Shown here: piece by piece, positions 1 to 64,000 of the stretch | Numbering within the stretch: position 1 is the stretch's first letter | Layout of the letters: each line of letters opens with the position of its first letter | Assembly (NCBI GenBank): GCA_017475485.1 | Contig: JAFVFO010000052.1 | Location: 6,437 to 70,436, forward strand | Length of the DNA stretch: 64,000 nt | Direction of reading: 5' to 3' | Source of the DNA: Candidatus Gastranaerophilales bacterium | GTDB lineage: Bacteria > Cyanobacteriota > Vampirovibrionia > Gastranaerophilales > Gastranaerophilaceae | Translations under genes and position numbers: made by a program | Notes under the pieces: generated by a model | Database searches by the model: none | What the model was told of the DNA's origin: nothing | Seen by the model: only the letters and a program-made list of their open reading frames with translations

Positions 1-557
1 AATGCAACCGCAATACCTGCACCAAGTTTAGAAGGGTCGTTTAAGTTCTGCATAACTTGAATTAAGCCTAATACGGCACCAATAATACCAAGTGTCGGAG
101 AATAACCGCCCGCAGATTCTAATACTTTTGCACCTGCATTAATTTTTTCCTGAATTTGCGATAATTGTGTTTCCATCATATCGCGCACTAATGTGGGGTC
201 AGCGCCGTCTGCAACAGCTTCAAGCCCAAGTTTTAACAACGGATGAGAAGCATTTTTTGCTTCTTTTTCCAAAACAATTACCCCTTCTTTCCTTGCTTTT
301 TGGGCATATCCTATAATTTCTTGGATTAAATCTTCAAATTTTGGCGGTTTTCCAAGATATACAACCCCGATACAGTGACCTGCGGTTTTGAAGTCTTCTA
401 TGGGAAAACTTAATACAACAGCACCTAATGTACCGCCCCCTACAATAAACAGAGCGGTTATTTGAAGCAACTGTCCTATATTTCCGCCTTCCATGGCTTG
501 CCCTGTTAAGATGAAGGCTTCGCCCAGAAAAGTACCAATTAATGCTGCGAAATCCAT
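1..557 (-). CDS. motA: Flagellar motor stator protein MotA (N-terminal ~185 aa; the rest runs off the window edge)
   Basis: Absent from the ORF track because it is open at the edge. My translation from ATG at 557..555 gives MDFAALIGTFLGEAFILTGQAMEGGNIGQLLQITALFIVGGGTLGAVVLSFP...LESAGGYSPTLGIIGAVLGLIQVMQNL. This is the typical MotA/TolQ/ExbB channel family layout. Confidence 0.85.
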   Translation of the reverse strand, partial: MDFAALIGTFLGEAFILTGQAMEGGNIGQLLQITALFIVGGGTLGAVVLSFPIEDFKTAGHCIGVVYLGKPPKFEDLIQEIIGYAQKARKEGVIVLEKEAKNASHPLLKLGLEAVADGADPTLVRDMMETQLSQIQEKINAGAKVLESAGGYSPTLGIIGAVLGLIQVMQNLNDPSKLGAGIAVA

Positions 558-620
558 TATTTATAAAACTCCTATTATAGCCTTATTATTGCTAAAAATA
601 GATGTTTTGTTATCATATAA

Positions 621-1643
621 TTATTGTATTTTGCCTGCTAACTGCCCGCATGCAGCGTCAATATCCGCACCGCGCTCTAATCTGACGGTAACTTTTTTGC
701 CTGATTCTTCCAATAAATATTTGAATTTCATTATGGTTTTTTTATCGGGTTTTTGAAATTGACTGTCGATTGAATTATATGGAATTAAATTGATATTGCA
801 TTTTAAATCTTTTAGGTATTCAATTAATTCCTTTGCGCATTCTTTTGAATCATTCAAGTTTTTAATTAAAATATATTCTATTGTAACTCTGTCTTTTGTT
901 TTGGATGAATAATTTAAAAGTGCTTTTTTAAGTTCGTTAATATTATATTTTTTCTCAACGGGCATTATTTTTTCCCTTATTTGATGATTTGGCGCATGTA
1001 AAGAAATCGCCAATGTCGGAATTAAGTTATTTTCCGATAATTCATTTATTTTAGGAACAATGCCCGAGGTTGAAAGAGTCATTCTTCTTATTGATATTTG
1101 AAGATTTTTATTTATTAATTCAAGTGCGCCTTTAACATTTTCGAGATTATCTAAAGGTTCACCCTGACCCATGAATACAACATTTGTTATTTTTAGGCCT
1201 GTATCAATTTGCGCCAAAAGAATTTGAGAGGCGATTTCATGGGGCAACAGGTTTCTTTTAAAACCGTTTTTGCCTGTTGCACAAAAAATGCAGCCCATTT
1301 TACAACCTATTTGACTTGAAACGCACATTGAAAGGTTTGCACGGTTGTCAAAACGCATTAAAACAGTTTCGGCACAAAGACCGTCTGAAAATTCTATTAA
1401 ATATTTTACTGTGCTATCAGCTGAAATTTGTCTTGTTTTTATTTTGCAGTCAAAAATTTGGCATTTTTCTTGTAATAAAGCTCTGAATTCTTTTTTGACA
1501 TCTGTCATATCATCAAAACTTGAGGCATTTTTTGCCCAAATCCAAGAAAAAATTTGATTAGCTCTGAATTTTTTTTCGCCCAAAGATTCAATATATTCAA
1601 TTAGTTCATCTTGAGATAATTTTGTTAAGGTTATTTTTCCCAT
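621..1643 (-). CDS. rlmN: 23S rRNA/tRNA (adenine-C2)-methyltransferase RlmN (radical SAM)
   Basis: The ORF carries GCKMGCIFCATG (CxxxCxxC), FRANQIFSWIW near the N-terminus and a C-terminal GADIDAACGQL motif. The track start at 1688 overlaps the upstream gene by 44 nt. ATG at 1643 (MGKITLTKL...) lies 1 nt after the upstream stop and is the more likely start. Confidence 0.9.
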   Translation of the reverse strand: MGKITLTKLSQDELIEYIESLGEKKFRANQIFSWIWAKNASSFDDMTDVKKEFRALLQEKCQIFDCKIKTRQISADSTVKYLIEFSDGLCAETVLMRFDNRANLSMCVSSQIGCKMGCIFCATGKNGFKRNLLPHEIASQILLAQIDTGLKITNVVFMGQGEPLDNLENVKGALELINKNLQISIRRMTLSTSGIVPKINELSENNLIPTLAISLHAPNHQIREKIMPVEKKYNINELKKALLNYSSKTKDRVTIEYILIKNLNDSKECAKELIEYLKDLKCNINLIPYNSIDSQFQKPDKKTIMKFKYLLEESGKKVTVRLERGADIDAACGQLAGKIQ

Positions 1644-1644
1644 A

Positions 1645-2283
1645 TTAATATCCGTTTTCAATAAAATCTCTTGAGCGGAATTTTGCACCTAATGATTTTG
1701 CAATTACTTCACAGCGTTCTTTATTAACGGGATAATTCGGAACTTTATCTACAATTGAAGCAATAGTATATATTTTTTCTTCAACACATGCTCTTATGAA
1801 ACGTTTAACCTCTTCATAAGCATTATCAATTTTCGGTTTTGAAACTAGATTATATTTTTCCTCGTTTTCGGCATTCAGGCTGATTGAAATTATATCAATA
1901 TAAGGAGCTAATTCGGGCGCTACATTGCGCTTATGAATGGCATTTGCATGACCGTTTGTATTTATTCTTATTTTTAAAGACGGATATTTTTCTTTTAAAT
2001 ATTTACAGATTTCAATAACTTCATTGATTTTAATTAGCGGTTCGCCATATCCGCAAAAGACTATTTCGCCTGCGGTTAAAACTTTTTTAATATTTTCTTC
2101 AATTTGAGTTATGACATCGCTTGATGTTGTATTATCTTTATCAAGCCAAAGTTTTGCGCCCTGTACATCTTCTTTTTGGTTGCGCACACAAAAAACGCAA
2201 GAATTTGTACAAGCATTTGTCATATTAATATATGGTTTGTTATCCAGAAAATATAAAAGGTTTTCTTTTGAAAGTGTGTCCAT
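1645..2283 (-). CDS. Small radical SAM protein (TatD-associated type)
   Basis: 212 aa with CTNSCVFCVR (CxxxCxxC) and a GYGEPL glycine-rich SAM motif. Family assigned by motif only. Confidence 0.7.
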   Translation of the reverse strand: MDTLSKENLLYFLDNKPYINMTNACTNSCVFCVRNQKEDVQGAKLWLDKDNTTSSDVITQIEENIKKVLTAGEIVFCGYGEPLIKINEVIEICKYLKEKYPSLKIRINTNGHANAIHKRNVAPELAPYIDIISISLNAENEEKYNLVSKPKIDNAYEEVKRFIRACVEEKIYTIASIVDKVPNYPVNKERCEVIAKSLGAKFRSRDFIENGY

Positions 2284-2322
2284 ATACTAATTTTAGCTCA
2301 TAATTTTTGCATTACAAGCATG

Positions 2323-2595
2323 TTAATTGTTGTATTCAAAGTTATTTGCGTCAATTCTTGCCGCATGGGCTGCGCGTTTTAATTTAGAAGGAGAATTAAC
2401 ATATCTTATTCTTGAATTAGAGTAAATGTATCTTCCCCATGCTTCAAGGCTTTGACGGGGCGGGTTGTAATAGACATAATCGTATCTTGTTTCTTTTGCG
2501 CAATTTCCGTTTCTTGCAACTTGAATTATAATATCCTGCGCATTACAGCATGCGCTAAGCAAGATAAAAGCAAATAACACACACAATTGTTTCAT
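2323..2595 (-). CDS. Small secreted hypothetical protein
   Basis: 90 aa with a signal-peptide-like N-terminus MKQLCVLFAFILLSACCNAQ. No recognisable domain. Confidence 0.45.
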   Translation of the reverse strand: MKQLCVLFAFILLSACCNAQDIIIQVARNGNCAKETRYDYVYYNPPRQSLEAWGRYIYSNSRIRYVNSPSKLKRAAHAARIDANNFEYNN

Positions 2596-2736
2596 ATATT
2601 CTCCTTGTTTTCACAATATATAAAACTAAAAATAAATAAAATTGTTCATATTGACGCTGTTTTTTAAGTTTTGTGAATGGAATTTTGCCTTGACTTGTAT
2701 ATTTTTGCCATTTCCAAAAAATAATTAAAAATAAAA

Positions 2737-2766
2737 AATTACCCTCTTTATATAAAGAGGGTAATT
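2737..2766 (-). terminator. Rho-independent terminator after the oad operon
   Basis: Perfect palindrome AATTACCCTCTTTATATAAAGAGGGTAATT lies 17 nt after the oadB stop. It is followed on the minus strand by a T-rich run (plus-strand ataattaaaaataaaa). Confidence 0.65.
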
Positions 2767-2782
2767 TCATTAGTAGTATTAA

Positions 2783-3973
2783 TTAATGTATGCAGACAGT
2801 TAACAAAACACCTGCCGCAACGGCTGAACCGATTACACCCGCTACATTCGGGCCCATAGCATGCATTAATAAGTAATTATTTGGGTTATATTCTAAACCT
2901 ACCTTGTTTGAAACTCTGGCTGCCATAGGAACTGCAGATACACCTGCCGAACCGATAAGCGGATTAATTTTGTTTTCTTTAGATGAAAATAGGTTCATTA
3001 TCTTTGCCATAATAACACCTGCTGCTGTAGCCAGCGAAAATGCTACAATACCAAGGATTAAGATAAATAATGTTTGAAGGGTTAAAAATTGATCTGCCGA
3101 TAATTTTGAACCAACCGATAATCCTAAGAAAATTGTAACGATGTTGATTAAGGCATTTTGCATAGTGTCTGATAATCTATCAACAACTCCGCATTCTTTA
3201 GCTAAGTTACCAAAAGCTAAAGCACCAACTAATGGGCATGCGCTTGGCAAAAATAAAATACAAAGTGAAAGAACCAAAAGCGGGAATACAATTTTTTCGC
3301 GCTTTGAAACTTCTCTTAATTGGCGCATTTCAATTTTACGTTCAGCTTCTGTTGTCAAAAGTTTCATTATAGGCGGTTGAATAACAGGAACTAAAGCCAT
3401 ATAAGAATATGCTGCAACTGCGATTGCGCCCAATAATTCAGGAGCGAGCTTTGAAGTTACATAAATTGATGTAGGGCCATCCGCTCCGCCTATAATACCG
3501 ATTGCACCTGCCTGAGGCAAAGTGAAACCAAAACAGCAAAGAGCTAATAACAATGCTCCAAATATACCAAATTGAGCAGCACCGCCTAAAAGTGCTGTTT
3601 TCGGATTGGCCAAAAGCGGGCCAAAATCCGTCATAGCACCTACTCCCATAAATATAATCAACGGGAAAAGTCCTTGATGAATACCTGCTTCATAAATGAT
3701 ATATAAAAATCCGCCGGGGTCAGTTATACCTGCATTTGGAATGTTTGATAAGAAACCCCCGAATGCAATAGGAATTAATAGCAATGGTTCATATTGTTTT
3801 TTTATACCAAGCCACATTAAAAACAAACATATTACAAGCATTATGGGTGAACCATATTGATGTAAAAATTGTTCAAAACAATTGGTTATATTAGGATCTT
3901 GAGGCTGAACAAAGTTATATAAACCTGTTTCATGCCATAATTGAGTTAGAATTTCACCTATATTTACTGTCAT
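2783..3973 (-). CDS. oadB: Na+-translocating oxaloacetate decarboxylase beta subunit
   Basis: 396-aa polytopic membrane protein containing [24 protein letters not shown] and [10 protein letters not shown], typical of the OadB/MmdB/GcdB family. Sits in an operon with oadA and oadG. Confidence 0.9.
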
Positions 3974-3984
3974 AATCTACTCTC

Positions 3985-5760
3985 CTAACCTAAAACAACC
4001 AATGTTTGACCGTTTTGAACTTTGTCGCCTTGAGAAACATCAACAGAAATTACCTTACCTGCTTGAGGTGATTTAATTTCCGTTTCCATTTTCATAGCTT
4101 CAACAACTAATAATACATCACCTTCATTAACTTCATCTCCTACATTAACTTCGGTTCTGATTACTACGCCCGGTAAAGCCGCTTTAATAGGTGTGCCTTC
4201 TTTTGAGGAAGCAGAAGCCGTTTGTTCGATACCTTCTTTAACCGAGATATCATATTGTTTACCGTTAACAGTTGCTTTATCGCCATTAATTTGTACTGCA
4301 TATTTTTTACCGTTTACGGTTACCGTACAACCTTCGGATGAACAAGTTGATGTTTTAGCGGGTTCATTTTTTCTAACGCCGATTGTAGCTTTACCTTGAA
4401 GATACATAATACCTTTTTCCTTGCAAGCGCCTGCAATAAAGATATTTTCATCATTAACTTCTAAGCCTGCGTCAGTAAGCATTTTGGTTGCTGCTTTAAT
4501 ACCTTTTGTTTCATCTTTATCGTTCAAATCTACAACATGTTCTGTTGTCGGTTGAAGTCCTAATTGTTCTTCAGCTATCTTGATTACTTCAGGGTCAGCA
4601 GGACATGGGGTATGTCCAAAATAGCCAAGAACCATTTTACCGTAGCCTTCTGCAATCTTTTTCCAAGCCCCGTGCATAACGTTATTAAATGCTTGTTGGA
4701 AATAAAATTGTGATACAGGTGTAACAGATGTACCAAAACCGCCTTTTTCAACTACTTCTTTCATAGCAGCCACTATGGCAGGATATTTATCCATTAAATT
4801 ATTATCACGAAGCATTTGGGTATTAGCAGTTAACGCTCCTCCGGGCAGAGGTGATTGAATAATCATAGGATTAACTGCCATAGCTTCGGGCGGCAAGAAG
4901 TAATCTTTCATGCATTCTTTGAAGATTTCCTCTGTTTCTAATATTTTTTCAATATCTATTCCAAGGTCATATTCAGTACCCTTCAAAGCATGCCACATTG
5001 AAACGATATCGGGTTGAGCAGTACCGCCTGAAACCGGTTTCATAGCAAGGTCAATACCGTCTGCTCCGCCGTCTAACGCTGCTAAATATGCGGCTAGTCC
5101 TGTTCCTGCTGTTTCATGGGAATGGAAGCGAATATGAGCGTCAGATCCTAAAATTTCCCTTGTTCTTTTAATTGTTTCATATACTTTTCGAGGGTTAGAA
5201 GTTCCGGATGCGTCTTTAAAAGCAAGACTATCAAACGGAATACCTGCATCAAGTATTGAGCGCAATACTCTTTCATAAAATTCAACGTCATGAGCACCTT
5301 TACATCCGATTGGTAATTCCATCATAGTAATTGTTACTTCATGTTTTAAGCCGTTATCTTTAATACATTGACCTGAATAAATTAAATTATTAACATCATT
5401 TAGAGCATCAAAGTTTCTGATTGTTGTAACGCCATGTTTTTTAAACATTTTGGCATGCAGATTAATCATATCTCTTGGTTGACTATCCAGCCCTACAACA
5501 TTAACCCCTCTTGAAAGTGATTGTAAATTAATATCGGGGCCGACTGCAGCTCTTATTTTATCCATGGTTTCAAAAGCATTTTCATTGCAATAAAAAATCG
5601 GCGATTGAAAACGAGCTCCGCCCGCTGTTTCAAAATGCTTAATACCTGCAGCAACTGCAGATTGCAGAGCGGGGATGAAATCATCTACAAATACTCTTGC
5701 CCCGTAAACTGATTGGAAACCGTCACGAAATGACGTATCCATAACTTTAATTTGTTTCAT
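3985..5760 (-). CDS. oadA: Oxaloacetate decarboxylase alpha subunit (carboxyltransferase plus biotinyl carrier domain)
   Basis: The N-terminal HMGL-like/5S carboxyltransferase region starts MDTSFRDGFQS. The C-terminal biotinyl domain has EAMKMETEI. Confidence 0.9.
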   Translation of the reverse strand: MKQIKVMDTSFRDGFQSVYGARVFVDDFIPALQSAVAAGIKHFETAGGARFQSPIFYCNENAFETMDKIRAAVGPDINLQSLSRGVNVVGLDSQPRDMINLHAKMFKKHGVTTIRNFDALNDVNNLIYSGQCIKDNGLKHEVTITMMELPIGCKGAHDVEFYERVLRSILDAGIPFDSLAFKDASGTSNPRKVYETIKRTREILGSDAHIRFHSHETAGTGLAAYLAALDGGADGIDLAMKPVSGGTAQPDIVSMWHALKGTEYDLGIDIEKILETEEIFKECMKDYFLPPEAMAVNPMIIQSPLPGGALTANTQMLRDNNLMDKYPAIVAAMKEVVEKGGFGTSVTPVSQFYFQQAFNNVMHGAWKKIAEGYGKMVLGYFGHTPCPADPEVIKIAEEQLGLQPTTEHVVDLNDKDETKGIKAATKMLTDAGLEVNDENIFIAGACKEKGIMYLQGKATIGVRKNEPAKTSTCSSEGCTVTVNGKKYAVQINGDKATVNGKQYDISVKEGIEQTASASSKEGTPIKAALPGVVIRTEVNVGDEVNEGDVLLVVEAMKMETEIKSPQAGKVISVDVSQGDKVQNGQTLVVLG

Positions 5761-5801
5761 TTTATTTTCCTCTTTTGATTAGTACGTCTTTTTATTCTCA
5801 A

Positions 5802-5838
5802 AAGGCACTAAGGCACTAAGGCGCTAAGGCACTAAGAG
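5802..5838. repeat. Octamer tandem repeat (AAGGCACT)x4 plus AAGAG
   Basis: Read directly as aaggcact aaggcact aaggcgct aaggcact aagag, in the oadG-oadA spacer. Related arrays occur at 14921-15009 and 40267-40293. Confidence 0.9.
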
Positions 5839-5842
5839 AAAA

Positions 5843-6073
5843 TTATTGTGCTTTTGCAATTGCTATTGCAAGTGCAATTTCAGCGTCATTTGTTCCTGCT
5901 TTTTTCACTGCCTTTGGTGTTTCAACAGGCAATGGGCATAATTTATTAACTATTTCAACACATTTAACCATGATATTAATTGCAAAAACTAAGATTACCA
6001 AAAATGAAAATACTATTCCCATTCCGACAATCATTGTGGTTAAACCTGTTGCCCATAAAGAACTATCTAGCAT
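5843..6073 (-). CDS. oadG: Oxaloacetate decarboxylase gamma subunit
   Basis: 76 aa with a single N-terminal TM helix (GLTTMIVGMGIVFSFLVILVFAI). Its size and position upstream of oadA/oadB fit the OadG family. Confidence 0.7.
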   Translation of the reverse strand: MLDSSLWATGLTTMIVGMGIVFSFLVILVFAINIMVKCVEIVNKLCPLPVETPKAVKKAGTNDAEIALAIAIAKAQ

Positions 6074-6657
6074 AACACTTCTCCTTTTATACCGTAATTT
6101 AAAAATTCATCATAATTATTTATAAAGTTATCTAAAAATCTGTTTATAAATTCATTTTTATCAACGTTTTTATTTGTTTCTAAAAATATTGACGTTGCAG
6201 GAATATCAATATGTTTAATTTCATCTTGTGCTAAGTTTAAATTAATACCGCAGCCGACAATTACACCCTTTAATTTGTCGCCGATAAATTCTGATTCACA
6301 TAAGAAACCTGCAATTTTTTTGTCGTTTATTAAAATGTCGTTAGGGTGTTTAAATTTGGGTTTAAGCCCGTATTCTTTCAGGGTATCTGCTGCTCTTAGC
6401 GCAACATAGCGGGTTAATTCATCAAGAAAATTAATATTTTCAGGCTTTAAAATAATTGATATATAGCAATTACCGCCATTTCTGTTGCTTGAAAACCAAC
6501 TGCGTTCAAACTGCCCATGACCATTAGGTTGGATATCGCAAGAAACAATATCGAAATTATTAAGCTCCTCTAAATGTTCATGAGAATAGATATTCGTAGA
6601 ATCCAGTTCATCAAAATGTATTATGTTGCGCATATACAATAATGATAACAAAAACAA
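6067..6657 (-). CDS. birA: Biotin--protein ligase (catalytic domain only, no HTH)
   Basis: Contains FDELDSTN and GHGQFERSW (GRGRxxRxW-like), followed by KFKHPNDILINDKKIAGFL. The real start is probably ATG at 6633 (MRNIIHF). The gene is adjacent to the biotin enzyme oadA. Confidence 0.8.
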   Translation of the reverse strand: MFLLSLLYMRNIIHFDELDSTNIYSHEHLEELNNFDIVSCDIQPNGHGQFERSWFSSNRNGGNCYISIILKPENINFLDELTRYVALRAADTLKEYGLKPKFKHPNDILINDKKIAGFLCESEFIGDKLKGVIVGCGINLNLAQDEIKHIDIPATSIFLETNKNVDKNEFINRFLDNFINNYDEFLNYGIKGEVLC

Positions 6658-6879
6658 AATTTAAAATAAAACAATTTTATTGTTTATTGGAAAAAATAAA
6701 AAATTAATTCAGTTCAACTTAATACTGTTGGAAATTTTTTGGTTAGGAAATTGAAGAAAAGATAAACAATGTAAGCAGGGATTACGGAATATGCAGAATC
6801 ATTATCCCCCATCGCATTATAATTCAACTTAAAAGTATATAAATTTAAAATATAAAAATAAAAAAATAAATAAAATAAA

Positions 6880-7676
6880 CTAAAACTTCAAAGATAAACC
6901 AATACCGTAAGGTATGGTAACATTATTCATTTTATGCGTAATATCAGATGTTTTTGCGCTTGGCACATTAAAAATTTCAGAGTATTCTTTTAATAAAGGA
7001 TTGATATCTTCATCAGGCAAGTAAAAATCTCCGAAAATTATTCCTTTGATTTTTTCTTTTAATTTTTCACAGCGATAAATTTCATAAAACATTTTATCAA
7101 CTTTATACAAAGGTTCATTCAAATCTTCTAAAAATAAAATTATATCTTCATTTGGCAAGTATTGTTTGCCTGATAAAACGCAAACAAGGCTTGATAAATT
7201 CCCGCCCCGGAGTTTTCCTTTGCAAGAACCTTTTTTAATTGAACATAAATTCAAATTAAACTTATTATTTTCAATAATATCAATATTTTTATCAAGATTT
7301 TCAACAAATCCGTTTGTCATCATAAGCGAATGGAAACATTTTATATTTGTTTTTTTGCTTAATGCCATTAAAAGAATTGTAGCGTCAGATGAACCTGCAT
7401 AAAATTTATTACAATTTTTAATTAAATCATAATTTATTTTATCAACAATTCTTAATGCGCCATAACCGCCCCTGACAGATAAAACTAAATCGACTTCATT
7501 ATCCAAAAAGGCCGATTCAAGATATTTTGCACGGTTTTCATCCGTATCTGACAAATAATTAAATGACGTATTTTGATTATAAAATTTTTTTCTAAAATTT
7601 TAATTTTATTTTCTAAATCTTCAAAATCTCTGATATTTCCGCTTGGCGCAACAAGTGCTATTGTTTTTATTTTCAT
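6880..7676 (-). pseudogene. ldcA: LD-carboxypeptidase (S66, LdcA-like) interrupted by a 1-nt frameshift in a homopolymer
   Basis: Two track ORFs (7485..7676 and 6880..7554) carry consecutive parts of one S66 peptidase. The first gives MKIKTIALVAPSGNI...KILEK. The other frame then reads KFYNQNTSFNYLSDTDENRAKYLESAFLDNEVDLVLSVRGGYG. The frames switch inside the T7 run at 7585-7591. Confidence 0.75.
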
Positions 7677-7765
7677 AAAATTATTATAAGAGTTTTTTAT
7701 TTTTATCTCAACTTTAATAATTGTCTTTTTATAGTAAAATATTTTTGTTAGAAAAGGAAAAAGTT

Positions 7766-9001
7766 ATGATTAAGGCTCAACGCGGAACAAAAGACATATT
7801 GGGTGATGAAATACCTACTTGGCAGTGGATTTTAGACAATGCAAAACGAATTTTTCAAAATGCGTGTTTTCAGGAAATTAAAACCCCTATTTTTGAAGCA
7901 ACCGAACTTTTTGCGCGCGGTGTGGGAGATTCAACCGATATTGTTAATAAGGAAATGTATTCTTTCTGCGTTGGCGGGGCTTTGAAAGATTCAACATCAA
8001 TTACTTTGCGTCCGGAAAACACTGCAGGGGTTGTAAGAGCTTTTATAGAGCATAATTTAAACCGCCAAAGTCCGCCTCAAAAGTTTTGGTATTTTGGGCC
8101 CATGTTTCGCTATGAACGTCCCCAAGCAGGCAGGCAAAGGCAATTTCACCAGCTTGGTGTAGAAATGTTTGGAATTAAAGAACCTTCTGCAGACGCTGAA
8201 GTTATTTTATCTGCTGTTGAATTTTTAAAATCAATAGGTCTGGGGGATTTAGAGGTTGAATTAAATTCACTGGGGTGCAATAAATGTAAAAATGACTACA
8301 GAAATTCGATTAAAGAGGTCTTAAAACCGTATTTAGATGAACTTTGTGACGATTGTAAAATGCGTTATGAAAAAAATCCTTTAAGAATTTTAGATTGCAA
8401 AAATGAAGAATGCCAAAAAATCTTTGAATTGCCTGAGGTTAAAAAGGTAATTTTGGCTGATTATATTTGCGGCGATTGCAGAGAACATTTTGAAACATTA
8501 TTGGAATATTTAGATGAACTCGGGATTAAATATTCCAGAAATAAACTTCTTGTAAGAGGTTTAGATTATTATAACCGCACGGTTTTTGAAATAAAATCGC
8601 AAAATTTAGGCTCTCAAAGTGCTGTGTGCGGGGGCGGAAGGTATGACGGCCTTGTTGAAATGCTCGGCGGTGTACCGACACCTGCAATCGGCTTTGCAAT
8701 GGGGGTAGAAAGACTTTATACAATTGTTAATAAAATAGAACAAAACAAAACAGATTATTTTGTGGTTTCGCAAAATACTAAAGAAGCCCTTAAACTTGCG
8801 CGTAAATTAAGAGAAGATAACAAAACTGCCGATTTTGATATGCAGGGGCGCAAATGGGTTAAGCAGCTTGAAAAAGCGTCTAAAGTTGCAAAATACGCAA
8901 TTTTACTTGGCGAAGATGAAATTAACCAAGGTTTTTACAGCGTTAAAAACCTTTCTACAGGTGAACAGGTCAAAATAAACAATCTAAAGGAACTATGCTA
9001 A
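7766..9001 (+). CDS. hisS: Histidine--tRNA ligase
   Basis: Class II aaRS motifs are present (RGTKDILGDE, FRYERPQAGRQRQFHQLGVE, GGGRYDGL). ATG at 7766 is preceded by aaaaggaaaaag; the track start at 7721 is a TTG extension. Confidence 0.95.
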   Translation: MIKAQRGTKDILGDEIPTWQWILDNAKRIFQNACFQEIKTPIFEATELFARGVGDSTDIVNKEMYSFCVGGALKDSTSITLRPENTAGVVRAFIEHNLNRQSPPQKFWYFGPMFRYERPQAGRQRQFHQLGVEMFGIKEPSADAEVILSAVEFLKSIGLGDLEVELNSLGCNKCKNDYRNSIKEVLKPYLDELCDDCKMRYEKNPLRILDCKNEECQKIFELPEVKKVILADYICGDCREHFETLLEYLDELGIKYSRNKLLVRGLDYYNRTVFEIKSQNLGSQSAVCGGGRYDGLVEMLGGVPTPAIGFAMGVERLYTIVNKIEQNKTDYFVVSQNTKEALKLARKLREDNKTADFDMQGRKWVKQLEKASKVAKYAILLGEDEINQGFYSVKNLSTGEQVKINNLKELC

Positions 9002-9220
9002 ATAATCCATTTTAGCATTATTTAAAGCATTTAATTCAGCATTAATTGCCATTAATTGAATTGAATCGCTAATGCCTTGAAGTTCTAATGCACTGCCAAA
9101 ACTCGGGGAATATCCGCCATTCAACATTGAACGTTGAGAAGCCCAATTTTGCAACAGTCCGTATTGCAAACTATTTTTTTGAGCTATTAAATTTTGTTTG
9201 TGTAGTGCTTGAATTAACAT
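8993..9220 (-). CDS. 75-aa hypothetical protein
   Basis: The ORF has SD GGAAGGG 7 nt upstream and a consensus sigma70 promoter upstream. Its 3' end overlaps the hisS stop by 9 nt in convergent orientation. No family recognised. Confidence 0.5.
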   Translation of the reverse strand: MLIQALHKQNLIAQKNSLQYGLLQNWASQRSMLNGGYSPSFGSALELQGISDSIQLMAINAELNALNNAKMDYLA

Positions 9221-9240
9221 ATTTAACCCTTCCTGCGCAC

Positions 9241-9269
9241 ATTATAGCAGAAACATAATATTTTTTCAA
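9241..9269 (-). promoter_or_regulatory. Sigma70-type promoter TTGAAA-N17-TATAAT
   Basis: The minus strand reads TTGAAA (9269..9264), a 17-nt spacer, then TATAAT (9246..9241), about 20 nt upstream of the ATG at 9220. Confidence 0.55.
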
Positions 9270-9275
9270 GACTGT

Positions 9276-11567
9276 TTACGCATTTTCCAATTCCCAAATT
9301 CCACAAGGGCACAAGCCTGCGCAAATTCCGCAGCCAATACATTTTTCGCTGTTTGAAATATATTCAAATTTTCCGTCTTTTTCAATACGCTCAATTGCCC
9401 CTTCCGGACAACTTTGAAGGCATAGACCGCAATCTCTGCAATATCCGCATGAAAGACACCTGTTTTGTTCGTTATCGCAATTAGGCTTGTAGCATTCGTA
9501 ATATTGCGATTTAATTCTGTTTTCGGGAATCATTTTTTTATTTTCAACCGAAACCAATTCTTTATTTTCTAAAAATCTTATAACATTGTGCGCCGTATCT
9601 TTGCCCGAAGCTATTGCATTTGTGAATAATCCTGATGAAATACTATCTCCTATTGCAAAAAGTTTTTTATTATATTCGCTGTTGTTGAATTTATTTATTT
9701 TTATTCTTGATTTCTCATCTAAATAATTTTTATCCAAAAAATCAAATACGGGCCTATCACCTACCGAAATGATTACGCTGTCAGCTTCGAGAAATCTCCC
9801 GTCTTTAAGATATACTCCTTTTTCATCAATTTTTTTCGTAAAACAAGGGAATAAAATTTCAGCACCTAATTTTTTAACATTATTAATTTCTTTTTCAAAG
9901 GCAGAAGGTTCTTGAATATCTATGGCCGTAACTTTTTTAGCGTTTTGTTTATAGCATTCCAAAACAACATCCATTGCGGCATTTCCGGCCCCTATTATTA
10001 CAACATTATTCCCGAGATTAAATTTTTTACCTTTTTTAGTATCTTTTAGAAAATCCAATCCTTTTATTAATCTTTCATATCCTTCAAAAGGTATTACAAC
10101 AGGGCTTTGAGCACCTATTGCAACAATAATTGCGTCAAATTCTTCATTTAATTTTGAAAATATTTCTTTTGTAACTTTTGTAGATGTGTGGATTTTAATT
10201 CCTGATGTTTTAAATTTATCTATTTCCGTTTTAAGTATTTCAGGGTTTAATCTTTCGGAAGGAATTACCTGATATAATTTTCCGCCTATTTCTTCATCCT
10301 GTTCAAAAATATCAACACCGTAGCCTGATTTTAAAAGCTGCCATGAAGCGGATATACCCGCTACCCCTGCGCCTATAACCGCAACTTTTTTCTTTTTTGT
10401 AATTTCATATTTCGGAAGTTTTATATCTTTTGATAAACTGCCAAGCATTTTAACATCCATGGGTTTATCAACATCAATTCTTGAACAATTATTTAAACAT
10501 AAATTAGGACACACCTGAGCGCAAACGCTTGCGGGAAAAGGGCTGTAATCTAAAACAAGTTCAAGTGCTTCTTTAATTTTTCCTGCTCTCAATAAAGAAA
10601 ATCTTTTTTGTGTGGGAATTTTAATCGGGCAATTATATTCGCAAGGTGCACTGTAAAAATAATTTTTCCAATGCGGTACTCTAAGCCTTGAATTTCCTGT
10701 TTGAACCAAATCACAAGCAGTAAAATCATCTTGAATTAAATCGCCGAAAATAGAACCTTCCACTTCTTTTGCCCACTCATTCAGGCGGTATGTTTTAGTT
10801 GAAATATCCGTTTGAAGATTTCTTTCTTCGTATGTTTTTGCAACTATTTTTTTCCAGTTTGAAAAATCTAAAAGTGTTTCTAAATATTCTTGTTTATTTA
10901 TTTCATTTAAAAATACTTTCAGACCGTTTTGTAAAAATTCAATATCTTTTTCATCCAAATCAAGAACATATACTTCATCTGAAATATCTTTAATGCTTCC
11001 TCTGAAATATACAATTCCGCCTACCATACCTACGCATGCGCGATTTCCCAAGACGGAAGGCAATTGTTCGCAATTTATTCCGCAAACAACGGCAATACCG
11101 CCCCCCATGAATTCAAATGAAAATGAACCTGTGTTTTTGAGCACCCATAATTCAGGAGCGGGATATTTCGGGTCTTTTTTCATTAAAGCACCGCTTCTTG
11201 CGCCAACTGAACCTGATACATAAATTTTCCCGCTTGCGGCACAGTGTCCTGCGGTGTCACCGCAATCACCGTTTATAACTATCTTAGCTCCGGAATTAAG
11301 CCAGCCGGCATCAGCGGGTACAGAGCCTTCAACATATATATTTGTATTATAAAGCCCCATAGCGCCTACCCTTTGGCCGGGGTTAGTTATGTAGAAATTC
11401 AAAGGTTTTTTATCTTTAGACCAAAGTGAACCTGCAATATTATGTTGTCCTGAGGCATGAATTTCAAAATCATTACAGCCTGAATCTATTGCTGTTTGAA
11501 TTTTTTGCATAAGGGCTTGGGTTGAAATTCTTTCATTATTTTCAATTGTATTTATTGTCTTTTTCAT
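9276..11567 (-). CDS. Glutamate synthase domain-3 (GXGXG) fused to a GltD-like FAD/NAD(P)H oxidoreductase and a C-terminal 2x[4Fe-4S] ferredoxin
   Basis: The N-terminal GXGXG-type region includes GQRVGAMG and GDCGDTAGHCAASGKIYVSGSVGARSG. The middle has two Rossmann motifs, VAVIGAGVAGISAS and VVIIGAGNAAMDV. The C-terminus has CLSCGYCRDCGLCLQSCP and CIGCGICAGLCPCG. Confidence 0.85.
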   Translation of the reverse strand: MKKTINTIENNERISTQALMQKIQTAIDSGCNDFEIHASGQHNIAGSLWSKDKKPLNFYITNPGQRVGAMGLYNTNIYVEGSVPADAGWLNSGAKIVINGDCGDTAGHCAASGKIYVSGSVGARSGALMKKDPKYPAPELWVLKNTGSFSFEFMGGGIAVVCGINCEQLPSVLGNRACVGMVGGIVYFRGSIKDISDEVYVLDLDEKDIEFLQNGLKVFLNEINKQEYLETLLDFSNWKKIVAKTYEERNLQTDISTKTYRLNEWAKEVEGSIFGDLIQDDFTACDLVQTGNSRLRVPHWKNYFYSAPCEYNCPIKIPTQKRFSLLRAGKIKEALELVLDYSPFPASVCAQVCPNLCLNNCSRIDVDKPMDVKMLGSLSKDIKLPKYEITKKKKVAVIGAGVAGISASWQLLKSGYGVDIFEQDEEIGGKLYQVIPSERLNPEILKTEIDKFKTSGIKIHTSTKVTKEIFSKLNEEFDAIIVAIGAQSPVVIPFEGYERLIKGLDFLKDTKKGKKFNLGNNVVIIGAGNAAMDVVLECYKQNAKKVTAIDIQEPSAFEKEINNVKKLGAEILFPCFTKKIDEKGVYLKDGRFLEADSVIISVGDRPVFDFLDKNYLDEKSRIKINKFNNSEYNKKLFAIGDSISSGLFTNAIASGKDTAHNVIRFLENKELVSVENKKMIPENRIKSQYYECYKPNCDNEQNRCLSCGYCRDCGLCLQSCPEGAIERIEKDGKFEYISNSEKCIGCGICAGLCPCGIWELENA

Positions 11568-11579
11568 ATTTTTTCCACT

Positions 11580-13223
11580 TTAGCAGGCATATTGTATATT
11601 TAATCTGTCTGCAACATTTTTATCTACACTAATTAAAGCGTCGCTTCTGCCTATAGGCAAAGATGAATTACCGACGGGAGCTAATAATTTTTTCAACTCA
11701 ATATCAGAAGCAATAATATAGTTGGCAATATTTTGCGCAACAGTATCAATATCAAGCCTTTGAGTTAATTTAGGATTTTGTGTCGTAATTCCTACGGGAC
11801 AGCACCCTGTATTGCAGGCATTGCATTTGCCGTAATCATTACCCACACAGCCTGCAATTTGTAAAATTAATTTGCCTATTATCACTCCGTTTGCCCCAAG
11901 GCAAAGCATTTTAAAAGTGTCAGCGGCCAGATTACCGTTCATTCCTATGCCCCCGCCTGCAAAAATCGGGATTTGCCCCTGCCTGCCTTGTTTTACTGCG
12001 GATAGATAGCAATCTCTTAGCTTTGAAACAATGGGGTGACCGGTATGATTAAGGGAAATTTCATGCGCCGCACCTGTTGCGCCTTCCATGCCGTCTATAA
12101 AAAAACCGCCTACAATGTTATACGGGTCGCGCAATAGGTTATTATAAACACTTACGCTTGTAGAAGAAGCGGCTACTTTAATAGCAACGGGAACTCTGAA
12201 TTTAAAAGCGCAATTCATTGATAAAAACATTTTTTGAACGCTTTCTTCAATTGAATATAGCCCCTGATGATTTGGCGGAGATAATAAATCCGCATGCGGA
12301 ACACCTCTTATTTCCTGAATAAGACGCACGTTTTTCTGTGCCATTAAAAGACCGCCATCCCCCGGTTTTGCCCCTTGTCCTATTTTAATTAAAATGCCTG
12401 CAGGGTCTTCCTTCATGTATTCAAGCGCATTTACAATTCTGTTCCAGCCGAAATGTCCCGATGCAATTTGCAGTATCATATATTTTAAATATCTTGATTT
12501 TAACAGTCTGTCAGGTATTCCGCCTTCGCCTGTGCACATTCTTATCGGAATTCCTTTAACTTCATTTAAGTATGCTACTGCAATTGCAATGGCTTCCCAC
12601 ATTCTGGGCGAGAGTGCTCCTATGGACATATCAGAGATAATAACGGGGTATATGGAAGTATTTACGGGCATATTGCCGTTTATTTTAAGTTCATTTTCGC
12701 AAACCGAAAAATTTAATTTATCAGGACTTAATATTCTTCCTAAATTTGTTCTTATATCAAAAGTATGGCGCAATGCATCCAACGAAGGGTCTGTCATTTG
12801 CGAAATTCTTCCTACTTTTATTTTATCAAGGGTTCTTTTTTCGCAATGAAGGTTGTTTCTGCCTCCTCTTTTAACGGATTGTGCGGTTTTTGCCCTGTAG
12901 CGCGTTCCAAAGATTTCGGTTTTGTTTCTTCTTGCCTTAATTGCGCCGTTAGGGCACACTTTTGTACACATTCCGCACCCTCTGCAAAAATGTTTTTCGT
13001 CTATTACCTGTTTTATTACGGGAATTGCTTTTTGGTCAGAATCTATTGAAAAACCGTTCTCGTTAGATATAGCTTGTATTTTCTTTCTTTTTTGAACATC
13101 AACCTTTATAGCTTGAAAGGAACATACGGCACAGCATTTTCCGCAAAGCATACATTTTGAGCTGTCGTATTCTATAATCCAAGGCAGTGCATCTTGAGAA
13201 ATGGTATTTACGTTGAACTTCAT
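11580..13223 (-). CDS. Glutamate synthase FMN-binding subunit (GltB domain 2) with N-terminal 2x[4Fe-4S] ferredoxin
   Basis: Contains CMLCGKCCAVCSFQAI and CRGCGMCTKVCPNGAI. These are followed by GAKPGDGGLL, PPNHQGLYSIE and DGMEGATGAA, typical of the glutamate synthase FMN domain. Confidence 0.85.
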   Translation of the reverse strand: MKFNVNTISQDALPWIIEYDSSKCMLCGKCCAVCSFQAIKVDVQKRKKIQAISNENGFSIDSDQKAIPVIKQVIDEKHFCRGCGMCTKVCPNGAIKARRNKTEIFGTRYRAKTAQSVKRGGRNNLHCEKRTLDKIKVGRISQMTDPSLDALRHTFDIRTNLGRILSPDKLNFSVCENELKINGNMPVNTSIYPVIISDMSIGALSPRMWEAIAIAVAYLNEVKGIPIRMCTGEGGIPDRLLKSRYLKYMILQIASGHFGWNRIVNALEYMKEDPAGILIKIGQGAKPGDGGLLMAQKNVRLIQEIRGVPHADLLSPPNHQGLYSIEESVQKMFLSMNCAFKFRVPVAIKVAASSTSVSVYNNLLRDPYNIVGGFFIDGMEGATGAAHEISLNHTGHPIVSKLRDCYLSAVKQGRQGQIPIFAGGGIGMNGNLAADTFKMLCLGANGVIIGKLILQIAGCVGNDYGKCNACNTGCCPVGITTQNPKLTQRLDIDTVAQNIANYIIASDIELKKLLAPVGNSSLPIGRSDALISVDKNVADRLNIQYAC

Positions 13224-14326
13224 TGTTTAATCCTTTTGATATTAAGATTATTATCTATAACAATAGTTTCGCGCTCATTTGTATAGATATCTTTATTTAT
13301 ATCTCTGTTTGGCAGTAATTCGTTAACGCCTGTTATTTCAGAGGTTATAATTGCAATATCTTTATCTTTTGCAACAACAACAGGGCGCAATTTCTTGGAA
13401 TCCATAACATTAATCATTGTGCCGTCAGGCAGAACCCCTATTGTTGCATTAGGGCCGTTTATTTCAAAATTTGCCATAGACATTCTGATTCTTGTTAATA
13501 CTTCCTTATCTTCCCTTGCTTGCATTTCATCCCAGGAAAGAGGTGTTAAAATATGCTTATAATATTCAATAGGCCATTTAAGAATTTTATGTGCATAATG
13601 AAGGGTATATAAAAAGCACTGCGAATCCGATTCAAAGCCTATATAGCCCTTATATAAAGGCTTTAGTGCAAGTTTATTTTTTTCATAAAATGTATTTTCG
13701 CCGTTGGTTAATGTTGTGTATCCTGATAAAAAGAAAGGATGTGCGGCATAGCGTACAATGTCGTAGTTTGTATTTTGCCTGCATTGAACAGTCAGAATTT
13801 TTGCTTTAATATCAACTTTATCGCCAAAAAGGTTAAAATATTTACCTATATCAACAGGGCTTCCTATTTCCTTTAGGGAAATTACATTTTCATAAAAAGA
13901 ATAAACATATCCGTCGTCATTTTCGCTTAATAATTCTCTTAATTTTAATCTTGTATCAAGAAGGAGATTTTCTTTTTGTTCTTTTGTTGAATTTTCATAG
14001 TTTTTCGGATATTCATAAGCAATAAAAATATAATTTTCCAAAGGTTCAATATTTAGTTTTTCGTTGTTATTTACTTCCATTTTGTATTGGAATACTTTTG
14101 AAAAACCAAGAGATTGGGTGTATTTTTCCGTAATTTCCACTGCTTTATTATTGCCTGCAAGCGAAAGAATAGGAAAATTTTTATATTTTTCAAAAATACC
14201 GCCCAAATCTTGCGCTACAATTGCAAAGCCCGAATTATCATAGCCTTTTTGCTGTGAGCGCATAAGTTTTAATGTAGCGCTAAGATGAATATAATGTTGT
14301 GATTTAATTGCTCCGATTCTGCACAT
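13220..14326 (-). CDS. Class-II glutamine amidotransferase subunit (GltB domain 1-like)
   Basis: Starts MCRIGAI (catalytic Cys2). The ATGA overlap with the next gene shows that TGA at 13220..13222 acts as a stop. First gene of the split glutamate synthase operon. Confidence 0.8.
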   Translation of the reverse strand: MCRIGAIKSQHYIHLSATLKLMRSQQKGYDNSGFAIVAQDLGGIFEKYKNFPILSLAGNNKAVEITEKYTQSLGFSKVFQYKMEVNNNEKLNIEPLENYIFIAYEYPKNYENSTKEQKENLLLDTRLKLRELLSENDDGYVYSFYENVISLKEIGSPVDIGKYFNLFGDKVDIKAKILTVQCRQNTNYDIVRYAAHPFFLSGYTTLTNGENTFYEKNKLALKPLYKGYIGFESDSQCFLYTLHYAHKILKWPIEYYKHILTPLSWDEMQAREDKEVLTRIRMSMANFEINGPNATIGVLPDGTMINVMDSKKLRPVVVAKDKDIAIITSEITGVNELLPNRDINKDIYTNERETIVIDNNLNIKRIKQ

Positions 14327-14638
14327 AAGTATATCTTTGCGCCATTTTTCAAATACGTCAAAAAAAATTAAATGTTTAGTTTTCTAAATTGTTTCAAAAA
14401 TCCTATAAAAATTTTAAAAAATAAAATAAATTACATAAAAATTGATTAATTGGTTTAATTTTTTTTAAAAAATTTCATTTTTTTATTAAAAAATGACAAA
14501 AATTATGAAAAAAAATTTTATTTTACATAATTTAATATATAGGTTTAAGACGAATTATTAATTTTTTGTTAACAAAATCATTCTTTTTTAATTTTACCTA
14601 TATTATTAAATTATAAAAAGGAAGATAAGGAGTATATT

Positions 14639-14923
14639 ATGATTAAACCTTTAGCAGACAGAATTGTTATTAAAGTTATTGATGATGTTCAACAAACATC
14701 AGGCGGAATTTTTATTCCCGACAGTGCAAAAGAAAAACCCCAAAAAGGTGAAGTTGTAGCTGTTGGCGCAGGTAAAACTTTAGATTCCGGTGAAAAAGAA
14801 CCCATGGAAGTTAAAGTTGGTGATGTTGTATTATTTGCAAAATACGCAGGTACTGATGTTAAAGTTGGGGATGTTGAGTATAAGATTATAAGCGTGAAAG
14901 ACGCTCTTGCAATCATAGAATAA
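14639..14923 (+). CDS. groES: Co-chaperonin GroES
   Basis: 94 aa, MIKPLADRIVIKV...GGIFIPDSAKEKPQKGEVVAVG. SD aaggag lies upstream. Confidence 0.97.
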   Translation: MIKPLADRIVIKVIDDVQQTSGGIFIPDSAKEKPQKGEVVAVGAGKTLDSGEKEPMEVKVGDVVLFAKYAGTDVKVGDVEYKIISVKDALAIIE

Positions 14924-15009
14924 GGTATTAAGGCATGAAAGCACTAAGGCACTAAGAGGAATTTTTTAAAAGTTTATTGCCTTATTGCCTCATTTCCCTG
15001 TTACCTTTA
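14921..15009. repeat. Inverted array of octamer repeats forming a long imperfect hairpin in the groES-groEL spacer
   Basis: The left arm reads TAAGGTAT TAAGGCAT GAAAGCAC TAAGGCAC TAAGAGG. The right arm reads ATTGCCTT ATTGCCTC ATTTCCCT GTTACCTT TA, which is the reverse complement of AAGGCAAT-type units. The central 17 nt pair at 15 of 17 positions. Confidence 0.85.
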
Positions 15010-15010
15010 G

Positions 15011-16693
<1,683 letters not shown>

Positions 16694-16720
16694 TTACAAA
16701 TGACCTTACAGAATGCAGGT

Positions 16721-16764
16721 AAAAGGCCATAAAGCTAGCTGCTTTATGGCCTTTTGTCGTTTTA
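16721..16764 (+). terminator. Rho-independent terminator after groEL
   Basis: A 15-bp perfect stem AAAAGGCCATAAAGC / GCTTTATGGCCTTTT with loop TAGCT, followed by GTCGTTTT. Confidence 0.85.
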
Positions 16765-16856
16765 ATAAGTTGCATTATATGAATGATATTCATTGAATAA
16801 AATTCATTTATTTGATAAATTTAAAGATAAACCAAAAGGTTTAATAGGAGAAATAT

Positions 16857-17849
16857 ATGCAATATGTAAAATTAGGTTCTGCAGGGGTTGATGTTTCAAG
16901 AATTTGCCTTGGTTGTATGAGTTTTGGAAAACCTGGGATACAAAACGGAGTTTTCCCTTGGGCAAAAGATTATGATGATGCTAAAACTATTTTTAAACGT
17001 GCAATTGATTTAGGTATTAACTATTTTGATACGGCCAATGTTTATCAATTGGGTTCGAGTGAAGAAATTACAGGCAGATTAATTAAAGAATTCGGACTTG
17101 ACAGAGATGAAATTGTAGTTGCTACAAAAGTACATTTTGCAATGAGAGAAGGCAGGCCGAACGGTGCAGGTTCTTCAAGAAAAAATATTATGGCAGAAAT
17201 TGACCATTCGCTTAAAAGGCTGGGTCTTGATTATGTTGATTTATACCAAATCCATAGATTAGACCATGAGACACCCATGGAAGAAATTATGGAAGCGCTC
17301 CATGATGTAGTAAAAGCAGGTAAAGCAAGATATATCGGAGCTTCTGTTATGTGGGCATGGGAATTTGAACGTTTGCAAAACATAGCGGAAAAATACAATT
17401 GGACAAAATTTGTTTCTATGCAAAATCAATATAATTTAATTTATCGTGAAGAAGAACGCGAAATGATACCTTTGTGTCAGGATAGACATGTTGCAATTGT
17501 GCCCTGGAGTCCTTTAGCGGGCGGAAGATGTGCCCACCCTTGAGGAATAAAAACAGACAGAAATTCTATTGATGAAGTTTCGCCAATGGTTTGGGGTTCA
17601 ACAGATACTCAAGATAAAATTGTTGTTGAAACTATCGAAAAAATTTCAAAAGAACTCGGTTATTCAATGGCGCAGGTTTCTTTGGCATGGATGTTATCTA
17701 AACCTTATGTAACTTCGCCCATTGTAGGTTTTACAAAAGAAAGCCATGTTGATGAAGCAGTTGCTGCGCTTGATATTAAATTAAGTGATGAAGTTATCAA
17801 AAGACTTGAAGCACCATACGTTCCGCATATTAAAAGCGGTTTATTTTAA
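16857..17849 (+). pseudogene. Aldo/keto reductase (YajO/Tas-like) with one in-frame TGA
   Basis: Track ORFs 16857..17543 and 17586..17849 are in the same frame. The protein reads ...WSPLAGGRCAHP[TGA]GIKTDRNSIDEVS...AQVSLAWMLSKPYVTSPIVG..., a single continuous AKR. The TGA is at 17541..17543. Confidence 0.8.
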
Positions 17850-17859
17850 GGAGATGAAA

Positions 17860-18495
17860 ATGAAAGTATTATTATTTAACGGTTCACCGCACAAACAGGG
17901 CTGTACATATACGGCTTTAGAGGAAATTGCAAAGACATTAAAAGAAGAAGGAATAGAATCCGAAATTTATCAAATAGGAATAGAGCCTATCGGCGCTTGC
18001 AGAGCGTGCTATGCCTGCTCTAAAATCGGCAAATGTGTAATTAATGACAGAGTAAACGATTTTTTGGAATATGCAAAAAACTTTGACGGCTTCATTTTCG
18101 GCTCTCCGGTTCATTATGCTTCGGCTTGTGGCGGTGTTTGCGCATTTTTAGACAGAGCATTTTTCACAGCATTTGCTTCAGGCAGGGGTGAAATCTTTTT
18201 ACATAAGCCCGGAGCTGCAATTGCAAGCGCAAGAAGGGCGGGTACGACTGCTACATTAGATCAATTGAATAAATATTTTACAATTACCCAAATGCCAATA
18301 ATTTCAGGCAGATATTGGAATATGGTGCATGGGGCTACATCTGACGAAGTTAAAAAAGACCTTGAAGGCATGCAGAACATGAGAATATTGGCGCGCAATA
18401 TGGCTTGGCATTTAAAATGTAAAGAAGCCGGAAAAAATGCCGGTATTCCTATGCCGAAAACAGAAGAAACGGTCTATACAAATTTTATAAGATAA
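17860..18495 (+). CDS. Flavodoxin-like FMN reductase / iron-sulfur flavoprotein family
   Basis: Starts MKVLLFNGSPHKQGCTY and contains CRACYACSKIGKC and FGSPVHYASACG. SD aaggag lies 6 nt before ATG 17860. The track start at 17785 is an upstream extension overlapping the AKR. Confidence 0.8.
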   Translation: MKVLLFNGSPHKQGCTYTALEEIAKTLKEEGIESEIYQIGIEPIGACRACYACSKIGKCVINDRVNDFLEYAKNFDGFIFGSPVHYASACGGVCAFLDRAFFTAFASGRGEIFLHKPGAAIASARRAGTTATLDQLNKYFTITQMPIISGRYWNMVHGATSDEVKKDLEGMQNMRILARNMAWHLKCKEAGKNAGIPMPKTEETVYTNFIR

Positions 18496-18552
18496 ATTTT
18501 TAATATAATTAATTGATGCATAATATAAGATTATCAAATACAATCTTATATT

Positions 18553-18939
18553 ATGCTTTGTCCTAAATGTAAAAAAGAAATGATAGTCGTTGAAAGAAAC
18601 GAAGTGGAACTTGATTATTGTATGTTTTGCGAAGGTTTCTGGTTTGACTATGGTGAATGGAATATTTTGACAAAAAAACTTGTTGCACAAGATTTTTTAG
18701 AAAATCCTTCCGATATTTATAATATTCCGACTGTCCTTACCGGTGAAAAGCTGAGAAGGTGTCCTGTTTGCGGTAAAAAAATGGAAAAATTTATGCTTTT
18801 TGATGTATTCCTTGACAGGTGTCCTTCAAAACATGGCGTCTGGTTTGATAAAAATGAGTTTTCAACTTGCGTAAATTTAATGAATTCAAAACAAAAAAAT
18901 AAACAAATAGTTTTTTTAGGTGAAGTTTTTAGAGGATAA
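18553..18939 (+). CDS. Zinc-ribbon (zf-TFIIB-like, two copies) protein
   Basis: Two copies of the motif are present: CPKC...LDYCMFCEGFWFDYGEW and CPVCGKKM...LDRCPSKHGVWFDKNEF. Confidence 0.65.
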   Translation: MLCPKCKKEMIVVERNEVELDYCMFCEGFWFDYGEWNILTKKLVAQDFLENPSDIYNIPTVLTGEKLRRCPVCGKKMEKFMLFDVFLDRCPSKHGVWFDKNEFSTCVNLMNSKQKNKQIVFLGEVFRG

Positions 18940-18959
18940 AAGAAAATAGGAGATTTAAA

Positions 18960-19517
18960 ATGCCGATTTTAATAGTTTTAGCACTTATCGTACTTGTTAT
19001 TTTTGCAATTATCGGAATATATAACGGTCTTGTTGTATTGAAAAATCAGGTTAAAAATGCTTACAGCCAAATAGAAGTGCAATTAAAAAGAAGACATGAC
19101 CTTATTCCTAATTTGGTTGAAACAGTAAAAGGCTACATGACCCACGAAAGAGAAACTCTTGAAAAAGTAATTAATGCAAGAAATATTGCAAGCAAAATTT
19201 CTCCTGACGCAAAATTACAATCTGCAAATGAAAATGTTTTATCGGGTGCTCTAAAATCATTATTTGCATTGAGTGAAAATTACCCGGATTTAAAAGCTAA
19301 TCAAAACTTTTTGGCTTTGCAGGAAGAATTAACATCAACAGAAAACAGAATTGCCTTTGCAAGACAATTTTATAACGATTCGGTTATGAAATATAATACT
19401 AAAAAAGAGGTTTTCCCAAATAACATGATAGTTTCAATGTTTAACTTTGAATCGTTTTCAATGTTTGAAATTGAAAACTCCGAAGAAAGAGAAAATGTTA
19501 AGGTTAACTTTAATTAA
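18960..19517 (+). CDS. lemA: LemA family membrane protein
   Basis: N-terminal TM helix followed by YNGLVVLKNQVKNAYSQIEVQLKRRHDLIPNLVETVKGY, the canonical LemA region. Confidence 0.9.
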   Translation: MPILIVLALIVLVIFAIIGIYNGLVVLKNQVKNAYSQIEVQLKRRHDLIPNLVETVKGYMTHERETLEKVINARNIASKISPDAKLQSANENVLSGALKSLFALSENYPDLKANQNFLALQEELTSTENRIAFARQFYNDSVMKYNTKKEVFPNNMIVSMFNFESFSMFEIENSEERENVKVNFN

Positions 19518-19522
19518 TTATT

Positions 19523-20803
19523 ATGTGGGAAGTAATTAGAAAAAATAAAATCAAATCTGTCATTGCGCTTTTTTCAATGACGGTTTGGTATTCTATGGTT
19601 TATGGCTTTATTTGCATGTTAATTATATTATCTGTGTTTAAAGACTCTGCAAATCTTGCTCAAAATGTTAATTTCTTCTATGCTTCGGGTGTTTTAGTAG
19701 CATTTTTGATATTTTTAATACAATTTTTAATGTTAAAAGATAAGCCTTACAAAGTGGGTTCTTGCATTATTTATCCTATAGGAAAAGACCGATATAAACA
19801 GCTTTATAATATTGTTGAAGAAATTGCAATTGCTTCAGGTACAGGGTTATCCCCGCAATTATATATATTGAATTCAGATATTCCGAATGCCTATGCCTGC
19901 GGATTTAGTGCGAAAAAATCTTGCGTTGTTATTTCAAAAAAACTTCTTGAAATATTATCAAGAGATGAATTACAAGGGGTAATCGCTCATGAAATGAGCC
20001 ATATTATAAATAAAGATACAACCTATCTTTTGTGTTCGGGGGCTTTGTATTCTATTTCTGCCGCCTTCAGCGCAAGTTTTTTAAAAGGAGCTAAACGTGG
20101 AAGCAGAGGAGCTGCGGGATGTCTTTTGTTATATTGTTTAAGTGCATTCGGGCAAGCAATATGTTTTATTCTTTTTATGTTTATTTCAAGGAAAAGAGAA
20201 TATATAGCTGATGCTTCGGCAAGCGTTTATACAAGATACCCTAAAGGGCTTGCTGATGCTTTATTAAAATTGGAATATGAAAATGATAAAGACGTATTTT
20301 TTGATTACGATAATTCCGATTCTTTATTGAACGCGTCATTTTTAATTCCGTTTATAAAGCTGGAAGATAGTATTTTTTCGACACATCCTTCAACGCAAAA
20401 CAGAATTAAAGTTCTTTTAAATATGGAAACAGCAGATTATAGAGAATATGAGAAGGAATTTCAACGATTGAATAATCAAAATCTGCTTCCAAAAAGTGCT
20501 TTGGAAAATGCAAAAAATATACCCATAAAAAATGTTAAAGAGGTTAAAATAGAGCCTAAAATTGCGCTTGCATGTGCTTTAGGCGGTGCTGTTAAAGATA
20601 AAGAACAAGTACAAACCATAAAAAATAACAAAGAAATTTTAGAACAAAATATTAAAAAACATAGAGAAGTTGAAGACATGGTTCGTGATTTGGCAGGCTA
20701 CATCGCTATAGATTGCGAATGCGGTACAAAATTAAAAATACCGCCTGTGTATAAAGATAAAATAGTTATTTGTCCTCATTGCAAGAAAAAACATGTTATT
20801 TAA
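19523..20803 (+). CDS. M48 (HtpX-like) zinc metalloprotease with C-terminal zinc ribbon
   Basis: Contains the HEMSHI zincin motif and multiple TM helices. The C-terminus has CECGTKLKIP...CPHCKKKH. LemA-M48 pairing is common. Confidence 0.85.
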   Translation: MWEVIRKNKIKSVIALFSMTVWYSMVYGFICMLIILSVFKDSANLAQNVNFFYASGVLVAFLIFLIQFLMLKDKPYKVGSCIIYPIGKDRYKQLYNIVEEIAIASGTGLSPQLYILNSDIPNAYACGFSAKKSCVVISKKLLEILSRDELQGVIAHEMSHIINKDTTYLLCSGALYSISAAFSASFLKGAKRGSRGAAGCLLLYCLSAFGQAICFILFMFISRKREYIADASASVYTRYPKGLADALLKLEYENDKDVFFDYDNSDSLLNASFLIPFIKLEDSIFSTHPSTQNRIKVLLNMETADYREYEKEFQRLNNQNLLPKSALENAKNIPIKNVKEVKIEPKIALACALGGAVKDKEQVQTIKNNKEILEQNIKKHREVEDMVRDLAGYIAIDCECGTKLKIPPVYKDKIVICPHCKKKHVI

Positions 20804-20862
20804 TTTAGGCAAAAAATATATTCAGCCTACTTTAAATATATGTAGATAAATTATTTGGCCAA

Positions 20863-21639
20863 ATGACGGAAATTCAAAAAACAGCATACCCGAATAAAAC
20901 ATTTGCAATGTTTAATGTACCAAGTTTCAGACACTGCGATAATTTTCAAAATGCAGATTTGAAGCCCAGGCAAAAAGCACACATTGCTGCTTGTGCGTTT
21001 TTAGGTGCTATTGTCCCTGTTGTAATTTTAAATTCTTTTAAAAAAGGGCGTATGAATGATTTAATTAGTTCATTTAAGAATAATTTGCCCTTTAGGGATA
21101 AATTTAAAAATATTTGGAAAATGTTTGAAATAGAAAACTATTTTCAAATTCTTGCAACAACTACCGGCGGTGTTTTTGGCGGATTGCTGGGCGGTTTAAA
21201 ATTTGCAAAAAATAAAGAAGATAAAGAAGCAAAATATAAAGAAAGCATATTTGAATTTTTGAACAGTATGACCCCTACAACCCTTGTTGCACTTGGCCTT
21301 AAGACTTTGGAAAAAAACGGTAAATCAAAATCCATACCGCTTGAGGCGGGAATTATTTTATCATCCGTTGCAGGCGGTATGTTTATTGCAAACAAGGCTT
21401 CTAATAAAATTAATGAATTAATTTTTGATAAAAATAAGAAAAAAGAAGATAAAGATACAAGAAACTTTAAACCCACAGATTGTTTGGTGCATGTTGATGA
21501 TATATTAAATCTTGCAGTGCTTGCAAAAATACCTTATGCAAATAAACTGCAGGTAGATAAATTATTGCCTTTAATTTATGCCAGAACAGGCTATGAAGTC
21601 GGAAATGCAAAAAAGAAAAAATCTAACAATAAAATATAA
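20863..21639 (+). CDS. Hypothetical membrane protein
   Basis: 258 aa with predicted TM segments (AACAFLGAIVPVVIL, ILATTTGGVFGGLLGGL, GIILSSVAGGMFIA). No family recognised. Confidence 0.5.
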   Translation: MTEIQKTAYPNKTFAMFNVPSFRHCDNFQNADLKPRQKAHIAACAFLGAIVPVVILNSFKKGRMNDLISSFKNNLPFRDKFKNIWKMFEIENYFQILATTTGGVFGGLLGGLKFAKNKEDKEAKYKESIFEFLNSMTPTTLVALGLKTLEKNGKSKSIPLEAGIILSSVAGGMFIANKASNKINELIFDKNKKKEDKDTRNFKPTDCLVHVDDILNLAVLAKIPYANKLQVDKLLPLIYARTGYEVGNAKKKKSNNKI

Positions 21640-21930
21640 AATGGGTATTTCGGCAAATATATTTTTTGATTTGTTTTGAACATATATGAATTTAAATACT
21701 ATATCTCCATTAAAATTTAATAAAAATATTGCCTTGAAAACGAAAAAAAGCAGTATCGGTTGTTCTGCATAAGATGTAAGAAAAAATTACCCTAAAACTT
21801 TAACATATCCTGAAAATCATTATTTAAATCAAATATCTTTCACAAAACAGGCAAAAGCTGATTTTAACAATTCTTCTTTTTCTTGAACTGTATAAGGTTT
21901 TCTTTTCATTTTTACCTCCTTATATATTAA

Positions 21931-21972
21931 AACCCTAAAACTAGTTTTTTTATCTTGTCTAGTTTTAGGGTT
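21931..21972 (-). terminator. Hairpin downstream of the 22005..22358 gene
   Basis: A 14-bp perfect stem AACCCTAAAACTAG / CTAGTTTTAGGGTT with a T-rich 14-nt loop. The flanking U-run is weak. Confidence 0.45.
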
Positions 21973-22004
21973 TCAGTTCAGTTTGCATTGCGGCTTTTTT
22001 ATTA

Positions 22005-22358
22005 TTAACTTTCGCTTGATGATGAATTATCTTGTTTAGGCGGCATTGGCGGTCTGCTGTTTGAGTTGTTAGTGTCTGTTCCCTGTGGTGGTTCGGGGGG
22101 TTGTCCGCCTTGAAAATTGTTATCTGATGAATTATCCCATTCTTTCGGTGTCATTTTTCCGCCCGGTTGAGAATCGGGTTTATATTTCGGTCTTTTGTTA
22201 TTTAATTTTTCGCCATTCATTTGGGGCGGCTGTCCGCCATTTTGTGAAAATTGCGGTGGCTGCGGTTTTGAACTTGTGTTTGTTGTATCAGCAAATACTA
22301 CTCCTGAATAACCGACAATAAACAACCCTAAAACTAACAATACTAATTTTTTTTTCAT
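22005..22358 (-). CDS. Secreted Pro/Gln/Asn-rich low-complexity protein
   Basis: Signal peptide MKKKLVLLVLGLFIVGYSGVVFA, followed by repeated GGQPPQ / PPxP segments. Confidence 0.6.
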   Translation of the reverse strand: MKKKLVLLVLGLFIVGYSGVVFADTTNTSSKPQPPQFSQNGGQPPQMNGEKLNNKRPKYKPDSQPGGKMTPKEWDNSSDNNFQGGQPPEPPQGTDTNNSNSRPPMPPKQDNSSSSES

Positions 22359-22545
22359 TTACAAATCCTTTCTTGCAAATAAATTGTAACCTCGTGATAC
22401 TTATATTATACCAAACGATATAATCATGTAATATGTTCATTTTGTTAAATTGAATATTTAAAATTCTTAATATAAAATATATATCGCCTTGTGCTGATTA
22501 AAAAGTTAAGAAATAGAAAATACCGTTGCGAGGTTGGTGCTGAAA

Positions 22546-22893
22546 TCATATAAAATAGCATTTGACCTCAAAATTTTTAATTTTTTCTCTTAATTTATTA
22601 AAATCACCGTCAAAATTAATACATCTATCATCAATTATCAAATATGCAGGCTCTTTGATATTTGTTACATTTTCAACATATTCATCAAGTCCATTTTCAA
22701 TAACCCATTTTGAAGCAATTAAAGAATTTCTTGTTGTAAAAATGACAACTTTATAATCTTGCGATAACTCTTTTATTAGTTCGTATGCTCCGTTTTTAAT
22801 AGGTGGGATATATGTTTTATCGTATTTCCCATCATAAGTATTCAATACACCATCTAAATCAAATAATATTGTTTTCTTAAATTTATCTATCAT
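22546..22893 (-). CDS. Small HAD-superfamily hydrolase-like protein
   Basis: Carries the DxDxV motif I (ILFDLDGVLN), VVIFTTRN (motif II) and IIDDR (motif IV-like). Ends with TGA. Confidence 0.6.
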   Translation of the reverse strand: MIDKFKKTILFDLDGVLNTYDGKYDKTYIPPIKNGAYELIKELSQDYKVVIFTTRNSLIASKWVIENGLDEYVENVTNIKEPAYLIIDDRCINFDGDFNKLREKIKNFEVKCYFI

Positions 22894-22957
22894 TATTGCC
22901 TTCTTATCGTGCTATATGCCTGTTAATTTAATCAGATTATAACAATAAAATTTAACT

Positions 22958-23176
22958 ATGACAAATAGCACGATAGATATTTTTAGAAATAATTTAAGAT
23001 TTTATAGAAACGAACAAGGATTAACTCAAGAAAAGTTAAGCGAATTAACGGGTATTAGCACTGATTATTTGTCAGAAATCGAAAGAGGCAAGAAAACGCC
23101 TAGTTTTAAAAGAATGGAGTTAATAGCAAAAGCTCTTAATTTAGAAGTCTATAAATTATTCATGCCTTTACAATAA
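22958..23176 (+). CDS. XRE-family helix-turn-helix transcriptional regulator
   Basis: 72 aa with LRFYRNEQGLTQEKLSELTGISTDYLSEIERGKKTPS, a classical HTH_3 region. Confidence 0.85.
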   Translation: MTNSTIDIFRNNLRFYRNEQGLTQEKLSELTGISTDYLSEIERGKKTPSFKRMELIAKALNLEVYKLFMPLQ

Positions 23177-23236
23177 ATCTTGTTTTGAAATTTTTTGCAA
23201 CTTTTTTGCGACTTTTTAAATTTTTGGCACAAAAAA

Positions 23237-23310
23237 TACGCCTGGCGCGATTCGAACGCGCGACCCTCTGCTTAGAAGGCAGATGCTCTATCCAGCTGAG
23301 CTACAGACGC
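23237..23310 (-). tRNA. tRNA-Arg (anticodon UCU)
   Basis: The minus strand reads GCGTCTGTAGCTCAGCTGGATAGAGCATCTGCCTTCTAAGCAGAGGGTCGCGCGTTCGAATCGCGCCAGGCGTA. I folded a full cloverleaf by hand: D stem GCTC/GAGC, anticodon stem TCTGC/GCAGA with loop CT-TCT-AA, and T arm GCGCG-TTCGAAT-CGCGC. No CCA is encoded, and positions 1 and 72 form a G-U pair. Confidence 0.85.
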
Positions 23311-23349
23311 ATAGTTTATGTTTATTTAATTGTCAAATTTTCGATTTTT

Positions 23350-23408
23350 GTGCCCGTATGACCCACCGCTTAGAAGGCAGATGCTCTATCCAGCTGAGCT
23401 ACAGACGC
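23350..23408 (-). pseudogene. Truncated tRNA-Arg(UCU) copy (5' 41 nt identical, T arm missing)
   Basis: The minus strand reads GCGTCTGTAGCTCAGCTGGATAGAGCATCTGCCTTCTAAGC and then diverges (GGTGGGTCATACGGGCAC). No T arm or acceptor 3' strand is present. Confidence 0.8.
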
Positions 23409-23427
23409 ATAAGTTATATTTATTAAG

Positions 23428-23614
23428 TTGTCATTTTCTCAGCCGGATAGAGCATAATGCTGTATCTTTTTGAAAGCTAGCGCTTTCAATGGCAGCTGAG
23501 CTACAGACGCATATCTGTTGTTTATTTAATTGTCATTTTCTCAGCCGGATAGAGCATAATGCTGTATCTTTTTGAAAGCTAGCGCTTTCAATGGCAGCCA
23601 AGCTACGGACGCAT
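23428..23614 (-). repeat. Two 85-bp direct repeats (period 102 bp), each with a tRNA-Arg 5' end fused to a palindromic insert and an inverted D-arm copy
   Basis: The units at 23428..23512 and 23530..23614 are near-identical. On the minus strand each reads GCGTCTGTAGCTCAGCTG-CCATTGAAAGCGCTAGCTTTCAAAAAGATACAGCATTATGCTCTATCCGGCTGAG. The distal copy is mutated to GCGTCCGTAGCTTGGCTG. Confidence 0.85.
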
Positions 23615-23669
23615 AACGTATCAACTATACTAATATGATATCAAATAAAATAAACCTTGCAAGCATTTT

Positions 23670-25376
23670 TTAAAATGTTGGTATTTTGATAATAAATTTT
23701 GTCTTATAATTCGGTTCATTTTCAAGCAAGCCTGATTTAAAATTAATTTCACCATTATGTTTTTCTATAATTTTTTTGCAAATTGCAAGGCCGAGGCCTG
23801 TTCCTTGTCCTTTCTTTTTTGTAGTGAAGCCTGCTTGAAAAATCTTATCTTGATTTTGTTCCGAAATGCCTTTTCCGTTATCAAAAATTTCAATTTTCAA
23901 AAAGTTATTATCAATTTTTGTTTCTATTTTAATTTTTCCCAAATAATCAGGATTTTCTTTTTTAATATCTTCTATAGAATGAATACCGTTCATCAAAATA
24001 TTTAAAAATACTTGATTTAACATATTAGGATAACAGTTCACAAGCGGGATTTCGCCATATTTTTTTTCAATTTCAAAACCGCGTTTAATTTTATGATGTA
24101 TCAAATCCAAAGTTAAATTCAATTCCTCATTAATATTTGCTTCTTGTTGTTCTGTTTCATCCAGTCTTACGAAGCGTCTTAAGGATTGAACAATATTAGT
24201 TATTCTTTTAATAGCTTCTTTATCCGTAGAATTCATTTCCTTTAAAATGGTAAGCATACTGATATCAAAGCTGTTGAAAACAGTATGCATCATTTCATTA
24301 TTTGCATTTATTGCGCTTAAAGGTGTATTTATTTCATGGGCAACAGATGCAATTAATTGTCCCAAAGATGCCATTTTTTCTGAATTTATAAGCTGCAATT
24401 GCGTTTCTTTTAATTCTTGAATTGCATCTTCTAATTCTTCCTTTTTCTTTGAAATTTGGTGGAAAAGGCTTGCCTGAACTATTGAAGAAGTTACAACCAT
24501 GGAGATACTGACTAATAATTCGCGCTCAAGCTCTGAAATTTCTTTTTTAGGGGTGAAAATAACCGCAACGCCATAAAGTTGTGCATTTTTTAAAATCGGA
24601 ATTATTATCCTTGTTGTTGAGTTTAACAAAGGTATGCTTGCGCCTTCGTGTTCTTTTAGGCATGCTTGAATTGAATTTTCACCTGCATGGAGAATATCCG
24701 TCAGTTCTTTTGAATATTTAATTTTTTCGCCTATTTGCGGAGCATATACAGAAGGAAAAGTGTATTTAATGGTTAAATCGCCTTTGTTAAATTCCGCAAA
24801 ATAGCTTTTTGAAGCGCCAAAAACGGTTGATAATTCTTCTAAGAATTTTTCAATTAATGTTTTTATATCCAATTCATTTTTAATGCTTAATGAAATTCTA
24901 TTTAGCAATGCCATTTTAACGGCTTGGTTTTGTGCTTTTGAATTTGTTTTTGAAAATTCAAAATTCTGCAATCTGAGTCGTTCGTTTTCTTCTTTTAATC
25001 TTTCGATATTAATGGTTGAAGTTACGTCATAAAAATAAACAATTCTATAGCGTTTTTTAACGCTAAAGGCTTTAATTATAAAATGATAAAATTCATCTTC
25101 TTCTTTTTGATAAACCACGTAGCTTGTGTAGCTGTTTTCGCCTTGAATTGCACTAATTAAGGGGTTATAGGTTCTAATATCTTCCGATTTAATAAAGCAC
25201 ATCTGGTATGAAAATTTGTAGCTTAATTTGTTCAGGCAATCGTAGTTTTTAGAATTATTATATTCACCGAACATTTTTTGAAATGATAAATTATGATACA
25301 AAATCTCTGATTTTTTATCATATATAATAATCGGTTCTTGCAGATTATGATAAAAACTTATTAAAGCATTGCTCAT
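23670..25376 (-). CDS. Cytoplasmic sensor histidine kinase (PAS-like plus GAF, HisKA, HATPase_c)
   Basis: The H-box is ASVAHEINTPLSAI. The N, G1 and G2 boxes are LNILMNGIHS, DNGKGI and GTGLGLAICKKIIEKHNGEI. No TM segments. Confidence 0.85.
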   Translation of the reverse strand: MSNALISFYHNLQEPIIIYDKKSEILYHNLSFQKMFGEYNNSKNYDCLNKLSYKFSYQMCFIKSEDIRTYNPLISAIQGENSYTSYVVYQKEEDEFYHFIIKAFSVKKRYRIVYFYDVTSTINIERLKEENERLRLQNFEFSKTNSKAQNQAVKMALLNRISLSIKNELDIKTLIEKFLEELSTVFGASKSYFAEFNKGDLTIKYTFPSVYAPQIGEKIKYSKELTDILHAGENSIQACLKEHEGASIPLLNSTTRIIIPILKNAQLYGVAVIFTPKKEISELERELLVSISMVVTSSIVQASLFHQISKKKEELEDAIQELKETQLQLINSEKMASLGQLIASVAHEINTPLSAINANNEMMHTVFNSFDISMLTILKEMNSTDKEAIKRITNIVQSLRRFVRLDETEQQEANINEELNLTLDLIHHKIKRGFEIEKKYGEIPLVNCYPNMLNQVFLNILMNGIHSIEDIKKENPDYLGKIKIETKIDNNFLKIEIFDNGKGISEQNQDKIFQAGFTTKKKGQGTGLGLAICKKIIEKHNGEINFKSGLLENEPNYKTKFIIKIPTF

Positions 25377-25385
25377 AATTTGAAA

Positions 25386-26009
25386 TTATAATTCTTCAGA
25401 TTCTTTTCTTGTATAAAATCCAAAAGGAAGCGGGGTGTATAATGCAAGCTCTTTTTTAAGGTTGAATACTTGCTTATTTAAGTCGTTAACCTGAGCTCTT
25501 AAATTTTCATTTTCTGTTTTAGAACGGATTAATTCAACAATAATTTCGTCAAAACCATCCATTTTTTCGGATAAAATTTCTGCAAATTTTTCAATAAGGT
25601 TATTTTCAAGTTTTTCAAGACTGTTTTGAATTCCGTAACCTGCAGATTCAAACGCAGGAAGAGATTTAATTCTTGATTTAGCTCTTGTTAAAAAATTAAC
25701 TTTCTGATTTGGGGAAACTAAATCTTCCTCTTGTTTTTGAGCTTCAAGTTTAATGTTTGCTTCCGTTTCAAGCTGTTTTTGAGTATTTCTTGCTTGGGAA
25801 TAAAGTTCTTTCATTTTTCTTAAAACATCAACATCCACACCTGTGAAATACGCATTTCCCATGTCGTCTGTTTTTGGTTTAAGGCATGCCTTTTTGCATA
25901 AAGAAACAACTTCTTCTATATCGCTATCAAGCAGTTCTTCTAACTCCTCAACGTTTATTTTACGCTCTTTTTGAAATTTGGTTACTGTGTCATATAACGA
26001 TTCTTGCAC
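25386..26009 (-). CDS. Hypothetical coiled-coil protein
   Basis: 207 aa, acidic and helical. It lies 9 nt upstream of the histidine kinase gene on the same strand. No family recognised. Confidence 0.5.
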   Translation of the reverse strand: MQESLYDTVTKFQKERKINVEELEELLDSDIEEVVSLCKKACLKPKTDDMGNAYFTGVDVDVLRKMKELYSQARNTQKQLETEANIKLEAQKQEEDLVSPNQKVNFLTRAKSRIKSLPAFESAGYGIQNSLEKLENNLIEKFAEILSEKMDGFDEIIVELIRSKTENENLRAQVNDLNKQVFNLKKELALYTPLPFGFYTRKESEEL

Positions 26010-26147
26010 TTGAATCTCTCTCCCCTTTTGAACTATTGTTCAACCAATATATGATATATTATAGAGTATAATTTTTAAAAGGTAAAATATGTTTCAAAAA
26101 TTTTATAAAATGTAATATAATTTTATAAAAAGGAGTTATTTTAACAA

Positions 26148-26765
26148 ATGCAAAACAACAAAAAAGGCTTGTTTATTACCTTTGAAGGCATAGATGGATG
26201 CGGTAAAACAACACAAATTAACCTTGTTAACAATTATTTAAAAAGTAAAAATTTTAATACAATTTTAACGCTTGAACCCGGCGGGTCTGATATAGGGAAA
26301 AATTTAAGGCAAATTTTGCTTCACCATGAAGGTTTTGTTGATGATATGTGTGAATTATTATTATATTTGGCAGATAGAGCCCAGCACACCGCAAGCGTTA
26401 TTTTGGAAAATATTAATAAAGGTAATATTGTGCTTTGTGACAGATATATTGATTCAACCGTTGCCTATCAAGGGTATGCAAGGGGTTTTGATATTGAAAA
26501 AATAAATTTCCTAAATGAAATAGCAACAAAAGGTTATAAGCCCGATATAACTTTTTTATTTGATACAGATACCGATACCGCCCAGAAAAGAATCGGAAAC
26601 GTTAAAGACAGGCTTGAAAAAGAAAATATTAACTTTCATAATAAAGTCAGAAACGGCTATTTAGAATTAGCAAAAAATAACAAAAGAATTAAAGTAATTA
26701 ATTCCAACCAAACCATAGAAGAAATTTTTGATGAAGTAAAAAAATATATAGATGAAATATTATGA
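26148..26765 (+). CDS. tmk: Thymidylate kinase
   Basis: Contains FITFEGIDGCGKTTQ (P-loop) and the DRY motif (LCDRYIDST). The stop TGA overlaps the next ATG (ATGA). Confidence 0.95.
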   Translation: MQNNKKGLFITFEGIDGCGKTTQINLVNNYLKSKNFNTILTLEPGGSDIGKNLRQILLHHEGFVDDMCELLLYLADRAQHTASVILENINKGNIVLCDRYIDSTVAYQGYARGFDIEKINFLNEIATKGYKPDITFLFDTDTDTAQKRIGNVKDRLEKENINFHNKVRNGYLELAKNNKRIKVINSNQTIEEIFDEVKKYIDEIL

Positions 26766-28378
26766 AAAAATTAGCATTACTTTTTATATTACTGATGACA
26801 TCTGTAAATGCGGATATATTGTTTAAAATAGACAATGGCATAAGGCTTTTCAATGCACGAAATTATGACGGTGCAATAAGATATTTTACAAGTTATATCA
26901 ATGCAAATCCTAATGACGAAGACGGATATTTTTGGCTTGGTAAAACATATCTTCAGCAAAATAATGAGAAACAGGCGGTTTCCGCTTTTAAAAAAGCCTA
27001 TGCGCTTGCTTTTAGCGATAAAAATATTGATAAAATTGACTTTGAAAACAATGAATATGATAATCTTGAAGATTATTTTGATATGGCGGCAAGCTACTAT
27101 GAAGAAGCAAACTATAAAGAAGCCCTTAATTATGCAGATATGATGATTAAAATAGACCCTGATTCTTCGGGCGCATATTTTATAAAATCAAAAATAGCAT
27201 ATATTGAAGGTGACAAAATTCTTGCTGTTGAATATTTAAATAAGGCAATTTTATTTAACAATTCACTTCTGAAAACAAAATTGGCGCGTGTTTTAGGGGT
27301 GGATAAAGTTCCCGAGCTGTCAAAGGAAGATTGTGCCTTATATGCGCAAAAAACCTATTTTAAGGGTGATATTAATGCAAGTATTAAATATTTAAAACAA
27401 TATTTAAAGATTGATGAAAATAACATAGATATATATAATATGTTAATTAATTGCTATTTGAAAAATAAAAATATACAAGATGCCAAAACTGCCTTGATTC
27501 AGGCACAGAAAATAAACCCGAATAATACATCTTTAATGCTTTTATCGGCCGAAACGGAACGTCTTGAAAATGCGCAAAGTGATGAAAAATATAAACAAAT
27601 ATTATTAAAAACTTATGAAATTAATCCGAATAACAGAAATGTTCTTTTAAAATTAGGCAATTTTTACCTTGATAAAAAAGATTATGAAAATGCAAGCAAA
27701 TACTTTGAAATGCTTACTAATGTTGACGATACAATGTATGAAGGGTATTTTGGCTATATTTATTCATTAATAAAATTAAATAAAACCGAAGAAGCGCAAA
27801 GCTACATAAAAACAATAACCGAATTAAATAAAAATACATCGGAAATTAATTATCTTCTGGCTTTAATTTGCTACAATAATCAGGAATATAAAGAAGCGCT
27901 TGATTATTTAAACACTGCAGTGCAAAAAGAACAAAATCCCGTATATTTTCTTGAAGGGGGTAAAATCTCTTATATTTTAAATGATTACGCGCTTTCAATA
28001 AAATATTTAACACCGATTGCAAAAAACCCCGAAGCAATTGAATATTTAATAGCTTCTTATATAAAAACAAATGATTTAGATAAGGCAAATGAACTCATAG
28101 CGGGAAACAGCGAATTTGACAAAAACAGAATTTTATATAAATATTATTTATATAAAATATCTAAATCGGAAAACAATGGAGAGCTAAATGCCATTTTAAG
28201 GCAGAAGCCTGTTACATTAAGGGATTATTTTGATATTGCCAAAGTAAACCTTTTAGAAGGTAAGAAAGATACGGCAGGGAAAATTCTCAATAATGCAAAT
28301 AAAAAATTCCATAACAATCCCGAATTAAAATACGAAATACAAGATTTACAAAATATAATTAATAGCCCAGTCAGGTAA
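26762..28378 (+). CDS. Secreted TPR-repeat protein
   Basis: Signal peptide MKKLALLFILLMTSVNA, followed by many 34-aa W/Y-LG-Y-A-F-A-P style repeats (e.g. YFWLGKTYLQQNNEKQAVSAFKKAY). Confidence 0.8.
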   Translation: MKKLALLFILLMTSVNADILFKIDNGIRLFNARNYDGAIRYFTSYINANPNDEDGYFWLGKTYLQQNNEKQAVSAFKKAYALAFSDKNIDKIDFENNEYDNLEDYFDMAASYYEEANYKEALNYADMMIKIDPDSSGAYFIKSKIAYIEGDKILAVEYLNKAILFNNSLLKTKLARVLGVDKVPELSKEDCALYAQKTYFKGDINASIKYLKQYLKIDENNIDIYNMLINCYLKNKNIQDAKTALIQAQKINPNNTSLMLLSAETERLENAQSDEKYKQILLKTYEINPNNRNVLLKLGNFYLDKKDYENASKYFEMLTNVDDTMYEGYFGYIYSLIKLNKTEEAQSYIKTITELNKNTSEINYLLALICYNNQEYKEALDYLNTAVQKEQNPVYFLEGGKISYILNDYALSIKYLTPIAKNPEAIEYLIASYIKTNDLDKANELIAGNSEFDKNRILYKYYLYKISKSENNGELNAILRQKPVTLRDYFDIAKVNLLEGKKDTAGKILNNANKKFHNNPELKYEIQDLQNIINSPVR

Positions 28379-28444
28379 TAGGAAAAAATAAAGAGTTCTA
28401 CTATTATAGTCTTCCGGATGGTACAAAAAGAAGGTGAAAAAGAC

Positions 28445-29101
28445 ATGGCAGTATTAACTCTTTTTTTAGTTGATGATGATTTGCTAACCAGAATTTCCCA
28501 CAAAAGAAGGCTTGAATTCAAGTCAAATATCAAGGTTATTGGAGAATTCAGCAATGCGCAGGATTGCATTAAGGCGCTTGCAAGAAAACAACCCGATTTA
28601 ATTCTTATGGATTTAGAGCTATCGGGTGTTAATGGTATCGAAGCCTGCAGATTTATAAAAACAAATTATCCTAAGGTAAAAATAATTATTTTGACTTCAT
28701 TTGAGGATGATTCTAAAGTTTTAGCTTCTTTGTCGCAAGGCGCAAATGGTTATGCTGTAAAAGGAAGATGCGATATCGGAAAAGTAATTGATATAGTTAT
28801 GAATGGTGGTTTTTGGATAGATTCCAAACTGGCATGCCATGCTTTTTCAAAAATTGTAACACCGAGTTTTTCTAATTTGGAAGCCTTGGAAATGCACTGT
28901 CTTTTAAGGGAAAAATTAACTCAAAGAGAGCTGGAAGTTTTGAAATTGATTACCGAAGGAAAAACGAATACCGAAATAGCGCAGGAAATTGTAGTTTCAA
29001 CAAATACAATTAAAGCGCATGTGGGAAGTATTTTAGAAAAGTTAGAGGCCGCAGACAGAGTACAGGCTGCAGTTATTGCAATCAGAGCAAATTTATTTTA
29101 G
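28445..29101 (+). CDS. Response regulator, NarL/LuxR family (REC plus HTH_LuxR)
   Basis: Contains LFLVDDD and DLILMDLELSGVNG, and a C-terminal LTQRELEVLKLITEGKTNTEIAQEIVVSTNTIKAHV. ATG at 28445 has SD GAAGGTG upstream. Confidence 0.9.
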   Translation: MAVLTLFLVDDDLLTRISHKRRLEFKSNIKVIGEFSNAQDCIKALARKQPDLILMDLELSGVNGIEACRFIKTNYPKVKIIILTSFEDDSKVLASLSQGANGYAVKGRCDIGKVIDIVMNGGFWIDSKLACHAFSKIVTPSFSNLEALEMHCLLREKLTQRELEVLKLITEGKTNTEIAQEIVVSTNTIKAHVGSILEKLEAADRVQAAVIAIRANLF

Positions 29102-29109
29102 AGGGTATC

Positions 29110-29838
29110 ATGTTCAAAAACTATTTTAAAAAAATTTATAAAGCGAGATTAAAAAAAATAAATGAAAAATCCAAAATACGAATAGAAAATGAGAGAAATA
29201 AATATATTTCTATTTTAAATCATGATATAAAAACAGCGCTTTTAGCGCAAATTCAGGCATTGGAGTTATATTTAAACAACAAAGCTCCTAAAGAAATTTT
29301 GTATGAAATATTAAATTCTTCTGAATTTTTGTATGAAATTGTTAAAAATACTATTTTCTTATCAAATTACGAAAGACAAAAAAAGAATTTAAAACTTGAA
29401 AATATAGATATTGAAGATATTATAAGCGAAGTAAAAAAATCCGTTGAAAGCCTTGCAAAATATAAAAATCAAAATATTATATTAAAAACAAATTCCAAAA
29501 ATATTACCCTTAAGGCAGATAAATTATTTATAAATAAAATTATTCATAATATTATAACAAGCTCAATTTCTTATGGTTTTGAAAATAGCGATATTGAAAT
29601 TTCCGTTAAAGAAAGTAAGGATAAAATTTCTTTTAAAACAAAAAATAAGTCAATTTATATGACAAAGGAAAAAATAAAAAATATTCTTGAAGATAAAAAA
29701 ACAAATGACCTTAACCAGTTGGGCATGAGCCTTAATCTAAATATTGCAAATAAATTAATTTCTGCGCACAAATGGAATATAATTGCCGATTCTAAGCAGG
29801 ATAATTCAAGTGTTTTCGGATTTGTTGCAAAAAAATAG
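29110..29838 (+). CDS. Small soluble histidine-kinase-like protein
   Basis: H-box-like ISILNHDIKTAL and a divergent HATPase region (NIITSSISYG...). It lies directly downstream of the response regulator. Confidence 0.65.
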   Translation: MFKNYFKKIYKARLKKINEKSKIRIENERNKYISILNHDIKTALLAQIQALELYLNNKAPKEILYEILNSSEFLYEIVKNTIFLSNYERQKKNLKLENIDIEDIISEVKKSVESLAKYKNQNIILKTNSKNITLKADKLFINKIIHNIITSSISYGFENSDIEISVKESKDKISFKTKNKSIYMTKEKIKNILEDKKTNDLNQLGMSLNLNIANKLISAHKWNIIADSKQDNSSVFGFVAKK

Positions 29839-30025
29839 CAATTTTTTAAACCAAAAATACTTTATTATTATGTAGGTGATAATACTGCCGGCTTTATATA
29901 AGACAGCATGGTTTATATAGTGTCGCGTCAAACAATAGAATTTAGTGCTTAAGGTAAGGTTAAGTTCAACAATTTGTATGACTGAGGCTTTAAACAATAG
30001 CCAAGGAGAAAAACAATTGTAGAAA

Positions 30026-30060
30026 ATAGGCCCGGTAAAGTGCTTTCGGGCTTATTTTTG
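30026..30060 (+). terminator. Hairpin plus T-run about 190 nt downstream of the kinase gene
   Basis: ATAGGCCCG-N12-CGGGCTTAT followed by TTTTG. Confidence 0.5.
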
Positions 30061-30175
30061 AAAAAAAGATAATTGTGTTAAGAAATGTTAACGTAATTTG
30101 AAAAAATTGGCAATTATATAAAGGATAAATACTTTATATAAATGTATAGAATATATTTATAGAGGCAAGAAAAAA

Positions 30176-30478
30176 ATGGCAGATACTTCAGGAATTAGCG
30201 GCATATTCGGTTCGCACGTCAGACCTGTAAGGACAAAGCAGGCAGGTTTTCAAGCCAACGGTGGTTCCGGCGGTGCAGGCGGTATTGGCAGTAGTGAAAG
30301 ACTGGCATATAGAGGCGGTTCAGAAGGCATAGGTACAACAGTCCCTTCAGGTATGGAAGGTTCATTGTTTGACGGCTTTAATGTTCCCATAAATAATGGT
30401 ACAGGTGAATTGATACCTGATATATCAGACAGAGAAGACGCTATAGAAGGAAGCGGGTTTAAGCCGTACTTCTGTTAA
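30176..30478 (+). CDS. Gly-rich 100-aa hypothetical protein
   Basis: The ORF MADTSGISGIFGSHVRPVRTKQAGFQANGGSGGAGGIGSS... has no signal peptide or TM segment. A strong terminator follows it. Confidence 0.5.
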   Translation: MADTSGISGIFGSHVRPVRTKQAGFQANGGSGGAGGIGSSERLAYRGGSEGIGTTVPSGMEGSLFDGFNVPINNGTGELIPDISDREDAIEGSGFKPYFC

Positions 30479-30493
30479 TAATGATTTCAAATT

Positions 30494-30526
30494 AAAAAAC
30501 CTTCCTTTTAAAAGGAAGGTTTTTTT
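30494..30526. terminator. Bidirectional rho-independent terminator between convergent genes
   Basis: A6-CCTTCCTTTTAAAAGGAAGG-T7, a perfect 10-bp palindrome flanked by A and T runs. Confidence 0.85.
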
Positions 30527-30546
30527 CGTGTTTATAAAGTGCCGGA

Positions 30547-31281
30547 CTAACTAAATATTTTAAATGATGAATCAATATTATCACCGATAATTTTTTCAAC
30601 GCTTTCTAATTCTGTTTCAATTGCGCTTCTTTCGGTTTCTAATTTGTTCAACTGTAATTCAAGTTTTTTATCTAAAGATTCGATTTGGCTTTGAACTTTA
30701 TCATATTCAGATTGCGCTGCAGCATCATCAGATTTATCATAAACTTCTGAAATCGCACCTGCTTCAAGTCCGTCCCAGCCTAATGTTTTGAATTCGTGAG
30801 TGCCTTTGTCTTCATCTTTTTCAAATGTTGCAAAATAATAAATACCGTCTTGAATTGCTTTTTGGAAGTTATCAACATCATCTAAATCGGGAGCTATCAT
30901 AAAATCATCTTTTGTAAATCCTTTTTCGGGATTTGCTTCAATCATTTGAACAATTTCATCTTCGCTTCCGACAATTATTTTGCTTCCGGATGATGATACC
31001 AAAAACATTTGTTTACCGGTTGTAGAAAGCCCTTCTGCCTGTTGATTCATAATACTTTTGTAATTTTGATATGTAACATCAACAGTTTCTCTTTCGGCAC
31101 CTGTATTAAAGGTATAAGTTAATTTGCGGTTAGACATTTTTTCATTGTACTCAGCAGAAGCTGCAGCAGATTTATCAGCTAACTGCAAACGTTCAAAGTT
31201 AATTCTTTGAGCTTGATATTCAACATTACTTTTTCTGGCCGTTAATTGCAAGAATCTTGCCTGGCTAGCTGAAAGCCCCAT
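30547..31281 (-). CDS. 244-aa protein of unknown function with helical N- and C-termini (MGLSASQARFLQLTARKSNVEYQ...)
   Basis: SD AAGGAGAA lies 6 nt upstream of the ATG, and a sigma28-type promoter is upstream. No signal peptide. The C-terminal heptad-like region is SLDKKLELQLNKLETERSAIETELESVEKII. Confidence 0.75.
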   Translation of the reverse strand: MGLSASQARFLQLTARKSNVEYQAQRINFERLQLADKSAAASAEYNEKMSNRKLTYTFNTGAERETVDVTYQNYKSIMNQQAEGLSTTGKQMFLVSSSGSKIIVGSEDEIVQMIEANPEKGFTKDDFMIAPDLDDVDNFQKAIQDGIYYFATFEKDEDKGTHEFKTLGWDGLEAGAISEVYDKSDDAAAQSEYDKVQSQIESLDKKLELQLNKLETERSAIETELESVEKIIGDNIDSSFKIFS

Positions 31282-31317
31282 TTTATTCTCCTTGAACTTT
31301 ATTGTCTAACACTATTT

Positions 31318-31344
31318 TTATCGGTAATTTTGCTTTAAACTTTA
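31318..31344 (-). promoter_or_regulatory. Sigma28 (FliA)-type promoter TAAAGTTT-N11-ACCGATAA
   Basis: The minus strand reads cTAAAGTTTaaagcaaaattACCGATAAaaat. This matches the consensus TAAAGTTT-N11-GCCGATAA at 15 of 16 specified positions. It lies 37 nt upstream of the ATG at 31281. Confidence 0.7.
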
Positions 31345-31445
31345 GGATTTAATGGTTTTTTAAAGGTGTTTTGTTACATTTGTTTACAATAGAAATAGCC
31401 CAAAGGGAGAATAAAAAAATTTAAAATATTAATTATTCTTCAAAT

Positions 31446-31736
31446 ATGAAAAAAATTATTTTAACAATATTATTTTTAAGTTCAATTTCTTATGCTTGGA
31501 GTTTTAATAAAAATTCCCAAGGCGGTTTAACGGGGTATTCTACACCAATTAACAATGATATTTTTAAGCAGATGAAATTTGATGATGATAAGAAAAATTT
31601 GAAATCACCAAATGTGATGACGGATTTATTTTCATCTCCGCAAAAAAATTACGGCTACAATTCAAGTAATACTCTAAAAGAGCTCGGCGAAAAAGGTGTA
31701 GGTTCAAAATGCGGTGTTACAATTATATATGATTAA
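31446..31736 (+). CDS. Small secreted hypothetical protein
   Basis: 96 aa with signal peptide MKKIILTILFLSSISYA. Confidence 0.5.
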   Translation: MKKIILTILFLSSISYAWSFNKNSQGGLTGYSTPINNDIFKQMKFDDDKKNLKSPNVMTDLFSSPQKNYGYNSSNTLKELGEKGVGSKCGVTIIYD

Positions 31737-31740
31737 GGGG

Positions 31741-32827
31741 TTATTTTTTCCTTAAATAACTTTCTATAAATCCGTTTATTTCGCCATTCATTACAGAATC
31801 GACATTTGCTGTTTCATAGTTTGTTCTGTGGTCTTTTACCATTTTATAAGGATGAAAAACGTAACTTCTTATTTGCGAACCAAAGTTAACATCCATAACA
31901 TCACCCTTTAAAAGTCCCATTTTTTTCTCGTATTCTGCTTGTTTAATTGCCAAAAGTTTTGAAGCAAGCATTTGCATGGCTGTTTCTTTGTTTTGTAATT
32001 GCGAGCGCTGCTGCTGGCATTTTACAACAATACCTGTCGGTAAATGTTTTATTCTGACCGCTGTTTCAACTTTGTTGACATTTTGCCCGCCCGCACCGCC
32101 TGAGCGCATTGTGTCAACCTCGATATCTTCGGGGCGTATTTCAATTTTATCTTCAAAATCTTGAACAACGGGTGATACTTCTAAAGAAGCAAAACTGGTT
32201 TGACGTTTACCGTTTGCATTGAATGGCGAAATGCGAACCAATCTGTGCACACCTTTTTCCGCCTTTGAATAGCCGTAGGCATAAGTTCCCGAAACCTTAA
32301 TTGTTGCAGATTTTATTCCTGCTTCATCGCCGTCTGATTTATCTAAAAGTTCAACATCATATCCTTTTAATTCTCCCCAGCGCATATACATTCTTAAAAG
32401 CATATTTGCCCAATCCTGCGCGTCTGTTCCGCCGGCACCGGAGTTAACCGTCAAAATAGCGTCATTTTTATCGTATTCGCCCGATAACATATTTTCCAAA
32501 TCAAACTTGTCAAAATTTTGCTCTAAATTATTAAGCTCAAAAGAATATTCTTCAATTAATGAATTATCATTCATATCAAGCGCAACAACAGCGTCATCTA
32601 AAACTTGTTTCCAATTGTTTAGATTATCAAGTTTTGCTTGAAGCTCTTTTTGTTCTTTTGAAAGTTTTGTTGAAAGCTCGGTATTTTGCCAGATTTCTTC
32701 TTTTTTTAATTCATTTTCTATTTCGGATAAACGTTTAATAAGGTTGTCTTTTTCAAAGACACCTTTCTATTGAAGAAAAACGCTGTGACAAATTATTTAT
32801 TTTTTGCTTAAAAAGTTCTGTTTCCAT
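31741..32827 (-). CDS. prfB: Peptide chain release factor 2, with programmed +1 frameshift
   Basis: Frame 0 runs from ATG 32827 as [24 protein letters not shown] and ends at TGA (32755..32753). The +1 frame continues [24 protein letters not shown]... into the track ORF. The protein has the SPF tripeptide ([16 protein letters not shown]) and GGQ ([10 protein letters not shown]). Confidence 0.95.
32753..32764 (-). promoter_or_regulatory. RF2 autoregulatory frameshift site (SD-like AAGGTG, CTT TGA A)
   Basis: The minus strand reads GAAAGGTGTCTTTGAAAAAG. This corresponds to the classical AGGGGG-N3-CUU-UGA-C recoding site. Confidence 0.85.
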
Positions 32828-32886
32828 AATTTCATTTTACTATAAAGGATTTTTTTGGTAAAATATAGTGTCGTGGGAGAAAAGCA

Positions 32887-33414
32887 ATGGAAGAAAATAT
32901 AAAAAAAATTAAAGATTCAATTAGAGCTATACCTGATTTTCCGAAAAAAGGTATTTTGTTCAGAGATATTACAACTGCCCTGAAAAATTCAGAAACACTG
33001 AAATTAACAGTTGATGAACTATGTGAACAATTTAAGGATGAAAAAATAGATTATATTGCAGGAATTGAATCGCGCGGGTTTATATACGGCATGCCTTTAG
33101 CATATAAAATGAATTGCGGATTTATTCCGGTCAGAAAACCGAACAAACTTCCGGCAGAAACTATTTCTCAAGAATATGAACTTGAATACGGAACAGATAA
33201 AATTGAAATTCATAAAGACGCTCTAAAATCAACAGACAGAGTATTAATTGTTGATGATTTGCTTGCAACAGGCGGAACTGCGGCCGCTGCCGTTAAATTA
33301 ATTTCGCGTGTTGCAAAGCCTGTAGGAATAGCTTTCGTTATAGAGCTTGAAGAATTAGAAGGCAGAAAGAAATTACCCGAAGATATTAAGGTAGTTTCGG
33401 TTGTAAAATATTAA
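32887..33414 (+). CDS. apt: Adenine phosphoribosyltransferase
   Basis: Contains IPDFPKKGILFRDIT and the PRPP-binding motif VLIVDDLLATGGTA. Confidence 0.95.
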   Translation: MEENIKKIKDSIRAIPDFPKKGILFRDITTALKNSETLKLTVDELCEQFKDEKIDYIAGIESRGFIYGMPLAYKMNCGFIPVRKPNKLPAETISQEYELEYGTDKIEIHKDALKSTDRVLIVDDLLATGGTAAAAVKLISRVAKPVGIAFVIELEELEGRKKLPEDIKVVSVVKY

Positions 33415-33427
33415 ACGGGAAATATAA

Positions 33428-34258
33428 ATGTTAGATTTAAAAGCTAAATATGAAATTTTATCATTTTCAATAGGCGATACAAAAGCCGGCACTAAAATGG
33501 GCAAAATGCAGATAAAAAATCTTGATGATTCTTCAATTTTGAACTGTGTTTTGTGGGAAGAAACCCTTAACCGTACAAGTGATAGCGCAACGCGCACAGG
33601 AAATATTATCAGAATAATAACGGGAAGTTATAACGAAAAATTTAACAACTGTCTTTTGAATAATTTTGAAGTGCTTGAACAGGCAAAATTAGGAATAGAC
33701 GAAGAACTTCGGAATGATTATTTCAATAAGCTCACAGAAACCGTTAATGAATTTAAAAATGAAAAACTGAAAAATTTTGTTTTAAATAAATTAAAAGAAA
33801 ACGAAGAAAAAATAAAAGTTTCTCCCGCTGCAAAACACATGCACCATAACTATATCGGCGGGCTTATAGTGCATACTTTTGAATGCGTTGAATATGCAAA
33901 GGTAATTTTACCTAAATTCAATAAATATATTAATTCTGATGAAGTTTTAGCAGCGTGTATTTTGCATGATTTCGGAAAAATATATGAATACGATATAAAC
34001 CTTGAATCGGGGCTTGTTGAATATAACGAGCAATTCAAAAAAGATTGGATAACCCATTCGCAGTACGCTTTTTCAATGTGTATGCAGGAAGGTTTTTTGA
34101 ATATTGCAAAAATGATAGCATCACACCATGGCAGGGCTGATTGGGGCGCTATGATTGATTTGGGCGAAAAAGATTTAGAACCGTTTTATTATATAATTCA
34201 TCATATTGATGATTTAAGCGCAAAATTCGGTGCTACAAGTGTTAACGACTTAAAATAA
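33428..34258 (+). CDS. OB-fold plus HD-domain protein (YhaM-like 3'-5' exoribonuclease family)
   Basis: The N-terminal OB-like region precedes HD motifs HHNYIGGLIVHT, ILHDFGK and ASHHG. Confidence 0.7.
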   Translation: MLDLKAKYEILSFSIGDTKAGTKMGKMQIKNLDDSSILNCVLWEETLNRTSDSATRTGNIIRIITGSYNEKFNNCLLNNFEVLEQAKLGIDEELRNDYFNKLTETVNEFKNEKLKNFVLNKLKENEEKIKVSPAAKHMHHNYIGGLIVHTFECVEYAKVILPKFNKYINSDEVLAACILHDFGKIYEYDINLESGLVEYNEQFKKDWITHSQYAFSMCMQEGFLNIAKMIASHHGRADWGAMIDLGEKDLEPFYYIIHHIDDLSAKFGATSVNDLK

Positions 34259-34270
34259 AAGGATATAAAA

Positions 34271-34957
34271 ATGAAATTTTTTCAAATAATAATATCACTT
34301 TTTTTGTTTTTTGTATCAAGTGCCTATGGTGCACACCAGCTTTATGCCGATTCTGATAATGTCAGCATTCCTTATGGTACAAAACTTGAATTATATATGT
34401 CATCAGATATTACGACAAGAAATATAATTGAAGGCGATATGTTTCAAGCATATCTTGTAAAAGATATCTATGTAAACAATAAATTGATTTTACCTGCAAA
34501 AACAATATTCAGAGGCAGAGTATCTGATGTAAAATATTCAAGAAGCCTATCACGTCCCGCAACTTTATATTTAACACTTGACCATTTGGTTACAAAAAAA
34601 GGTTCGCAACTTCCAATTTCAGCAGGAATTGCTTCTGATTTTGAATATATATTAAAATCTGACGGCGGTTTAACAACATCCGGCAACTACTTTAAAGCAG
34701 TGAAACGCGACGCTAAAAAGGCAGGACAAATTGTTCCGAGAACAATAAAATGGGGTGCAACATCAGGAGATGATTTATTTACCGGTGCTAAATATATTTT
34801 TATACCGGTTGCAGGTTTAGGCGGATGTATTGCATGTGCCGGTTCAACGGTTTATAACACTGTGGCTGATTTATTCAGGCATGGAGATGAAATAGTTATT
34901 GAAAAAGGTTCTAAGTTTAACATAATATTGTTATCCAAACTTGACGTGCCATTGTAG
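34271..34957 (+). CDS. Secreted hypothetical protein
   Basis: Signal peptide MKFFQIIISLFLFFVSSAYGA. The pattern IPYGTKLELYMSSDI...GDMFQAYLVKDIYV...LPAKTIFRGRV resembles TrbI/VirB10-like beta domains only loosely. Confidence 0.55.
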   Translation: MKFFQIIISLFLFFVSSAYGAHQLYADSDNVSIPYGTKLELYMSSDITTRNIIEGDMFQAYLVKDIYVNNKLILPAKTIFRGRVSDVKYSRSLSRPATLYLTLDHLVTKKGSQLPISAGIASDFEYILKSDGGLTTSGNYFKAVKRDAKKAGQIVPRTIKWGATSGDDLFTGAKYIFIPVAGLGGCIACAGSTVYNTVADLFRHGDEIVIEKGSKFNIILLSKLDVPL

Positions 34958-34962
34958 AAAAT

Positions 34963-35457
34963 ATGGAAAAATACGAAGTTTTAAACAGAATAAAAAAAAT
35001 ATTGACGGATAAAAAACTTTCTTTATCAACCGCAGAAAGCTGTACCGGCGGGCTTATCAGCTCATATTTAACTGATGTATCGGGTTCGAGTGCTTTTATT
35101 TTTCAAAATTTCGTAACTTATTCAAATGAAGCTAAGATGAAGTATCTTAATGTTAAAGCTGAAACCCTTGAAAAATATGGCGCTGTATCGGAACAAACCG
35201 CAAGAGAAATGTCTGAAGGACTTTTAAAATTAACTGATTGTTCTATTGCCACAACGGGAATTTTAGGCCCGACAGGTTATACAAAAGAAAAACCGATAGG
35301 GCTTGTATATATCTCTTTAGGTTTTAGGGATAATATCAAAGTAATTAAATATATTTCAAAAGCCGTATCAACCAAAGACAGATACCTTATAAAAAAGGAT
35401 ATTGTTGAATATGCGCTTTATGAATTGTTGAAATATCTTGAAAATACTCTTAATTGA
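34963..35457 (+). CDS. pncC: CinA C-terminal domain protein (nicotinamide-nucleotide amidase PncC-like)
   Basis: Contains LSTAESCTGGLISSYLTDVSGSS and GPTGYTKEKPIGLVYI. Confidence 0.85.
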   Translation: MEKYEVLNRIKKILTDKKLSLSTAESCTGGLISSYLTDVSGSSAFIFQNFVTYSNEAKMKYLNVKAETLEKYGAVSEQTAREMSEGLLKLTDCSIATTGILGPTGYTKEKPIGLVYISLGFRDNIKVIKYISKAVSTKDRYLIKKDIVEYALYELLKYLENTLN

Positions 35458-35510
35458 GTATATAAAAATATAATATATTCAAATATAATAGCAAGGGGCT
35501 ATGTAGCAAA

Positions 35511-36698
35511 ATGATAAATGTAATTATAACCGACTCGAATAACAGTTCAAAAGAATTACTCTACAGCTATGTTAATAATATAGAAGGTGTTGAGAATGTT
35601 TTTTGCTATAATGATTTGAATTCGATTGATTGCGATATTAAAAATATTGATATAGTTATTTTTGATGTTAGTTCAAAAACCGTTCTTGAAACTATGGTTA
35701 TTGTTGATGAATTGAAAAATAAATATAAAAATCTGAACTTTATTGCGACATCTTATGAAATCAATTCGGAACTTGTTTCTAAAGTTTTAAAGCAAAATGT
35801 TTGCGAATTTATATTGAAGCCGGTTATACCAAATATTTTAGCCGGTACTATAAAGAAAATAACTGACAATAAAAAAGATTTACCGAAGAAAAAAGCTAAA
35901 ACAATCTGTGTTTTTTCAAATAAAGGCGGATCCGGTAAAACTTCAACCGCTGTTAATATGGCTTATGAAATTGCTTCTCAAACCAATGAAAAAGTGTGTT
36001 TGCTTGATTTGAGTTTTAATTTTGGCGATATTGCAACTTGTCTTGATGTTGAACCGAAGCACACAGTGTTATCTGTTACAAAAAAGCTCGAACATTCCGA
36101 TATTGATTTAGCTTATACTCTTTGCGAAAAATATCGCGATACAAGCCTTTATGTGCTGTCTTTTCAGGATGATACGGGTTTGAATACAAAATTTGTTACA
36201 CCTGATTTGATTACCAAATTGATTAATTCTCTAAAAAATATTTTTGATTATATTGTAATTGATACCCTTTCTGTGATTGATGAAGCGTCTGTTTCAATAT
36301 TCAGCACTTCCGATTTAATTGTTTTAATCGGTATGCTTAATTTGGTTTCTATAAGAAATTGCCAAAAATGCCTTGAATTATTTGAAAATATGGGAATCAG
36401 CCAATCAAGGGTTAAACTTGTGTTAAACAGATATATTGAAAATTCGGAAATTAAACCTGATGATGTTAAAGAAACAACAGGGGTTGATATTTTCCAAAAA
36501 ATTCCAAATAACTATTTAACGTTGATTGACGCAATTAATTTAGGCCATGCGGTTTCCGAAATTAATCCTCATTCAAACATTGCCAAGGCATATCAGAATT
36601 TAGCGCGCGAAATAGTTAATGTAGATTATATGAATTTGGAAGATTTAAAGCAATATAACCATGGTATTTTCAACCTGTTAAGAAGAATGGGGGAATAA
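35511..36698 (+). CDS. CpaE/TadZ-like protein: pseudo-receiver N-domain plus MinD/ParA-type ATPase
   Basis: The deviant Walker A is CVFSNKGGSGKTSTAVNMA, followed by LLDLSFNFGDIATCLDV. The N-terminal ~120 aa is REC-like but has only a partial acidic pocket. Confidence 0.75.
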   Translation: MINVIITDSNNSSKELLYSYVNNIEGVENVFCYNDLNSIDCDIKNIDIVIFDVSSKTVLETMVIVDELKNKYKNLNFIATSYEINSELVSKVLKQNVCEFILKPVIPNILAGTIKKITDNKKDLPKKKAKTICVFSNKGGSGKTSTAVNMAYEIASQTNEKVCLLDLSFNFGDIATCLDVEPKHTVLSVTKKLEHSDIDLAYTLCEKYRDTSLYVLSFQDDTGLNTKFVTPDLITKLINSLKNIFDYIVIDTLSVIDEASVSIFSTSDLIVLIGMLNLVSIRNCQKCLELFENMGISQSRVKLVLNRYIENSEIKPDDVKETTGVDIFQKIPNNYLTLIDAINLGHAVSEINPHSNIAKAYQNLAREIVNVDYMNLEDLKQYNHGIFNLLRRMGE

Positions 36699-36699
36699 A

Positions 36700-37905
36700 G
36701 TGTCGTTAAAAGAAAGGCTCTCAAATCAGACAAAAGCGCTTCAAATAGAGCAAAATTCGGAACATCCCGTATATTATCCTACAAGTGAAGTTTCTCAAGG
36801 AATAAATTCTTTAGGTGAAATAGATACTTTATTTGCAGATGATGAAATTAACTCTATATGCGTTATGGGGGCGAAAAATATCTATATAGAAAGGAAAGGC
36901 AAAAAAAGTAAAATTTCCCTTTCGTATAGGGATAACGTAAGATTAGAAAATATAATTAAAAAAAATGCGCAATTTCATGGATTGCAGTTTGATGAAAATC
37001 ATCCTTATATTGAATTTAACCATAAACAGGGAATTAATGTTTCTGCAACCCTTCCGCCCCTAAGCAGCGTTGCAACAATGATTGTTAAATGCTATAAAGA
37101 TAAATTTGCCTCTTTGAAAATGCTGGCGGAAAACCTTTGTTTGTCAAAAGAAATAGCACTTTTTATCGAGGCATTGGCAGCTTTAAAATTAAATATAATA
37201 ATTGCAGGTGAAAAAAATACCCTAAAAACAACCATTTTAAGTACGATTGCAAAAAATGTTGCGCAAAATGATAACTGCGTCATGATTGATTATGCTAATG
37301 AAGTGAAAATTGAAAATAGCAATATCGTTACTTATGATTTTAAAAACTATAACAATGAAAATCTTTTAGAACATATTATTTCATCTAATCCCGATAAAAT
37401 ATTTTTAAACGATTGCCCCGATTTATCGCGTTTTGATAAATATATCGAAAAAGGTTACAGGGGAATTTGCGCAACTTATAATTGCAACAGTCCGCTTGAT
37501 GTATTAAGTGATTTGTATTTGAAAAATGCGGATGTTGTTATTTTTGTTGAAAGAAAAGATCAAAGACGATTAATTTCTTCGATATCGCTTACTAAAGGGT
37601 CTGAACTTGAAAATATTTTTTATTTGAATGACAACTTGGAACATAATTCCTCAGGCATTGTTCCTGATTTTTATCAGGATATTGAAAAAAGTGCCCTTGC
37701 TCTTTCTGTGGCGATTTTTGAAGCAGATTACAAGCATACATATCATAAAACCCTTCAAAATGACCTTATAAATACCACATTAAAGAAAAATATTAATGCG
37801 GAAATTTTGAAAAAATTTAAAAAAGATCTTGATATTGAAAAAGAAGAAACATCTGAAGCGCATAAGGAAGATTTAGAACAAGAAAATAATAATGAAACTC
37901 TATGA
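36700..37905 (+). CDS. CpaF/TadA-like secretion-ATPase homolog with degenerate nucleotide-binding motifs
   Basis: The N-domain looks CpaF-like (INSICVMGAKNIYIERKGKKSKISL...FDENHPYIEFNHKQGINVSATLPPLS). The catalytic motifs differ from the usual forms:
- Walker A: AGEKNTLKTT instead of GGTGSGKTT
- Walker B: DKIFLNDCPD instead of DRIIVGEVRG
- His box: TYNCNS instead of TIHANS. Confidence 0.7.
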   Translation: MSLKERLSNQTKALQIEQNSEHPVYYPTSEVSQGINSLGEIDTLFADDEINSICVMGAKNIYIERKGKKSKISLSYRDNVRLENIIKKNAQFHGLQFDENHPYIEFNHKQGINVSATLPPLSSVATMIVKCYKDKFASLKMLAENLCLSKEIALFIEALAALKLNIIIAGEKNTLKTTILSTIAKNVAQNDNCVMIDYANEVKIENSNIVTYDFKNYNNENLLEHIISSNPDKIFLNDCPDLSRFDKYIEKGYRGICATYNCNSPLDVLSDLYLKNADVVIFVERKDQRRLISSISLTKGSELENIFYLNDNLEHNSSGIVPDFYQDIEKSALALSVAIFEADYKHTYHKTLQNDLINTTLKKNINAEILKKFKKDLDIEKEETSEAHKEDLEQENNNETL

Positions 37906-38929
37906 AAAATTAATGAAACAATGCCTTAAATTGGCAAAAAAATCAAAGGGTTTAAACTTGCCTAATCCTTATGTCGGGGCAATTATTTATGATGAGGAGA
38001 ATAAAAAAGTAATTTCAAGCGGATATCATCAAAAATATGGTGAAAACCATGCGGAAAGAAATGCCATTTTAAATTCAAAAAAAGATGTTGAAGGAAAAAC
38101 ATTAATTGTTAATTTAGAACCCTGCTCTCATTTTGGAAAAACACCGCCCTGCGCTGATTTAATTATTAAATCAAAAATCAAAAGAGTAGTTATTGCCATG
38201 AAAGATGTTAATCCCATAGTTCAAAATAAAGGTATAACAAAATTAAGACAAGCAGGAATTGAAGTAATAGAAGGTGTTTTAGAAAAAGAAGCTCTTGAAA
38301 TTAATAAAATTTTTATTAAAAATCAAACAAAATTAAAACCATATATAATGACAAAAATTGCCTCTAGTCTTGATTTTAAAATTGCATTAGAAAAAAATAA
38401 ACCCACTGTTATAACTAACGAAAAATCGCGCTATTGCGTTCAGAAGTTAAGATGTGAATATCAAGCCATAATGACAGGTTCGGGAACGGTTTTAGCTGAT
38501 AATCCAAGGTTGAATGTACGCTTAAAAAATAAAAAGTCACCTGTTAGAATAATTTTTGACCCGAATAACAAATTAAACTTTGATTACAATGTTTTTAAAA
38601 ATGATAACACAAGAATTATTTTGATTAATAATTCAAATGTTATTGTGCCTTCTTATGTTGAAAAAATGCCGTTTTTTGATTTTGATAGTTTATTTAAAGA
38701 ATTATATAAAAAAGGTATTTATTCAATCATGGTTGAAGCGGGACAAGGTTTAAATACCGCATTATTTAAAAATAATGAAATAGATGAAATTAATTATTTT
38801 ATTGCACCTAAAATATTTAATAAGGGTATAGATTTTTTGAGTGATATTGGTGAAATTAATTTCAAAGATGTTAAAATAAAAAGCATTGATGATGATATTT
38901 TATTCAATGCTAAAATTACAAAGGAGTAA
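37892..38929 (+). CDS. ribD: Bifunctional riboflavin biosynthesis deaminase/reductase RibD
   Basis: The CMP/dCMP deaminase zinc motifs are HAERNA and PCSHFGKTPPC. A C-terminal RibD_C reductase domain follows. Confidence 0.9.
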   Translation: MKLYEKLMKQCLKLAKKSKGLNLPNPYVGAIIYDEENKKVISSGYHQKYGENHAERNAILNSKKDVEGKTLIVNLEPCSHFGKTPPCADLIIKSKIKRVVIAMKDVNPIVQNKGITKLRQAGIEVIEGVLEKEALEINKIFIKNQTKLKPYIMTKIASSLDFKIALEKNKPTVITNEKSRYCVQKLRCEYQAIMTGSGTVLADNPRLNVRLKNKKSPVRIIFDPNNKLNFDYNVFKNDNTRIILINNSNVIVPSYVEKMPFFDFDSLFKELYKKGIYSIMVEAGQGLNTALFKNNEIDEINYFIAPKIFNKGIDFLSDIGEINFKDVKIKSIDDDILFNAKITKE

Positions 38930-38932
38930 ATT

Positions 38933-39364
38933 ATGAAAATTTTAGTAATAAACGGGCCGAATTTGAATATGCTTGGTACAAGAGAGCCTGAAATATACGG
39001 TAAAACAACACTTGATGAAATAAATAATCAATTGGTTGAATATTCTAAAACATTATCTTCCGATATTGAACTTGAATTTTTTCAATCAAATATAGAAGGT
39101 GAAATAGTTTCAAAAATCCAAACTGCAAACGCGCATGGGTTGATAATTAATCCTGCAGGTTATACCCATACCTCTGTAGCTATAGCTGACGCTATAAAAG
39201 CAGTTTTAATACCGGCTGTTGAGGTTCATTTATCTAATATACAGGCAAGAGAAGAATATAGGAAAATTTCATATATTTCATCATCTTGTATAGGCACCGT
39301 TGCAGGCTTTAAGGAAGATAGTTATAAAATGGCATTGTTGGGACTTTATAATAAATTAAAATGA
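38933..39364 (+). CDS. aroQ: Type II 3-dehydroquinate dehydratase
   Basis: Contains MKILVINGPNLNMLGTREPEIYG, NPAGYTHTSVA and EVHLSNI. Confidence 0.95.
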   Translation: MKILVINGPNLNMLGTREPEIYGKTTLDEINNQLVEYSKTLSSDIELEFFQSNIEGEIVSKIQTANAHGLIINPAGYTHTSVAIADAIKAVLIPAVEVHLSNIQAREEYRKISYISSSCIGTVAGFKEDSYKMALLGLYNKLK

Positions 39365-40230
39365 ATAAAGAATTTGAATTTTTAGAAATAATTAATAAGA
39401 TTATTCCGAATGAATTTTTGGGGAATGACTGTGCTTGTTTAAATGAATACAATTTGGCGATTTCACAAGATAGTCTTATTGAAGATGTGCATTTTAGTTT
39501 AAAATATATGACCCCTTATGAAATTGCCGTTAAATCCTTACTTGTGAATATTTCTGATATTTTAGCAAGCGGCGCTTGCGCAAAATATTTTTCAATAGCG
39601 CTAAGCGGGAATTTGAACAATTTTTTTATTGAAGAATTTTATAAAGGTTTAAATGATGTATCAAAGGAATATAATTTACAATTAATTGGCGGAGATTTAA
39701 CAAAATCAGATAAAATAATGGTTTCGATATGTGTTTTTGGGGATTATAAAAATCGAAAAATTTCTTCACGATATAATGCCAAAAATGGGTATGTATTAGC
39801 GGTTTATGGCGAATTTGGTTCAAGCGCGCAGGGGCTTTTTAACCTTCAAAATGAAATTGAAGATGATTATTTTATAAAAATTCATAAAAAACCAATTTTA
39901 TATCCTGAAATATCTTCTTTGATTGCTGAAATTTCTGAATTTCCCTACGCAATGATGGATTCATCCGATGGTTTATTCGACTGTTTATATCAAATATCTT
40001 TAAAAAGCAAAGTAAAAATTGAATTTGATTATTCTAAAATTCCTCATAAAACAACTAATAAGGATTTTGTTTTATATGGCGGAGAAGACTATTGCCTTGT
40101 TATGGCACTGGATGAGAGGGATTTTAAAAAAATTGAAGGATTAACTAAAATTGGTGAAGTAAAATCGGGTGAAGGTGTGTATATGAATGGTTTGCGCCTG
40201 GAATATAACGGTTTTAAACATTTTGATTAA
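39361..40230 (+). CDS. thiL: Thiamine-monophosphate kinase
   Basis: AIR-synthase-like fold markers are present (GNDCA..., LLVNISDILASGA, GGDLT, MMDSSDGL). ATGA overlap with aroQ. Confidence 0.8.
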   Translation: MNKEFEFLEIINKIIPNEFLGNDCACLNEYNLAISQDSLIEDVHFSLKYMTPYEIAVKSLLVNISDILASGACAKYFSIALSGNLNNFFIEEFYKGLNDVSKEYNLQLIGGDLTKSDKIMVSICVFGDYKNRKISSRYNAKNGYVLAVYGEFGSSAQGLFNLQNEIEDDYFIKIHKKPILYPEISSLIAEISEFPYAMMDSSDGLFDCLYQISLKSKVKIEFDYSKIPHKTTNKDFVLYGGEDYCLVMALDERDFKKIEGLTKIGEVKSGEGVYMNGLRLEYNGFKHFD

Positions 40231-40266
40231 GTTATAGTATTATATTGAATTTGTTACAATCCCGAC

Positions 40267-40293
40267 CTCTTCTAATGCCCTAATGCCCTTAAT
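40267..40293. repeat. Octamer repeat variant (CTAATGCC)x2, the reverse complement of GGCATTAG
   Basis: Reads ctcttCTAATGCCCTAATGCCcttaat. The reverse complement, ATTAAGGGCATTAGGGCATTAGAAGAG, ends in AAGAG like the arrays at 5802 and 14921. Confidence 0.7.
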
Positions 40294-40414
40294 ATTTAAC
40301 AAACCCAAAAAACATACTAAATAAAAAGACAATATTTACTAATCCACCAGTCTATTTAAAAACCCTCTAAAATATTTTAGATTATAAAAAGATAAAATAG
40401 CGAGGTCTTTTACT

Positions 40415-40717
40415 ATGCTTATAGATAAAATTCAAGATAAACAATATTTTTATACAGAATTTAAAAATGTTACAAAAGATTTATTGCCATGGCTTGAAAA
40501 TTTAGCATGGGAATGTCGTTGTAAAATTGAAAAAAAAGAGTGGAAAAGTAAGTATAATAACTATGTTATATATGATTACGAACCGTTTTGTTCTGACGGT
40601 TTTGAAATTAATATAACTTTATCAAGCAGAATGAGCGAATATCTTAATTTTGTAAGGTTTTTATATGAAAATAAGGTAAGAACTCTTATGTATTTAAAAA
40701 CCTGCTTATCCTTGTAG
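40415..40717 (+). CDS. Hypothetical 100-aa protein
   Basis: The ORF has SD-like agcgaggt upstream. It overlaps the radA 3' end by 12 nt in convergent orientation. No family recognised. Confidence 0.4.
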   Translation: MLIDKIQDKQYFYTEFKNVTKDLLPWLENLAWECRCKIEKKEWKSKYNNYVIYDYEPFCSDGFEINITLSSRMSEYLNFVRFLYENKVRTLMYLKTCLSL

Positions 40718-42100
40718 CGCACCTTTAATTGCTTGAGATACTTTTGAAACTTGTACAATTTCAAGATCTATATTTTTTATTTTTGAATTAATCTTTTCGC
40801 TTACTTGCGGAATAATTGCACGTTTGAAGCCTAATTTGTAGGCTTCAGACAATCTGCGTTCAATATTATCAACATATCTTACTTCACCTAAAAGCCCTAA
40901 TTCGCCTATTATAATAGTATCCTGTGTTATTGGGATATCGCGAACAGAGCTTATTATAGATAATGCTAAAGCTAAATCATAGCTTGGTTCAATTATATCA
41001 ATTCCGCCTACAACATTGACATAGACATCTTGTTTAGATAAATTCAGACCGATTTTCTTCTCTATAATTGCAATAACTTGTAATAATCTGTTATATTCCA
41101 GGCCTACTGCAACACGCCTTGGATTAGCATAATTAGTTGAACCGACAAGCGCTTGAATTTCATGAAGTAATATTCTGCTTCCTTCTAACGTTGCGACAAT
41201 AGCGCTTCCCGGGGCAGGTTCTTTAAAATCAAGAAACATTTGAGAAGGGGTGTTAATTTCAACAAGTCCTTCATCTTCCATTTTAAATACACCAACTTCA
41301 GATATTGTTCCGAAACGGTTTTTTATACATCTTAAAATTCTAAATTGCTTGTATTTATCTCCTTCAAAATTAATAACGCAATCAACCATGTGTTCTAAAA
41401 CCTTTGGGCCTGCAATATTTCCTTCTTTTGTAACATGGCCTATTATTACGGTTGTAATATTTCTTTGTTTTGCAATACGCATTAAAACATTTGTACACTC
41501 GCGAATTTGAGAAACGCTACCTGCGCCCGAAGCTATACTTGAACAAAAAACAGATTGAATACTATCTACAATTAAAAAATCAGGCTTAATTATATCAATT
41601 TGATTAATCACTTCATCTATGCAGGTTTGATTTGTTAAATATAGGCTATCAGGTTCTACTTCAAGTCTTTTTGCGCGCAATTTAACCTGATGAGGGCTTT
41701 CTTCTGCACAAATATAAAGTACTTTTAAGTTTTCGTTATTATATTCAATTTCGCAGATATTTTTTGTTGTTTGTAATACTAATGTAGATTTACCAATACC
41801 GGGGTCGCCTGCAAGCAAAGACAGCGAACCCTGCACAAAACCTCCGCCCAGAACTCTGTCTAATTCTTCAATATTTGTTTTAAATCTGATTTTTTCATCA
41901 AGTTCTATGTCTTTAATTTTAGATATTTTTGTTTCGCCTGATAATAAATTGGAAGGTTTTGAATTTTCCGATATTTTAACATTTGTTGTTATTTCTTCTA
42001 TAAACGTGCCAAATTGTGCGCATTCAGGACATCTTCCAAGATATGAAGCTGTTTCGTATCCGCAATTTTGACAAACCCATTTTGATTTTACTTTAGCCAT
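40706..42100 (-). CDS. radA: DNA repair protein RadA/Sms
   Basis: The N-terminal zinc ribbon is CQNCGYETASYLGRCPEC. Walker A is GDPGIGKST, the KNRFG motif is present, and a Lon-like C-domain follows. Confidence 0.95.
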   Translation of the reverse strand: MAKVKSKWVCQNCGYETASYLGRCPECAQFGTFIEEITTNVKISENSKPSNLLSGETKISKIKDIELDEKIRFKTNIEELDRVLGGGFVQGSLSLLAGDPGIGKSTLVLQTTKNICEIEYNNENLKVLYICAEESPHQVKLRAKRLEVEPDSLYLTNQTCIDEVINQIDIIKPDFLIVDSIQSVFCSSIASGAGSVSQIRECTNVLMRIAKQRNITTVIIGHVTKEGNIAGPKVLEHMVDCVINFEGDKYKQFRILRCIKNRFGTISEVGVFKMEDEGLVEINTPSQMFLDFKEPAPGSAIVATLEGSRILLHEIQALVGSTNYANPRRVAVGLEYNRLLQVIAIIEKKIGLNLSKQDVYVNVVGGIDIIEPSYDLALALSIISSVRDIPITQDTIIIGELGLLGEVRYVDNIERRLSEAYKLGFKRAIIPQVSEKINSKIKNIDLEIVQVSKVSQAIKGALQG

Positions 42101-42166
42101 AAAATAATTGTAGAATATTTTTTTAAATTAATTTGTAAATTTTTGTTAATACTTTTTCGATTTTTC

Positions 42167-42194
42167 TAAATTTTTCTAAAGCATTTGCCGATTA
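42167..42194 (+). promoter_or_regulatory. Sigma28-like promoter TAAA-N16-GCCGATTA
   Basis: Reads tcTAAAtttttctaaagcatttGCCGATTAcgc, 35 nt upstream of ATG 42229. It has one mismatch in the -10 element and a spacer one nt longer than consensus. Confidence 0.5.
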
Positions 42195-42228
42195 CGCTAC
42201 TATCTACATATAAAGAAAAGGGTGTGTT

Positions 42229-45200
42229 ATGGGACAAGAAAATGTTGGGAAATTTAAGCCTATTGAACTTATTATGAAGGGGTTGCAGGGTTCAACCGAT
42301 TTCAATATGCGCGCACAAAGTGACGAATCCACAATTAATATCTTTAGCGGAATTAAAGATATTATGGAGCAAAACGACAGTGTCATAGGTACGGAAGATT
42401 TATACACCCTGATTGATAATAAATTTGACTTAAATGATAACAACGACTTGATAAATTCTTTGTATGCAGTTGCCAAAATGGACGGTAATAAAGACGCTAT
42501 TTCGCTTGCTGACTTTGGTATGTATGAAGCAAGCTATGAAATTTTGGCGTCTATTAACGGTGAAAATTCAGATAATATAACAACAGATAATATTGTAAAA
42601 GTTGCAAATGTGTTAAATGCAACAGACCAAGAAGGTAAAACACAGGAAGAATTGTATAAAGCAATTATAGAAGCATTAGAACTCGGTGAAGATTATAATT
42701 CCGAAGATTTAAAAGCCGTAATCGAGGCTATAGCTAAAAAAGTATCAGATTCTAATAATTCATTCGGTAATGTAATCCGCAAAGATGATTTTACAAAAAT
42801 GGGCAGTGAAGTTATTGAGGCCTATTCAAATTCTGAAAATGACAGAGATGCCGTAAAATCAGAACTTAAACCCATTAAAGAAGATGAATTACCTGATTGT
42901 TTCAAAGGCAAAAGAAATGATGAAGTAATGCATGACGCCAATAACGAAGGCTTCTGGGTCGTAACGGAACAGTGGAGCGGTAACGAAAATAACGATAATG
43001 CCATGAATTCTTTAAGCAGGGTTATAGATAACGTCTATGGTGAATTAGACCCCGCACTTAAAGCTGCATTAAGCCAAGAAATTCAAGATTTGGAAGATAA
43101 TGAAGGTTTCTTTAATAACTCTGAAAGGACTTCATTGCTTCATAATGACGCATTAAAATTAGTGGAATTAAATTCGGATTTCTACAGAAGACATCCTGAA
43201 CTATCTCCTGCTTCCGCTTATTTAGCGGAAGGTGAAATTCCTGATTATGAAGGTGCTGCGTCAGGCTCAGGTGCTGCGTCAGGCTCAGGTGCTGTGTCAG
43301 GTTCGGGCGGTGCGTCAGGAACAGGCAGAACATCAGGCTCGGGTAGAACATCAGGCTCGGGCAGAACATCAGGCTCGGGCGGTGCGTCAGGAACAGGCGG
43401 CGCTACACCTTCCGGCGGAGCTGATGATGAACCCATAAGCCCTGAATTAACGGTTGGTAATTATGAAGGCAGTTCGCCAAGCGAATGGACAATAAATGAA
43501 GATACAGGAGTAATTACAAACGGCTATGGTGAAACCATGAAAGAAGTAACCATAGAAGATGATTCCTTAATTCTTCTTATAGATAGCAATTTAGATTTCC
43601 AAGGCGGAACTTACGGTATATATTATGAAAAAACCGAAGTATCCGAAGGAAAATTTGAACAAGGGAAACCTCTTGGCTACTTTATAAAAGCGCAAGACGG
43701 TACAATGAATTATTATGAATTTGAAGAAGATTCCAAAAAAAGAATACCGGGTAATGTCGTAAATTCTGAAGGAACTCTTGCAACACAAGACGGTACGGTT
43801 TTAAAAGAAACAGATTTAGCGACATTGAAACTTCAAGGATATAAAATTGAAGATATCGAAGGAAATGAAAATGAAAAACGAATTATAGATATAAGAACAG
43901 GCGAAGTTGCGGGTATAGCTCAATCTTATAAAGACGGCTATAACTCTTATTATCTGTATGATAATTCTGTTCCTAAATTAGATTTTGCACCGGCACAAGA
44001 GCCTGAAACAGAACCAAGTGAAGGTGATGATAAGGGTGATGAAGGTGCTGTGCCTTCCGTTGATAAATTCACGGTAGATAGCGAAACAGGAAAAGCTACA
44101 ACTAAATATGGCGAAAAATTATCTCCCGTAGAAGTTGATGAATCAAAAATAAATATGACTTCAATAGGTGATGAATCTTACGGCGTATATTATGAAAAAA
44201 TGCCCGGAAGCCTTAATAATGGTAAAGTTTTAGGCTATTATACAAAAGATGAAACAGGCAAGAAAATCTTCTATGCTTTTGACGAAGACAGCCCCAGAAG
44301 ACTTCCTTCGGGATTTAGTGAAAATAACGGCGTTATTGCTGATTCCAACGGAAATAAAGCTACGGAATCAAGTTGTTATGATGTTTCAAAACTTGTTACC
44401 GAACAAGGTTACAAACTGGAACAAGGTGCAAATCCTACAAACAGAAAAATTTATGACGCGCAAGGAAACATTGCAGGCTTCATCAACTATAGTGATGACG
44501 GGTATAATTCATACTATTTATATGAAACTCCCGTTAAAGAAGCTGATGTTCCCGCAGAAGTATTATCTCCCGGAAGCGTTGCACCGACAGAACCCCAAGA
44601 AGGCGGCAGCGAAGGTGATGAAGGTGATGATAAAGATGAAACTCTGCCTTCAAACTTTGGCTCGGGATTGCCTGCAGGCTGGACTGTTGATAAAGAAAAC
44701 GGCACGGTTACAACAGATTACGGCGAAACAATAAAATTAACAACCATAGAAAATGACAGAAGCATTATCAGAACGCAAAGCTCTGCAAATGCTAATTTTG
44801 GTACATATTATGCAAATGAAGGTGATATTTTTGGCGGCAAACCGCTTGGTTTCTATGTAAAAGACGCGCAAGGAAAATATACATATTACGCATTTACACA
44901 AGAATCTTCTTCGAGAATTCCGCAAGGAGCGGCAGAAAATGCGCAAGACGGCACATTGTTTGTTATAGAAAATAACAGAACTATTCAGGAAAGCAGTTGC
45001 CATGAAGTAAATGAAAAAGGTTATCATTTGGAATCAGGCGATAAAAATCCTAAAAATATTCTTGATAAAGACGGAAATATTATGGGTATTTATCAAAAAT
45101 ATGATGACGGATATTTGTCATATTATTTATACGATAAGGCAATTTCCGCTACAACCCAGTTTGGAATAGGCCTGCCTGATTATTGGACAAGCGATAAAGA

Positions 45201-46740
45201 ATCTAATACCGTAAAAACAAATTACAATGAATTCTTAGAAATGCTTGATGAAGATCCGACCGTTACATTAATGTATCATAATCAGGACAATCCGAATTTC
45301 GGCGTATATTATACAGATAACCCAAGAACTATTCCTGCAGGTTTCTATGTAAAAGACGTACAAGACGGTATTGAAACTACTACATACTACGCATATAAAC
45401 AATATAGCCCGAGAAGAACCCCCACTTCTCAAGGCTATATAAAAGGTGAAGACGGTACTTTAACTGCACCAAACGGCAGATATGTAAATGAACTTGGGGT
45501 TGATGAACTCCAAGAAAAAGGCCTTATTCCAAGGGGCGGTAAATTATACGACAGCGCAAACAATGAAGTAGGTGCTTATGTTGAATATCCTGACGGATAC
45601 CGTCAATATTACCAATATGATAAATATAATGAAAATGTTGAAACACAAGGAATTTCAGCGGCATATAAATCCGCATTAAATACATTTGAAAGTACATATT
45701 TTAATGCTGACGGTACTTTAAATGCAAATGCAACCCCTGAAGCACTTGCAAGCCAATTAAATTCCATAATGAATAATACGGAATTAACCGCAAAAGAAAA
45801 AGCTCAATTTATAACCGATTTAAATTCCAAATACGGCACACAATTATCGGGTAAGGTAAATTATTCCGCTCAAAACTTTGAAAGCATGATTGCACAATTA
45901 TCGCCCGCTATTGTAACTAATCAAAACGGTATGAATACTGATGATTTGATTTCTGTAATCGAAGCATATAAATTATTTACCGGAAATGATTTATCAAATA
46001 TCGGAAAAGATTTAAAAAATCTTAAAACAGCTAACGGAACAAGGCTCGATAGCTTCCTGAACAATATGACTTCCGTTTTGAACGCAGCTTCTTCAAGTCA
46101 GATAAAACAATTAAACGATATCTTTAATTTTGTAGAAACCATTCAACAAAATTATTCAAATTCGGAAGAAACAACAAAACTGCAGGCTTTGTTCTCTGCT
46201 GTTTATAAAACATCTCAGCAAGATCAAGCCTATATTCAACAAAATAATATTTCTTATAAAAAATCCCCATTCTTTAAATCTTGGAACAGCATAAAAGATA
46301 TTGCAAGAAACGGCTATTCAAATACCCAAGAAGCAAGAGCATATATTATTTCAACTTGCGGCGGTGATATTAATAAATTAATAAGCGATTATAGAACAGG
46401 CGCTTGGGGCGATAATTCGAGCCAAGAAAAAGAATTGCCAATGCTATTCTTATTATTCTTAGGTGAAGACCTTGATGTAATAACAGGTAAAGCCCCTGCG
46501 GCAACCGCTACAACTGCGGCAGCTGCAACAACCACAACAACCACAACAACAGCGGCTGCAGCCGGAAACAATGGCTCGGGAGCAATTGCAGACGGAGTTT
46601 ATACGGTTAACGGTAAAACATATTACGCAAGAGGCGGTAAAGTTTATTATGCCACAACAAACGGATATGGTGCACCGACAGAAAACCCCGCAAGCCAAGA
46701 TATTTATGACGCTATAATTGCCCAACAATCAAATTCTTAA
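42229..46740 (+). CDS. Giant (1503 aa) modular repeat protein, unknown function, no signal peptide
   Basis: A single long ORF with SD AAAGGGTGTG. Its parts are an N-terminal module shared with the next gene, a (GAASGS/GRTSGS) linker, four repeats of ~160-185 aa, a helical C-terminal region, and an Ala/Thr linker with a short YY-rich tail. Confidence 0.85.
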   Translation: MGQENVGKFKPIELIMKGLQGSTDFNMRAQSDESTINIFSGIKDIMEQNDSVIGTEDLYTLIDNKFDLNDNNDLINSLYAVAKMDGNKDAISLADFGMYEASYEILASINGENSDNITTDNIVKVANVLNATDQEGKTQEELYKAIIEALELGEDYNSEDLKAVIEAIAKKVSDSNNSFGNVIRKDDFTKMGSEVIEAYSNSENDRDAVKSELKPIKEDELPDCFKGKRNDEVMHDANNEGFWVVTEQWSGNENNDNAMNSLSRVIDNVYGELDPALKAALSQEIQDLEDNEGFFNNSERTSLLHNDALKLVELNSDFYRRHPELSPASAYLAEGEIPDYEGAASGSGAASGSGAVSGSGGASGTGRTSGSGRTSGSGRTSGSGGASGTGGATPSGGADDEPISPELTVGNYEGSSPSEWTINEDTGVITNGYGETMKEVTIEDDSLILLIDSNLDFQGGTYGIYYEKTEVSEGKFEQGKPLGYFIKAQDGTMNYYEFEEDSKKRIPGNVVNSEGTLATQDGTVLKETDLATLKLQGYKIEDIEGNENEKRIIDIRTGEVAGIAQSYKDGYNSYYLYDNSVPKLDFAPAQEPETEPSEGDDKGDEGAVPSVDKFTVDSETGKATTKYGEKLSPVEVDESKINMTSIGDESYGVYYEKMPGSLNNGKVLGYYTKDETGKKIFYAFDEDSPRRLPSGFSENNGVIADSNGNKATESSCYDVSKLVTEQGYKLEQGANPTNRKIYDAQGNIAGFINYSDDGYNSYYLYETPVKEADVPAEVLSPGSVAPTEPQEGGSEGDEGDDKDETLPSNFGSGLPAGWTVDKENGTVTTDYGETIKLTTIENDRSIIRTQSSANANFGTYYANEGDIFGGKPLGFYVKDAQGKYTYYAFTQESSSRIPQGAAENAQDGTLFVIENNRTIQESSCHEVNEKGYHLESGDKNPKNILDKDGNIMGIYQKYDDGYLSYYLYDKAISATTQFGIGLPDYWTSDKESNTVKTNYNEFLEMLDEDPTVTLMYHNQDNPNFGVYYTDNPRTIPAGFYVKDVQDGIETTTYYAYKQYSPRRTPTSQGYIKGEDGTLTAPNGRYVNELGVDELQEKGLIPRGGKLYDSANNEVGAYVEYPDGYRQYYQYDKYNENVETQGISAAYKSALNTFESTYFNADGTLNANATPEALASQLNSIMNNTELTAKEKAQFITDLNSKYGTQLSGKVNYSAQNFESMIAQLSPAIVTNQNGMNTDDLISVIEAYKLFTGNDLSNIGKDLKNLKTANGTRLDSFLNNMTSVLNAASSSQIKQLNDIFNFVETIQQNYSNSEETTKLQALFSAVYKTSQQDQAYIQQNNISYKKSPFFKSWNSIKDIARNGYSNTQEARAYIISTCGGDINKLISDYRTGAWGDNSSQEKELPMLFLLFLGEDLDVITGKAPAATATTAAAATTTTTTTTAAAAGNNGSGAIADGVYTVNGKTYYARGGKVYYATTNGYGAPTENPASQDIYDAIIAQQSNS
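43252..43395 (+). repeat. In-frame 18-nt tandem repeat x8 (GAASGS/GRTSGS linker)
   Basis: Reads ggtgctgcgtcaggctca x2, then the variants ggtgctgtgtcaggttcg and ggcggtgcgtcaggaaca. These are followed by ggcagaacatcaggctcg, ggtagaacatcaggctcg and ggcagaacatcaggctcg, then ggcggtgcgtcaggaaca again. Confidence 0.9.
43441..45625 (+). repeat. Four divergent protein-level repeats (~160-185 aa each) inside the 1503-aa protein
   Basis: Each unit has the same pattern: W-T-x-[DN]-x-[ED]-x-G-x-[VI]-T-[TN]-x-YGE, then FG[VT]YY, G[KA]xLG[YF]Y[TV]K[DA], xYYAFxxxSxxR[IL]P, GY[KH]LE, D-x-x-GN[IE]-[AM]G and DGY[NLR]SYY[LQ]YD. Approximate unit bounds are 43441-43965, 44062-44530, 44640-45135 and 45150-45625. 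Confidence 0.8.
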
Positions 46741-46797
46741 ATGGTATAAATGTTAATTAATTTCTGTAAAGTTTTGTTAAAATATTACCAAAAATAT

Positions 46798-46824
46798 TAA
46801 ATATTATAGTAAATATGCCGATAA
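46798..46824 (+). promoter_or_regulatory. Sigma28 (FliA)-type promoter TAAA-N15-GCCGATAA
   Basis: Reads atatTAAAtattatagtaaatatGCCGATAAacat. Both elements and the spacing match the consensus exactly. It lies 36 nt upstream of ATG 46861. Confidence 0.7.
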
Positions 46825-46860
46825 ACATAGTAACCAATAAAGAAGAAAAAGGGGTGTATA

Positions 46861-49800
46861 ATGAGCACAGGCGGCATAGGCGCTACAACAGGAAAAGATT
46901 TACTTTTTGGAGCTTTAACAAGGCAAAGAAAAGACATTAGCCAAGAAGATTTTGAAAAGTATATTCATGATTACTTTTATAGCGGTGAAAACGGTCAATT
47001 TATTAACCATACGGGCGAAACCTTAGCCCTTGATATGGCAAGATATTTTGAGTTGGAAGAAAATGACCAGGCATTTTTAGATGCAATTACAGAAGTTGCC
47101 TCTTATGATATGAATGGTGAAACATTATCCGAAGCAGATCTAACCATGGAACGCTATGACGGCGGCTATACAGACGGCGCAATGGATACACTCTATTTTG
47201 CTTCCGCACAAGAACATCTTTCAAGTGATGAAACACGCGCATTGTTCGATAATGTATTTTATGATGAAGAAGGAAAGTTTGTTGAACAAAGCGCAGATGA
47301 CGTATATAGCAAATTAATTGAGGCTTATCAAATTACCGATACTGCTAAAGCGGATAATTTGAAATCTATGGTTTATGATATTGCACGTCAAGACGGCAAT
47401 ATGTCAAACTTCTCGGAAGCTGATATTACAAAAATTGATGAATTATCAAGAAGCGCTCATGTAACCGATGGTAATGTTAATGTACCGCCTATATTTAAAG
47501 GTGCAGGTGTAGCAGAAAATCTTGAAATTAACGGAAACGGTCAATTTGTTGTTCAAACTACAAAATGGGATGACGCGCAAGGCGACGATCCTACAGTATT
47601 AAATACAATGAATAAAATCATTACACAAATGTACGGTGTAGATTTTAATTCTCCTGAAGGACAAATTATTTATGCAGCTATTAAAGAAGCAAACCCTGAC
47701 TTCGTAAGAGAAAATCCTATTGACCCTGTAACGGGCGAATCTCTTGAAGGCTGGAGTATCAATAGCGGCAGAAAGATTATTCTTCCGGTTGTTAGTGAAC
47801 TAAATAAAACAGATTCAGATAAACAAGAAATCGGACAAAACTTCTACGGCTCTAAGGCTCAAGATGCAGTATATAAAAATGCTGACGGCAAATGGGTAAT
47901 TAAAACAGAAGAATGGACCGAAGCAGACAGAAATAAAACTGAAAAATTAAATACCGTATGCAATATTTTATCAAATGTTTATGGTGTTGATTACAATTCA
48001 GAAGAAGGTCGTGCAATATTCCAAGCATTATCCGAAGCAAATCCGGGCTTCTTTACACTTGATAGCAACGGTGAACCAAGCTCATTAAAACATGGTGAAG
48101 AACTTACTTTAATTGACGCTAAAGAAGTACTTGGCAACAGATATTCAAACGGAACAGTTGTTACAAAACAAGAAATAGCTCAAACCTTCACCGGTGCACA
48201 AGCAGGTAATAAAATATACAAAAATGCTGACGGTCAATGGGTTGCAATGAGCGAAGGCTGGGATGATAATGACCCTGACAGAATGAACAAAACAACATCA
48301 GCAGGTTCTATCCTTCAAAACTTGTATAACGTTGATTACAATACTCCCGAAGGCCAAAAGATATTTAACGCATTGGTTGACGCTAATCCGGGTCTGTTCA
48401 AGTTTGATGTATATGGCGAACCTATAACATTGGCAGTAGGTCAAGAAATTAAATTAGTTGATCCTCAAACTGCCCTGAGCGGTGACGGAGCTGTAAGCAG
48501 CCAAAGAACAGACGCTATTGCCAGAGGTCAATCACACCTATTTGGCGGTTTGGGTTCTGACGCTGTATATCAAAAACCAGACGGTCAATATGCAATCACT
48601 ACGGAACAATGGGTTGAAGGTGACCAGCATAACAATGACAAATTAAATACTCCATATAATATATTAATGAATGTATATGGCTTGAATTACTACAGTGAAG
48701 AAGGCCAAAAAGTATTCCAAGAATTGGTTAAAAATAATCCTGATACATTTGAATTTAATGAAAAAGGCGAACCAATTAATATGAAATTAGGAACAGAATT
48801 AATTCTTACCGATCCTAATACAATACTTGGCGCAAACTACACACAAAACCATACAAACCCTGCATTAGCAGCACCGGCTGACGGTAAAGCAGCATTCTTT
48901 GCAAACGGTAAAGATACAAGCAAGCTAATTAACGATAACGGTGATTACTATGTAGTATCAGAACCATTCAGCTACACAAGCGGGGCAGATGTTAATGATA
49001 CATTAGGCAAGATATTTATGAATATGTATGGCGTTAACTTCTGGTCACCGGAAGGACAAAGATTGTATCAACTCTTAAAGGCTGATCCTCAAAATGCTGA
49101 GTTCTTCCAATGTGATAATCCGGACGCAATACCTGAAAATGTAAAATTACACTTAAATGCAGATGTAACCGGAGTTTTAGGTAACTTAAGCGGTAGTGCA
49201 GTTCAAGGACTATATAGTAATAAAGGTTCAAGCACAGATTTAACTTCTGCTTCAATATTATATGGTGATAAAGGTTCAGGCGCGGGTTCAACTTCTGCTT
49301 CAACACTATATAGTGCAAATCCGAAGGTTACAACGACACCGGCCGGAACATCTGCATCTCAGATAACTCCCGCACCTCAAGCAACCCCTGCACCTCAGGC
49401 AACACAGACACCGACAGCAACACCGACAGCAGCACCGACAGCAGCACCAACGGCTGCACCAACGGCTGCACCAACGGTAGCACCAACGGCTGCACCAACG
49501 GCAGCACCAACGGCAGCACCTACAGCTACACCAACGGCAGCACCGACAGCAGCACCGACAGCGCCACCAACAACAACACCAACAGTACCGCAAGGACACA
49601 CTGCAGAAGAATATTTACAAGCAGCAAACAATCGTCACTTCACTCCTGCAGTAGGTACGGCAGCATATCAATTGATAGCATCAGGCCAAGACTTCAGCAG
49701 GGCGCACAACACCGGTTCATTAGGAGATTACTTCTATATAGGTGATGATAAGAGTGTTATCTATGACGGACAAGGTAATGTTGTTTCAACAGATGGTGGT

Positions 49801-49881
49801 GCTCATATCAGAAATACATTTAACTTTGCTGAAAGAGATGAACACGGCGGCCCTCAATTTGATCCGGCATACTTAGCATAA
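46861..49881 (+). CDS. Giant (1006 aa) modular repeat protein, unknown function, no signal peptide
   Basis: Long ORF with SD AAAAGGGGTG. Its parts are the shared N-terminal module, five ~115-aa repeats, Ser/Gly-rich segments, a (PTAA)n linker and a ~100-aa C-terminal domain. Confidence 0.85.
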   Translation: MSTGGIGATTGKDLLFGALTRQRKDISQEDFEKYIHDYFYSGENGQFINHTGETLALDMARYFELEENDQAFLDAITEVASYDMNGETLSEADLTMERYDGGYTDGAMDTLYFASAQEHLSSDETRALFDNVFYDEEGKFVEQSADDVYSKLIEAYQITDTAKADNLKSMVYDIARQDGNMSNFSEADITKIDELSRSAHVTDGNVNVPPIFKGAGVAENLEINGNGQFVVQTTKWDDAQGDDPTVLNTMNKIITQMYGVDFNSPEGQIIYAAIKEANPDFVRENPIDPVTGESLEGWSINSGRKIILPVVSELNKTDSDKQEIGQNFYGSKAQDAVYKNADGKWVIKTEEWTEADRNKTEKLNTVCNILSNVYGVDYNSEEGRAIFQALSEANPGFFTLDSNGEPSSLKHGEELTLIDAKEVLGNRYSNGTVVTKQEIAQTFTGAQAGNKIYKNADGQWVAMSEGWDDNDPDRMNKTTSAGSILQNLYNVDYNTPEGQKIFNALVDANPGLFKFDVYGEPITLAVGQEIKLVDPQTALSGDGAVSSQRTDAIARGQSHLFGGLGSDAVYQKPDGQYAITTEQWVEGDQHNNDKLNTPYNILMNVYGLNYYSEEGQKVFQELVKNNPDTFEFNEKGEPINMKLGTELILTDPNTILGANYTQNHTNPALAAPADGKAAFFANGKDTSKLINDNGDYYVVSEPFSYTSGADVNDTLGKIFMNMYGVNFWSPEGQRLYQLLKADPQNAEFFQCDNPDAIPENVKLHLNADVTGVLGNLSGSAVQGLYSNKGSSTDLTSASILYGDKGSGAGSTSASTLYSANPKVTTTPAGTSASQITPAPQATPAPQATQTPTATPTAAPTAAPTAAPTAAPTVAPTAAPTAAPTAAPTATPTAAPTAAPTAPPTTTPTVPQGHTAEEYLQAANNRHFTPAVGTAAYQLIASGQDFSRAHNTGSLGDYFYIGDDKSVIYDGQGNVVSTDGGAHIRNTFNFAERDEHGGPQFDPAYLA
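47500..49190 (+). repeat. Five ~115-aa protein repeats (period ~345 nt) with a LysM-like sequence pattern
   Basis: The conserved core recurs at 47630, 47978, 48323, 48672 and 49021. It reads [VIL]Y[GN][VL][DN][FY]x[ST][PE]EG[QR]xI[FY]xALxxANP, then G[EQT]E[LI]xL[IVT]D. Each core is preceded by Y[KQ][NK][AP]DG[KQ][WY] and an acidic W-containing strand. Confidence 0.8.
49411..49566 (+). repeat. In-frame 12-nt tandem repeat x~13 ((PTAA)n Pro/Thr/Ala linker)
   Basis: ccgacagcagca / ccaacggctgca / ccaacggcagca units were read directly. The wider Pro/Thr-rich tract spans about 49366-49590. Confidence 0.9.
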
Positions 49882-49910
49882 AACAAGAATAAACATTCAA
49901 TAACATATTT

Positions 49911-49936
49911 AAAGCCCCTTTGAAGGGGCTTTTATT
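49911..49936 (+). terminator. Rho-independent terminator after the 1006-aa gene
   Basis: AAAGCCCCTT-TG-AAGGGGCTTT followed by TATTTT. Confidence 0.8.
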
Positions 49937-51313
49937 TTAGTTTTCTTCTTTTATTGACAAGGTAATGAAGGCTGAAATTATAAGCATTAATGCACCGAAC
50001 ATAAACGCATAATCCCAGTGGTTATTTGTGTAGCCTGCCATATCATAAGTGGCTGAATTGATGAACCAAGCTAACAATGTGCAAACTAATACCTGAGGAG
50101 CTGAAATGAAAATGTTAAATATTCCCATTGCAGAACCTTCAGTACCTTCTTTAATATATTTAGATAACATAGCAAAAGGTAATGCCAAAGTTGAAGCCCA
50201 GCCGATACCCGCTAAACCCATTGCCGCTAAAACAACGTATGGATTAGGCATAAATGCCATTAATAAATATGATATAGCCATAGTAACCAATGATAGTGCA
50301 TGAACTTTTTTATTGCCGTTTTTTTCCGCCATTTTAGCAATAGGAATTGCAATTATAAAACAGATTAAATTAAATAATGCAAAACAAATGCTTGAAAAGT
50401 TTTGAGCTTCCGCTTGTTTAGAAGCAAAAGTATCAACAATATTTTGAGCTAAACCTGCAGTATTCGGAATTTGATAAATAATATGAACAACAAATTGAGT
50501 GAAAAATATTAATAAACTCATTAAACCAATCCAAGTGAAGAATTGAATAATGCAGATTTTACCTACTTCGGGGCTTGTGTTTAAAAATTCTTTAACATTT
50601 TCAAGGAAGGATTTTGACGCGGTTTTTTTAGCTTCTAATTTTTTTTCTGCTAATACTTCTTTGTTTGGGATGACTTCTCTGAAGGTAATACAAGTCCAAA
50701 GCATGCCTAAAACAAAAGCTACGCCTGCCATTGTAAATTGAGCGTCAACCGACATTTGGTATTTAAATGCCCATTTTAAAAACGGTGCAGCACCTGCTGC
50801 CACAACAGAACCTAAGCCGATTGCAAAACTTAAAAATGAATTTGCAATAGCATGTTGATTTTTTGGAATGTTATCGGGAACTAATGCTCTATACGGGCCT
50901 TGTGCCGCATTAACACACGCGTCAATCATCCAAATGAATATTGCGGCAATAAATAATGCCAGCCATGCGGGATGATTTTGTCCGAATAACTCTGATATAA
51001 ATTGACTTTTAGGTAATAAAATTAAACCTAATGCCCCAAATAAAGCACCAAAGAACAGATAAGGTATTCTTCTTCCAAAACGGGTAAAGGTGTTATCTGA
51101 TAAAGCCCCTATTATCGGCTGTACCACAATACCTGTAACCGGCCCTGCAAGCCAAATTAAACCGTATAATAACGGGCTTGCACCAAGCGATTCCGTCAGC
51201 GGGCCTGATAAAATAATTCTCATCTGCCATGCGAATTGAAGCCCGAAAAAGCCTATACAAAAGTTTAAAAGCTGTACCGGGCTGAATTTTTTTAAAGCAT
51301 TATCATCTGCCAT
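49937..51313 (-). CDS. MFS transporter, glycoside/sucrose-H+ symporter-like (GPH/SLC45-type)
   Basis: A 12-TM protein. The loop 2-3 motif GALSDNTFTRFGRRIPY is typical of sucrose/GPH-type MFS carriers. Confidence 0.8.
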   Translation of the reverse strand: MADDNALKKFSPVQLLNFCIGFFGLQFAWQMRIILSGPLTESLGASPLLYGLIWLAGPVTGIVVQPIIGALSDNTFTRFGRRIPYLFFGALFGALGLILLPKSQFISELFGQNHPAWLALFIAAIFIWMIDACVNAAQGPYRALVPDNIPKNQHAIANSFLSFAIGLGSVVAAGAAPFLKWAFKYQMSVDAQFTMAGVAFVLGMLWTCITFREVIPNKEVLAEKKLEAKKTASKSFLENVKEFLNTSPEVGKICIIQFFTWIGLMSLLIFFTQFVVHIIYQIPNTAGLAQNIVDTFASKQAEAQNFSSICFALFNLICFIIAIPIAKMAEKNGNKKVHALSLVTMAISYLLMAFMPNPYVVLAAMGLAGIGWASTLALPFAMLSKYIKEGTEGSAMGIFNIFISAPQVLVCTLLAWFINSATYDMAGYTNNHWDYAFMFGALMLIISAFITLSIKEEN

Positions 51314-51379
51314 ATTTTTCTCCTCAAAAGTATGTATAATAATTTTACATTAATATTTTTTAATTGTAAAATTATACTT

Positions 51380-53044
51380 ATGAGAATTAAAGTATTACTA
51401 GGTTTATTTTTAAGCATATTGTTATTCAATATTGCAATGGCAAATGATGAAAAAACAGTTGTCAGAGTAGGGATTTCAAATCAAAACTTCTCAAATTGGG
51501 AACATAAAAGCGCAGATTTTATATCTGAAAATATAATTAAAATAATAGATATGTCGCAAAATTCGCCAATAGAAGAAGTTAAGGCAAATACTCCCGTAAA
51601 TATAACTTTTGCGGAAGGTGTTTATTCAATTTCATTGAATAACGCAGTTAAATATAGAAATCTTCAAGGCCCTTTGATATTATCATCTAATGCCCCGATC
51701 GGAATAGTTAATTTAAACAGAAAAGGTACTCCCGCAAAATATAAAGGCATGATTGAAATAAGAAATTTAAAGACAAATCAGGGCTTTAATATTATTAATG
51801 TTTTAGATATGGAAAATTACCTAAAAGGTGTTGTACCAAATGAAATGCCTGTAGGGTTCGGAATAGAAGCTCTTAAAGCGCAGGCGGTTGCAGCAAGGAA
51901 TTATGCAAACAATGCTTCAATTTCGCCTAATTATGATGTGGTTGATTCTACTGCTTCTCAGGTTTATTACGGAGTAAATTCATACAGAGATATTTCAAAT
52001 GAAGCTGTATTAAAAACAAAAGGGATATATGCCCTTTATAAAAATAAGCCGATAACAGCGCTTTATTTTTCGACTTCCCCCGGAATTACGGATGATTGGG
52101 ATGATGTTTTTTCGGATAATTTTAACTGGGGAAGCCATCCTTATCTGAAGCCAAAATATGATATGGAAGGGCAAAAAGCCCTTAAATCAGAGCGTGATGT
52201 GGAAGAATTTTACACAAGAAAAGATAACGGGTTTGATACAAATTCTCCGAAATTTCGCTGGAATATTGAGTTTACGCGCGAAGAATTAGAACAAGTATTA
52301 ACCCAAACCCTTTTAAATCAATCTTCTACAGGGCTTGTGTATCCGAAATATGACGGCAATACACCCATTACGGGCTTGAGAGAAATTAAAGCAACGCACA
52401 GGACTAATTCAGGCAAAATTACGGAATTGGTAATAATTTGTGATAACGGTGAATTTAAAATTAAAAAAGAATTAACAATAAGACGAATTCTAAAGAAAAA
52501 CGGTGCAATGCTTCCGAGTGCTAACTTCTTTGTGCAGACAGACGGTTCTTTATTGGAAAAGAAAATATTCGGTATTTTTGATGTTGATAATAAATATCCT
52601 AAAACATTTATTTTAACAGGGGGCGGTTTCGGGCATGGTGTTGGTATGAGCCAGTTTGGTGCAAGTGCAATGGCAAAAACGGGCAAAAAATATCCTGAAA
52701 TTTTAAATCATTATTATACGGATATTGAACTTTCAACAATTCCTAAAACCGTTTATTATAATGATTATAATGTTTTTTATAATACGGAATTTTATTATGA
52801 GCCGAATATTTATGGCAGTGTGTATTTGTTTATAAATAATCAAAAATATGCAAATGAATTTAATTTTAAAATAAATAATTTTGAATTTAATGATACTTCA
52901 AGTTTTGCGCATAACAGATTAATAAAAATAAATATTTCCCAATATCTGCATGAAGGCTTAAACACAATCAGTTTTGCACCATTGAGCGCAAAAAACAAAG
53001 GTAAAACTATAACTTATCAAGTGGAATTTGTAAATGGAAGATAA
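51380..53044 (+). CDS. SpoIID/LytB-domain protein (secreted)
   Basis: Signal peptide MRIKVLLGLFLSILLFNIAMA. Contains NVLDMENYLKGVVPNEMPVGFGIEALKAQAVAARNYA and GGGFGHGVGMSQFGA. The track start at 51332 is an upstream extension. Confidence 0.85.
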   Translation: MRIKVLLGLFLSILLFNIAMANDEKTVVRVGISNQNFSNWEHKSADFISENIIKIIDMSQNSPIEEVKANTPVNITFAEGVYSISLNNAVKYRNLQGPLILSSNAPIGIVNLNRKGTPAKYKGMIEIRNLKTNQGFNIINVLDMENYLKGVVPNEMPVGFGIEALKAQAVAARNYANNASISPNYDVVDSTASQVYYGVNSYRDISNEAVLKTKGIYALYKNKPITALYFSTSPGITDDWDDVFSDNFNWGSHPYLKPKYDMEGQKALKSERDVEEFYTRKDNGFDTNSPKFRWNIEFTREELEQVLTQTLLNQSSTGLVYPKYDGNTPITGLREIKATHRTNSGKITELVIICDNGEFKIKKELTIRRILKKNGAMLPSANFFVQTDGSLLEKKIFGIFDVDNKYPKTFILTGGGFGHGVGMSQFGASAMAKTGKKYPEILNHYYTDIELSTIPKTVYYNDYNVFYNTEFYYEPNIYGSVYLFINNQKYANEFNFKINNFEFNDTSSFAHNRLIKINISQYLHEGLNTISFAPLSAKNKGKTITYQVEFVNGR

Positions 53045-54638
53045 AGTTAACAATAATCAAAGTCCAAATCTTTTAAAAAGCGCAGGGCTTATTATGATAG
53101 TTATATTGCTGTCAAAACTCATGGGTTTTTTAAGAGATGTCATTGTAGCAAAATATTATGGCGCAAGTTTGGTATCAGACGCTTATTTTTACGCATATCA
53201 AATACCCGCATTGGCAATTGTGATTTTAGGCGGAATGGGCGGGCCTTTTCACAGTGCAACGGTTAGTGTTTTTTCAAAAATAATTAAAAATTTCAATATT
53301 CTGCCCGAAAAAAACACAAAAAGACTTTTTAATACTTATGAAACCTTTTCGCTTTTGGTGTTCGGTTCTTTAGCGTTAATTTGTTTTTTCTTTCCAAATC
53401 AGGTAATGAAAATAATAATTTCTCAGGCAACACCTGAATTATGGGAATTGGCTTCATATCATTTAAAAATTATGTCGCCCGTAATTTTGATAGGTGCTTT
53501 TTTAGGGCTTTATTACGGCATTTTAGTTACATATAATAAGTTCTTATTGCCAAATATTGCACCCAGTATGCTCTCAATTGGTATAATCATAACTTTAATA
53601 GTATCGGGCGGTGATGAAAATGGGTTTTACCTTGCAATAGGTACAACAATAGGGGCTTTATTACAGCTTATAATGCAGACACCTGCCGTTATAAAACTGG
53701 GTTATACTTTTAAACCTGTTTTTGAATTTTTCCATAATAAAAATTTTAATGATATATTAGAGCTTTTAATGCCTGCATTTTTATCTTCTACCATAGGACA
53801 AATCGGCATTTACGTTGATATATTTTTTGCTTCCGGTTTGGCCCAAGGGCAGTGGACTGCTTACGGTTATGCAAACAGAATATTCCAATTCCCCGTAGGG
53901 CTAATGCTATCGGCACTTTTAGTGCCTTTGTTTCCTTTATTTTCAAGGCTTGTAGGTCAAGGAAAATTAGATGAAGTAAAACATTACTTTAATAAGGGTG
54001 TCGGTTCTTTGATATATGTCGGCACATTTGTGATGATATTTATTTTTATATCAAGAATAGATTTGATTTCTTTAGCGCTTGAGCGCGGTGCATTTGACCG
54101 TAATGCCACTTTAACGGTTGCAAATGTTTTATTTGTTGTATCTTTATCAATAATTCCTTATATGTTTAGAGATTCAATAACAAGACTTTATTATGCTTTT
54201 CAAGATTCAAAAACACCTTTTTATATTGCAATAGCGTCTATATTTTTTAAAATTGTATTTAATTCAATTTTTACTCCTTACGCGGGAATATACGGTATTG
54301 CAATGTCAACGGTGTTAATTACATTAATAAACGGTACATTGCTTGCGTTTTTAATAAGAAAAAGAATTCAAATAGGCTACCGCCATTTTATAGGGCAGTT
54401 ATTGAAAATATTATTCTGCGGGCTTTTGGCGTTTTGTGCAGGTTTTGGGGTAAATTATTTTATAGATTTATTAATGCCTGAGTCATTTATTGCAAAAATA
54501 GTAAGAATAATTGCGGTATTTTTGGCTTTGCTTGTTGTTTATGTCGGGTTTGCGCATATTTTAAAAATAGAATATTTGGAAGATTTAAAAGAAAAAATTG
54601 AAGCAAAGTTAAAAGGGAAGAAAAATGCAGTTGAATAA
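53034..54638 (+). CDS. murJ: Lipid II flippase MurJ
   Basis: A 14-TM protein with the N-terminus SAGLIMIVILLSKLMGFLRDVIVAKYYGAS, typical of MurJ/MviN. Confidence 0.9.
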   Translation: MEDKVNNNQSPNLLKSAGLIMIVILLSKLMGFLRDVIVAKYYGASLVSDAYFYAYQIPALAIVILGGMGGPFHSATVSVFSKIIKNFNILPEKNTKRLFNTYETFSLLVFGSLALICFFFPNQVMKIIISQATPELWELASYHLKIMSPVILIGAFLGLYYGILVTYNKFLLPNIAPSMLSIGIIITLIVSGGDENGFYLAIGTTIGALLQLIMQTPAVIKLGYTFKPVFEFFHNKNFNDILELLMPAFLSSTIGQIGIYVDIFFASGLAQGQWTAYGYANRIFQFPVGLMLSALLVPLFPLFSRLVGQGKLDEVKHYFNKGVGSLIYVGTFVMIFIFISRIDLISLALERGAFDRNATLTVANVLFVVSLSIIPYMFRDSITRLYYAFQDSKTPFYIAIASIFFKIVFNSIFTPYAGIYGIAMSTVLITLINGTLLAFLIRKRIQIGYRHFIGQLLKILFCGLLAFCAGFGVNYFIDLLMPESFIAKIVRIIAVFLALLVVYVGFAHILKIEYLEDLKEKIEAKLKGKKNAVE

Positions 54639-55176
54639 GGGTGAAATATTGGCTTTTAAAACAGACACCGTCTGGGGGTTTGGCTGTGACCCGAATGATG
54701 ATGAAGCGGTTTTAAAAATATATGAAATAAAAAAAAGAGATATAAATAAACCCTTAATATTAATGAGCAACAACTTTTCTCATTTAGAAAAATATATTCA
54801 AAATGTGCCTGAATATGCTTATTCTTTAATAAAAAAATATTTACCCGGGGGTTTGACTTTAATTTTTGAAAAATCCCAACTGTGTTCTTGCAATATTACA
54901 AGAGGCTATTCAACCGTAGGTATCAGAATTCCAGACAGCATTGAATTTTCTGATTTAATAAACAGTCTTGCTTGCAAAGTTTTAGCAACAACCTCTTGTA
55001 ATATTTCATCGGAAGAACCTGTCAAAAATTATAAAGAAGCGTCGGAAAAATTTTCAGAATTTGCAACTATAATTAAACCCATAGAAGATAAAGAAAATGA
55101 AAATATCCCTTCAACCGTTATATTATGCGAAAAAGACGGATATAAAGTATTGAGAAATGGTGCAATTAAACTATAG
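54625..55176 (+). CDS. tsaC: L-threonylcarbamoyladenylate synthase (YrdC/TsaC type)
   Basis: Contains LAFKTDTVWGFGCDPNDDEAVLKIYEIKKRDINKPLILM and GGLTLIF, followed by VGIRIP. Confidence 0.85.
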   Translation: MQLNKGEILAFKTDTVWGFGCDPNDDEAVLKIYEIKKRDINKPLILMSNNFSHLEKYIQNVPEYAYSLIKKYLPGGLTLIFEKSQLCSCNITRGYSTVGIRIPDSIEFSDLINSLACKVLATTSCNISSEEPVKNYKEASEKFSEFATIIKPIEDKENENIPSTVILCEKDGYKVLRNGAIKL

Positions 55177-55221
55177 TAATTCTTTTTGGAATATGGTACA
55201 TTTTTAAAAAAAGGGAAGCTA

Positions 55222-55527
55222 ATGGAAATAAAATTAAGAAAACAAGACGAAGATACTTTGGAAGTAGTTGCTTCGGGTAAAATAGATATAGATAGTGCTG
55301 TTGAATACGGCACAAAAATATCTGACGCTGTAGAAGATAATGAAATTAAAAATGTAATTTTGGATTTCGCACAAATTACTTATATTTCAAGTATGGGTTT
55401 AAGGGTTATTTTGGAACTTCACCAGAAAATGAGTAATCTTGGAACAATGAAAATTAAAAATGCAAGCGAACAGATTTTAAATATATTTAAAATGACCGGT
55501 TTTAGCAAATTTTTAAATATTGTTTAG
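55222..55527 (+). CDS. STAS-domain anti-sigma-factor antagonist (SpoIIAA/RsbV-like)
   Basis: Contains ILDFAQITYISSMGLRVILEL, with the phosphorylatable Ser in the ISSMGL motif. SD AAGGGAAG lies before ATG 55222. Confidence 0.85.
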   Translation: MEIKLRKQDEDTLEVVASGKIDIDSAVEYGTKISDAVEDNEIKNVILDFAQITYISSMGLRVILELHQKMSNLGTMKIKNASEQILNIFKMTGFSKFLNIV

Positions 55528-55531
55528 CTAT

Positions 55532-57793
55532 ATGTTTAATACTATTAAATCAAAAGTTTTGCTTATTGTTTTTTTGATGCTTTTTACATTAAGTGTCATA
55601 TTAAGCGCATTTACCTTTTTTTATTTGAAAAATACCAAATCCCTTGTGATACAGGGGGCTTCATTTTTTATCGGGCAATTTGTTCAAAACGTTAATAAAG
55701 ATATCTTGGAAATGGAGAATAATGCCCGCGATTTGGCCTTATTGGGCGAATTGCAATATAATTCTTCGGGAAAAAGAGAGGTTTTTGAATATATTACTAC
55801 AAGAATATTTGAAAATTATTCAAATTCCTTAGGCGGGGGCATTTGGTTTAAACCTGAAATAATGGGCAGATTATATTGTGTTTACGCATACAGAAATAAA
55901 GATAAGCAAATTATCATAGATAAAAGGTTTGAAACATTTGAATACAATTATCCCAATCAAAATTGGTACAAAGAAATTACTTCTAAATTAACAAAAGAAA
56001 ATAATATTGCTTGGTCTTTGCCTTATTTTGAATATGAAGGAAGTAATACCTTCATGGTGACAGCGGGTTCAGGCATATATGATAATAATGAATTAGTCGG
56101 CATTACAACTGTTGATTGGGAACTTGATTCCATAATTAAATCCATTCAAAATTTGCGAATAACGCCAAACAGTTTCGCTCTTTTTGCGGATGAAAAAAAT
56201 GACTATGTTATAGTATCAACTGACCCTTATATGGAAAATATAGAGCTGACAGGCAAAACCCTAAAGCATGTTCCTTGGTATAAAGAGAATTTAAGAAAAA
56301 TTACATATATTGATTATCACAATAAAAAATATCTTCCTTATGTTAAAACGCTTGATAACGGAATGTGCTTAATAGTGTGTGTACCGAAAAATGAATTGTT
56401 CTATTTTATTTTTATGCAGGTAAGCGCGCTTTTCGCTTCGTTAATAATAATCAGCTTAATTATTTCAACACTTTTATACATGGGTTTAAACAGAAACATT
56501 ATAAAACCAATTAATGTTTTGGTTGATATAGCAAATAAAATTTCTAAAGGTAATTTGGATTTAGCAATAAAAATTAAAAAGCCCGAAGAATTTGCACACC
56601 TTGCTTCAACGTTTGATAAAATGACAAAAGAAATTACCGCAATTACAAAACAAAGAGAAAAAATCGAAGCAGGGCTTACCCTTGCTAAAAGCATTCAATC
56701 CTCAAGCCTTCCGAATGTATTTCCGCCGTACCCTGATAGATATGATTTTGATATTTATGCCTCTATGGAGCCTGCATTTAATGTCGGCGGAGATTTTTAT
56801 GATTTTTACCTTTTAAATGAAGATAAAATCATGTTTTTAGTTGCCGATGTTTCAGGAAAAGGTGTTCCTGCGGCATTATTTATGATGACCGCTAAAACAA
56901 TTGTAAAAGACATAACACAATATGTTGATGATATGCCCTATGCTTTTAAAAGCATAAATGATGAAATATGTACAAATAATAAGCATAATCTTTTTGTAAC
57001 AATGATTGCAGGGGTTATGGATTTAAAAAATAATAAATTAGCTTTAGTTAATTGCGGGCATAATTTGCCTTTGATAAAGCGCAAAAATGGCGATTTTGAA
57101 TATATAGAGCTTGAAAGCAATATGGTTTTAGGCGCAATGCCTGATATGAATTTTGAAGTAAAAGAAATTGATTTTAATTTCGGGGATGAAATATTTTTCT
57201 ATACAGACGGCATAACAGAAGCCATGGATAAAAACAGCAATCTTTATTCCGAACAGCGTTTAAAAGATGTGCTTAATAAGAACAAAAATTTATCTATAGA
57301 AAATATCTGCAAAAACATAAAAGCAGACGTTAATGCTTATTCTTGCGGTATTGAACAAAGTGATGATATTACAATGCTTTTATTTAAGTATTACGGCAGG
57401 GAAAATATCTATAGAAATACAGCTTCAAAAGAAAATTATAAACGCTTCAATATGTGGCTTTATGACAATATGGAAAAATTAAATATCAATACAGCACTAA
57501 GACCTAATATTGAATTAGCGTTTGAAGAAATTTATACAAATATCTTTTCTTATGCTTATTCATCTGTTCAGGGAGAAGTTGAAATAAGTATTGAAAAAAA
57601 TAATGATGATATTATTTTAAAATTTAAAGATTGGGGAACTCCTTATAATCCTCTTGAAAAGCCCGACCCTGATATTGGTTTAGCCCCTGATAAACGTTCT
57701 GTTGGCGGACTTGGGGTTTATATGGTCAAACAGCTTTCTAAAGATATAGAATATAATTGGGATAGTGCCAATATTTTAACTGTTAAATTTTAG
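55532..57793 (+). CDS. Membrane sensor fusion: Cache-like periplasmic domain, HAMP, PP2C (SpoIIE) phosphatase and RsbW-like HATPase kinase domain
   Basis: Two TM helices flank a ~270-aa extracytoplasmic domain. The HAMP region is IIKPINVLVDIANKISKGNLD. PP2C motifs are GGDFYDFY, VADVSGKGVPAALFM, FFYTDGITEA and SDDITML. The C-terminus has EEIYTNIFSYAY...VGGLGVYMVKQLS. Confidence 0.8.
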   Translation: MFNTIKSKVLLIVFLMLFTLSVILSAFTFFYLKNTKSLVIQGASFFIGQFVQNVNKDILEMENNARDLALLGELQYNSSGKREVFEYITTRIFENYSNSLGGGIWFKPEIMGRLYCVYAYRNKDKQIIIDKRFETFEYNYPNQNWYKEITSKLTKENNIAWSLPYFEYEGSNTFMVTAGSGIYDNNELVGITTVDWELDSIIKSIQNLRITPNSFALFADEKNDYVIVSTDPYMENIELTGKTLKHVPWYKENLRKITYIDYHNKKYLPYVKTLDNGMCLIVCVPKNELFYFIFMQVSALFASLIIISLIISTLLYMGLNRNIIKPINVLVDIANKISKGNLDLAIKIKKPEEFAHLASTFDKMTKEITAITKQREKIEAGLTLAKSIQSSSLPNVFPPYPDRYDFDIYASMEPAFNVGGDFYDFYLLNEDKIMFLVADVSGKGVPAALFMMTAKTIVKDITQYVDDMPYAFKSINDEICTNNKHNLFVTMIAGVMDLKNNKLALVNCGHNLPLIKRKNGDFEYIELESNMVLGAMPDMNFEVKEIDFNFGDEIFFYTDGITEAMDKNSNLYSEQRLKDVLNKNKNLSIENICKNIKADVNAYSCGIEQSDDITMLLFKYYGRENIYRNTASKENYKRFNMWLYDNMEKLNINTALRPNIELAFEEIYTNIFSYAYSSVQGEVEISIEKNNDDIILKFKDWGTPYNPLEKPDPDIGLAPDKRSVGGLGVYMVKQLSKDIEYNWDSANILTVKF

Positions 57794-57831
57794 TGCAAAA
57801 ATTTTATTTTTGAGTTTTATATATCTTAGTT

Positions 57832-58797
57832 ATGCGCATAACAAATAACAACAATACAAATTTTAAAGGTGCAAACCTTTCTAAACTGGCAAGTCCTTTA
57901 AGTGTTTTTTATGATAAAAATTCTATCATTCCGACACTTATTATTGAAACAGGCGTAACGCTTGGCAGAACCTACGAGGCCAATAAAAAAGGCGGTAAAA
58001 AAGAAGCCGTTGAGCGTTTTGTGGAACAAGGAGTGAGCGCGGGGGTATGGCTTTTTGGTGTTCAGGCAATCAGAAAAGTTACGGAATTATATGCTGATTT
58101 ATTTAAAATTCCTAAAACCGAAAATTTTAAAGCCTTGAATATGTTTTCATCTCTTGCAATAGCAACGGGTTTCATTGGTTTTGTTTTGCCAAAAATTAAT
58201 CATTTTATATCTAAAAAAATTATGGATTCTTCATCTAAAAAAAATGAAAAAACAAAACAAAAGGAAAGTAAATCCGACAGCCTAATCAGGAATAAATCTT
58301 TTGATGAATTCAGCAAAAAAAATAAAACTCCTTCATTTACTTCTTTATACACATGTGCTCAAGCCTTTGAACAAAATTCTGTTTTAAGATTACTTGTAAC
58401 GGATACGGGCGTTATAGCGGGAAGATTTAAAAACGGAAGAAATAAATACGAAAGAATTGAAGGATTATTCAGAGATATTGCTTCAATATATTTTTATCTG
58501 CGCGCTACAAACGATTTTGTTAATTTGGCGGGTAAAATCGGAAAGATTGAAACAATAGATAAAGAACGGCTTAAAGAATTATTAAAAAAACCGGATTTGG
58601 CAACAAATTCAGACAATAAGGCAATAAGGGCAAGTTTTGCACTTTATTCTATAGGTACTTTATTATCTGCATTTGCGCTGGGGATTTTAATTCCAAAAGT
58701 TCAATATTTTATAAGAAACAAATTAACCAATAAAGACCAGTTCCCCGGTGATGAAGGATATAAGGTAGATTTAAAGCAAGAAGATAAGCATAATTAA
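57832..58797 (+). CDS. Hypothetical membrane protein
   Basis: 321 aa with four or more TM segments and the N-terminus MRITNNNNTNFKGA. No family recognised. Confidence 0.5.
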   Translation: MRITNNNNTNFKGANLSKLASPLSVFYDKNSIIPTLIIETGVTLGRTYEANKKGGKKEAVERFVEQGVSAGVWLFGVQAIRKVTELYADLFKIPKTENFKALNMFSSLAIATGFIGFVLPKINHFISKKIMDSSSKKNEKTKQKESKSDSLIRNKSFDEFSKKNKTPSFTSLYTCAQAFEQNSVLRLLVTDTGVIAGRFKNGRNKYERIEGLFRDIASIYFYLRATNDFVNLAGKIGKIETIDKERLKELLKKPDLATNSDNKAIRASFALYSIGTLLSAFALGILIPKVQYFIRNKLTNKDQFPGDEGYKVDLKQEDKHN

Positions 58798-58852
58798 TAT
58801 AACTTTACATAATAGTTTAAGTTTTGCAAAAACAGTGTTATAATAAATATAG

Positions 58853-58912
58853 ATAACCTTTTTGAGATTTTGAAATACGTTTAGCGTGTTGTACTCGAAA
58901 AGGTTATTTTTT
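58853..58912. terminator. Long-stem hairpin between convergent genes
   Basis: ATAACCTTTTTGAG-N27-CTCGAAAAGGTTAT followed by TTTTT. The stem is 14 bp with one G-T pair. Confidence 0.55.
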
Positions 58913-59375
58913 ATTTTACTTCTATAACGTCATAAAGATGTACAATTTGAGGTTTTGATAGATTTTCATTTTTATATTGCTCAGTATTTAATATAACCCT
59001 ATATTGTTTATCGCCTATTTTAACATTTGTTTCAAAATAATGATACATATCTATATTGGGCTTTTCTATTGGTTTATCGTTAGCTTTGGGTTTATTTGTA
59101 TAGCTTGAATTATTTATTAATTCTACAATACCCATTATGTATTTATTGTGCCTATTTTTTTGTGCTTTGTTTAATGTTTTTGCTTTACTTGAATATGCAA
59201 TATGATTTTTTATTCTGCGCCCGCCTCTTATATCAATTTTCCAATCAGGATTTAGGGTATCAAAAACTTCGTTTTTATCAATAAGGCTTTGAATGTATTC
59301 TTTAACTTCCTGAATGGTTGGGGTTTTTGAAAAATTGCTTGTTAAATCTACTATATGTTCCAATTTTATCTCCAC
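58911..59375 (-). CDS. Hypothetical 154-aa basic protein
   Basis: The GTG start at 59375 lacks an SD. TTG at 59363 is preceded by GGAGA and is an alternative start. No confident family assignment. Confidence 0.45.
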   Translation of the reverse strand: MEIKLEHIVDLTSNFSKTPTIQEVKEYIQSLIDKNEVFDTLNPDWKIDIRGGRRIKNHIAYSSKAKTLNKAQKNRHNKYIMGIVELINNSSYTNKPKANDKPIEKPNIDMYHYFETNVKIGDKQYRVILNTEQYKNENLSKPQIVHLYDVIEVK

Positions 59376-59488
59376 TAGGTAATATAAAATTGCAAAATTG
59401 CTATTGCAATTTTATTGTATCGAGCTTGGGAGTTGTTTTCAAGTTTTTGATTTTCTATTTTCAAAATTTTTTATGTTATCATCTATAT

Positions 59489-60838
59489 ATGTCTGAACTT
59501 AATAGAACACTTGGATTGAAAGACGCAATATCAATTGTAGCAGGGTCTATGATAGGCTCGGGCATTTTTATTGTATCATCTCATATTGCGCGCGGTACAA
59601 ATTCTGCAATTTTGCTTATTTTAACTTGGCTTCTTGCAGGGTTTATTACAATTTTAGGTTCATTGTCTTACGGGGAATTATCTTCTACTATACCCCATGA
59701 AGGCGGTCAATACATATATTTAAAGAAAATATTCGGTGAAAAACTTGCTTTTTTGTATGGCTGGACACTGTTTTTAGTAATTCAAACAGGAACATTGGCC
59801 GCTGTTAATATTGCAATGGCAAAGTTTATAGGTTTAATTTTTCCCGTTATTTCAAGAAATAATATTATTTTAAATATAGGAAGCTATACCCTTTCAACAG
59901 AGGCTCTGCTTGCAATTATTGCAGTTATAATTATTACTTACATAAATTCAAGAGGAATTAAAGAAGGCATAATTGTTCATAATATTTTTACCGTTACAAA
60001 AGTTTTATCTATTGTTGCGATAATTGTTTGCGGTTTATTTTTCGGATTTAATTCGGATATTTTAATTCAAAATTTTTCCGCAATTCCGGCCTTAAATCTA
60101 TCCACCCTAAAGGCCGTAGGAATAAGCGTTGTAGGCGCATTGTTTGCTTCAATTACCTGGAATAACGTTACTTTTATAACGTCAGAAATTAAAAATCCGC
60201 AAAAAAACATAAAAAAAGCCCTTTTCATAGGAACTGCCCTTGTTATAGCTTTATATTTTTTAATGAATATGATTTATCTTTCTACCATGACTGTGGAAAT
60301 GATAAAAACACCCCCTGAAGATATTGTTATAGCTTCAATGATGAGTAAAATATTCGGCTCGAAGGCATTATTAATTATTGCGGTTATAATTGCAATATCT
60401 GCGATAGGATGTGCTAACGGAATGATTTTAACGGGTTCAAGAATATATTATAAAATGGCGCGCGACAGATTGTTCTTTAGAAAATTAGCCTATATAGAAA
60501 GACGTACCCGCGTTCCTCAAAATTCCTTGTGGCTTCAATGCTTCTGGATATGTTTGTTAATTCTTTGGGGTAATTATGCTCAATTATTGGATTATGTTAT
60601 CTATAGCGCAATAATATTTTATATAATTACTATTTTCGGAATTTTTAAATTAAGAAAAATGTACCCGAAAACACAAGATATATATAGAGTGCCGACATTT
60701 GTACCTGTTGCTTTTATAATTTTGGCAAGTATTATAATCTTAACTTTGACACTTGCAAAACCTTTATATACAGTTCCGGGGCTTATTATAACCTTGCTTG
60801 GAATACCTGTTTATTATTATTGGAAGAAGGCTAAATAA
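59489..60838 (+). CDS. APC-family amino acid permease
   Basis: Starts MSELNRTLGLKDAISIVAGSMIGSGIF and has 12 TM helices. The track start at 59318 is a spurious extension across the divergent gene. Confidence 0.85.
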   Translation: MSELNRTLGLKDAISIVAGSMIGSGIFIVSSHIARGTNSAILLILTWLLAGFITILGSLSYGELSSTIPHEGGQYIYLKKIFGEKLAFLYGWTLFLVIQTGTLAAVNIAMAKFIGLIFPVISRNNIILNIGSYTLSTEALLAIIAVIIITYINSRGIKEGIIVHNIFTVTKVLSIVAIIVCGLFFGFNSDILIQNFSAIPALNLSTLKAVGISVVGALFASITWNNVTFITSEIKNPQKNIKKALFIGTALVIALYFLMNMIYLSTMTVEMIKTPPEDIVIASMMSKIFGSKALLIIAVIIAISAIGCANGMILTGSRIYYKMARDRLFFRKLAYIERRTRVPQNSLWLQCFWICLLILWGNYAQLLDYVIYSAIIFYIITIFGIFKLRKMYPKTQDIYRVPTFVPVAFIILASIIILTLTLAKPLYTVPGLIITLLGIPVYYYWKKAK

Positions 60839-62087
60839 AATCCATAGTTTTAATTTTATTTGCAATGTAATTTGCTAAATTGTTTCCGTATGGATTGAAT
60901 TTGCCGTTTTCATCTTTAGCGTCTTTAAAATAGCTGAGAATTATATCTTTGGAGATTGCTCTTATAATATAAAAAGTTCTTTGAGATTGCTCTTGCGTTT
61001 CACCTTTTGATTTAGAATCTTCTAATTTGCTGTTAATCCATTGGCCGAGATAATTATTTGCCAAGCTCAATACTTCCGCCTTAATGGGATTATAGCTGTC
61101 ATCTTCATCAAAACACAACTCCATAAGTTCACATAAATCATCATTTGCTTCATTTGTCATATAAAAGTCGCAATTTAATTCCTGCATAATGCTGTTTGTG
61201 AGTTCTCTGTTTTCAGGGTCTTTGTCGAAAAAGTATTTTAATTGCTTAATAATAGTTTCAAGAGATTTTATTCTTCCTGTTGACATAACAGTATTAAGGG
61301 CTTCATTTGCAAGGAAGAAATCAATTTTTCCGTCTTCATCTTTACATAATTCTATTACTTGATTGAAGATAAAATCTTCATTTTCAAATTCGTCAAAATT
61401 TCTTATGGTTTCTTGAATTCTTTCTGCCAGTGCAAATTTCTTTTCGACATCTGAAAAATCATATTCACCTTGTTGTACTTCCGACATTTCAAAAACTTTT
61501 TTTGTCAGCATATACGCATCTTGCAATAACCAATCCTGTCTTCCTTTAAGTGCGTCAAGTATATCTTCTATTTCTTTTATTTTTGCCTGACCCGTTAATT
61601 TTGAAACATAGCCTCTTAACATTTCAAATTCGTGTTTTGAACCTCTTTTAATGTTTTCTGTAAGAAATAATTCTAAGGCTGCACTTTCTTCCGTATCCGG
61701 TTTGTTTTCTTGCCTGTATCTTTCTTTTGATAATAAGTCTTTGTAGTATGAAATTTCTTTAGAATTTTCATCTCTCATTTTTAGACTTTGATAAGCATAC
61801 ATAGAGGAGAAGGTTTTTACAAGATCTTCATCAATTTCACCTTCTTTATTTGTTAAAAGTCTGTCAATTGTGTAGTTATCTATTTCAAAAACAACCTGCT
61901 TGTCGTCAGATAATCGAAATACGCCTTTTATGGGTTTTTTGAATTTGGCGCAAAAACTTTGATAATACAAGGGATTACAGGGTGATTGTTTATAATTTTG
62001 TTCAATGGGGGCTGATTGAGCTTTATTTTTGCTTATTTTTGTTCCAGCGGAATAATTTATATTAGAATTAATTGCAGAGATTTTCAT
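60831..62087 (-). CDS. Hypothetical 418-aa acidic protein, paralog of the next gene
   Basis: Shares ordered motifs with 62149..63288: NP[LE]YYQ, G[EY][YE]FSD[VI][ED][KE]K, [DE]G[KR][IL]DF, LCFD[EK] and GKFNP near the C-terminus. Confidence 0.6.
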   Translation of the reverse strand: MKISAINSNINYSAGTKISKNKAQSAPIEQNYKQSPCNPLYYQSFCAKFKKPIKGVFRLSDDKQVVFEIDNYTIDRLLTNKEGEIDEDLVKTFSSMYAYQSLKMRDENSKEISYYKDLLSKERYRQENKPDTEESAALELFLTENIKRGSKHEFEMLRGYVSKLTGQAKIKEIEDILDALKGRQDWLLQDAYMLTKKVFEMSEVQQGEYDFSDVEKKFALAERIQETIRNFDEFENEDFIFNQVIELCKDEDGKIDFFLANEALNTVMSTGRIKSLETIIKQLKYFFDKDPENRELTNSIMQELNCDFYMTNEANDDLCELMELCFDEDDSYNPIKAEVLSLANNYLGQWINSKLEDSKSKGETQEQSQRTFYIIRAISKDIILSYFKDAKDENGKFNPYGNNLANYIANKIKTMDFI

Positions 62088-62148
62088 TTTTGTACTCTTT
62101 AATAAGTGATGACATATATATAAAGCGCATAAATATATTTTTTGTTTG

Positions 62149-63288
62149 CTACATTACAATAATTTTTGATAATCTTAATTCAATATATTCTTGCGGAGTC
62201 AATTCGGGGTTAAATTTGCCCTCTGAATTTGTGTAGTCGCTAAAATAATCATTTATTGTGCGTTTTGCTTCTATCGTACAATTTTTATATTTTTCAGCTT
62301 CGCCTATAAAATCTTTTCTTGTTTGCACTTTCATCTGAGAACTAATCCAATTATCAAGAATGGAAATTAATTCCATTAAGGCTTCTTTTCTTTTTGTATC
62401 GAATTTTGAATTTTTATCAAAACACAAATCCGCCATTTCTTCAAAACTATCTGTTTCGGCAACTGCAAACATTGTTTTATTCAATTCATTTAAGGTGTCA
62501 TTGATTTTATCCATATTTTCAAAATCATAAGAACGGTATTTTGAAAGCATAGTAATGACTTTTGCCAAATCTACGACAAAACCGCAGTCATAAATTAAAT
62601 TAAGGCTTGCTTTTATAAGTTCAAAATCGAGCCTGCCTTCTGAATTTCTTGTCAGTTCAACGGCTGTATATAAATCTTCTTCGGGAACGTTATCGCCGAA
62701 TTGAAGACTCATTTCATCTAAAAGTTCAACCAAATGATTTTTTTCATCTATATCGGAAAATTCATATCCTTTCGGGGTTTTTGATAATCTAAATATTTTT
62801 TCGGTTCTTTCCTGTGCTTTTTGTGGAAGTGTGGCAAGATTATTTTTATGACATTCAATTAAACTTTCAACAAGTTCTTTTTTGGGTTGTCCTTTAATGC
62901 TTGTTATATAGTCATCTTCGGCACTTATTGAATCTTCAAGCGGTCTTCGGAGCATTTCAAGCAGTTTTTCATTCATGTATTCGGGTGAAGTGTCCATTTC
63001 TACTACATTAGAAGCCTCGGGTACAACACATTCTTCAAGCTCTGTAATAGATTTTTCTTCTTGATTTCTCATATTATGCAAAATACAGCGATAAATTTCG
63101 TTGAACTTTGCTTGAACGCATGAATCTTTACTGTCACTAATTCCATATAATGCTTGATAATATTCGGGATTAACCGCACTTGTTGAAGTCGTATTTTTTA
63201 TTTGTGTATTATTTATTACGGTTTGAAAAGGAATTACCTGTGCCCTAAAAGAATTTCCGCTTGTTGAATTGATACTGTTTATTTGCAT
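62149..63288 (-). CDS. Hypothetical 379-aa acidic protein, paralog of the previous gene
   Basis: See 60831..62087. The N-terminus is MQINSINSTSGNSFRAQ. Confidence 0.6.
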   Translation of the reverse strand: MQINSINSTSGNSFRAQVIPFQTVINNTQIKNTTSTSAVNPEYYQALYGISDSKDSCVQAKFNEIYRCILHNMRNQEEKSITELEECVVPEASNVVEMDTSPEYMNEKLLEMLRRPLEDSISAEDDYITSIKGQPKKELVESLIECHKNNLATLPQKAQERTEKIFRLSKTPKGYEFSDIDEKNHLVELLDEMSLQFGDNVPEEDLYTAVELTRNSEGRLDFELIKASLNLIYDCGFVVDLAKVITMLSKYRSYDFENMDKINDTLNELNKTMFAVAETDSFEEMADLCFDKNSKFDTKRKEALMELISILDNWISSQMKVQTRKDFIGEAEKYKNCTIEAKRTINDYFSDYTNSEGKFNPELTPQEYIELRLSKIIVM

Positions 63289-63372
63289 GATTTTGCCTTT
63301 AATAAATCTACTTATTCATTAAATAAGCTGATAAATTAAATTGACAAATCCAATATAAAATATTAAAAAATG

Positions 63373-63777
63373 TTAAACATGTTTATCATGCGCGGAAATT
63401 CTTGCAATTGCCTTAGCTAAGGCTATTTGCGCCCTTGCTAAATCAAGATTATCACCTTTGGCGCGAAGCCTTTGCATAGCTCTTTCTTTGGCTTGAATTG
63501 CGCGTGCAACATCAATATCGCAATCCAGTTCTGCGTTATCGGTTAAAATGGTTGCTTGATTGTTTGAAAACTGTAATATTCCGCCAATTGTTGTAATGCA
63601 TTGAGAATCACCGTTTTTTACCGCTTTTGTGACTCCTATATCAAGCGAGCAAATTACGGGCAAGTGGTCTTTTAAAATACCAAGCTGACCGTCTTTTGAT
63701 TTAACATAAAGTTCGTCTATATCATCTTCATAGACAACTTTTTCATGTGTTATAACCTTAAGATGTATATCGCCCAT
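63373..63777 (-). CDS. atpC: F1 ATP synthase epsilon subunit
   Basis: 134 aa with an N-terminal beta-sandwich (LKVITHEKVVYEDDIDELYVKSKDGQLGILKDHLP) and a C-terminal helical hairpin. Confidence 0.9.
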   Translation of the reverse strand: MGDIHLKVITHEKVVYEDDIDELYVKSKDGQLGILKDHLPVICSLDIGVTKAVKNGDSQCITTIGGILQFSNNQATILTDNAELDCDIDVARAIQAKERAMQRLRAKGDNLDLARAQIALAKAIARISAHDKHV

Positions 63778-63780
63778 TTA

Positions 63781-64000
63781 TTACACTCCAACAGCTTCTT
63801 GAGCCTGTGCATTTTCTAAAACATCTTCAATTGTACCTGTCATATAAAATGCTTGTTCGGGAATGTTGTCATGTTTTCCTTCGATAATTTCCCTAAAGCC
63901 TTTAATTGAATCAGCCAACGGTACATATTTGCCTTTTTTGCCTGAGAATTGTTCCGCTACAAAGAAAGGTTGAGATAAGAATTTTTGAATTTTTCTTGCT
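63781..64000 (-). CDS. atpD: F1 ATP synthase beta subunit (C-terminal ~73 aa; the rest is off-window)
   Basis: My translation gives ...[72 protein letters not shown]. This is the canonical AtpD C-terminus, ending in a double TAA before the atpC ATG. Confidence 0.9.

Follow-up and report, generated by a model that had tools for sequence, protein, structure and literature searches.

The stretch of Candidatus Gastranaerophilales DNA analysed here, 64,000 nucleotides in length and hereafter called the window, contains two tandem giant genes, p1 and p2, in a slot bordered by radA and a gene for an MFS transporter (Table 1). The organism is a non-photosynthetic cyanobacterium of the gut, and its RadA shares 83% identity with that of a MAG of Gastranaerophilales. 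The preliminary description of this DNA had placed both open reading frames exactly, and each of them opens at the first start codon past a stop. It had also noted that their Shine-Dalgarno contexts are alike, which is correct, although the string it quoted was wrong; the contexts read AAAAGGGTGTGTT-ATG for p1 and AAAAGGGGTGTATA-ATG for p2. The polar N-termini ascribed to the two proteins are confirmed: the maximum 15-residue N-terminal hydropathy is 0.29 for p1 and 0.79 for p2, where genuine signal peptides from this data set reach 2-3, and neither Sec nor Tat signals nor any hydrophobic region were detected in either protein. The fragment at the start of the window is indeed motA, as had been recognised earlier, and it is the sole flagellar gene within the window.

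Table 1. Coordinates of the features discussed in the text, counted from the first nucleotide of the window.
Feature	Position	Strand	Basis or remarks
motA (flagellar stator), 5' part	1..557	-	E = 3.7e-37 to solved MotA structures
244-aa acidic ORF	30547..31281	-	No signal peptide, helical ends, no family match; 36 nt behind third sigma-28-type promoter
Third sigma-28-type promoter	31318..31344	-	TAAAGTTT-N11-ACCGATAA, preceded by TTGTAAAcaaaTGTAAC; PWM score 22.7
radA, left border of variable slot, divergent from p1	40706..42100	-	Pfam; synteny in L014 and L082
p1 upstream element	42132..42149	+	TTTGTAAA-TTT-TTGTTAA, TGTAAA-type direct repeat; about 20 nt 5' of -35 box
p1 sigma-28 (FliA)-type promoter	42167..42194	+	-35 TAAA at 42167-42170, 16-nt spacer, -10 GCCGATTA at 42187-42194; PWM score 19.3
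p1 ORF	42229..46740	+	1503 aa, pI 4.36; no signal peptide, no TM segment
p1 N-terminal module, aa 1-205	42229..42843	+	Polar, partly disordered tip, then four helix-loop-helix units; motif VAxxDxNxxxLSxADF
p1 single A repeat, aa 228-335	42910..43233	+	Homologous to the five p2 A repeats (blastp 2.7e-9, alignment A1)
p1 Gly/Ser-rich linker, aa 345-400	43261..43428	+	Sequence
p1 four B repeats, about 160-190 aa each, aa 400-1135	43426..45633	+	All-beta
p1 helical C-terminal domain, aa 1136-1440	45634..46548	+	Only homologs P0001 (42% identity) and P0003
p1 Thr/Ala linker and short Tyr-rich beta-hairpin-like tail	46549..46737	+	No CW_binding match
p2 upstream element	46764..46780	+	CTGTAAA-GTTT-TGTTAA; alignment of upstream regions
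p2 sigma-28 (FliA)-type promoter	46798..46824	+	TAAA at 46798-46801, N15, GCCGATAA at 46817-46824; exact consensus match, PWM score 20.1
p2 ORF	46861..49881	+	1006 aa, pI 4.38; no signal peptide, no TM segment
p2 N-terminal module, aa 1-213	46861..47499	+	Two copies of VA/IAxxDxNxxxxSEADL motif
p2 five A repeats, about 115 aa each, aa 214-812	47500..49296	+	No LysM or other Pfam match
p2 Ser/Thr, then Pro/Thr/Ala (APTAAPT) linker	49297..49635	+	PDB matches low-complexity only
p2 small C-terminal domain, aa 926-1006	49636..49878	+	Sequence comparison
Intrinsic terminator hairpin, 9 bp, 5 GC pairs	49911..49932		Between p2 and convergent MFS gene
MFS transporter gene, right border of variable slot	49937..51313	-	Pfam

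Sequence comparison revealed that p1 and p2 are paralogous in two of their parts, the N-terminal module and the A repeat. The N-terminal module of p1 was modelled by AF2 with a pLDDT of about 73-90 at residues 40-170 and below 50 at residues 1-7 and 24-35, and Foldseek related it only to EF-hand proteins, non-significantly. The B repeats gave a model of 13 strands (pLDDT 79.1). As stated earlier, neither protein belongs to a characterised family: no Pfam or NCBIfam match was found for either of them, nor any PDB match for p1. Residues 400-1503 of p1 have only 3 matches among 1.84 billion representative proteins, p2 has no homolog among the 5.8 billion protein clusters searched, and the repeats of both are near-orphan, only four partial relatives having turned up, of which two come from one MAG. 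The Gly/Ser and Pro/Thr/Ala linkers previously pointed out are real. No support was obtained for LysM-like and choline- or cell-wall-binding-like repeats, with which p1 and p2 would be wall-anchored proteins along the lines of the earlier suggestion: although the A repeat does look LysM-like by eye (L..I...YGV....., then L.LG..L.L) and both tails contain hairpin-like GxxYY motifs, neither NCBIfam nor Pfam, the latter with a threshold as loose as E = 1, gave a LysM, CW_binding or SH3 match, profile searches of PDB sequences with the repeats yielded nothing (best match of the p2 A repeats, E = 0.44), no structure in the PDB resembles the B-repeat model in fold and the A repeat is of low confidence in the p1 model, which leaves this reading very improbable.

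Both genes are preceded by the sigma-28-type motifs reported for them, TAAA-N16-GCCGATTA for p1 and TAAA-N15-GCCGATAA for p2, the -10 boxes ending 34 and 36 nt ahead of the respective ATG. E. coli FliA promoters with GCCGATAA are documented (PMC4183435), and the p1 ortholog in L081 retains TAAA-N16-GCCGAATA. Further upstream, a GTAAAT.TTTGT.AA block is invariant across five aligned regions, and TGTA[AG] occurs 24 times ahead of 16 such promoters where 4.0 would be expected, an enrichment of about 6-fold (some of these promoters being homologous and not independent). No terminator was found between p1 and p2; transcripts that start at the p1 promoter may therefore extend into p2 as well.

Within the window the excess of the motif is modest, TAAA-N14-17-GCCGAT being found 3 times versus 1.04 expected, a count reached by 8 of 100 shuffles, and the third of these sites (56824) falls inside a gene. 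Over 1.4 Mb of related loci, its link to giant ORFs is decisively beyond chance. The motif precedes 8 of the 21 ORFs of at least 900 aa versus 2 of the 1073 ORFs of 150-899 aa (Fisher p = 1.8e-13), statistics that overstate independence because some of the counted promoters are homologous to one another. Nine of 13 intergenic matches lie 27-40 nt ahead of giant ORFs, two more giants are located behind variant boxes, and further proteins, one of them a 590-aa CHAP protein, emerged from a PWM scan; the pairing of promoter and giant protein recurs in many Gastranaerophilales genomes. By this comparison, the promoters proposed for p1 and p2 look genuine. One could still regard them as chance strings in AT-rich intergenic DNA, or as passively inherited through duplication, with a housekeeping sigma factor transcribing the genes: TAAA is frequent in 32% GC DNA, the in-window excess is small, the 5' regions of p1, p2 and orthologs share ancestry, and sigma-70-like arrangements (TTGTAG/TTGTAA-N17-aTaAAT) can be drawn upstream of several members. 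Yet the association spans genera with only 58-83% RadA identity, the motif-marked set includes proteins without detectable similarity to p1 or p2, the boxes are invariant in five orthologous or paralogous upstream regions whose spacers and flanks diverge, the distance to the start codon stays at 27-40 nt and several sites are almost perfect to the extended enterobacterial consensus TAAAGTTT-N11-GCCGATAA. Chance or passive inheritance is thus hardly credible.

The preliminary description had also called for a fliA gene, and relatives were found to encode bona fide FliA/WhiG sigma factors (TIGR02479, 238 and 229 bits versus a cut-off of 189.6; NF005413 FliA, 218 and 226 versus 201) sharing 35-41% identity with E. 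coli FliA and B. subtilis SigD. In these relatives, fliA is located among housekeeping genes. Three flagellin genes recovered from relatives all lack a CGA-containing -10 box and have instead a conserved, sigma-70-like TTCTAAC-N6-TATAAT promoter, and the motA gene of the window has no sigma-28-type promoter. Because it is absent from the three flagellin genes and motA, the motif does not mark the classical late flagellar genes compared here. Membership of p1 and p2 in a FliA regulon, as originally proposed, therefore agrees with their promoters and with the sigma factors of relatives, while their inclusion in the flagellar late regulon appears doubtful. Sigma-28 family factors are used without flagella in the FliA/WhiG regulons of chlamydiae and actinobacteria, in which, much as we propose here, they drive non-flagellar genes from TAAA-N15-GCCGATAA-like promoters and are encoded outside the flagellar operon, as in the relatives. 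Unlike our organism, which still has motA, these bacteria use them for development or late-stage genes and are not known to control a polymorphic giant effector-like family with them.

Judged by their sequences, p1 and p2 belong to an undescribed, lineage-wide Gastranaerophilales family of large, very acidic, Cys-poor and modular proteins devoid of Sec or Tat signals. Its members combine a polar, partly disordered N-terminus, often a shared helical N-terminal module, and interchangeable payloads. All motif-marked proteins analysed have a pI of 4.1-4.5 and at most 6 Cys, and the motif-bearing giants are all devoid of a hydrophobic signal segment at the N-terminus. The N-terminal module of p1 and p2 was related by hhalign to the N-termini of toxin-type giants (94.2% probability, pairwise E-value of 1.2e-7), a relation that is marginal in a plain HMM search (domain E = 0.0014 for L014p and 0.06 for L041p). 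Payloads in relatives include an ADP-ribosyltransferase (PF03496, E = 3e-17), beside which an ADP-ribosylglycohydrolase (PF03747, E = 5e-76) is encoded convergently, as well as CHAP amidase, ABC1 kinase-like and ApoL-like domains. Those of p1 and p2 are novel beta-rich and alpha/beta repeats with Gly/Ser and Pro/Thr linkers; Pfam and NCBIfam revealed no toxin domain in them, and no immunity-like gene was recognised among their neighbours in the window. We place both in this effector family because of their promoters, their N-terminal module and their general protein properties. The modules have been reshuffled from genome to genome. Conservation is N-terminal, with hypervariable C-termini; in L073p the toxin domain extends to the last residues. 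What occupies the slot between radA and the MFS gene varies: p1 and p2 in the window, another family member of 1232 aa in L014, where the relative order of MFS, giant and radA genes is the same, and in L082 an ortholog of p1.

Giant repeat adhesins that Gram-negative bacteria secrete through a T1SS, such as LapA, SiiE and RTX proteins, resemble p1 and p2 in being very large, acidic and Cys-poor, with tandem beta-rich repeats, possible Ca-binding motifs and no N-terminal signal peptide. RTX, HemolysinCabind and Big/Cadherin-type domains are, however, missing from p1 and p2, no ABC, MFP or TolC genes are adjacent, and the family is conserved N-terminally with hypervariable C-termini. A parallel in organisation is offered by the polymorphic toxin systems described by Zhang, Aravind et al. 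in 2012 (LXG/T7SS, Rhs-PAAR/T6SS, CdiA/T5SS, MafB and others; PMC3482391), which share a conserved N-terminal region with recombining C-terminal payloads, ADP-ribosyltransferase, peptidase/amidase and kinase-like domains among them, an immunity-type glycohydrolase beside the transferase, tandem arrays, variable chromosomal slots and rapid divergence. In contrast to those systems, known trafficking domains were undetected in the family, its promoters are of the sigma-28 type, and neither a toxin nor an immunity component is recognisable for p1 and p2. The same survey describes no flagellar route for polymorphic toxins, only speculation on an RNase in firmicute flagellar operons.

We propose that each gene is transcribed by RNA polymerase carrying a FliA/WhiG (sigma-28) factor from a TAAA(GTTT)-N15/16-(G)CCGA(T/A)(A/T)A promoter 27-40 nt ahead of the start codon, and that a second regulator probably recognises the conserved TGTAAA-repeat element, which lies another 20-40 nt upstream. 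Sigma-28 transcription of p1 and p2, together with their family membership, is likely. The N-terminal region would then direct Sec-independent export; that the family leaves the cell by some route is somewhat favoured, and toxin domains in other members strengthen the idea. As for the route itself, the foremost candidate would be the flagellar type III export apparatus, a plausible but purely inferred assignment, rather less likely than not when taken by itself. Sigma-28-dependent non-flagellar proteins are exported in this way by Campylobacter jejuni (FspA, FlaC, Cia), Yersinia enterocolitica (YplA) and Xenorhabdus (XlpA), although many sigma-28-dependent proteins of other bacteria stay unexported. 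Like such cargo, which comprises non-structural proteins including toxins, the family has a FliA-type promoter, a polar N-terminus and no Sec signal. Unlike it, the putatively exported family is multi-copy and modular with members of 1000-1700 aa, whereas known cargo consists of single, small to medium proteins without a shared N-terminal domain; in the known systems flagellin is also under a sigma-28 promoter, which the tested flagellin genes of relatives are not. We favour the flagellar route because it is the only N-terminus-recognising, signal-peptide-independent exporter reported as widely retained in the lineage. Flagellar gene sets are complete in about 25% of Gastranaerophilales genomes (bioRxiv 10.64898/2026.04.24.720558; see also PMC4040986), and many members keep only the export core, the remaining genomes retaining flhB, fliI and flgG, "postulated to be involved in extracellular secretion" (bioRxiv 10.64898/2026.04.24.720558). 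In the flagellum-less Lysobacter enzymogenes, toxic proteins are exported via a residual flagellar T3SS (PMC7688988).

It is unlikely, but by no means negligible, that FliA does act at the promoters while the proteins exit otherwise, be it through a T1SS-like ABC exporter, by an undescribed system recognising the N-terminal module, in vesicles or by lysis. The regulon indeed looks uncoupled from flagellum assembly, given the motif-free flagellin and motA genes, and fliA of relatives has housekeeping genes around it; moreover, a conserved folded N-terminal module is closer to the trafficking domains of T6SS/T7SS polymorphic toxins (PMC3482391) than to the short, sequence-variable flagellar signals, and an acidic, Cys-poor character also suits T1SS substrates. 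Against this, no T1SS, T6SS or T7SS markers, RTX repeats or LXG were found in the proteins or the Pfam-scanned window genes, hypervariable C-termini and the terminal toxin domain of L073p run contrary to a C-terminal T1SS signal, and flagellar export genes are, according to the literature, widely retained in the order. Less probable still is that the FliA-regulated products remain with the producer cell, for example as scaffolds in the cytoplasm, as parts of motility or chemotaxis structures, or as envelope proteins inserted from inside. Many sigma-28-dependent genes of model bacteria do encode non-exported proteins (E. coli FliA regulon, PMC4183435), EF-hand-like modules, weakly matched here, are frequent in intracellular proteins, and p1 and p2 themselves lack toxin domains and neighbouring immunity genes. 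An ADP-ribosyltransferase with its cognate glycohydrolase, a CHAP domain that cleaves peptidoglycan and hydrophobic regions of the ApoL type would nevertheless be sensible only outside the producer cytoplasm, and surface or secreted proteins typically show Pro/Thr and Gly/Ser linkers, beta-rich repeats, fast diversification and module shuffling.

Taken as a whole, the reading of p1 and p2 as FliA-transcribed members of a polymorphic exported-effector family, possibly cargo of the flagellar T3SS, is one on which we are evenly divided. Their novel repeats and linkers suggest that, within this family, p1 and p2 may have a binding or adhesin-like role.

The giant genes p1 (42229-46740) and p2 (46861-49881) were confirmed as tandem plus-strand ORFs of 1503 and 1006 aa, each starting at the first start codon that follows an in-frame stop. 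Sigma-28-type promoters were defined by a -35 box TAAA(GTTT) and a -10 box GCCGATAA, arranged as TAAA-N15(16)-GCCGATAA on the coding strand 5' of a gene. By this definition p2 is preceded by an exact match and p1 by a site with one mismatch and a spacer one nucleotide longer, just as the preliminary description had it. Their PWM scores (20.1 for p2, 19.3 for p1) fall inside the range of the 10 other sites, and the -10 box ends 36 and 34 nt before the respective ATG. The Shine-Dalgarno contexts, AAAAGGGTGTGTT-ATG for p1 and AAAAGGGGTGTATA-ATG for p2, are similar as claimed, but the exact string initially quoted does not hold. No terminator was found in the p1-p2 interval, and a strong one lies 3' of p2 (49911-49932). 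Considering the window only, the excess over chance is modest: TAAA-N14-17-GCCGAT occurs three times, the third site being intragenic, versus 1.04 expected, and at least three occurrences arose in 8 of 100 shuffles.

Related Gastranaerophilales loci (designated L plus a number) extend this picture and supply the stronger evidence. In an alignment of five upstream regions, namely those of p1, p2, their partial relatives P0002 and P0004, and a 1232-aa gene occupying the slot between radA and an MFS gene in L014, the promoter boxes are kept while the flanking sequence diverges; invariant columns comprise T.AA in the -35 box, CGA within GCCGA in the -10 box and an upstream block GTAAAT.TTTGT.AA. 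Scanning the window and 82 loci (1.405 Mb in all, 9.6% of it intergenic) for TAA[AG]-N15-16-NCCGA[AT][AT]A yielded 13 intergenic and 34 coding matches, with the density in intergenic DNA 3.6-fold higher. Nine of the 13 intergenic matches sit 27-40 nt 5' of giant ORFs (1006-1737 aa); RadA identity between the genomes concerned and the window is only 58-83%. Among ORFs of 900 aa or more, 8 of 21 have the motif upstream; among those of 150-899 aa, 2 of 1073 do (Fisher p = 1.8e-13), these two being a truncated giant and a 244-aa ORF of the window. Two more giants carry variant boxes, TAAAGTTT-N11-GCCGATAC (L075) and TAAAGAAA-N11-ATCGATAA (L074), and a PWM made from 12 sites added a 590-aa protein (L008), a 293-aa protein (L024), a short ORF (L068) and an apparently non-coding unit (L061). 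Several sites are near-perfect for the extended enterobacterial consensus TAAAGTTT-N11-GCCGATAA, and GCCGATAA itself occurs in E. coli FliA promoters (PMC4183435). In the 84 nt 5' of the -35 boxes, TGTA[AG] was observed 24 times versus 4.0 expected, an enrichment of about 6-fold in which the counts are non-independent because some promoters are homologous. Promoter-like boxes with sigma-28 geometry are therefore present, conserved and tied to large signal-less proteins, and the promoters and giants initially described are real and non-random. A motif match in L005 was dismissed as the end of a tRNA gene. The 1026-aa proteins beside radA in L006 and L048 were excluded from the family because their N-termini are Clp-N-like by eye and their upstream sequences are different and motif-less.

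Additional regulatory features were noticed during this survey. The 244-aa ORF lies on the minus strand behind a near-perfect third sigma-28-type promoter (30547-31344 for ORF and promoter together), TAAAGTTT-N11-ACCGATAA, with a TTGTAAA/TGTAAC repeat upstream; its product is acidic, begins with MGLSASQARFLQLTARKSNVEYQ, is helical at its N- and C-terminal ends, and has no Pfam, NCBIfam or PDB family and no homolog among the 82 loci. The sigma-28-type site with the top score in the entire data set, TAAAGTTT-N12-GCCGATAA in L061 (~4640-4751, minus strand), has no ORF behind it and is followed by ~80 nt closing with a GC-rich hairpin plus T-run, making this unit a candidate FliA-dependent small RNA. 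Four promoters of toxin-type members share a ~30-nt element, TATATACTAC(T/A)TTTGTAGAAATT.AAATCAT, containing the palindrome CTAC-N4-GTAG and located ~80-100 nt 5' of the -10 box, which may serve as a regulator site or, alternatively, as a tandem sigma-70-like promoter (TTGTAG-N17-aTaAAT).

Features of p1, p2 and related loci (positions in nucleotides of the window or locus, or in residues where marked aa)
Feature	Position	Strand	Remark
p1 promoter	TAAA 42167-42170; N16; GCCGATTA 42187-42194	+	motif geometry
p2 promoter	TAAA 46798-46801; N15; GCCGATAA 46817-46824	+	motif geometry
p1 N-terminal module of four helix-loop-helix units	aa ~35-205		preceded by polar tip
p1 single A repeat	aa 228-335		Gly/Ser linker next
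p1 four B repeats	aa 400-1135		~170 aa each
p1 helical domain	aa 1136-1440		then Thr/Ala linker and short Tyr-rich tail
p2 N-terminal module	aa 1-213		paralogous to that of p1
p2 five A repeats	aa 214-812		then long Pro/Thr/Ala linker and small C-terminal domain
fliA, L005	8047-8871		FliA/WhiG family
fliA, L061	11511-12335		FliA/WhiG family
Flagellin promoter block, L016	6978-7200		
Flagellin promoter block, L017	~6990-7209		
Flagellin promoter block, L034	~7960-8178		
CTAC-N4-GTAG element, L073	3740-3800		
CTAC-N4-GTAG element, L038	~4920-4960		
CTAC-N4-GTAG element, L045	~3160-3200		
CTAC-N4-GTAG element, L074	~3480-3520		

A FliA/WhiG sigma factor exists in this lineage. FliA/SigD homologs were detected by tblastn in nine loci, and those of L061 and L005, the latter a close relative with 82% identical RadA, score above the curated thresholds of TIGR02479 (FliA_WhiG) and NF005413 (FliA). 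fliA is absent from the 64-kb window, as are the flagellar export genes. In the relatives, fliA adjoins radA, a tRNA gene, tpiA or fab genes, with no flagellar or chemotaxis operon around it. A second sigma gene of L024, located beside a motif-bearing gene, is RpoD-like and was rejected as FliA. We infer that genes of the p1/p2 type are transcribed by FliA.

Canonical late flagellar genes open to testing were the flagellin genes of three loci (L016, L017 and L034), intended as the positive control for the promoter motif, and motA of the window, represented by the minus-strand fragment 1-557, correctly recognized as MotA. The motif, expected to mark such genes (flagellin, motAB), is missing from all of them. 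The three flagellin intergenic regions contain no CGA anywhere and no sigma-28 box, and share a TTC(C)TAAC-N6-TATAAT promoter with a 5' UTR of ~150 nt. Because they have no sigma-28 box, flagellin appears to be FliA-independent in these loci. Directly before the Shine-Dalgarno sequence, the flagellin 5' UTR holds a hairpin with an AAGGA loop that looks by eye like a CsrA site. A candidate sigma-28 promoter of motA inside rlmN (CCCGATAA, 742-749) was discarded for want of a correctly spaced TAAA. Since flagellin and motA both do without the motif, the regulon seems detached from filament synthesis, and the notion of a flagellar regulon in the strict sense is weakened.

The claim that p1 and p2 have no signal peptide was borne out. 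Their N-termini are polar, with a maximal 15-residue hydropathy of 0.29 (p1) and 0.79 (p2), whereas genuine signal peptides of this data set score 2-3; neither protein has a Sec or Tat signal or a transmembrane-like segment, and both are Cys-poor and very acidic (pI 4.36 and 4.38, respectively). The tip of p1 is predicted to be disordered (AF2 pLDDT below 50 at residues 1-7 and 24-35). The cell-wall-binding-like and LysM-like repeats of the preliminary description were not supported: LysM (PF01476), CW_binding_1/2 and SH3 repeats gave zero matches at E <= 1 in Pfam or NCBIfam, and no PDB profile matched. More generally, nothing rose over noise when p1 and p2 were compared with Pfam and NCBIfam, the RTX, LXG and EF-hand families included, and PDB sequence and profile searches returned low-complexity matches only. 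AF2 models the B repeat of p1 as a confident all-beta module (pLDDT 79) and the N-terminal module as four helix-(short strand)-helix units (pLDDT ~73-90 over residues 40-170). Foldseek found no significant neighbour for either model. The best matches of the N-terminal module are EF-hand proteins, albeit non-significant (E >= 0.46), and its loop D.N...[LI]S.[AE]D falls one residue short of the canonical 12-residue EF-hand loop DxDxDG...E.

Homolog searches agree that p1 and p2 fit no characterised family and are near-orphans. Full-length p2 and an A-repeat profile found no homolog among 5.8 billion clusters, the full-length search having probably been swamped by the PT linker; the exact p2 sequence has no database record, and the p2 repeats matched no genome contig. 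Residues 400-1503 of p1 (the C-terminal 1104 aa) gave only 3 matches among 1.84 billion representatives. The N-terminal profile matched only two partial proteins, both in the MAG GCA_017467685.1, where P0004 is divergent from radA, in the same placing as p1, and P0002 sits behind a gene ending in a p1-like C-terminal domain; this MAG therefore contains tandem paralogs as well. Scans of metagenome contigs and viral contigs and a phage tblastn gave no match, leaving a phage or mobile-element origin unsupported.

The motif-marked giants share several properties with p1 and p2. All are acidic (pI 4.1-4.5), contain few Cys and have no hydrophobic N-terminal signal segment, and tandem pairs occur again in L039 and L041. 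While a plain HMM search with the N-terminal module gave marginal scores only, hhalign matched the p1/p2 N-terminal profile to the N-termini of the giants of L014, L039 and L045 (probability 94.2%, pairwise E = 1.2e-7, 69 columns), centring on the common motif [IV]A..D.[DN]...[LI][ST].[AE]DL. The L045 giant consists of the N-terminal two-thirds of that of L039, an insert (HELGH region) and the C-terminal domain of that of L038, i.e., modules are shuffled across genomes. Payload domains are diverse. The L073 giant, from a gut Gastranaerophilales MAG of roe deer, is a signal-less protein of 1184 aa with a C-terminal ADP-ribosyltransferase exoenzyme domain (PF03496, E = 3e-17), followed by a convergent gene for a 432-aa ADP-ribosylglycohydrolase (PF03747, E = 5e-76; L073 3889-8738); the two look like a toxin-immunity pair of classic arrangement. 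The L008 protein has a CHAP/NlpC-P60 domain at its C-terminus, that of L075 has ABC1 kinase-like and ApoL-like regions, and that of L045 bears a HELGH motif. Toxin-type members contain one strongly hydrophobic Gly/Ala-rich region, which p1 and p2 lack. The family is thus modular and polymorphic, with toxin and immunity components in relatives.

The genomic setting of p1 and p2 is variable as well. Their neighbours are radA, divergent from p1, and an MFS transporter gene, and in L014 this slot is occupied by a toxin-type member, in L082 by a p1 ortholog. The p1-p2 slot is somewhat richer in GC than its surroundings (0.36-0.42 over 42001-50000, versus 0.28-0.34 in the flanks and ~32% for the window), which together with the differing occupants would fit a recombination hot spot, or simply the composition of Gly/Ala/Pro/Thr-rich proteins. 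The host RadA is 77-83% identical to those of ~20 gut Gastranaerophilales MAGs (Melainabacteria/Vampirovibrionia) and ~57-67% identical to those of the rest of the 80 recovered loci, nearly all of the same order. About 5 kb upstream of p1 and p2, a ParA/MinD-like AAA_31 ATPase (CpaE/TadZ-like) adjoins a T2SSE-family ATPase (CpaF-like; 35511-37905), which suggests a Tad/type IV pilus-like system. A SpoIID-domain protein (51332-53044) and a Cache-HAMP-SpoIIE(PP2C)-HATPase_c_2 fusion (55520-57793), combining an RsbU-like sensor phosphatase with an anti-sigma-type kinase domain, are also encoded; to our knowledge, the host lineage is not known to sporulate. The RF2 (prfB) ORF in its listed form (31741-32574, minus strand) is missing 60 N-terminal residues of the PCRF domain, as expected of the usual programmed +1 frameshift, if present. 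Remaining Pfam-matched genes of the window are housekeeping, and Rfam identified one tRNA only.

These features invite comparison with known systems. LXG/T7SS toxins differ in their N-terminal LXG domain (PF04740), missing from p1, p2 and all giants scanned with Pfam. Giant adhesins of the RTX type secreted by T1SS differ in that p1 and p2 lack RTX nonapeptide (HemolysinCabind) repeats, no ABC/MFP exporter genes flank them, and the C-termini of the family, where such adhesins carry their secretion signal, are hypervariable. With polymorphic toxin systems the family shares a common N-terminal region and interchangeable C-terminal modules across genomes; unlike the L073, L008 and L075 proteins with their payload domains, however, p1 and p2 have no recognisable C-terminal toxin domain, nor is there a cognate immunity gene beside them. 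Given their beta-rich repeats and long linkers, and with no toxin or immunity partner, the simplest view of p1 and p2 is that they are binding or adhesin-like members of the family.

Export of the family proteins is probable, with the N-terminal region as the putative export determinant; sigma-28 dependence, however, does not in itself entail export. A flagellar T3SS would be an attractive route given the sigma-28 link, conservation at the N-terminus rather than the C-terminus, and published genome surveys. Complete flagellar sets occur in only about one quarter of Gastranaerophilales genomes, and the rest keep flhB, fliI and flgG with a "postulated" role in secretion (bioRxiv 10.64898/2026.04.24.720558; PMC4040986); flagellar export genes are reported to be widely kept across the order (bioRxiv 10.64898/2026.04.24.720558). 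A flagellum-less Lysobacter, which exports toxic proteins through its residual flagellar T3SS, provides a precedent (PMC7688988). Like flagellar T3SS substrates, p1 and p2 have a polar N-terminus and no cleavable Sec/Tat signal, and the tip of p1 is predicted to be disordered. Their folded and conserved N-terminal module, on the other hand, is atypical for such substrates and resembles the trafficking domains of polymorphic toxins using other systems, the survey of which names no flagellar route (PMC3482391).

Altogether, p1 and p2 are more than a single odd gene pair: they belong to an undescribed, lineage-wide, polymorphic and effector-like family marked by sigma-28-type promoters, and we found no literature on such proteins in Gastranaerophilales. 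Tentatively, and as a possibility we consider rather unlikely when all its parts are taken jointly, the flagellar type III export apparatus may serve gut Gastranaerophilales as a secretion system dedicated to polymorphic giant effectors (toxins with immunity partners, and adhesin-like members such as p1 and p2), also in the many species without the rest of the flagellum. The family would then be defined by a new N-terminal trafficking module, and FliA, uncoupled from flagellin expression, would act with a regulator binding the TGTAAA repeat.

Gastranaerophilales, uncultured gut relatives of cyanobacteria, are widespread, and their biology is known from genomes alone. Most of them retain a partial flagellar gene set, a puzzle for which secretion has been postulated and a cargo never proposed. 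The p1-p2 locus and roughly fifteen related genes are concrete candidates for this cargo, recognizable by a FliA-type promoter with a TGTAAA repeat upstream of it, by a polar N-terminus and often by the common N-terminal module, a signature that makes the hypothesis directly testable. If true, a flagellum-derived route would join the known delivery systems of polymorphic toxins, and a sigma-28 regulon would have been rewired away from motility and towards interaction with other bacteria or the host. Even with another export route, these genes represent a new, large and fast-evolving family of toxin- or adhesin-like proteins in a human-associated lineage.
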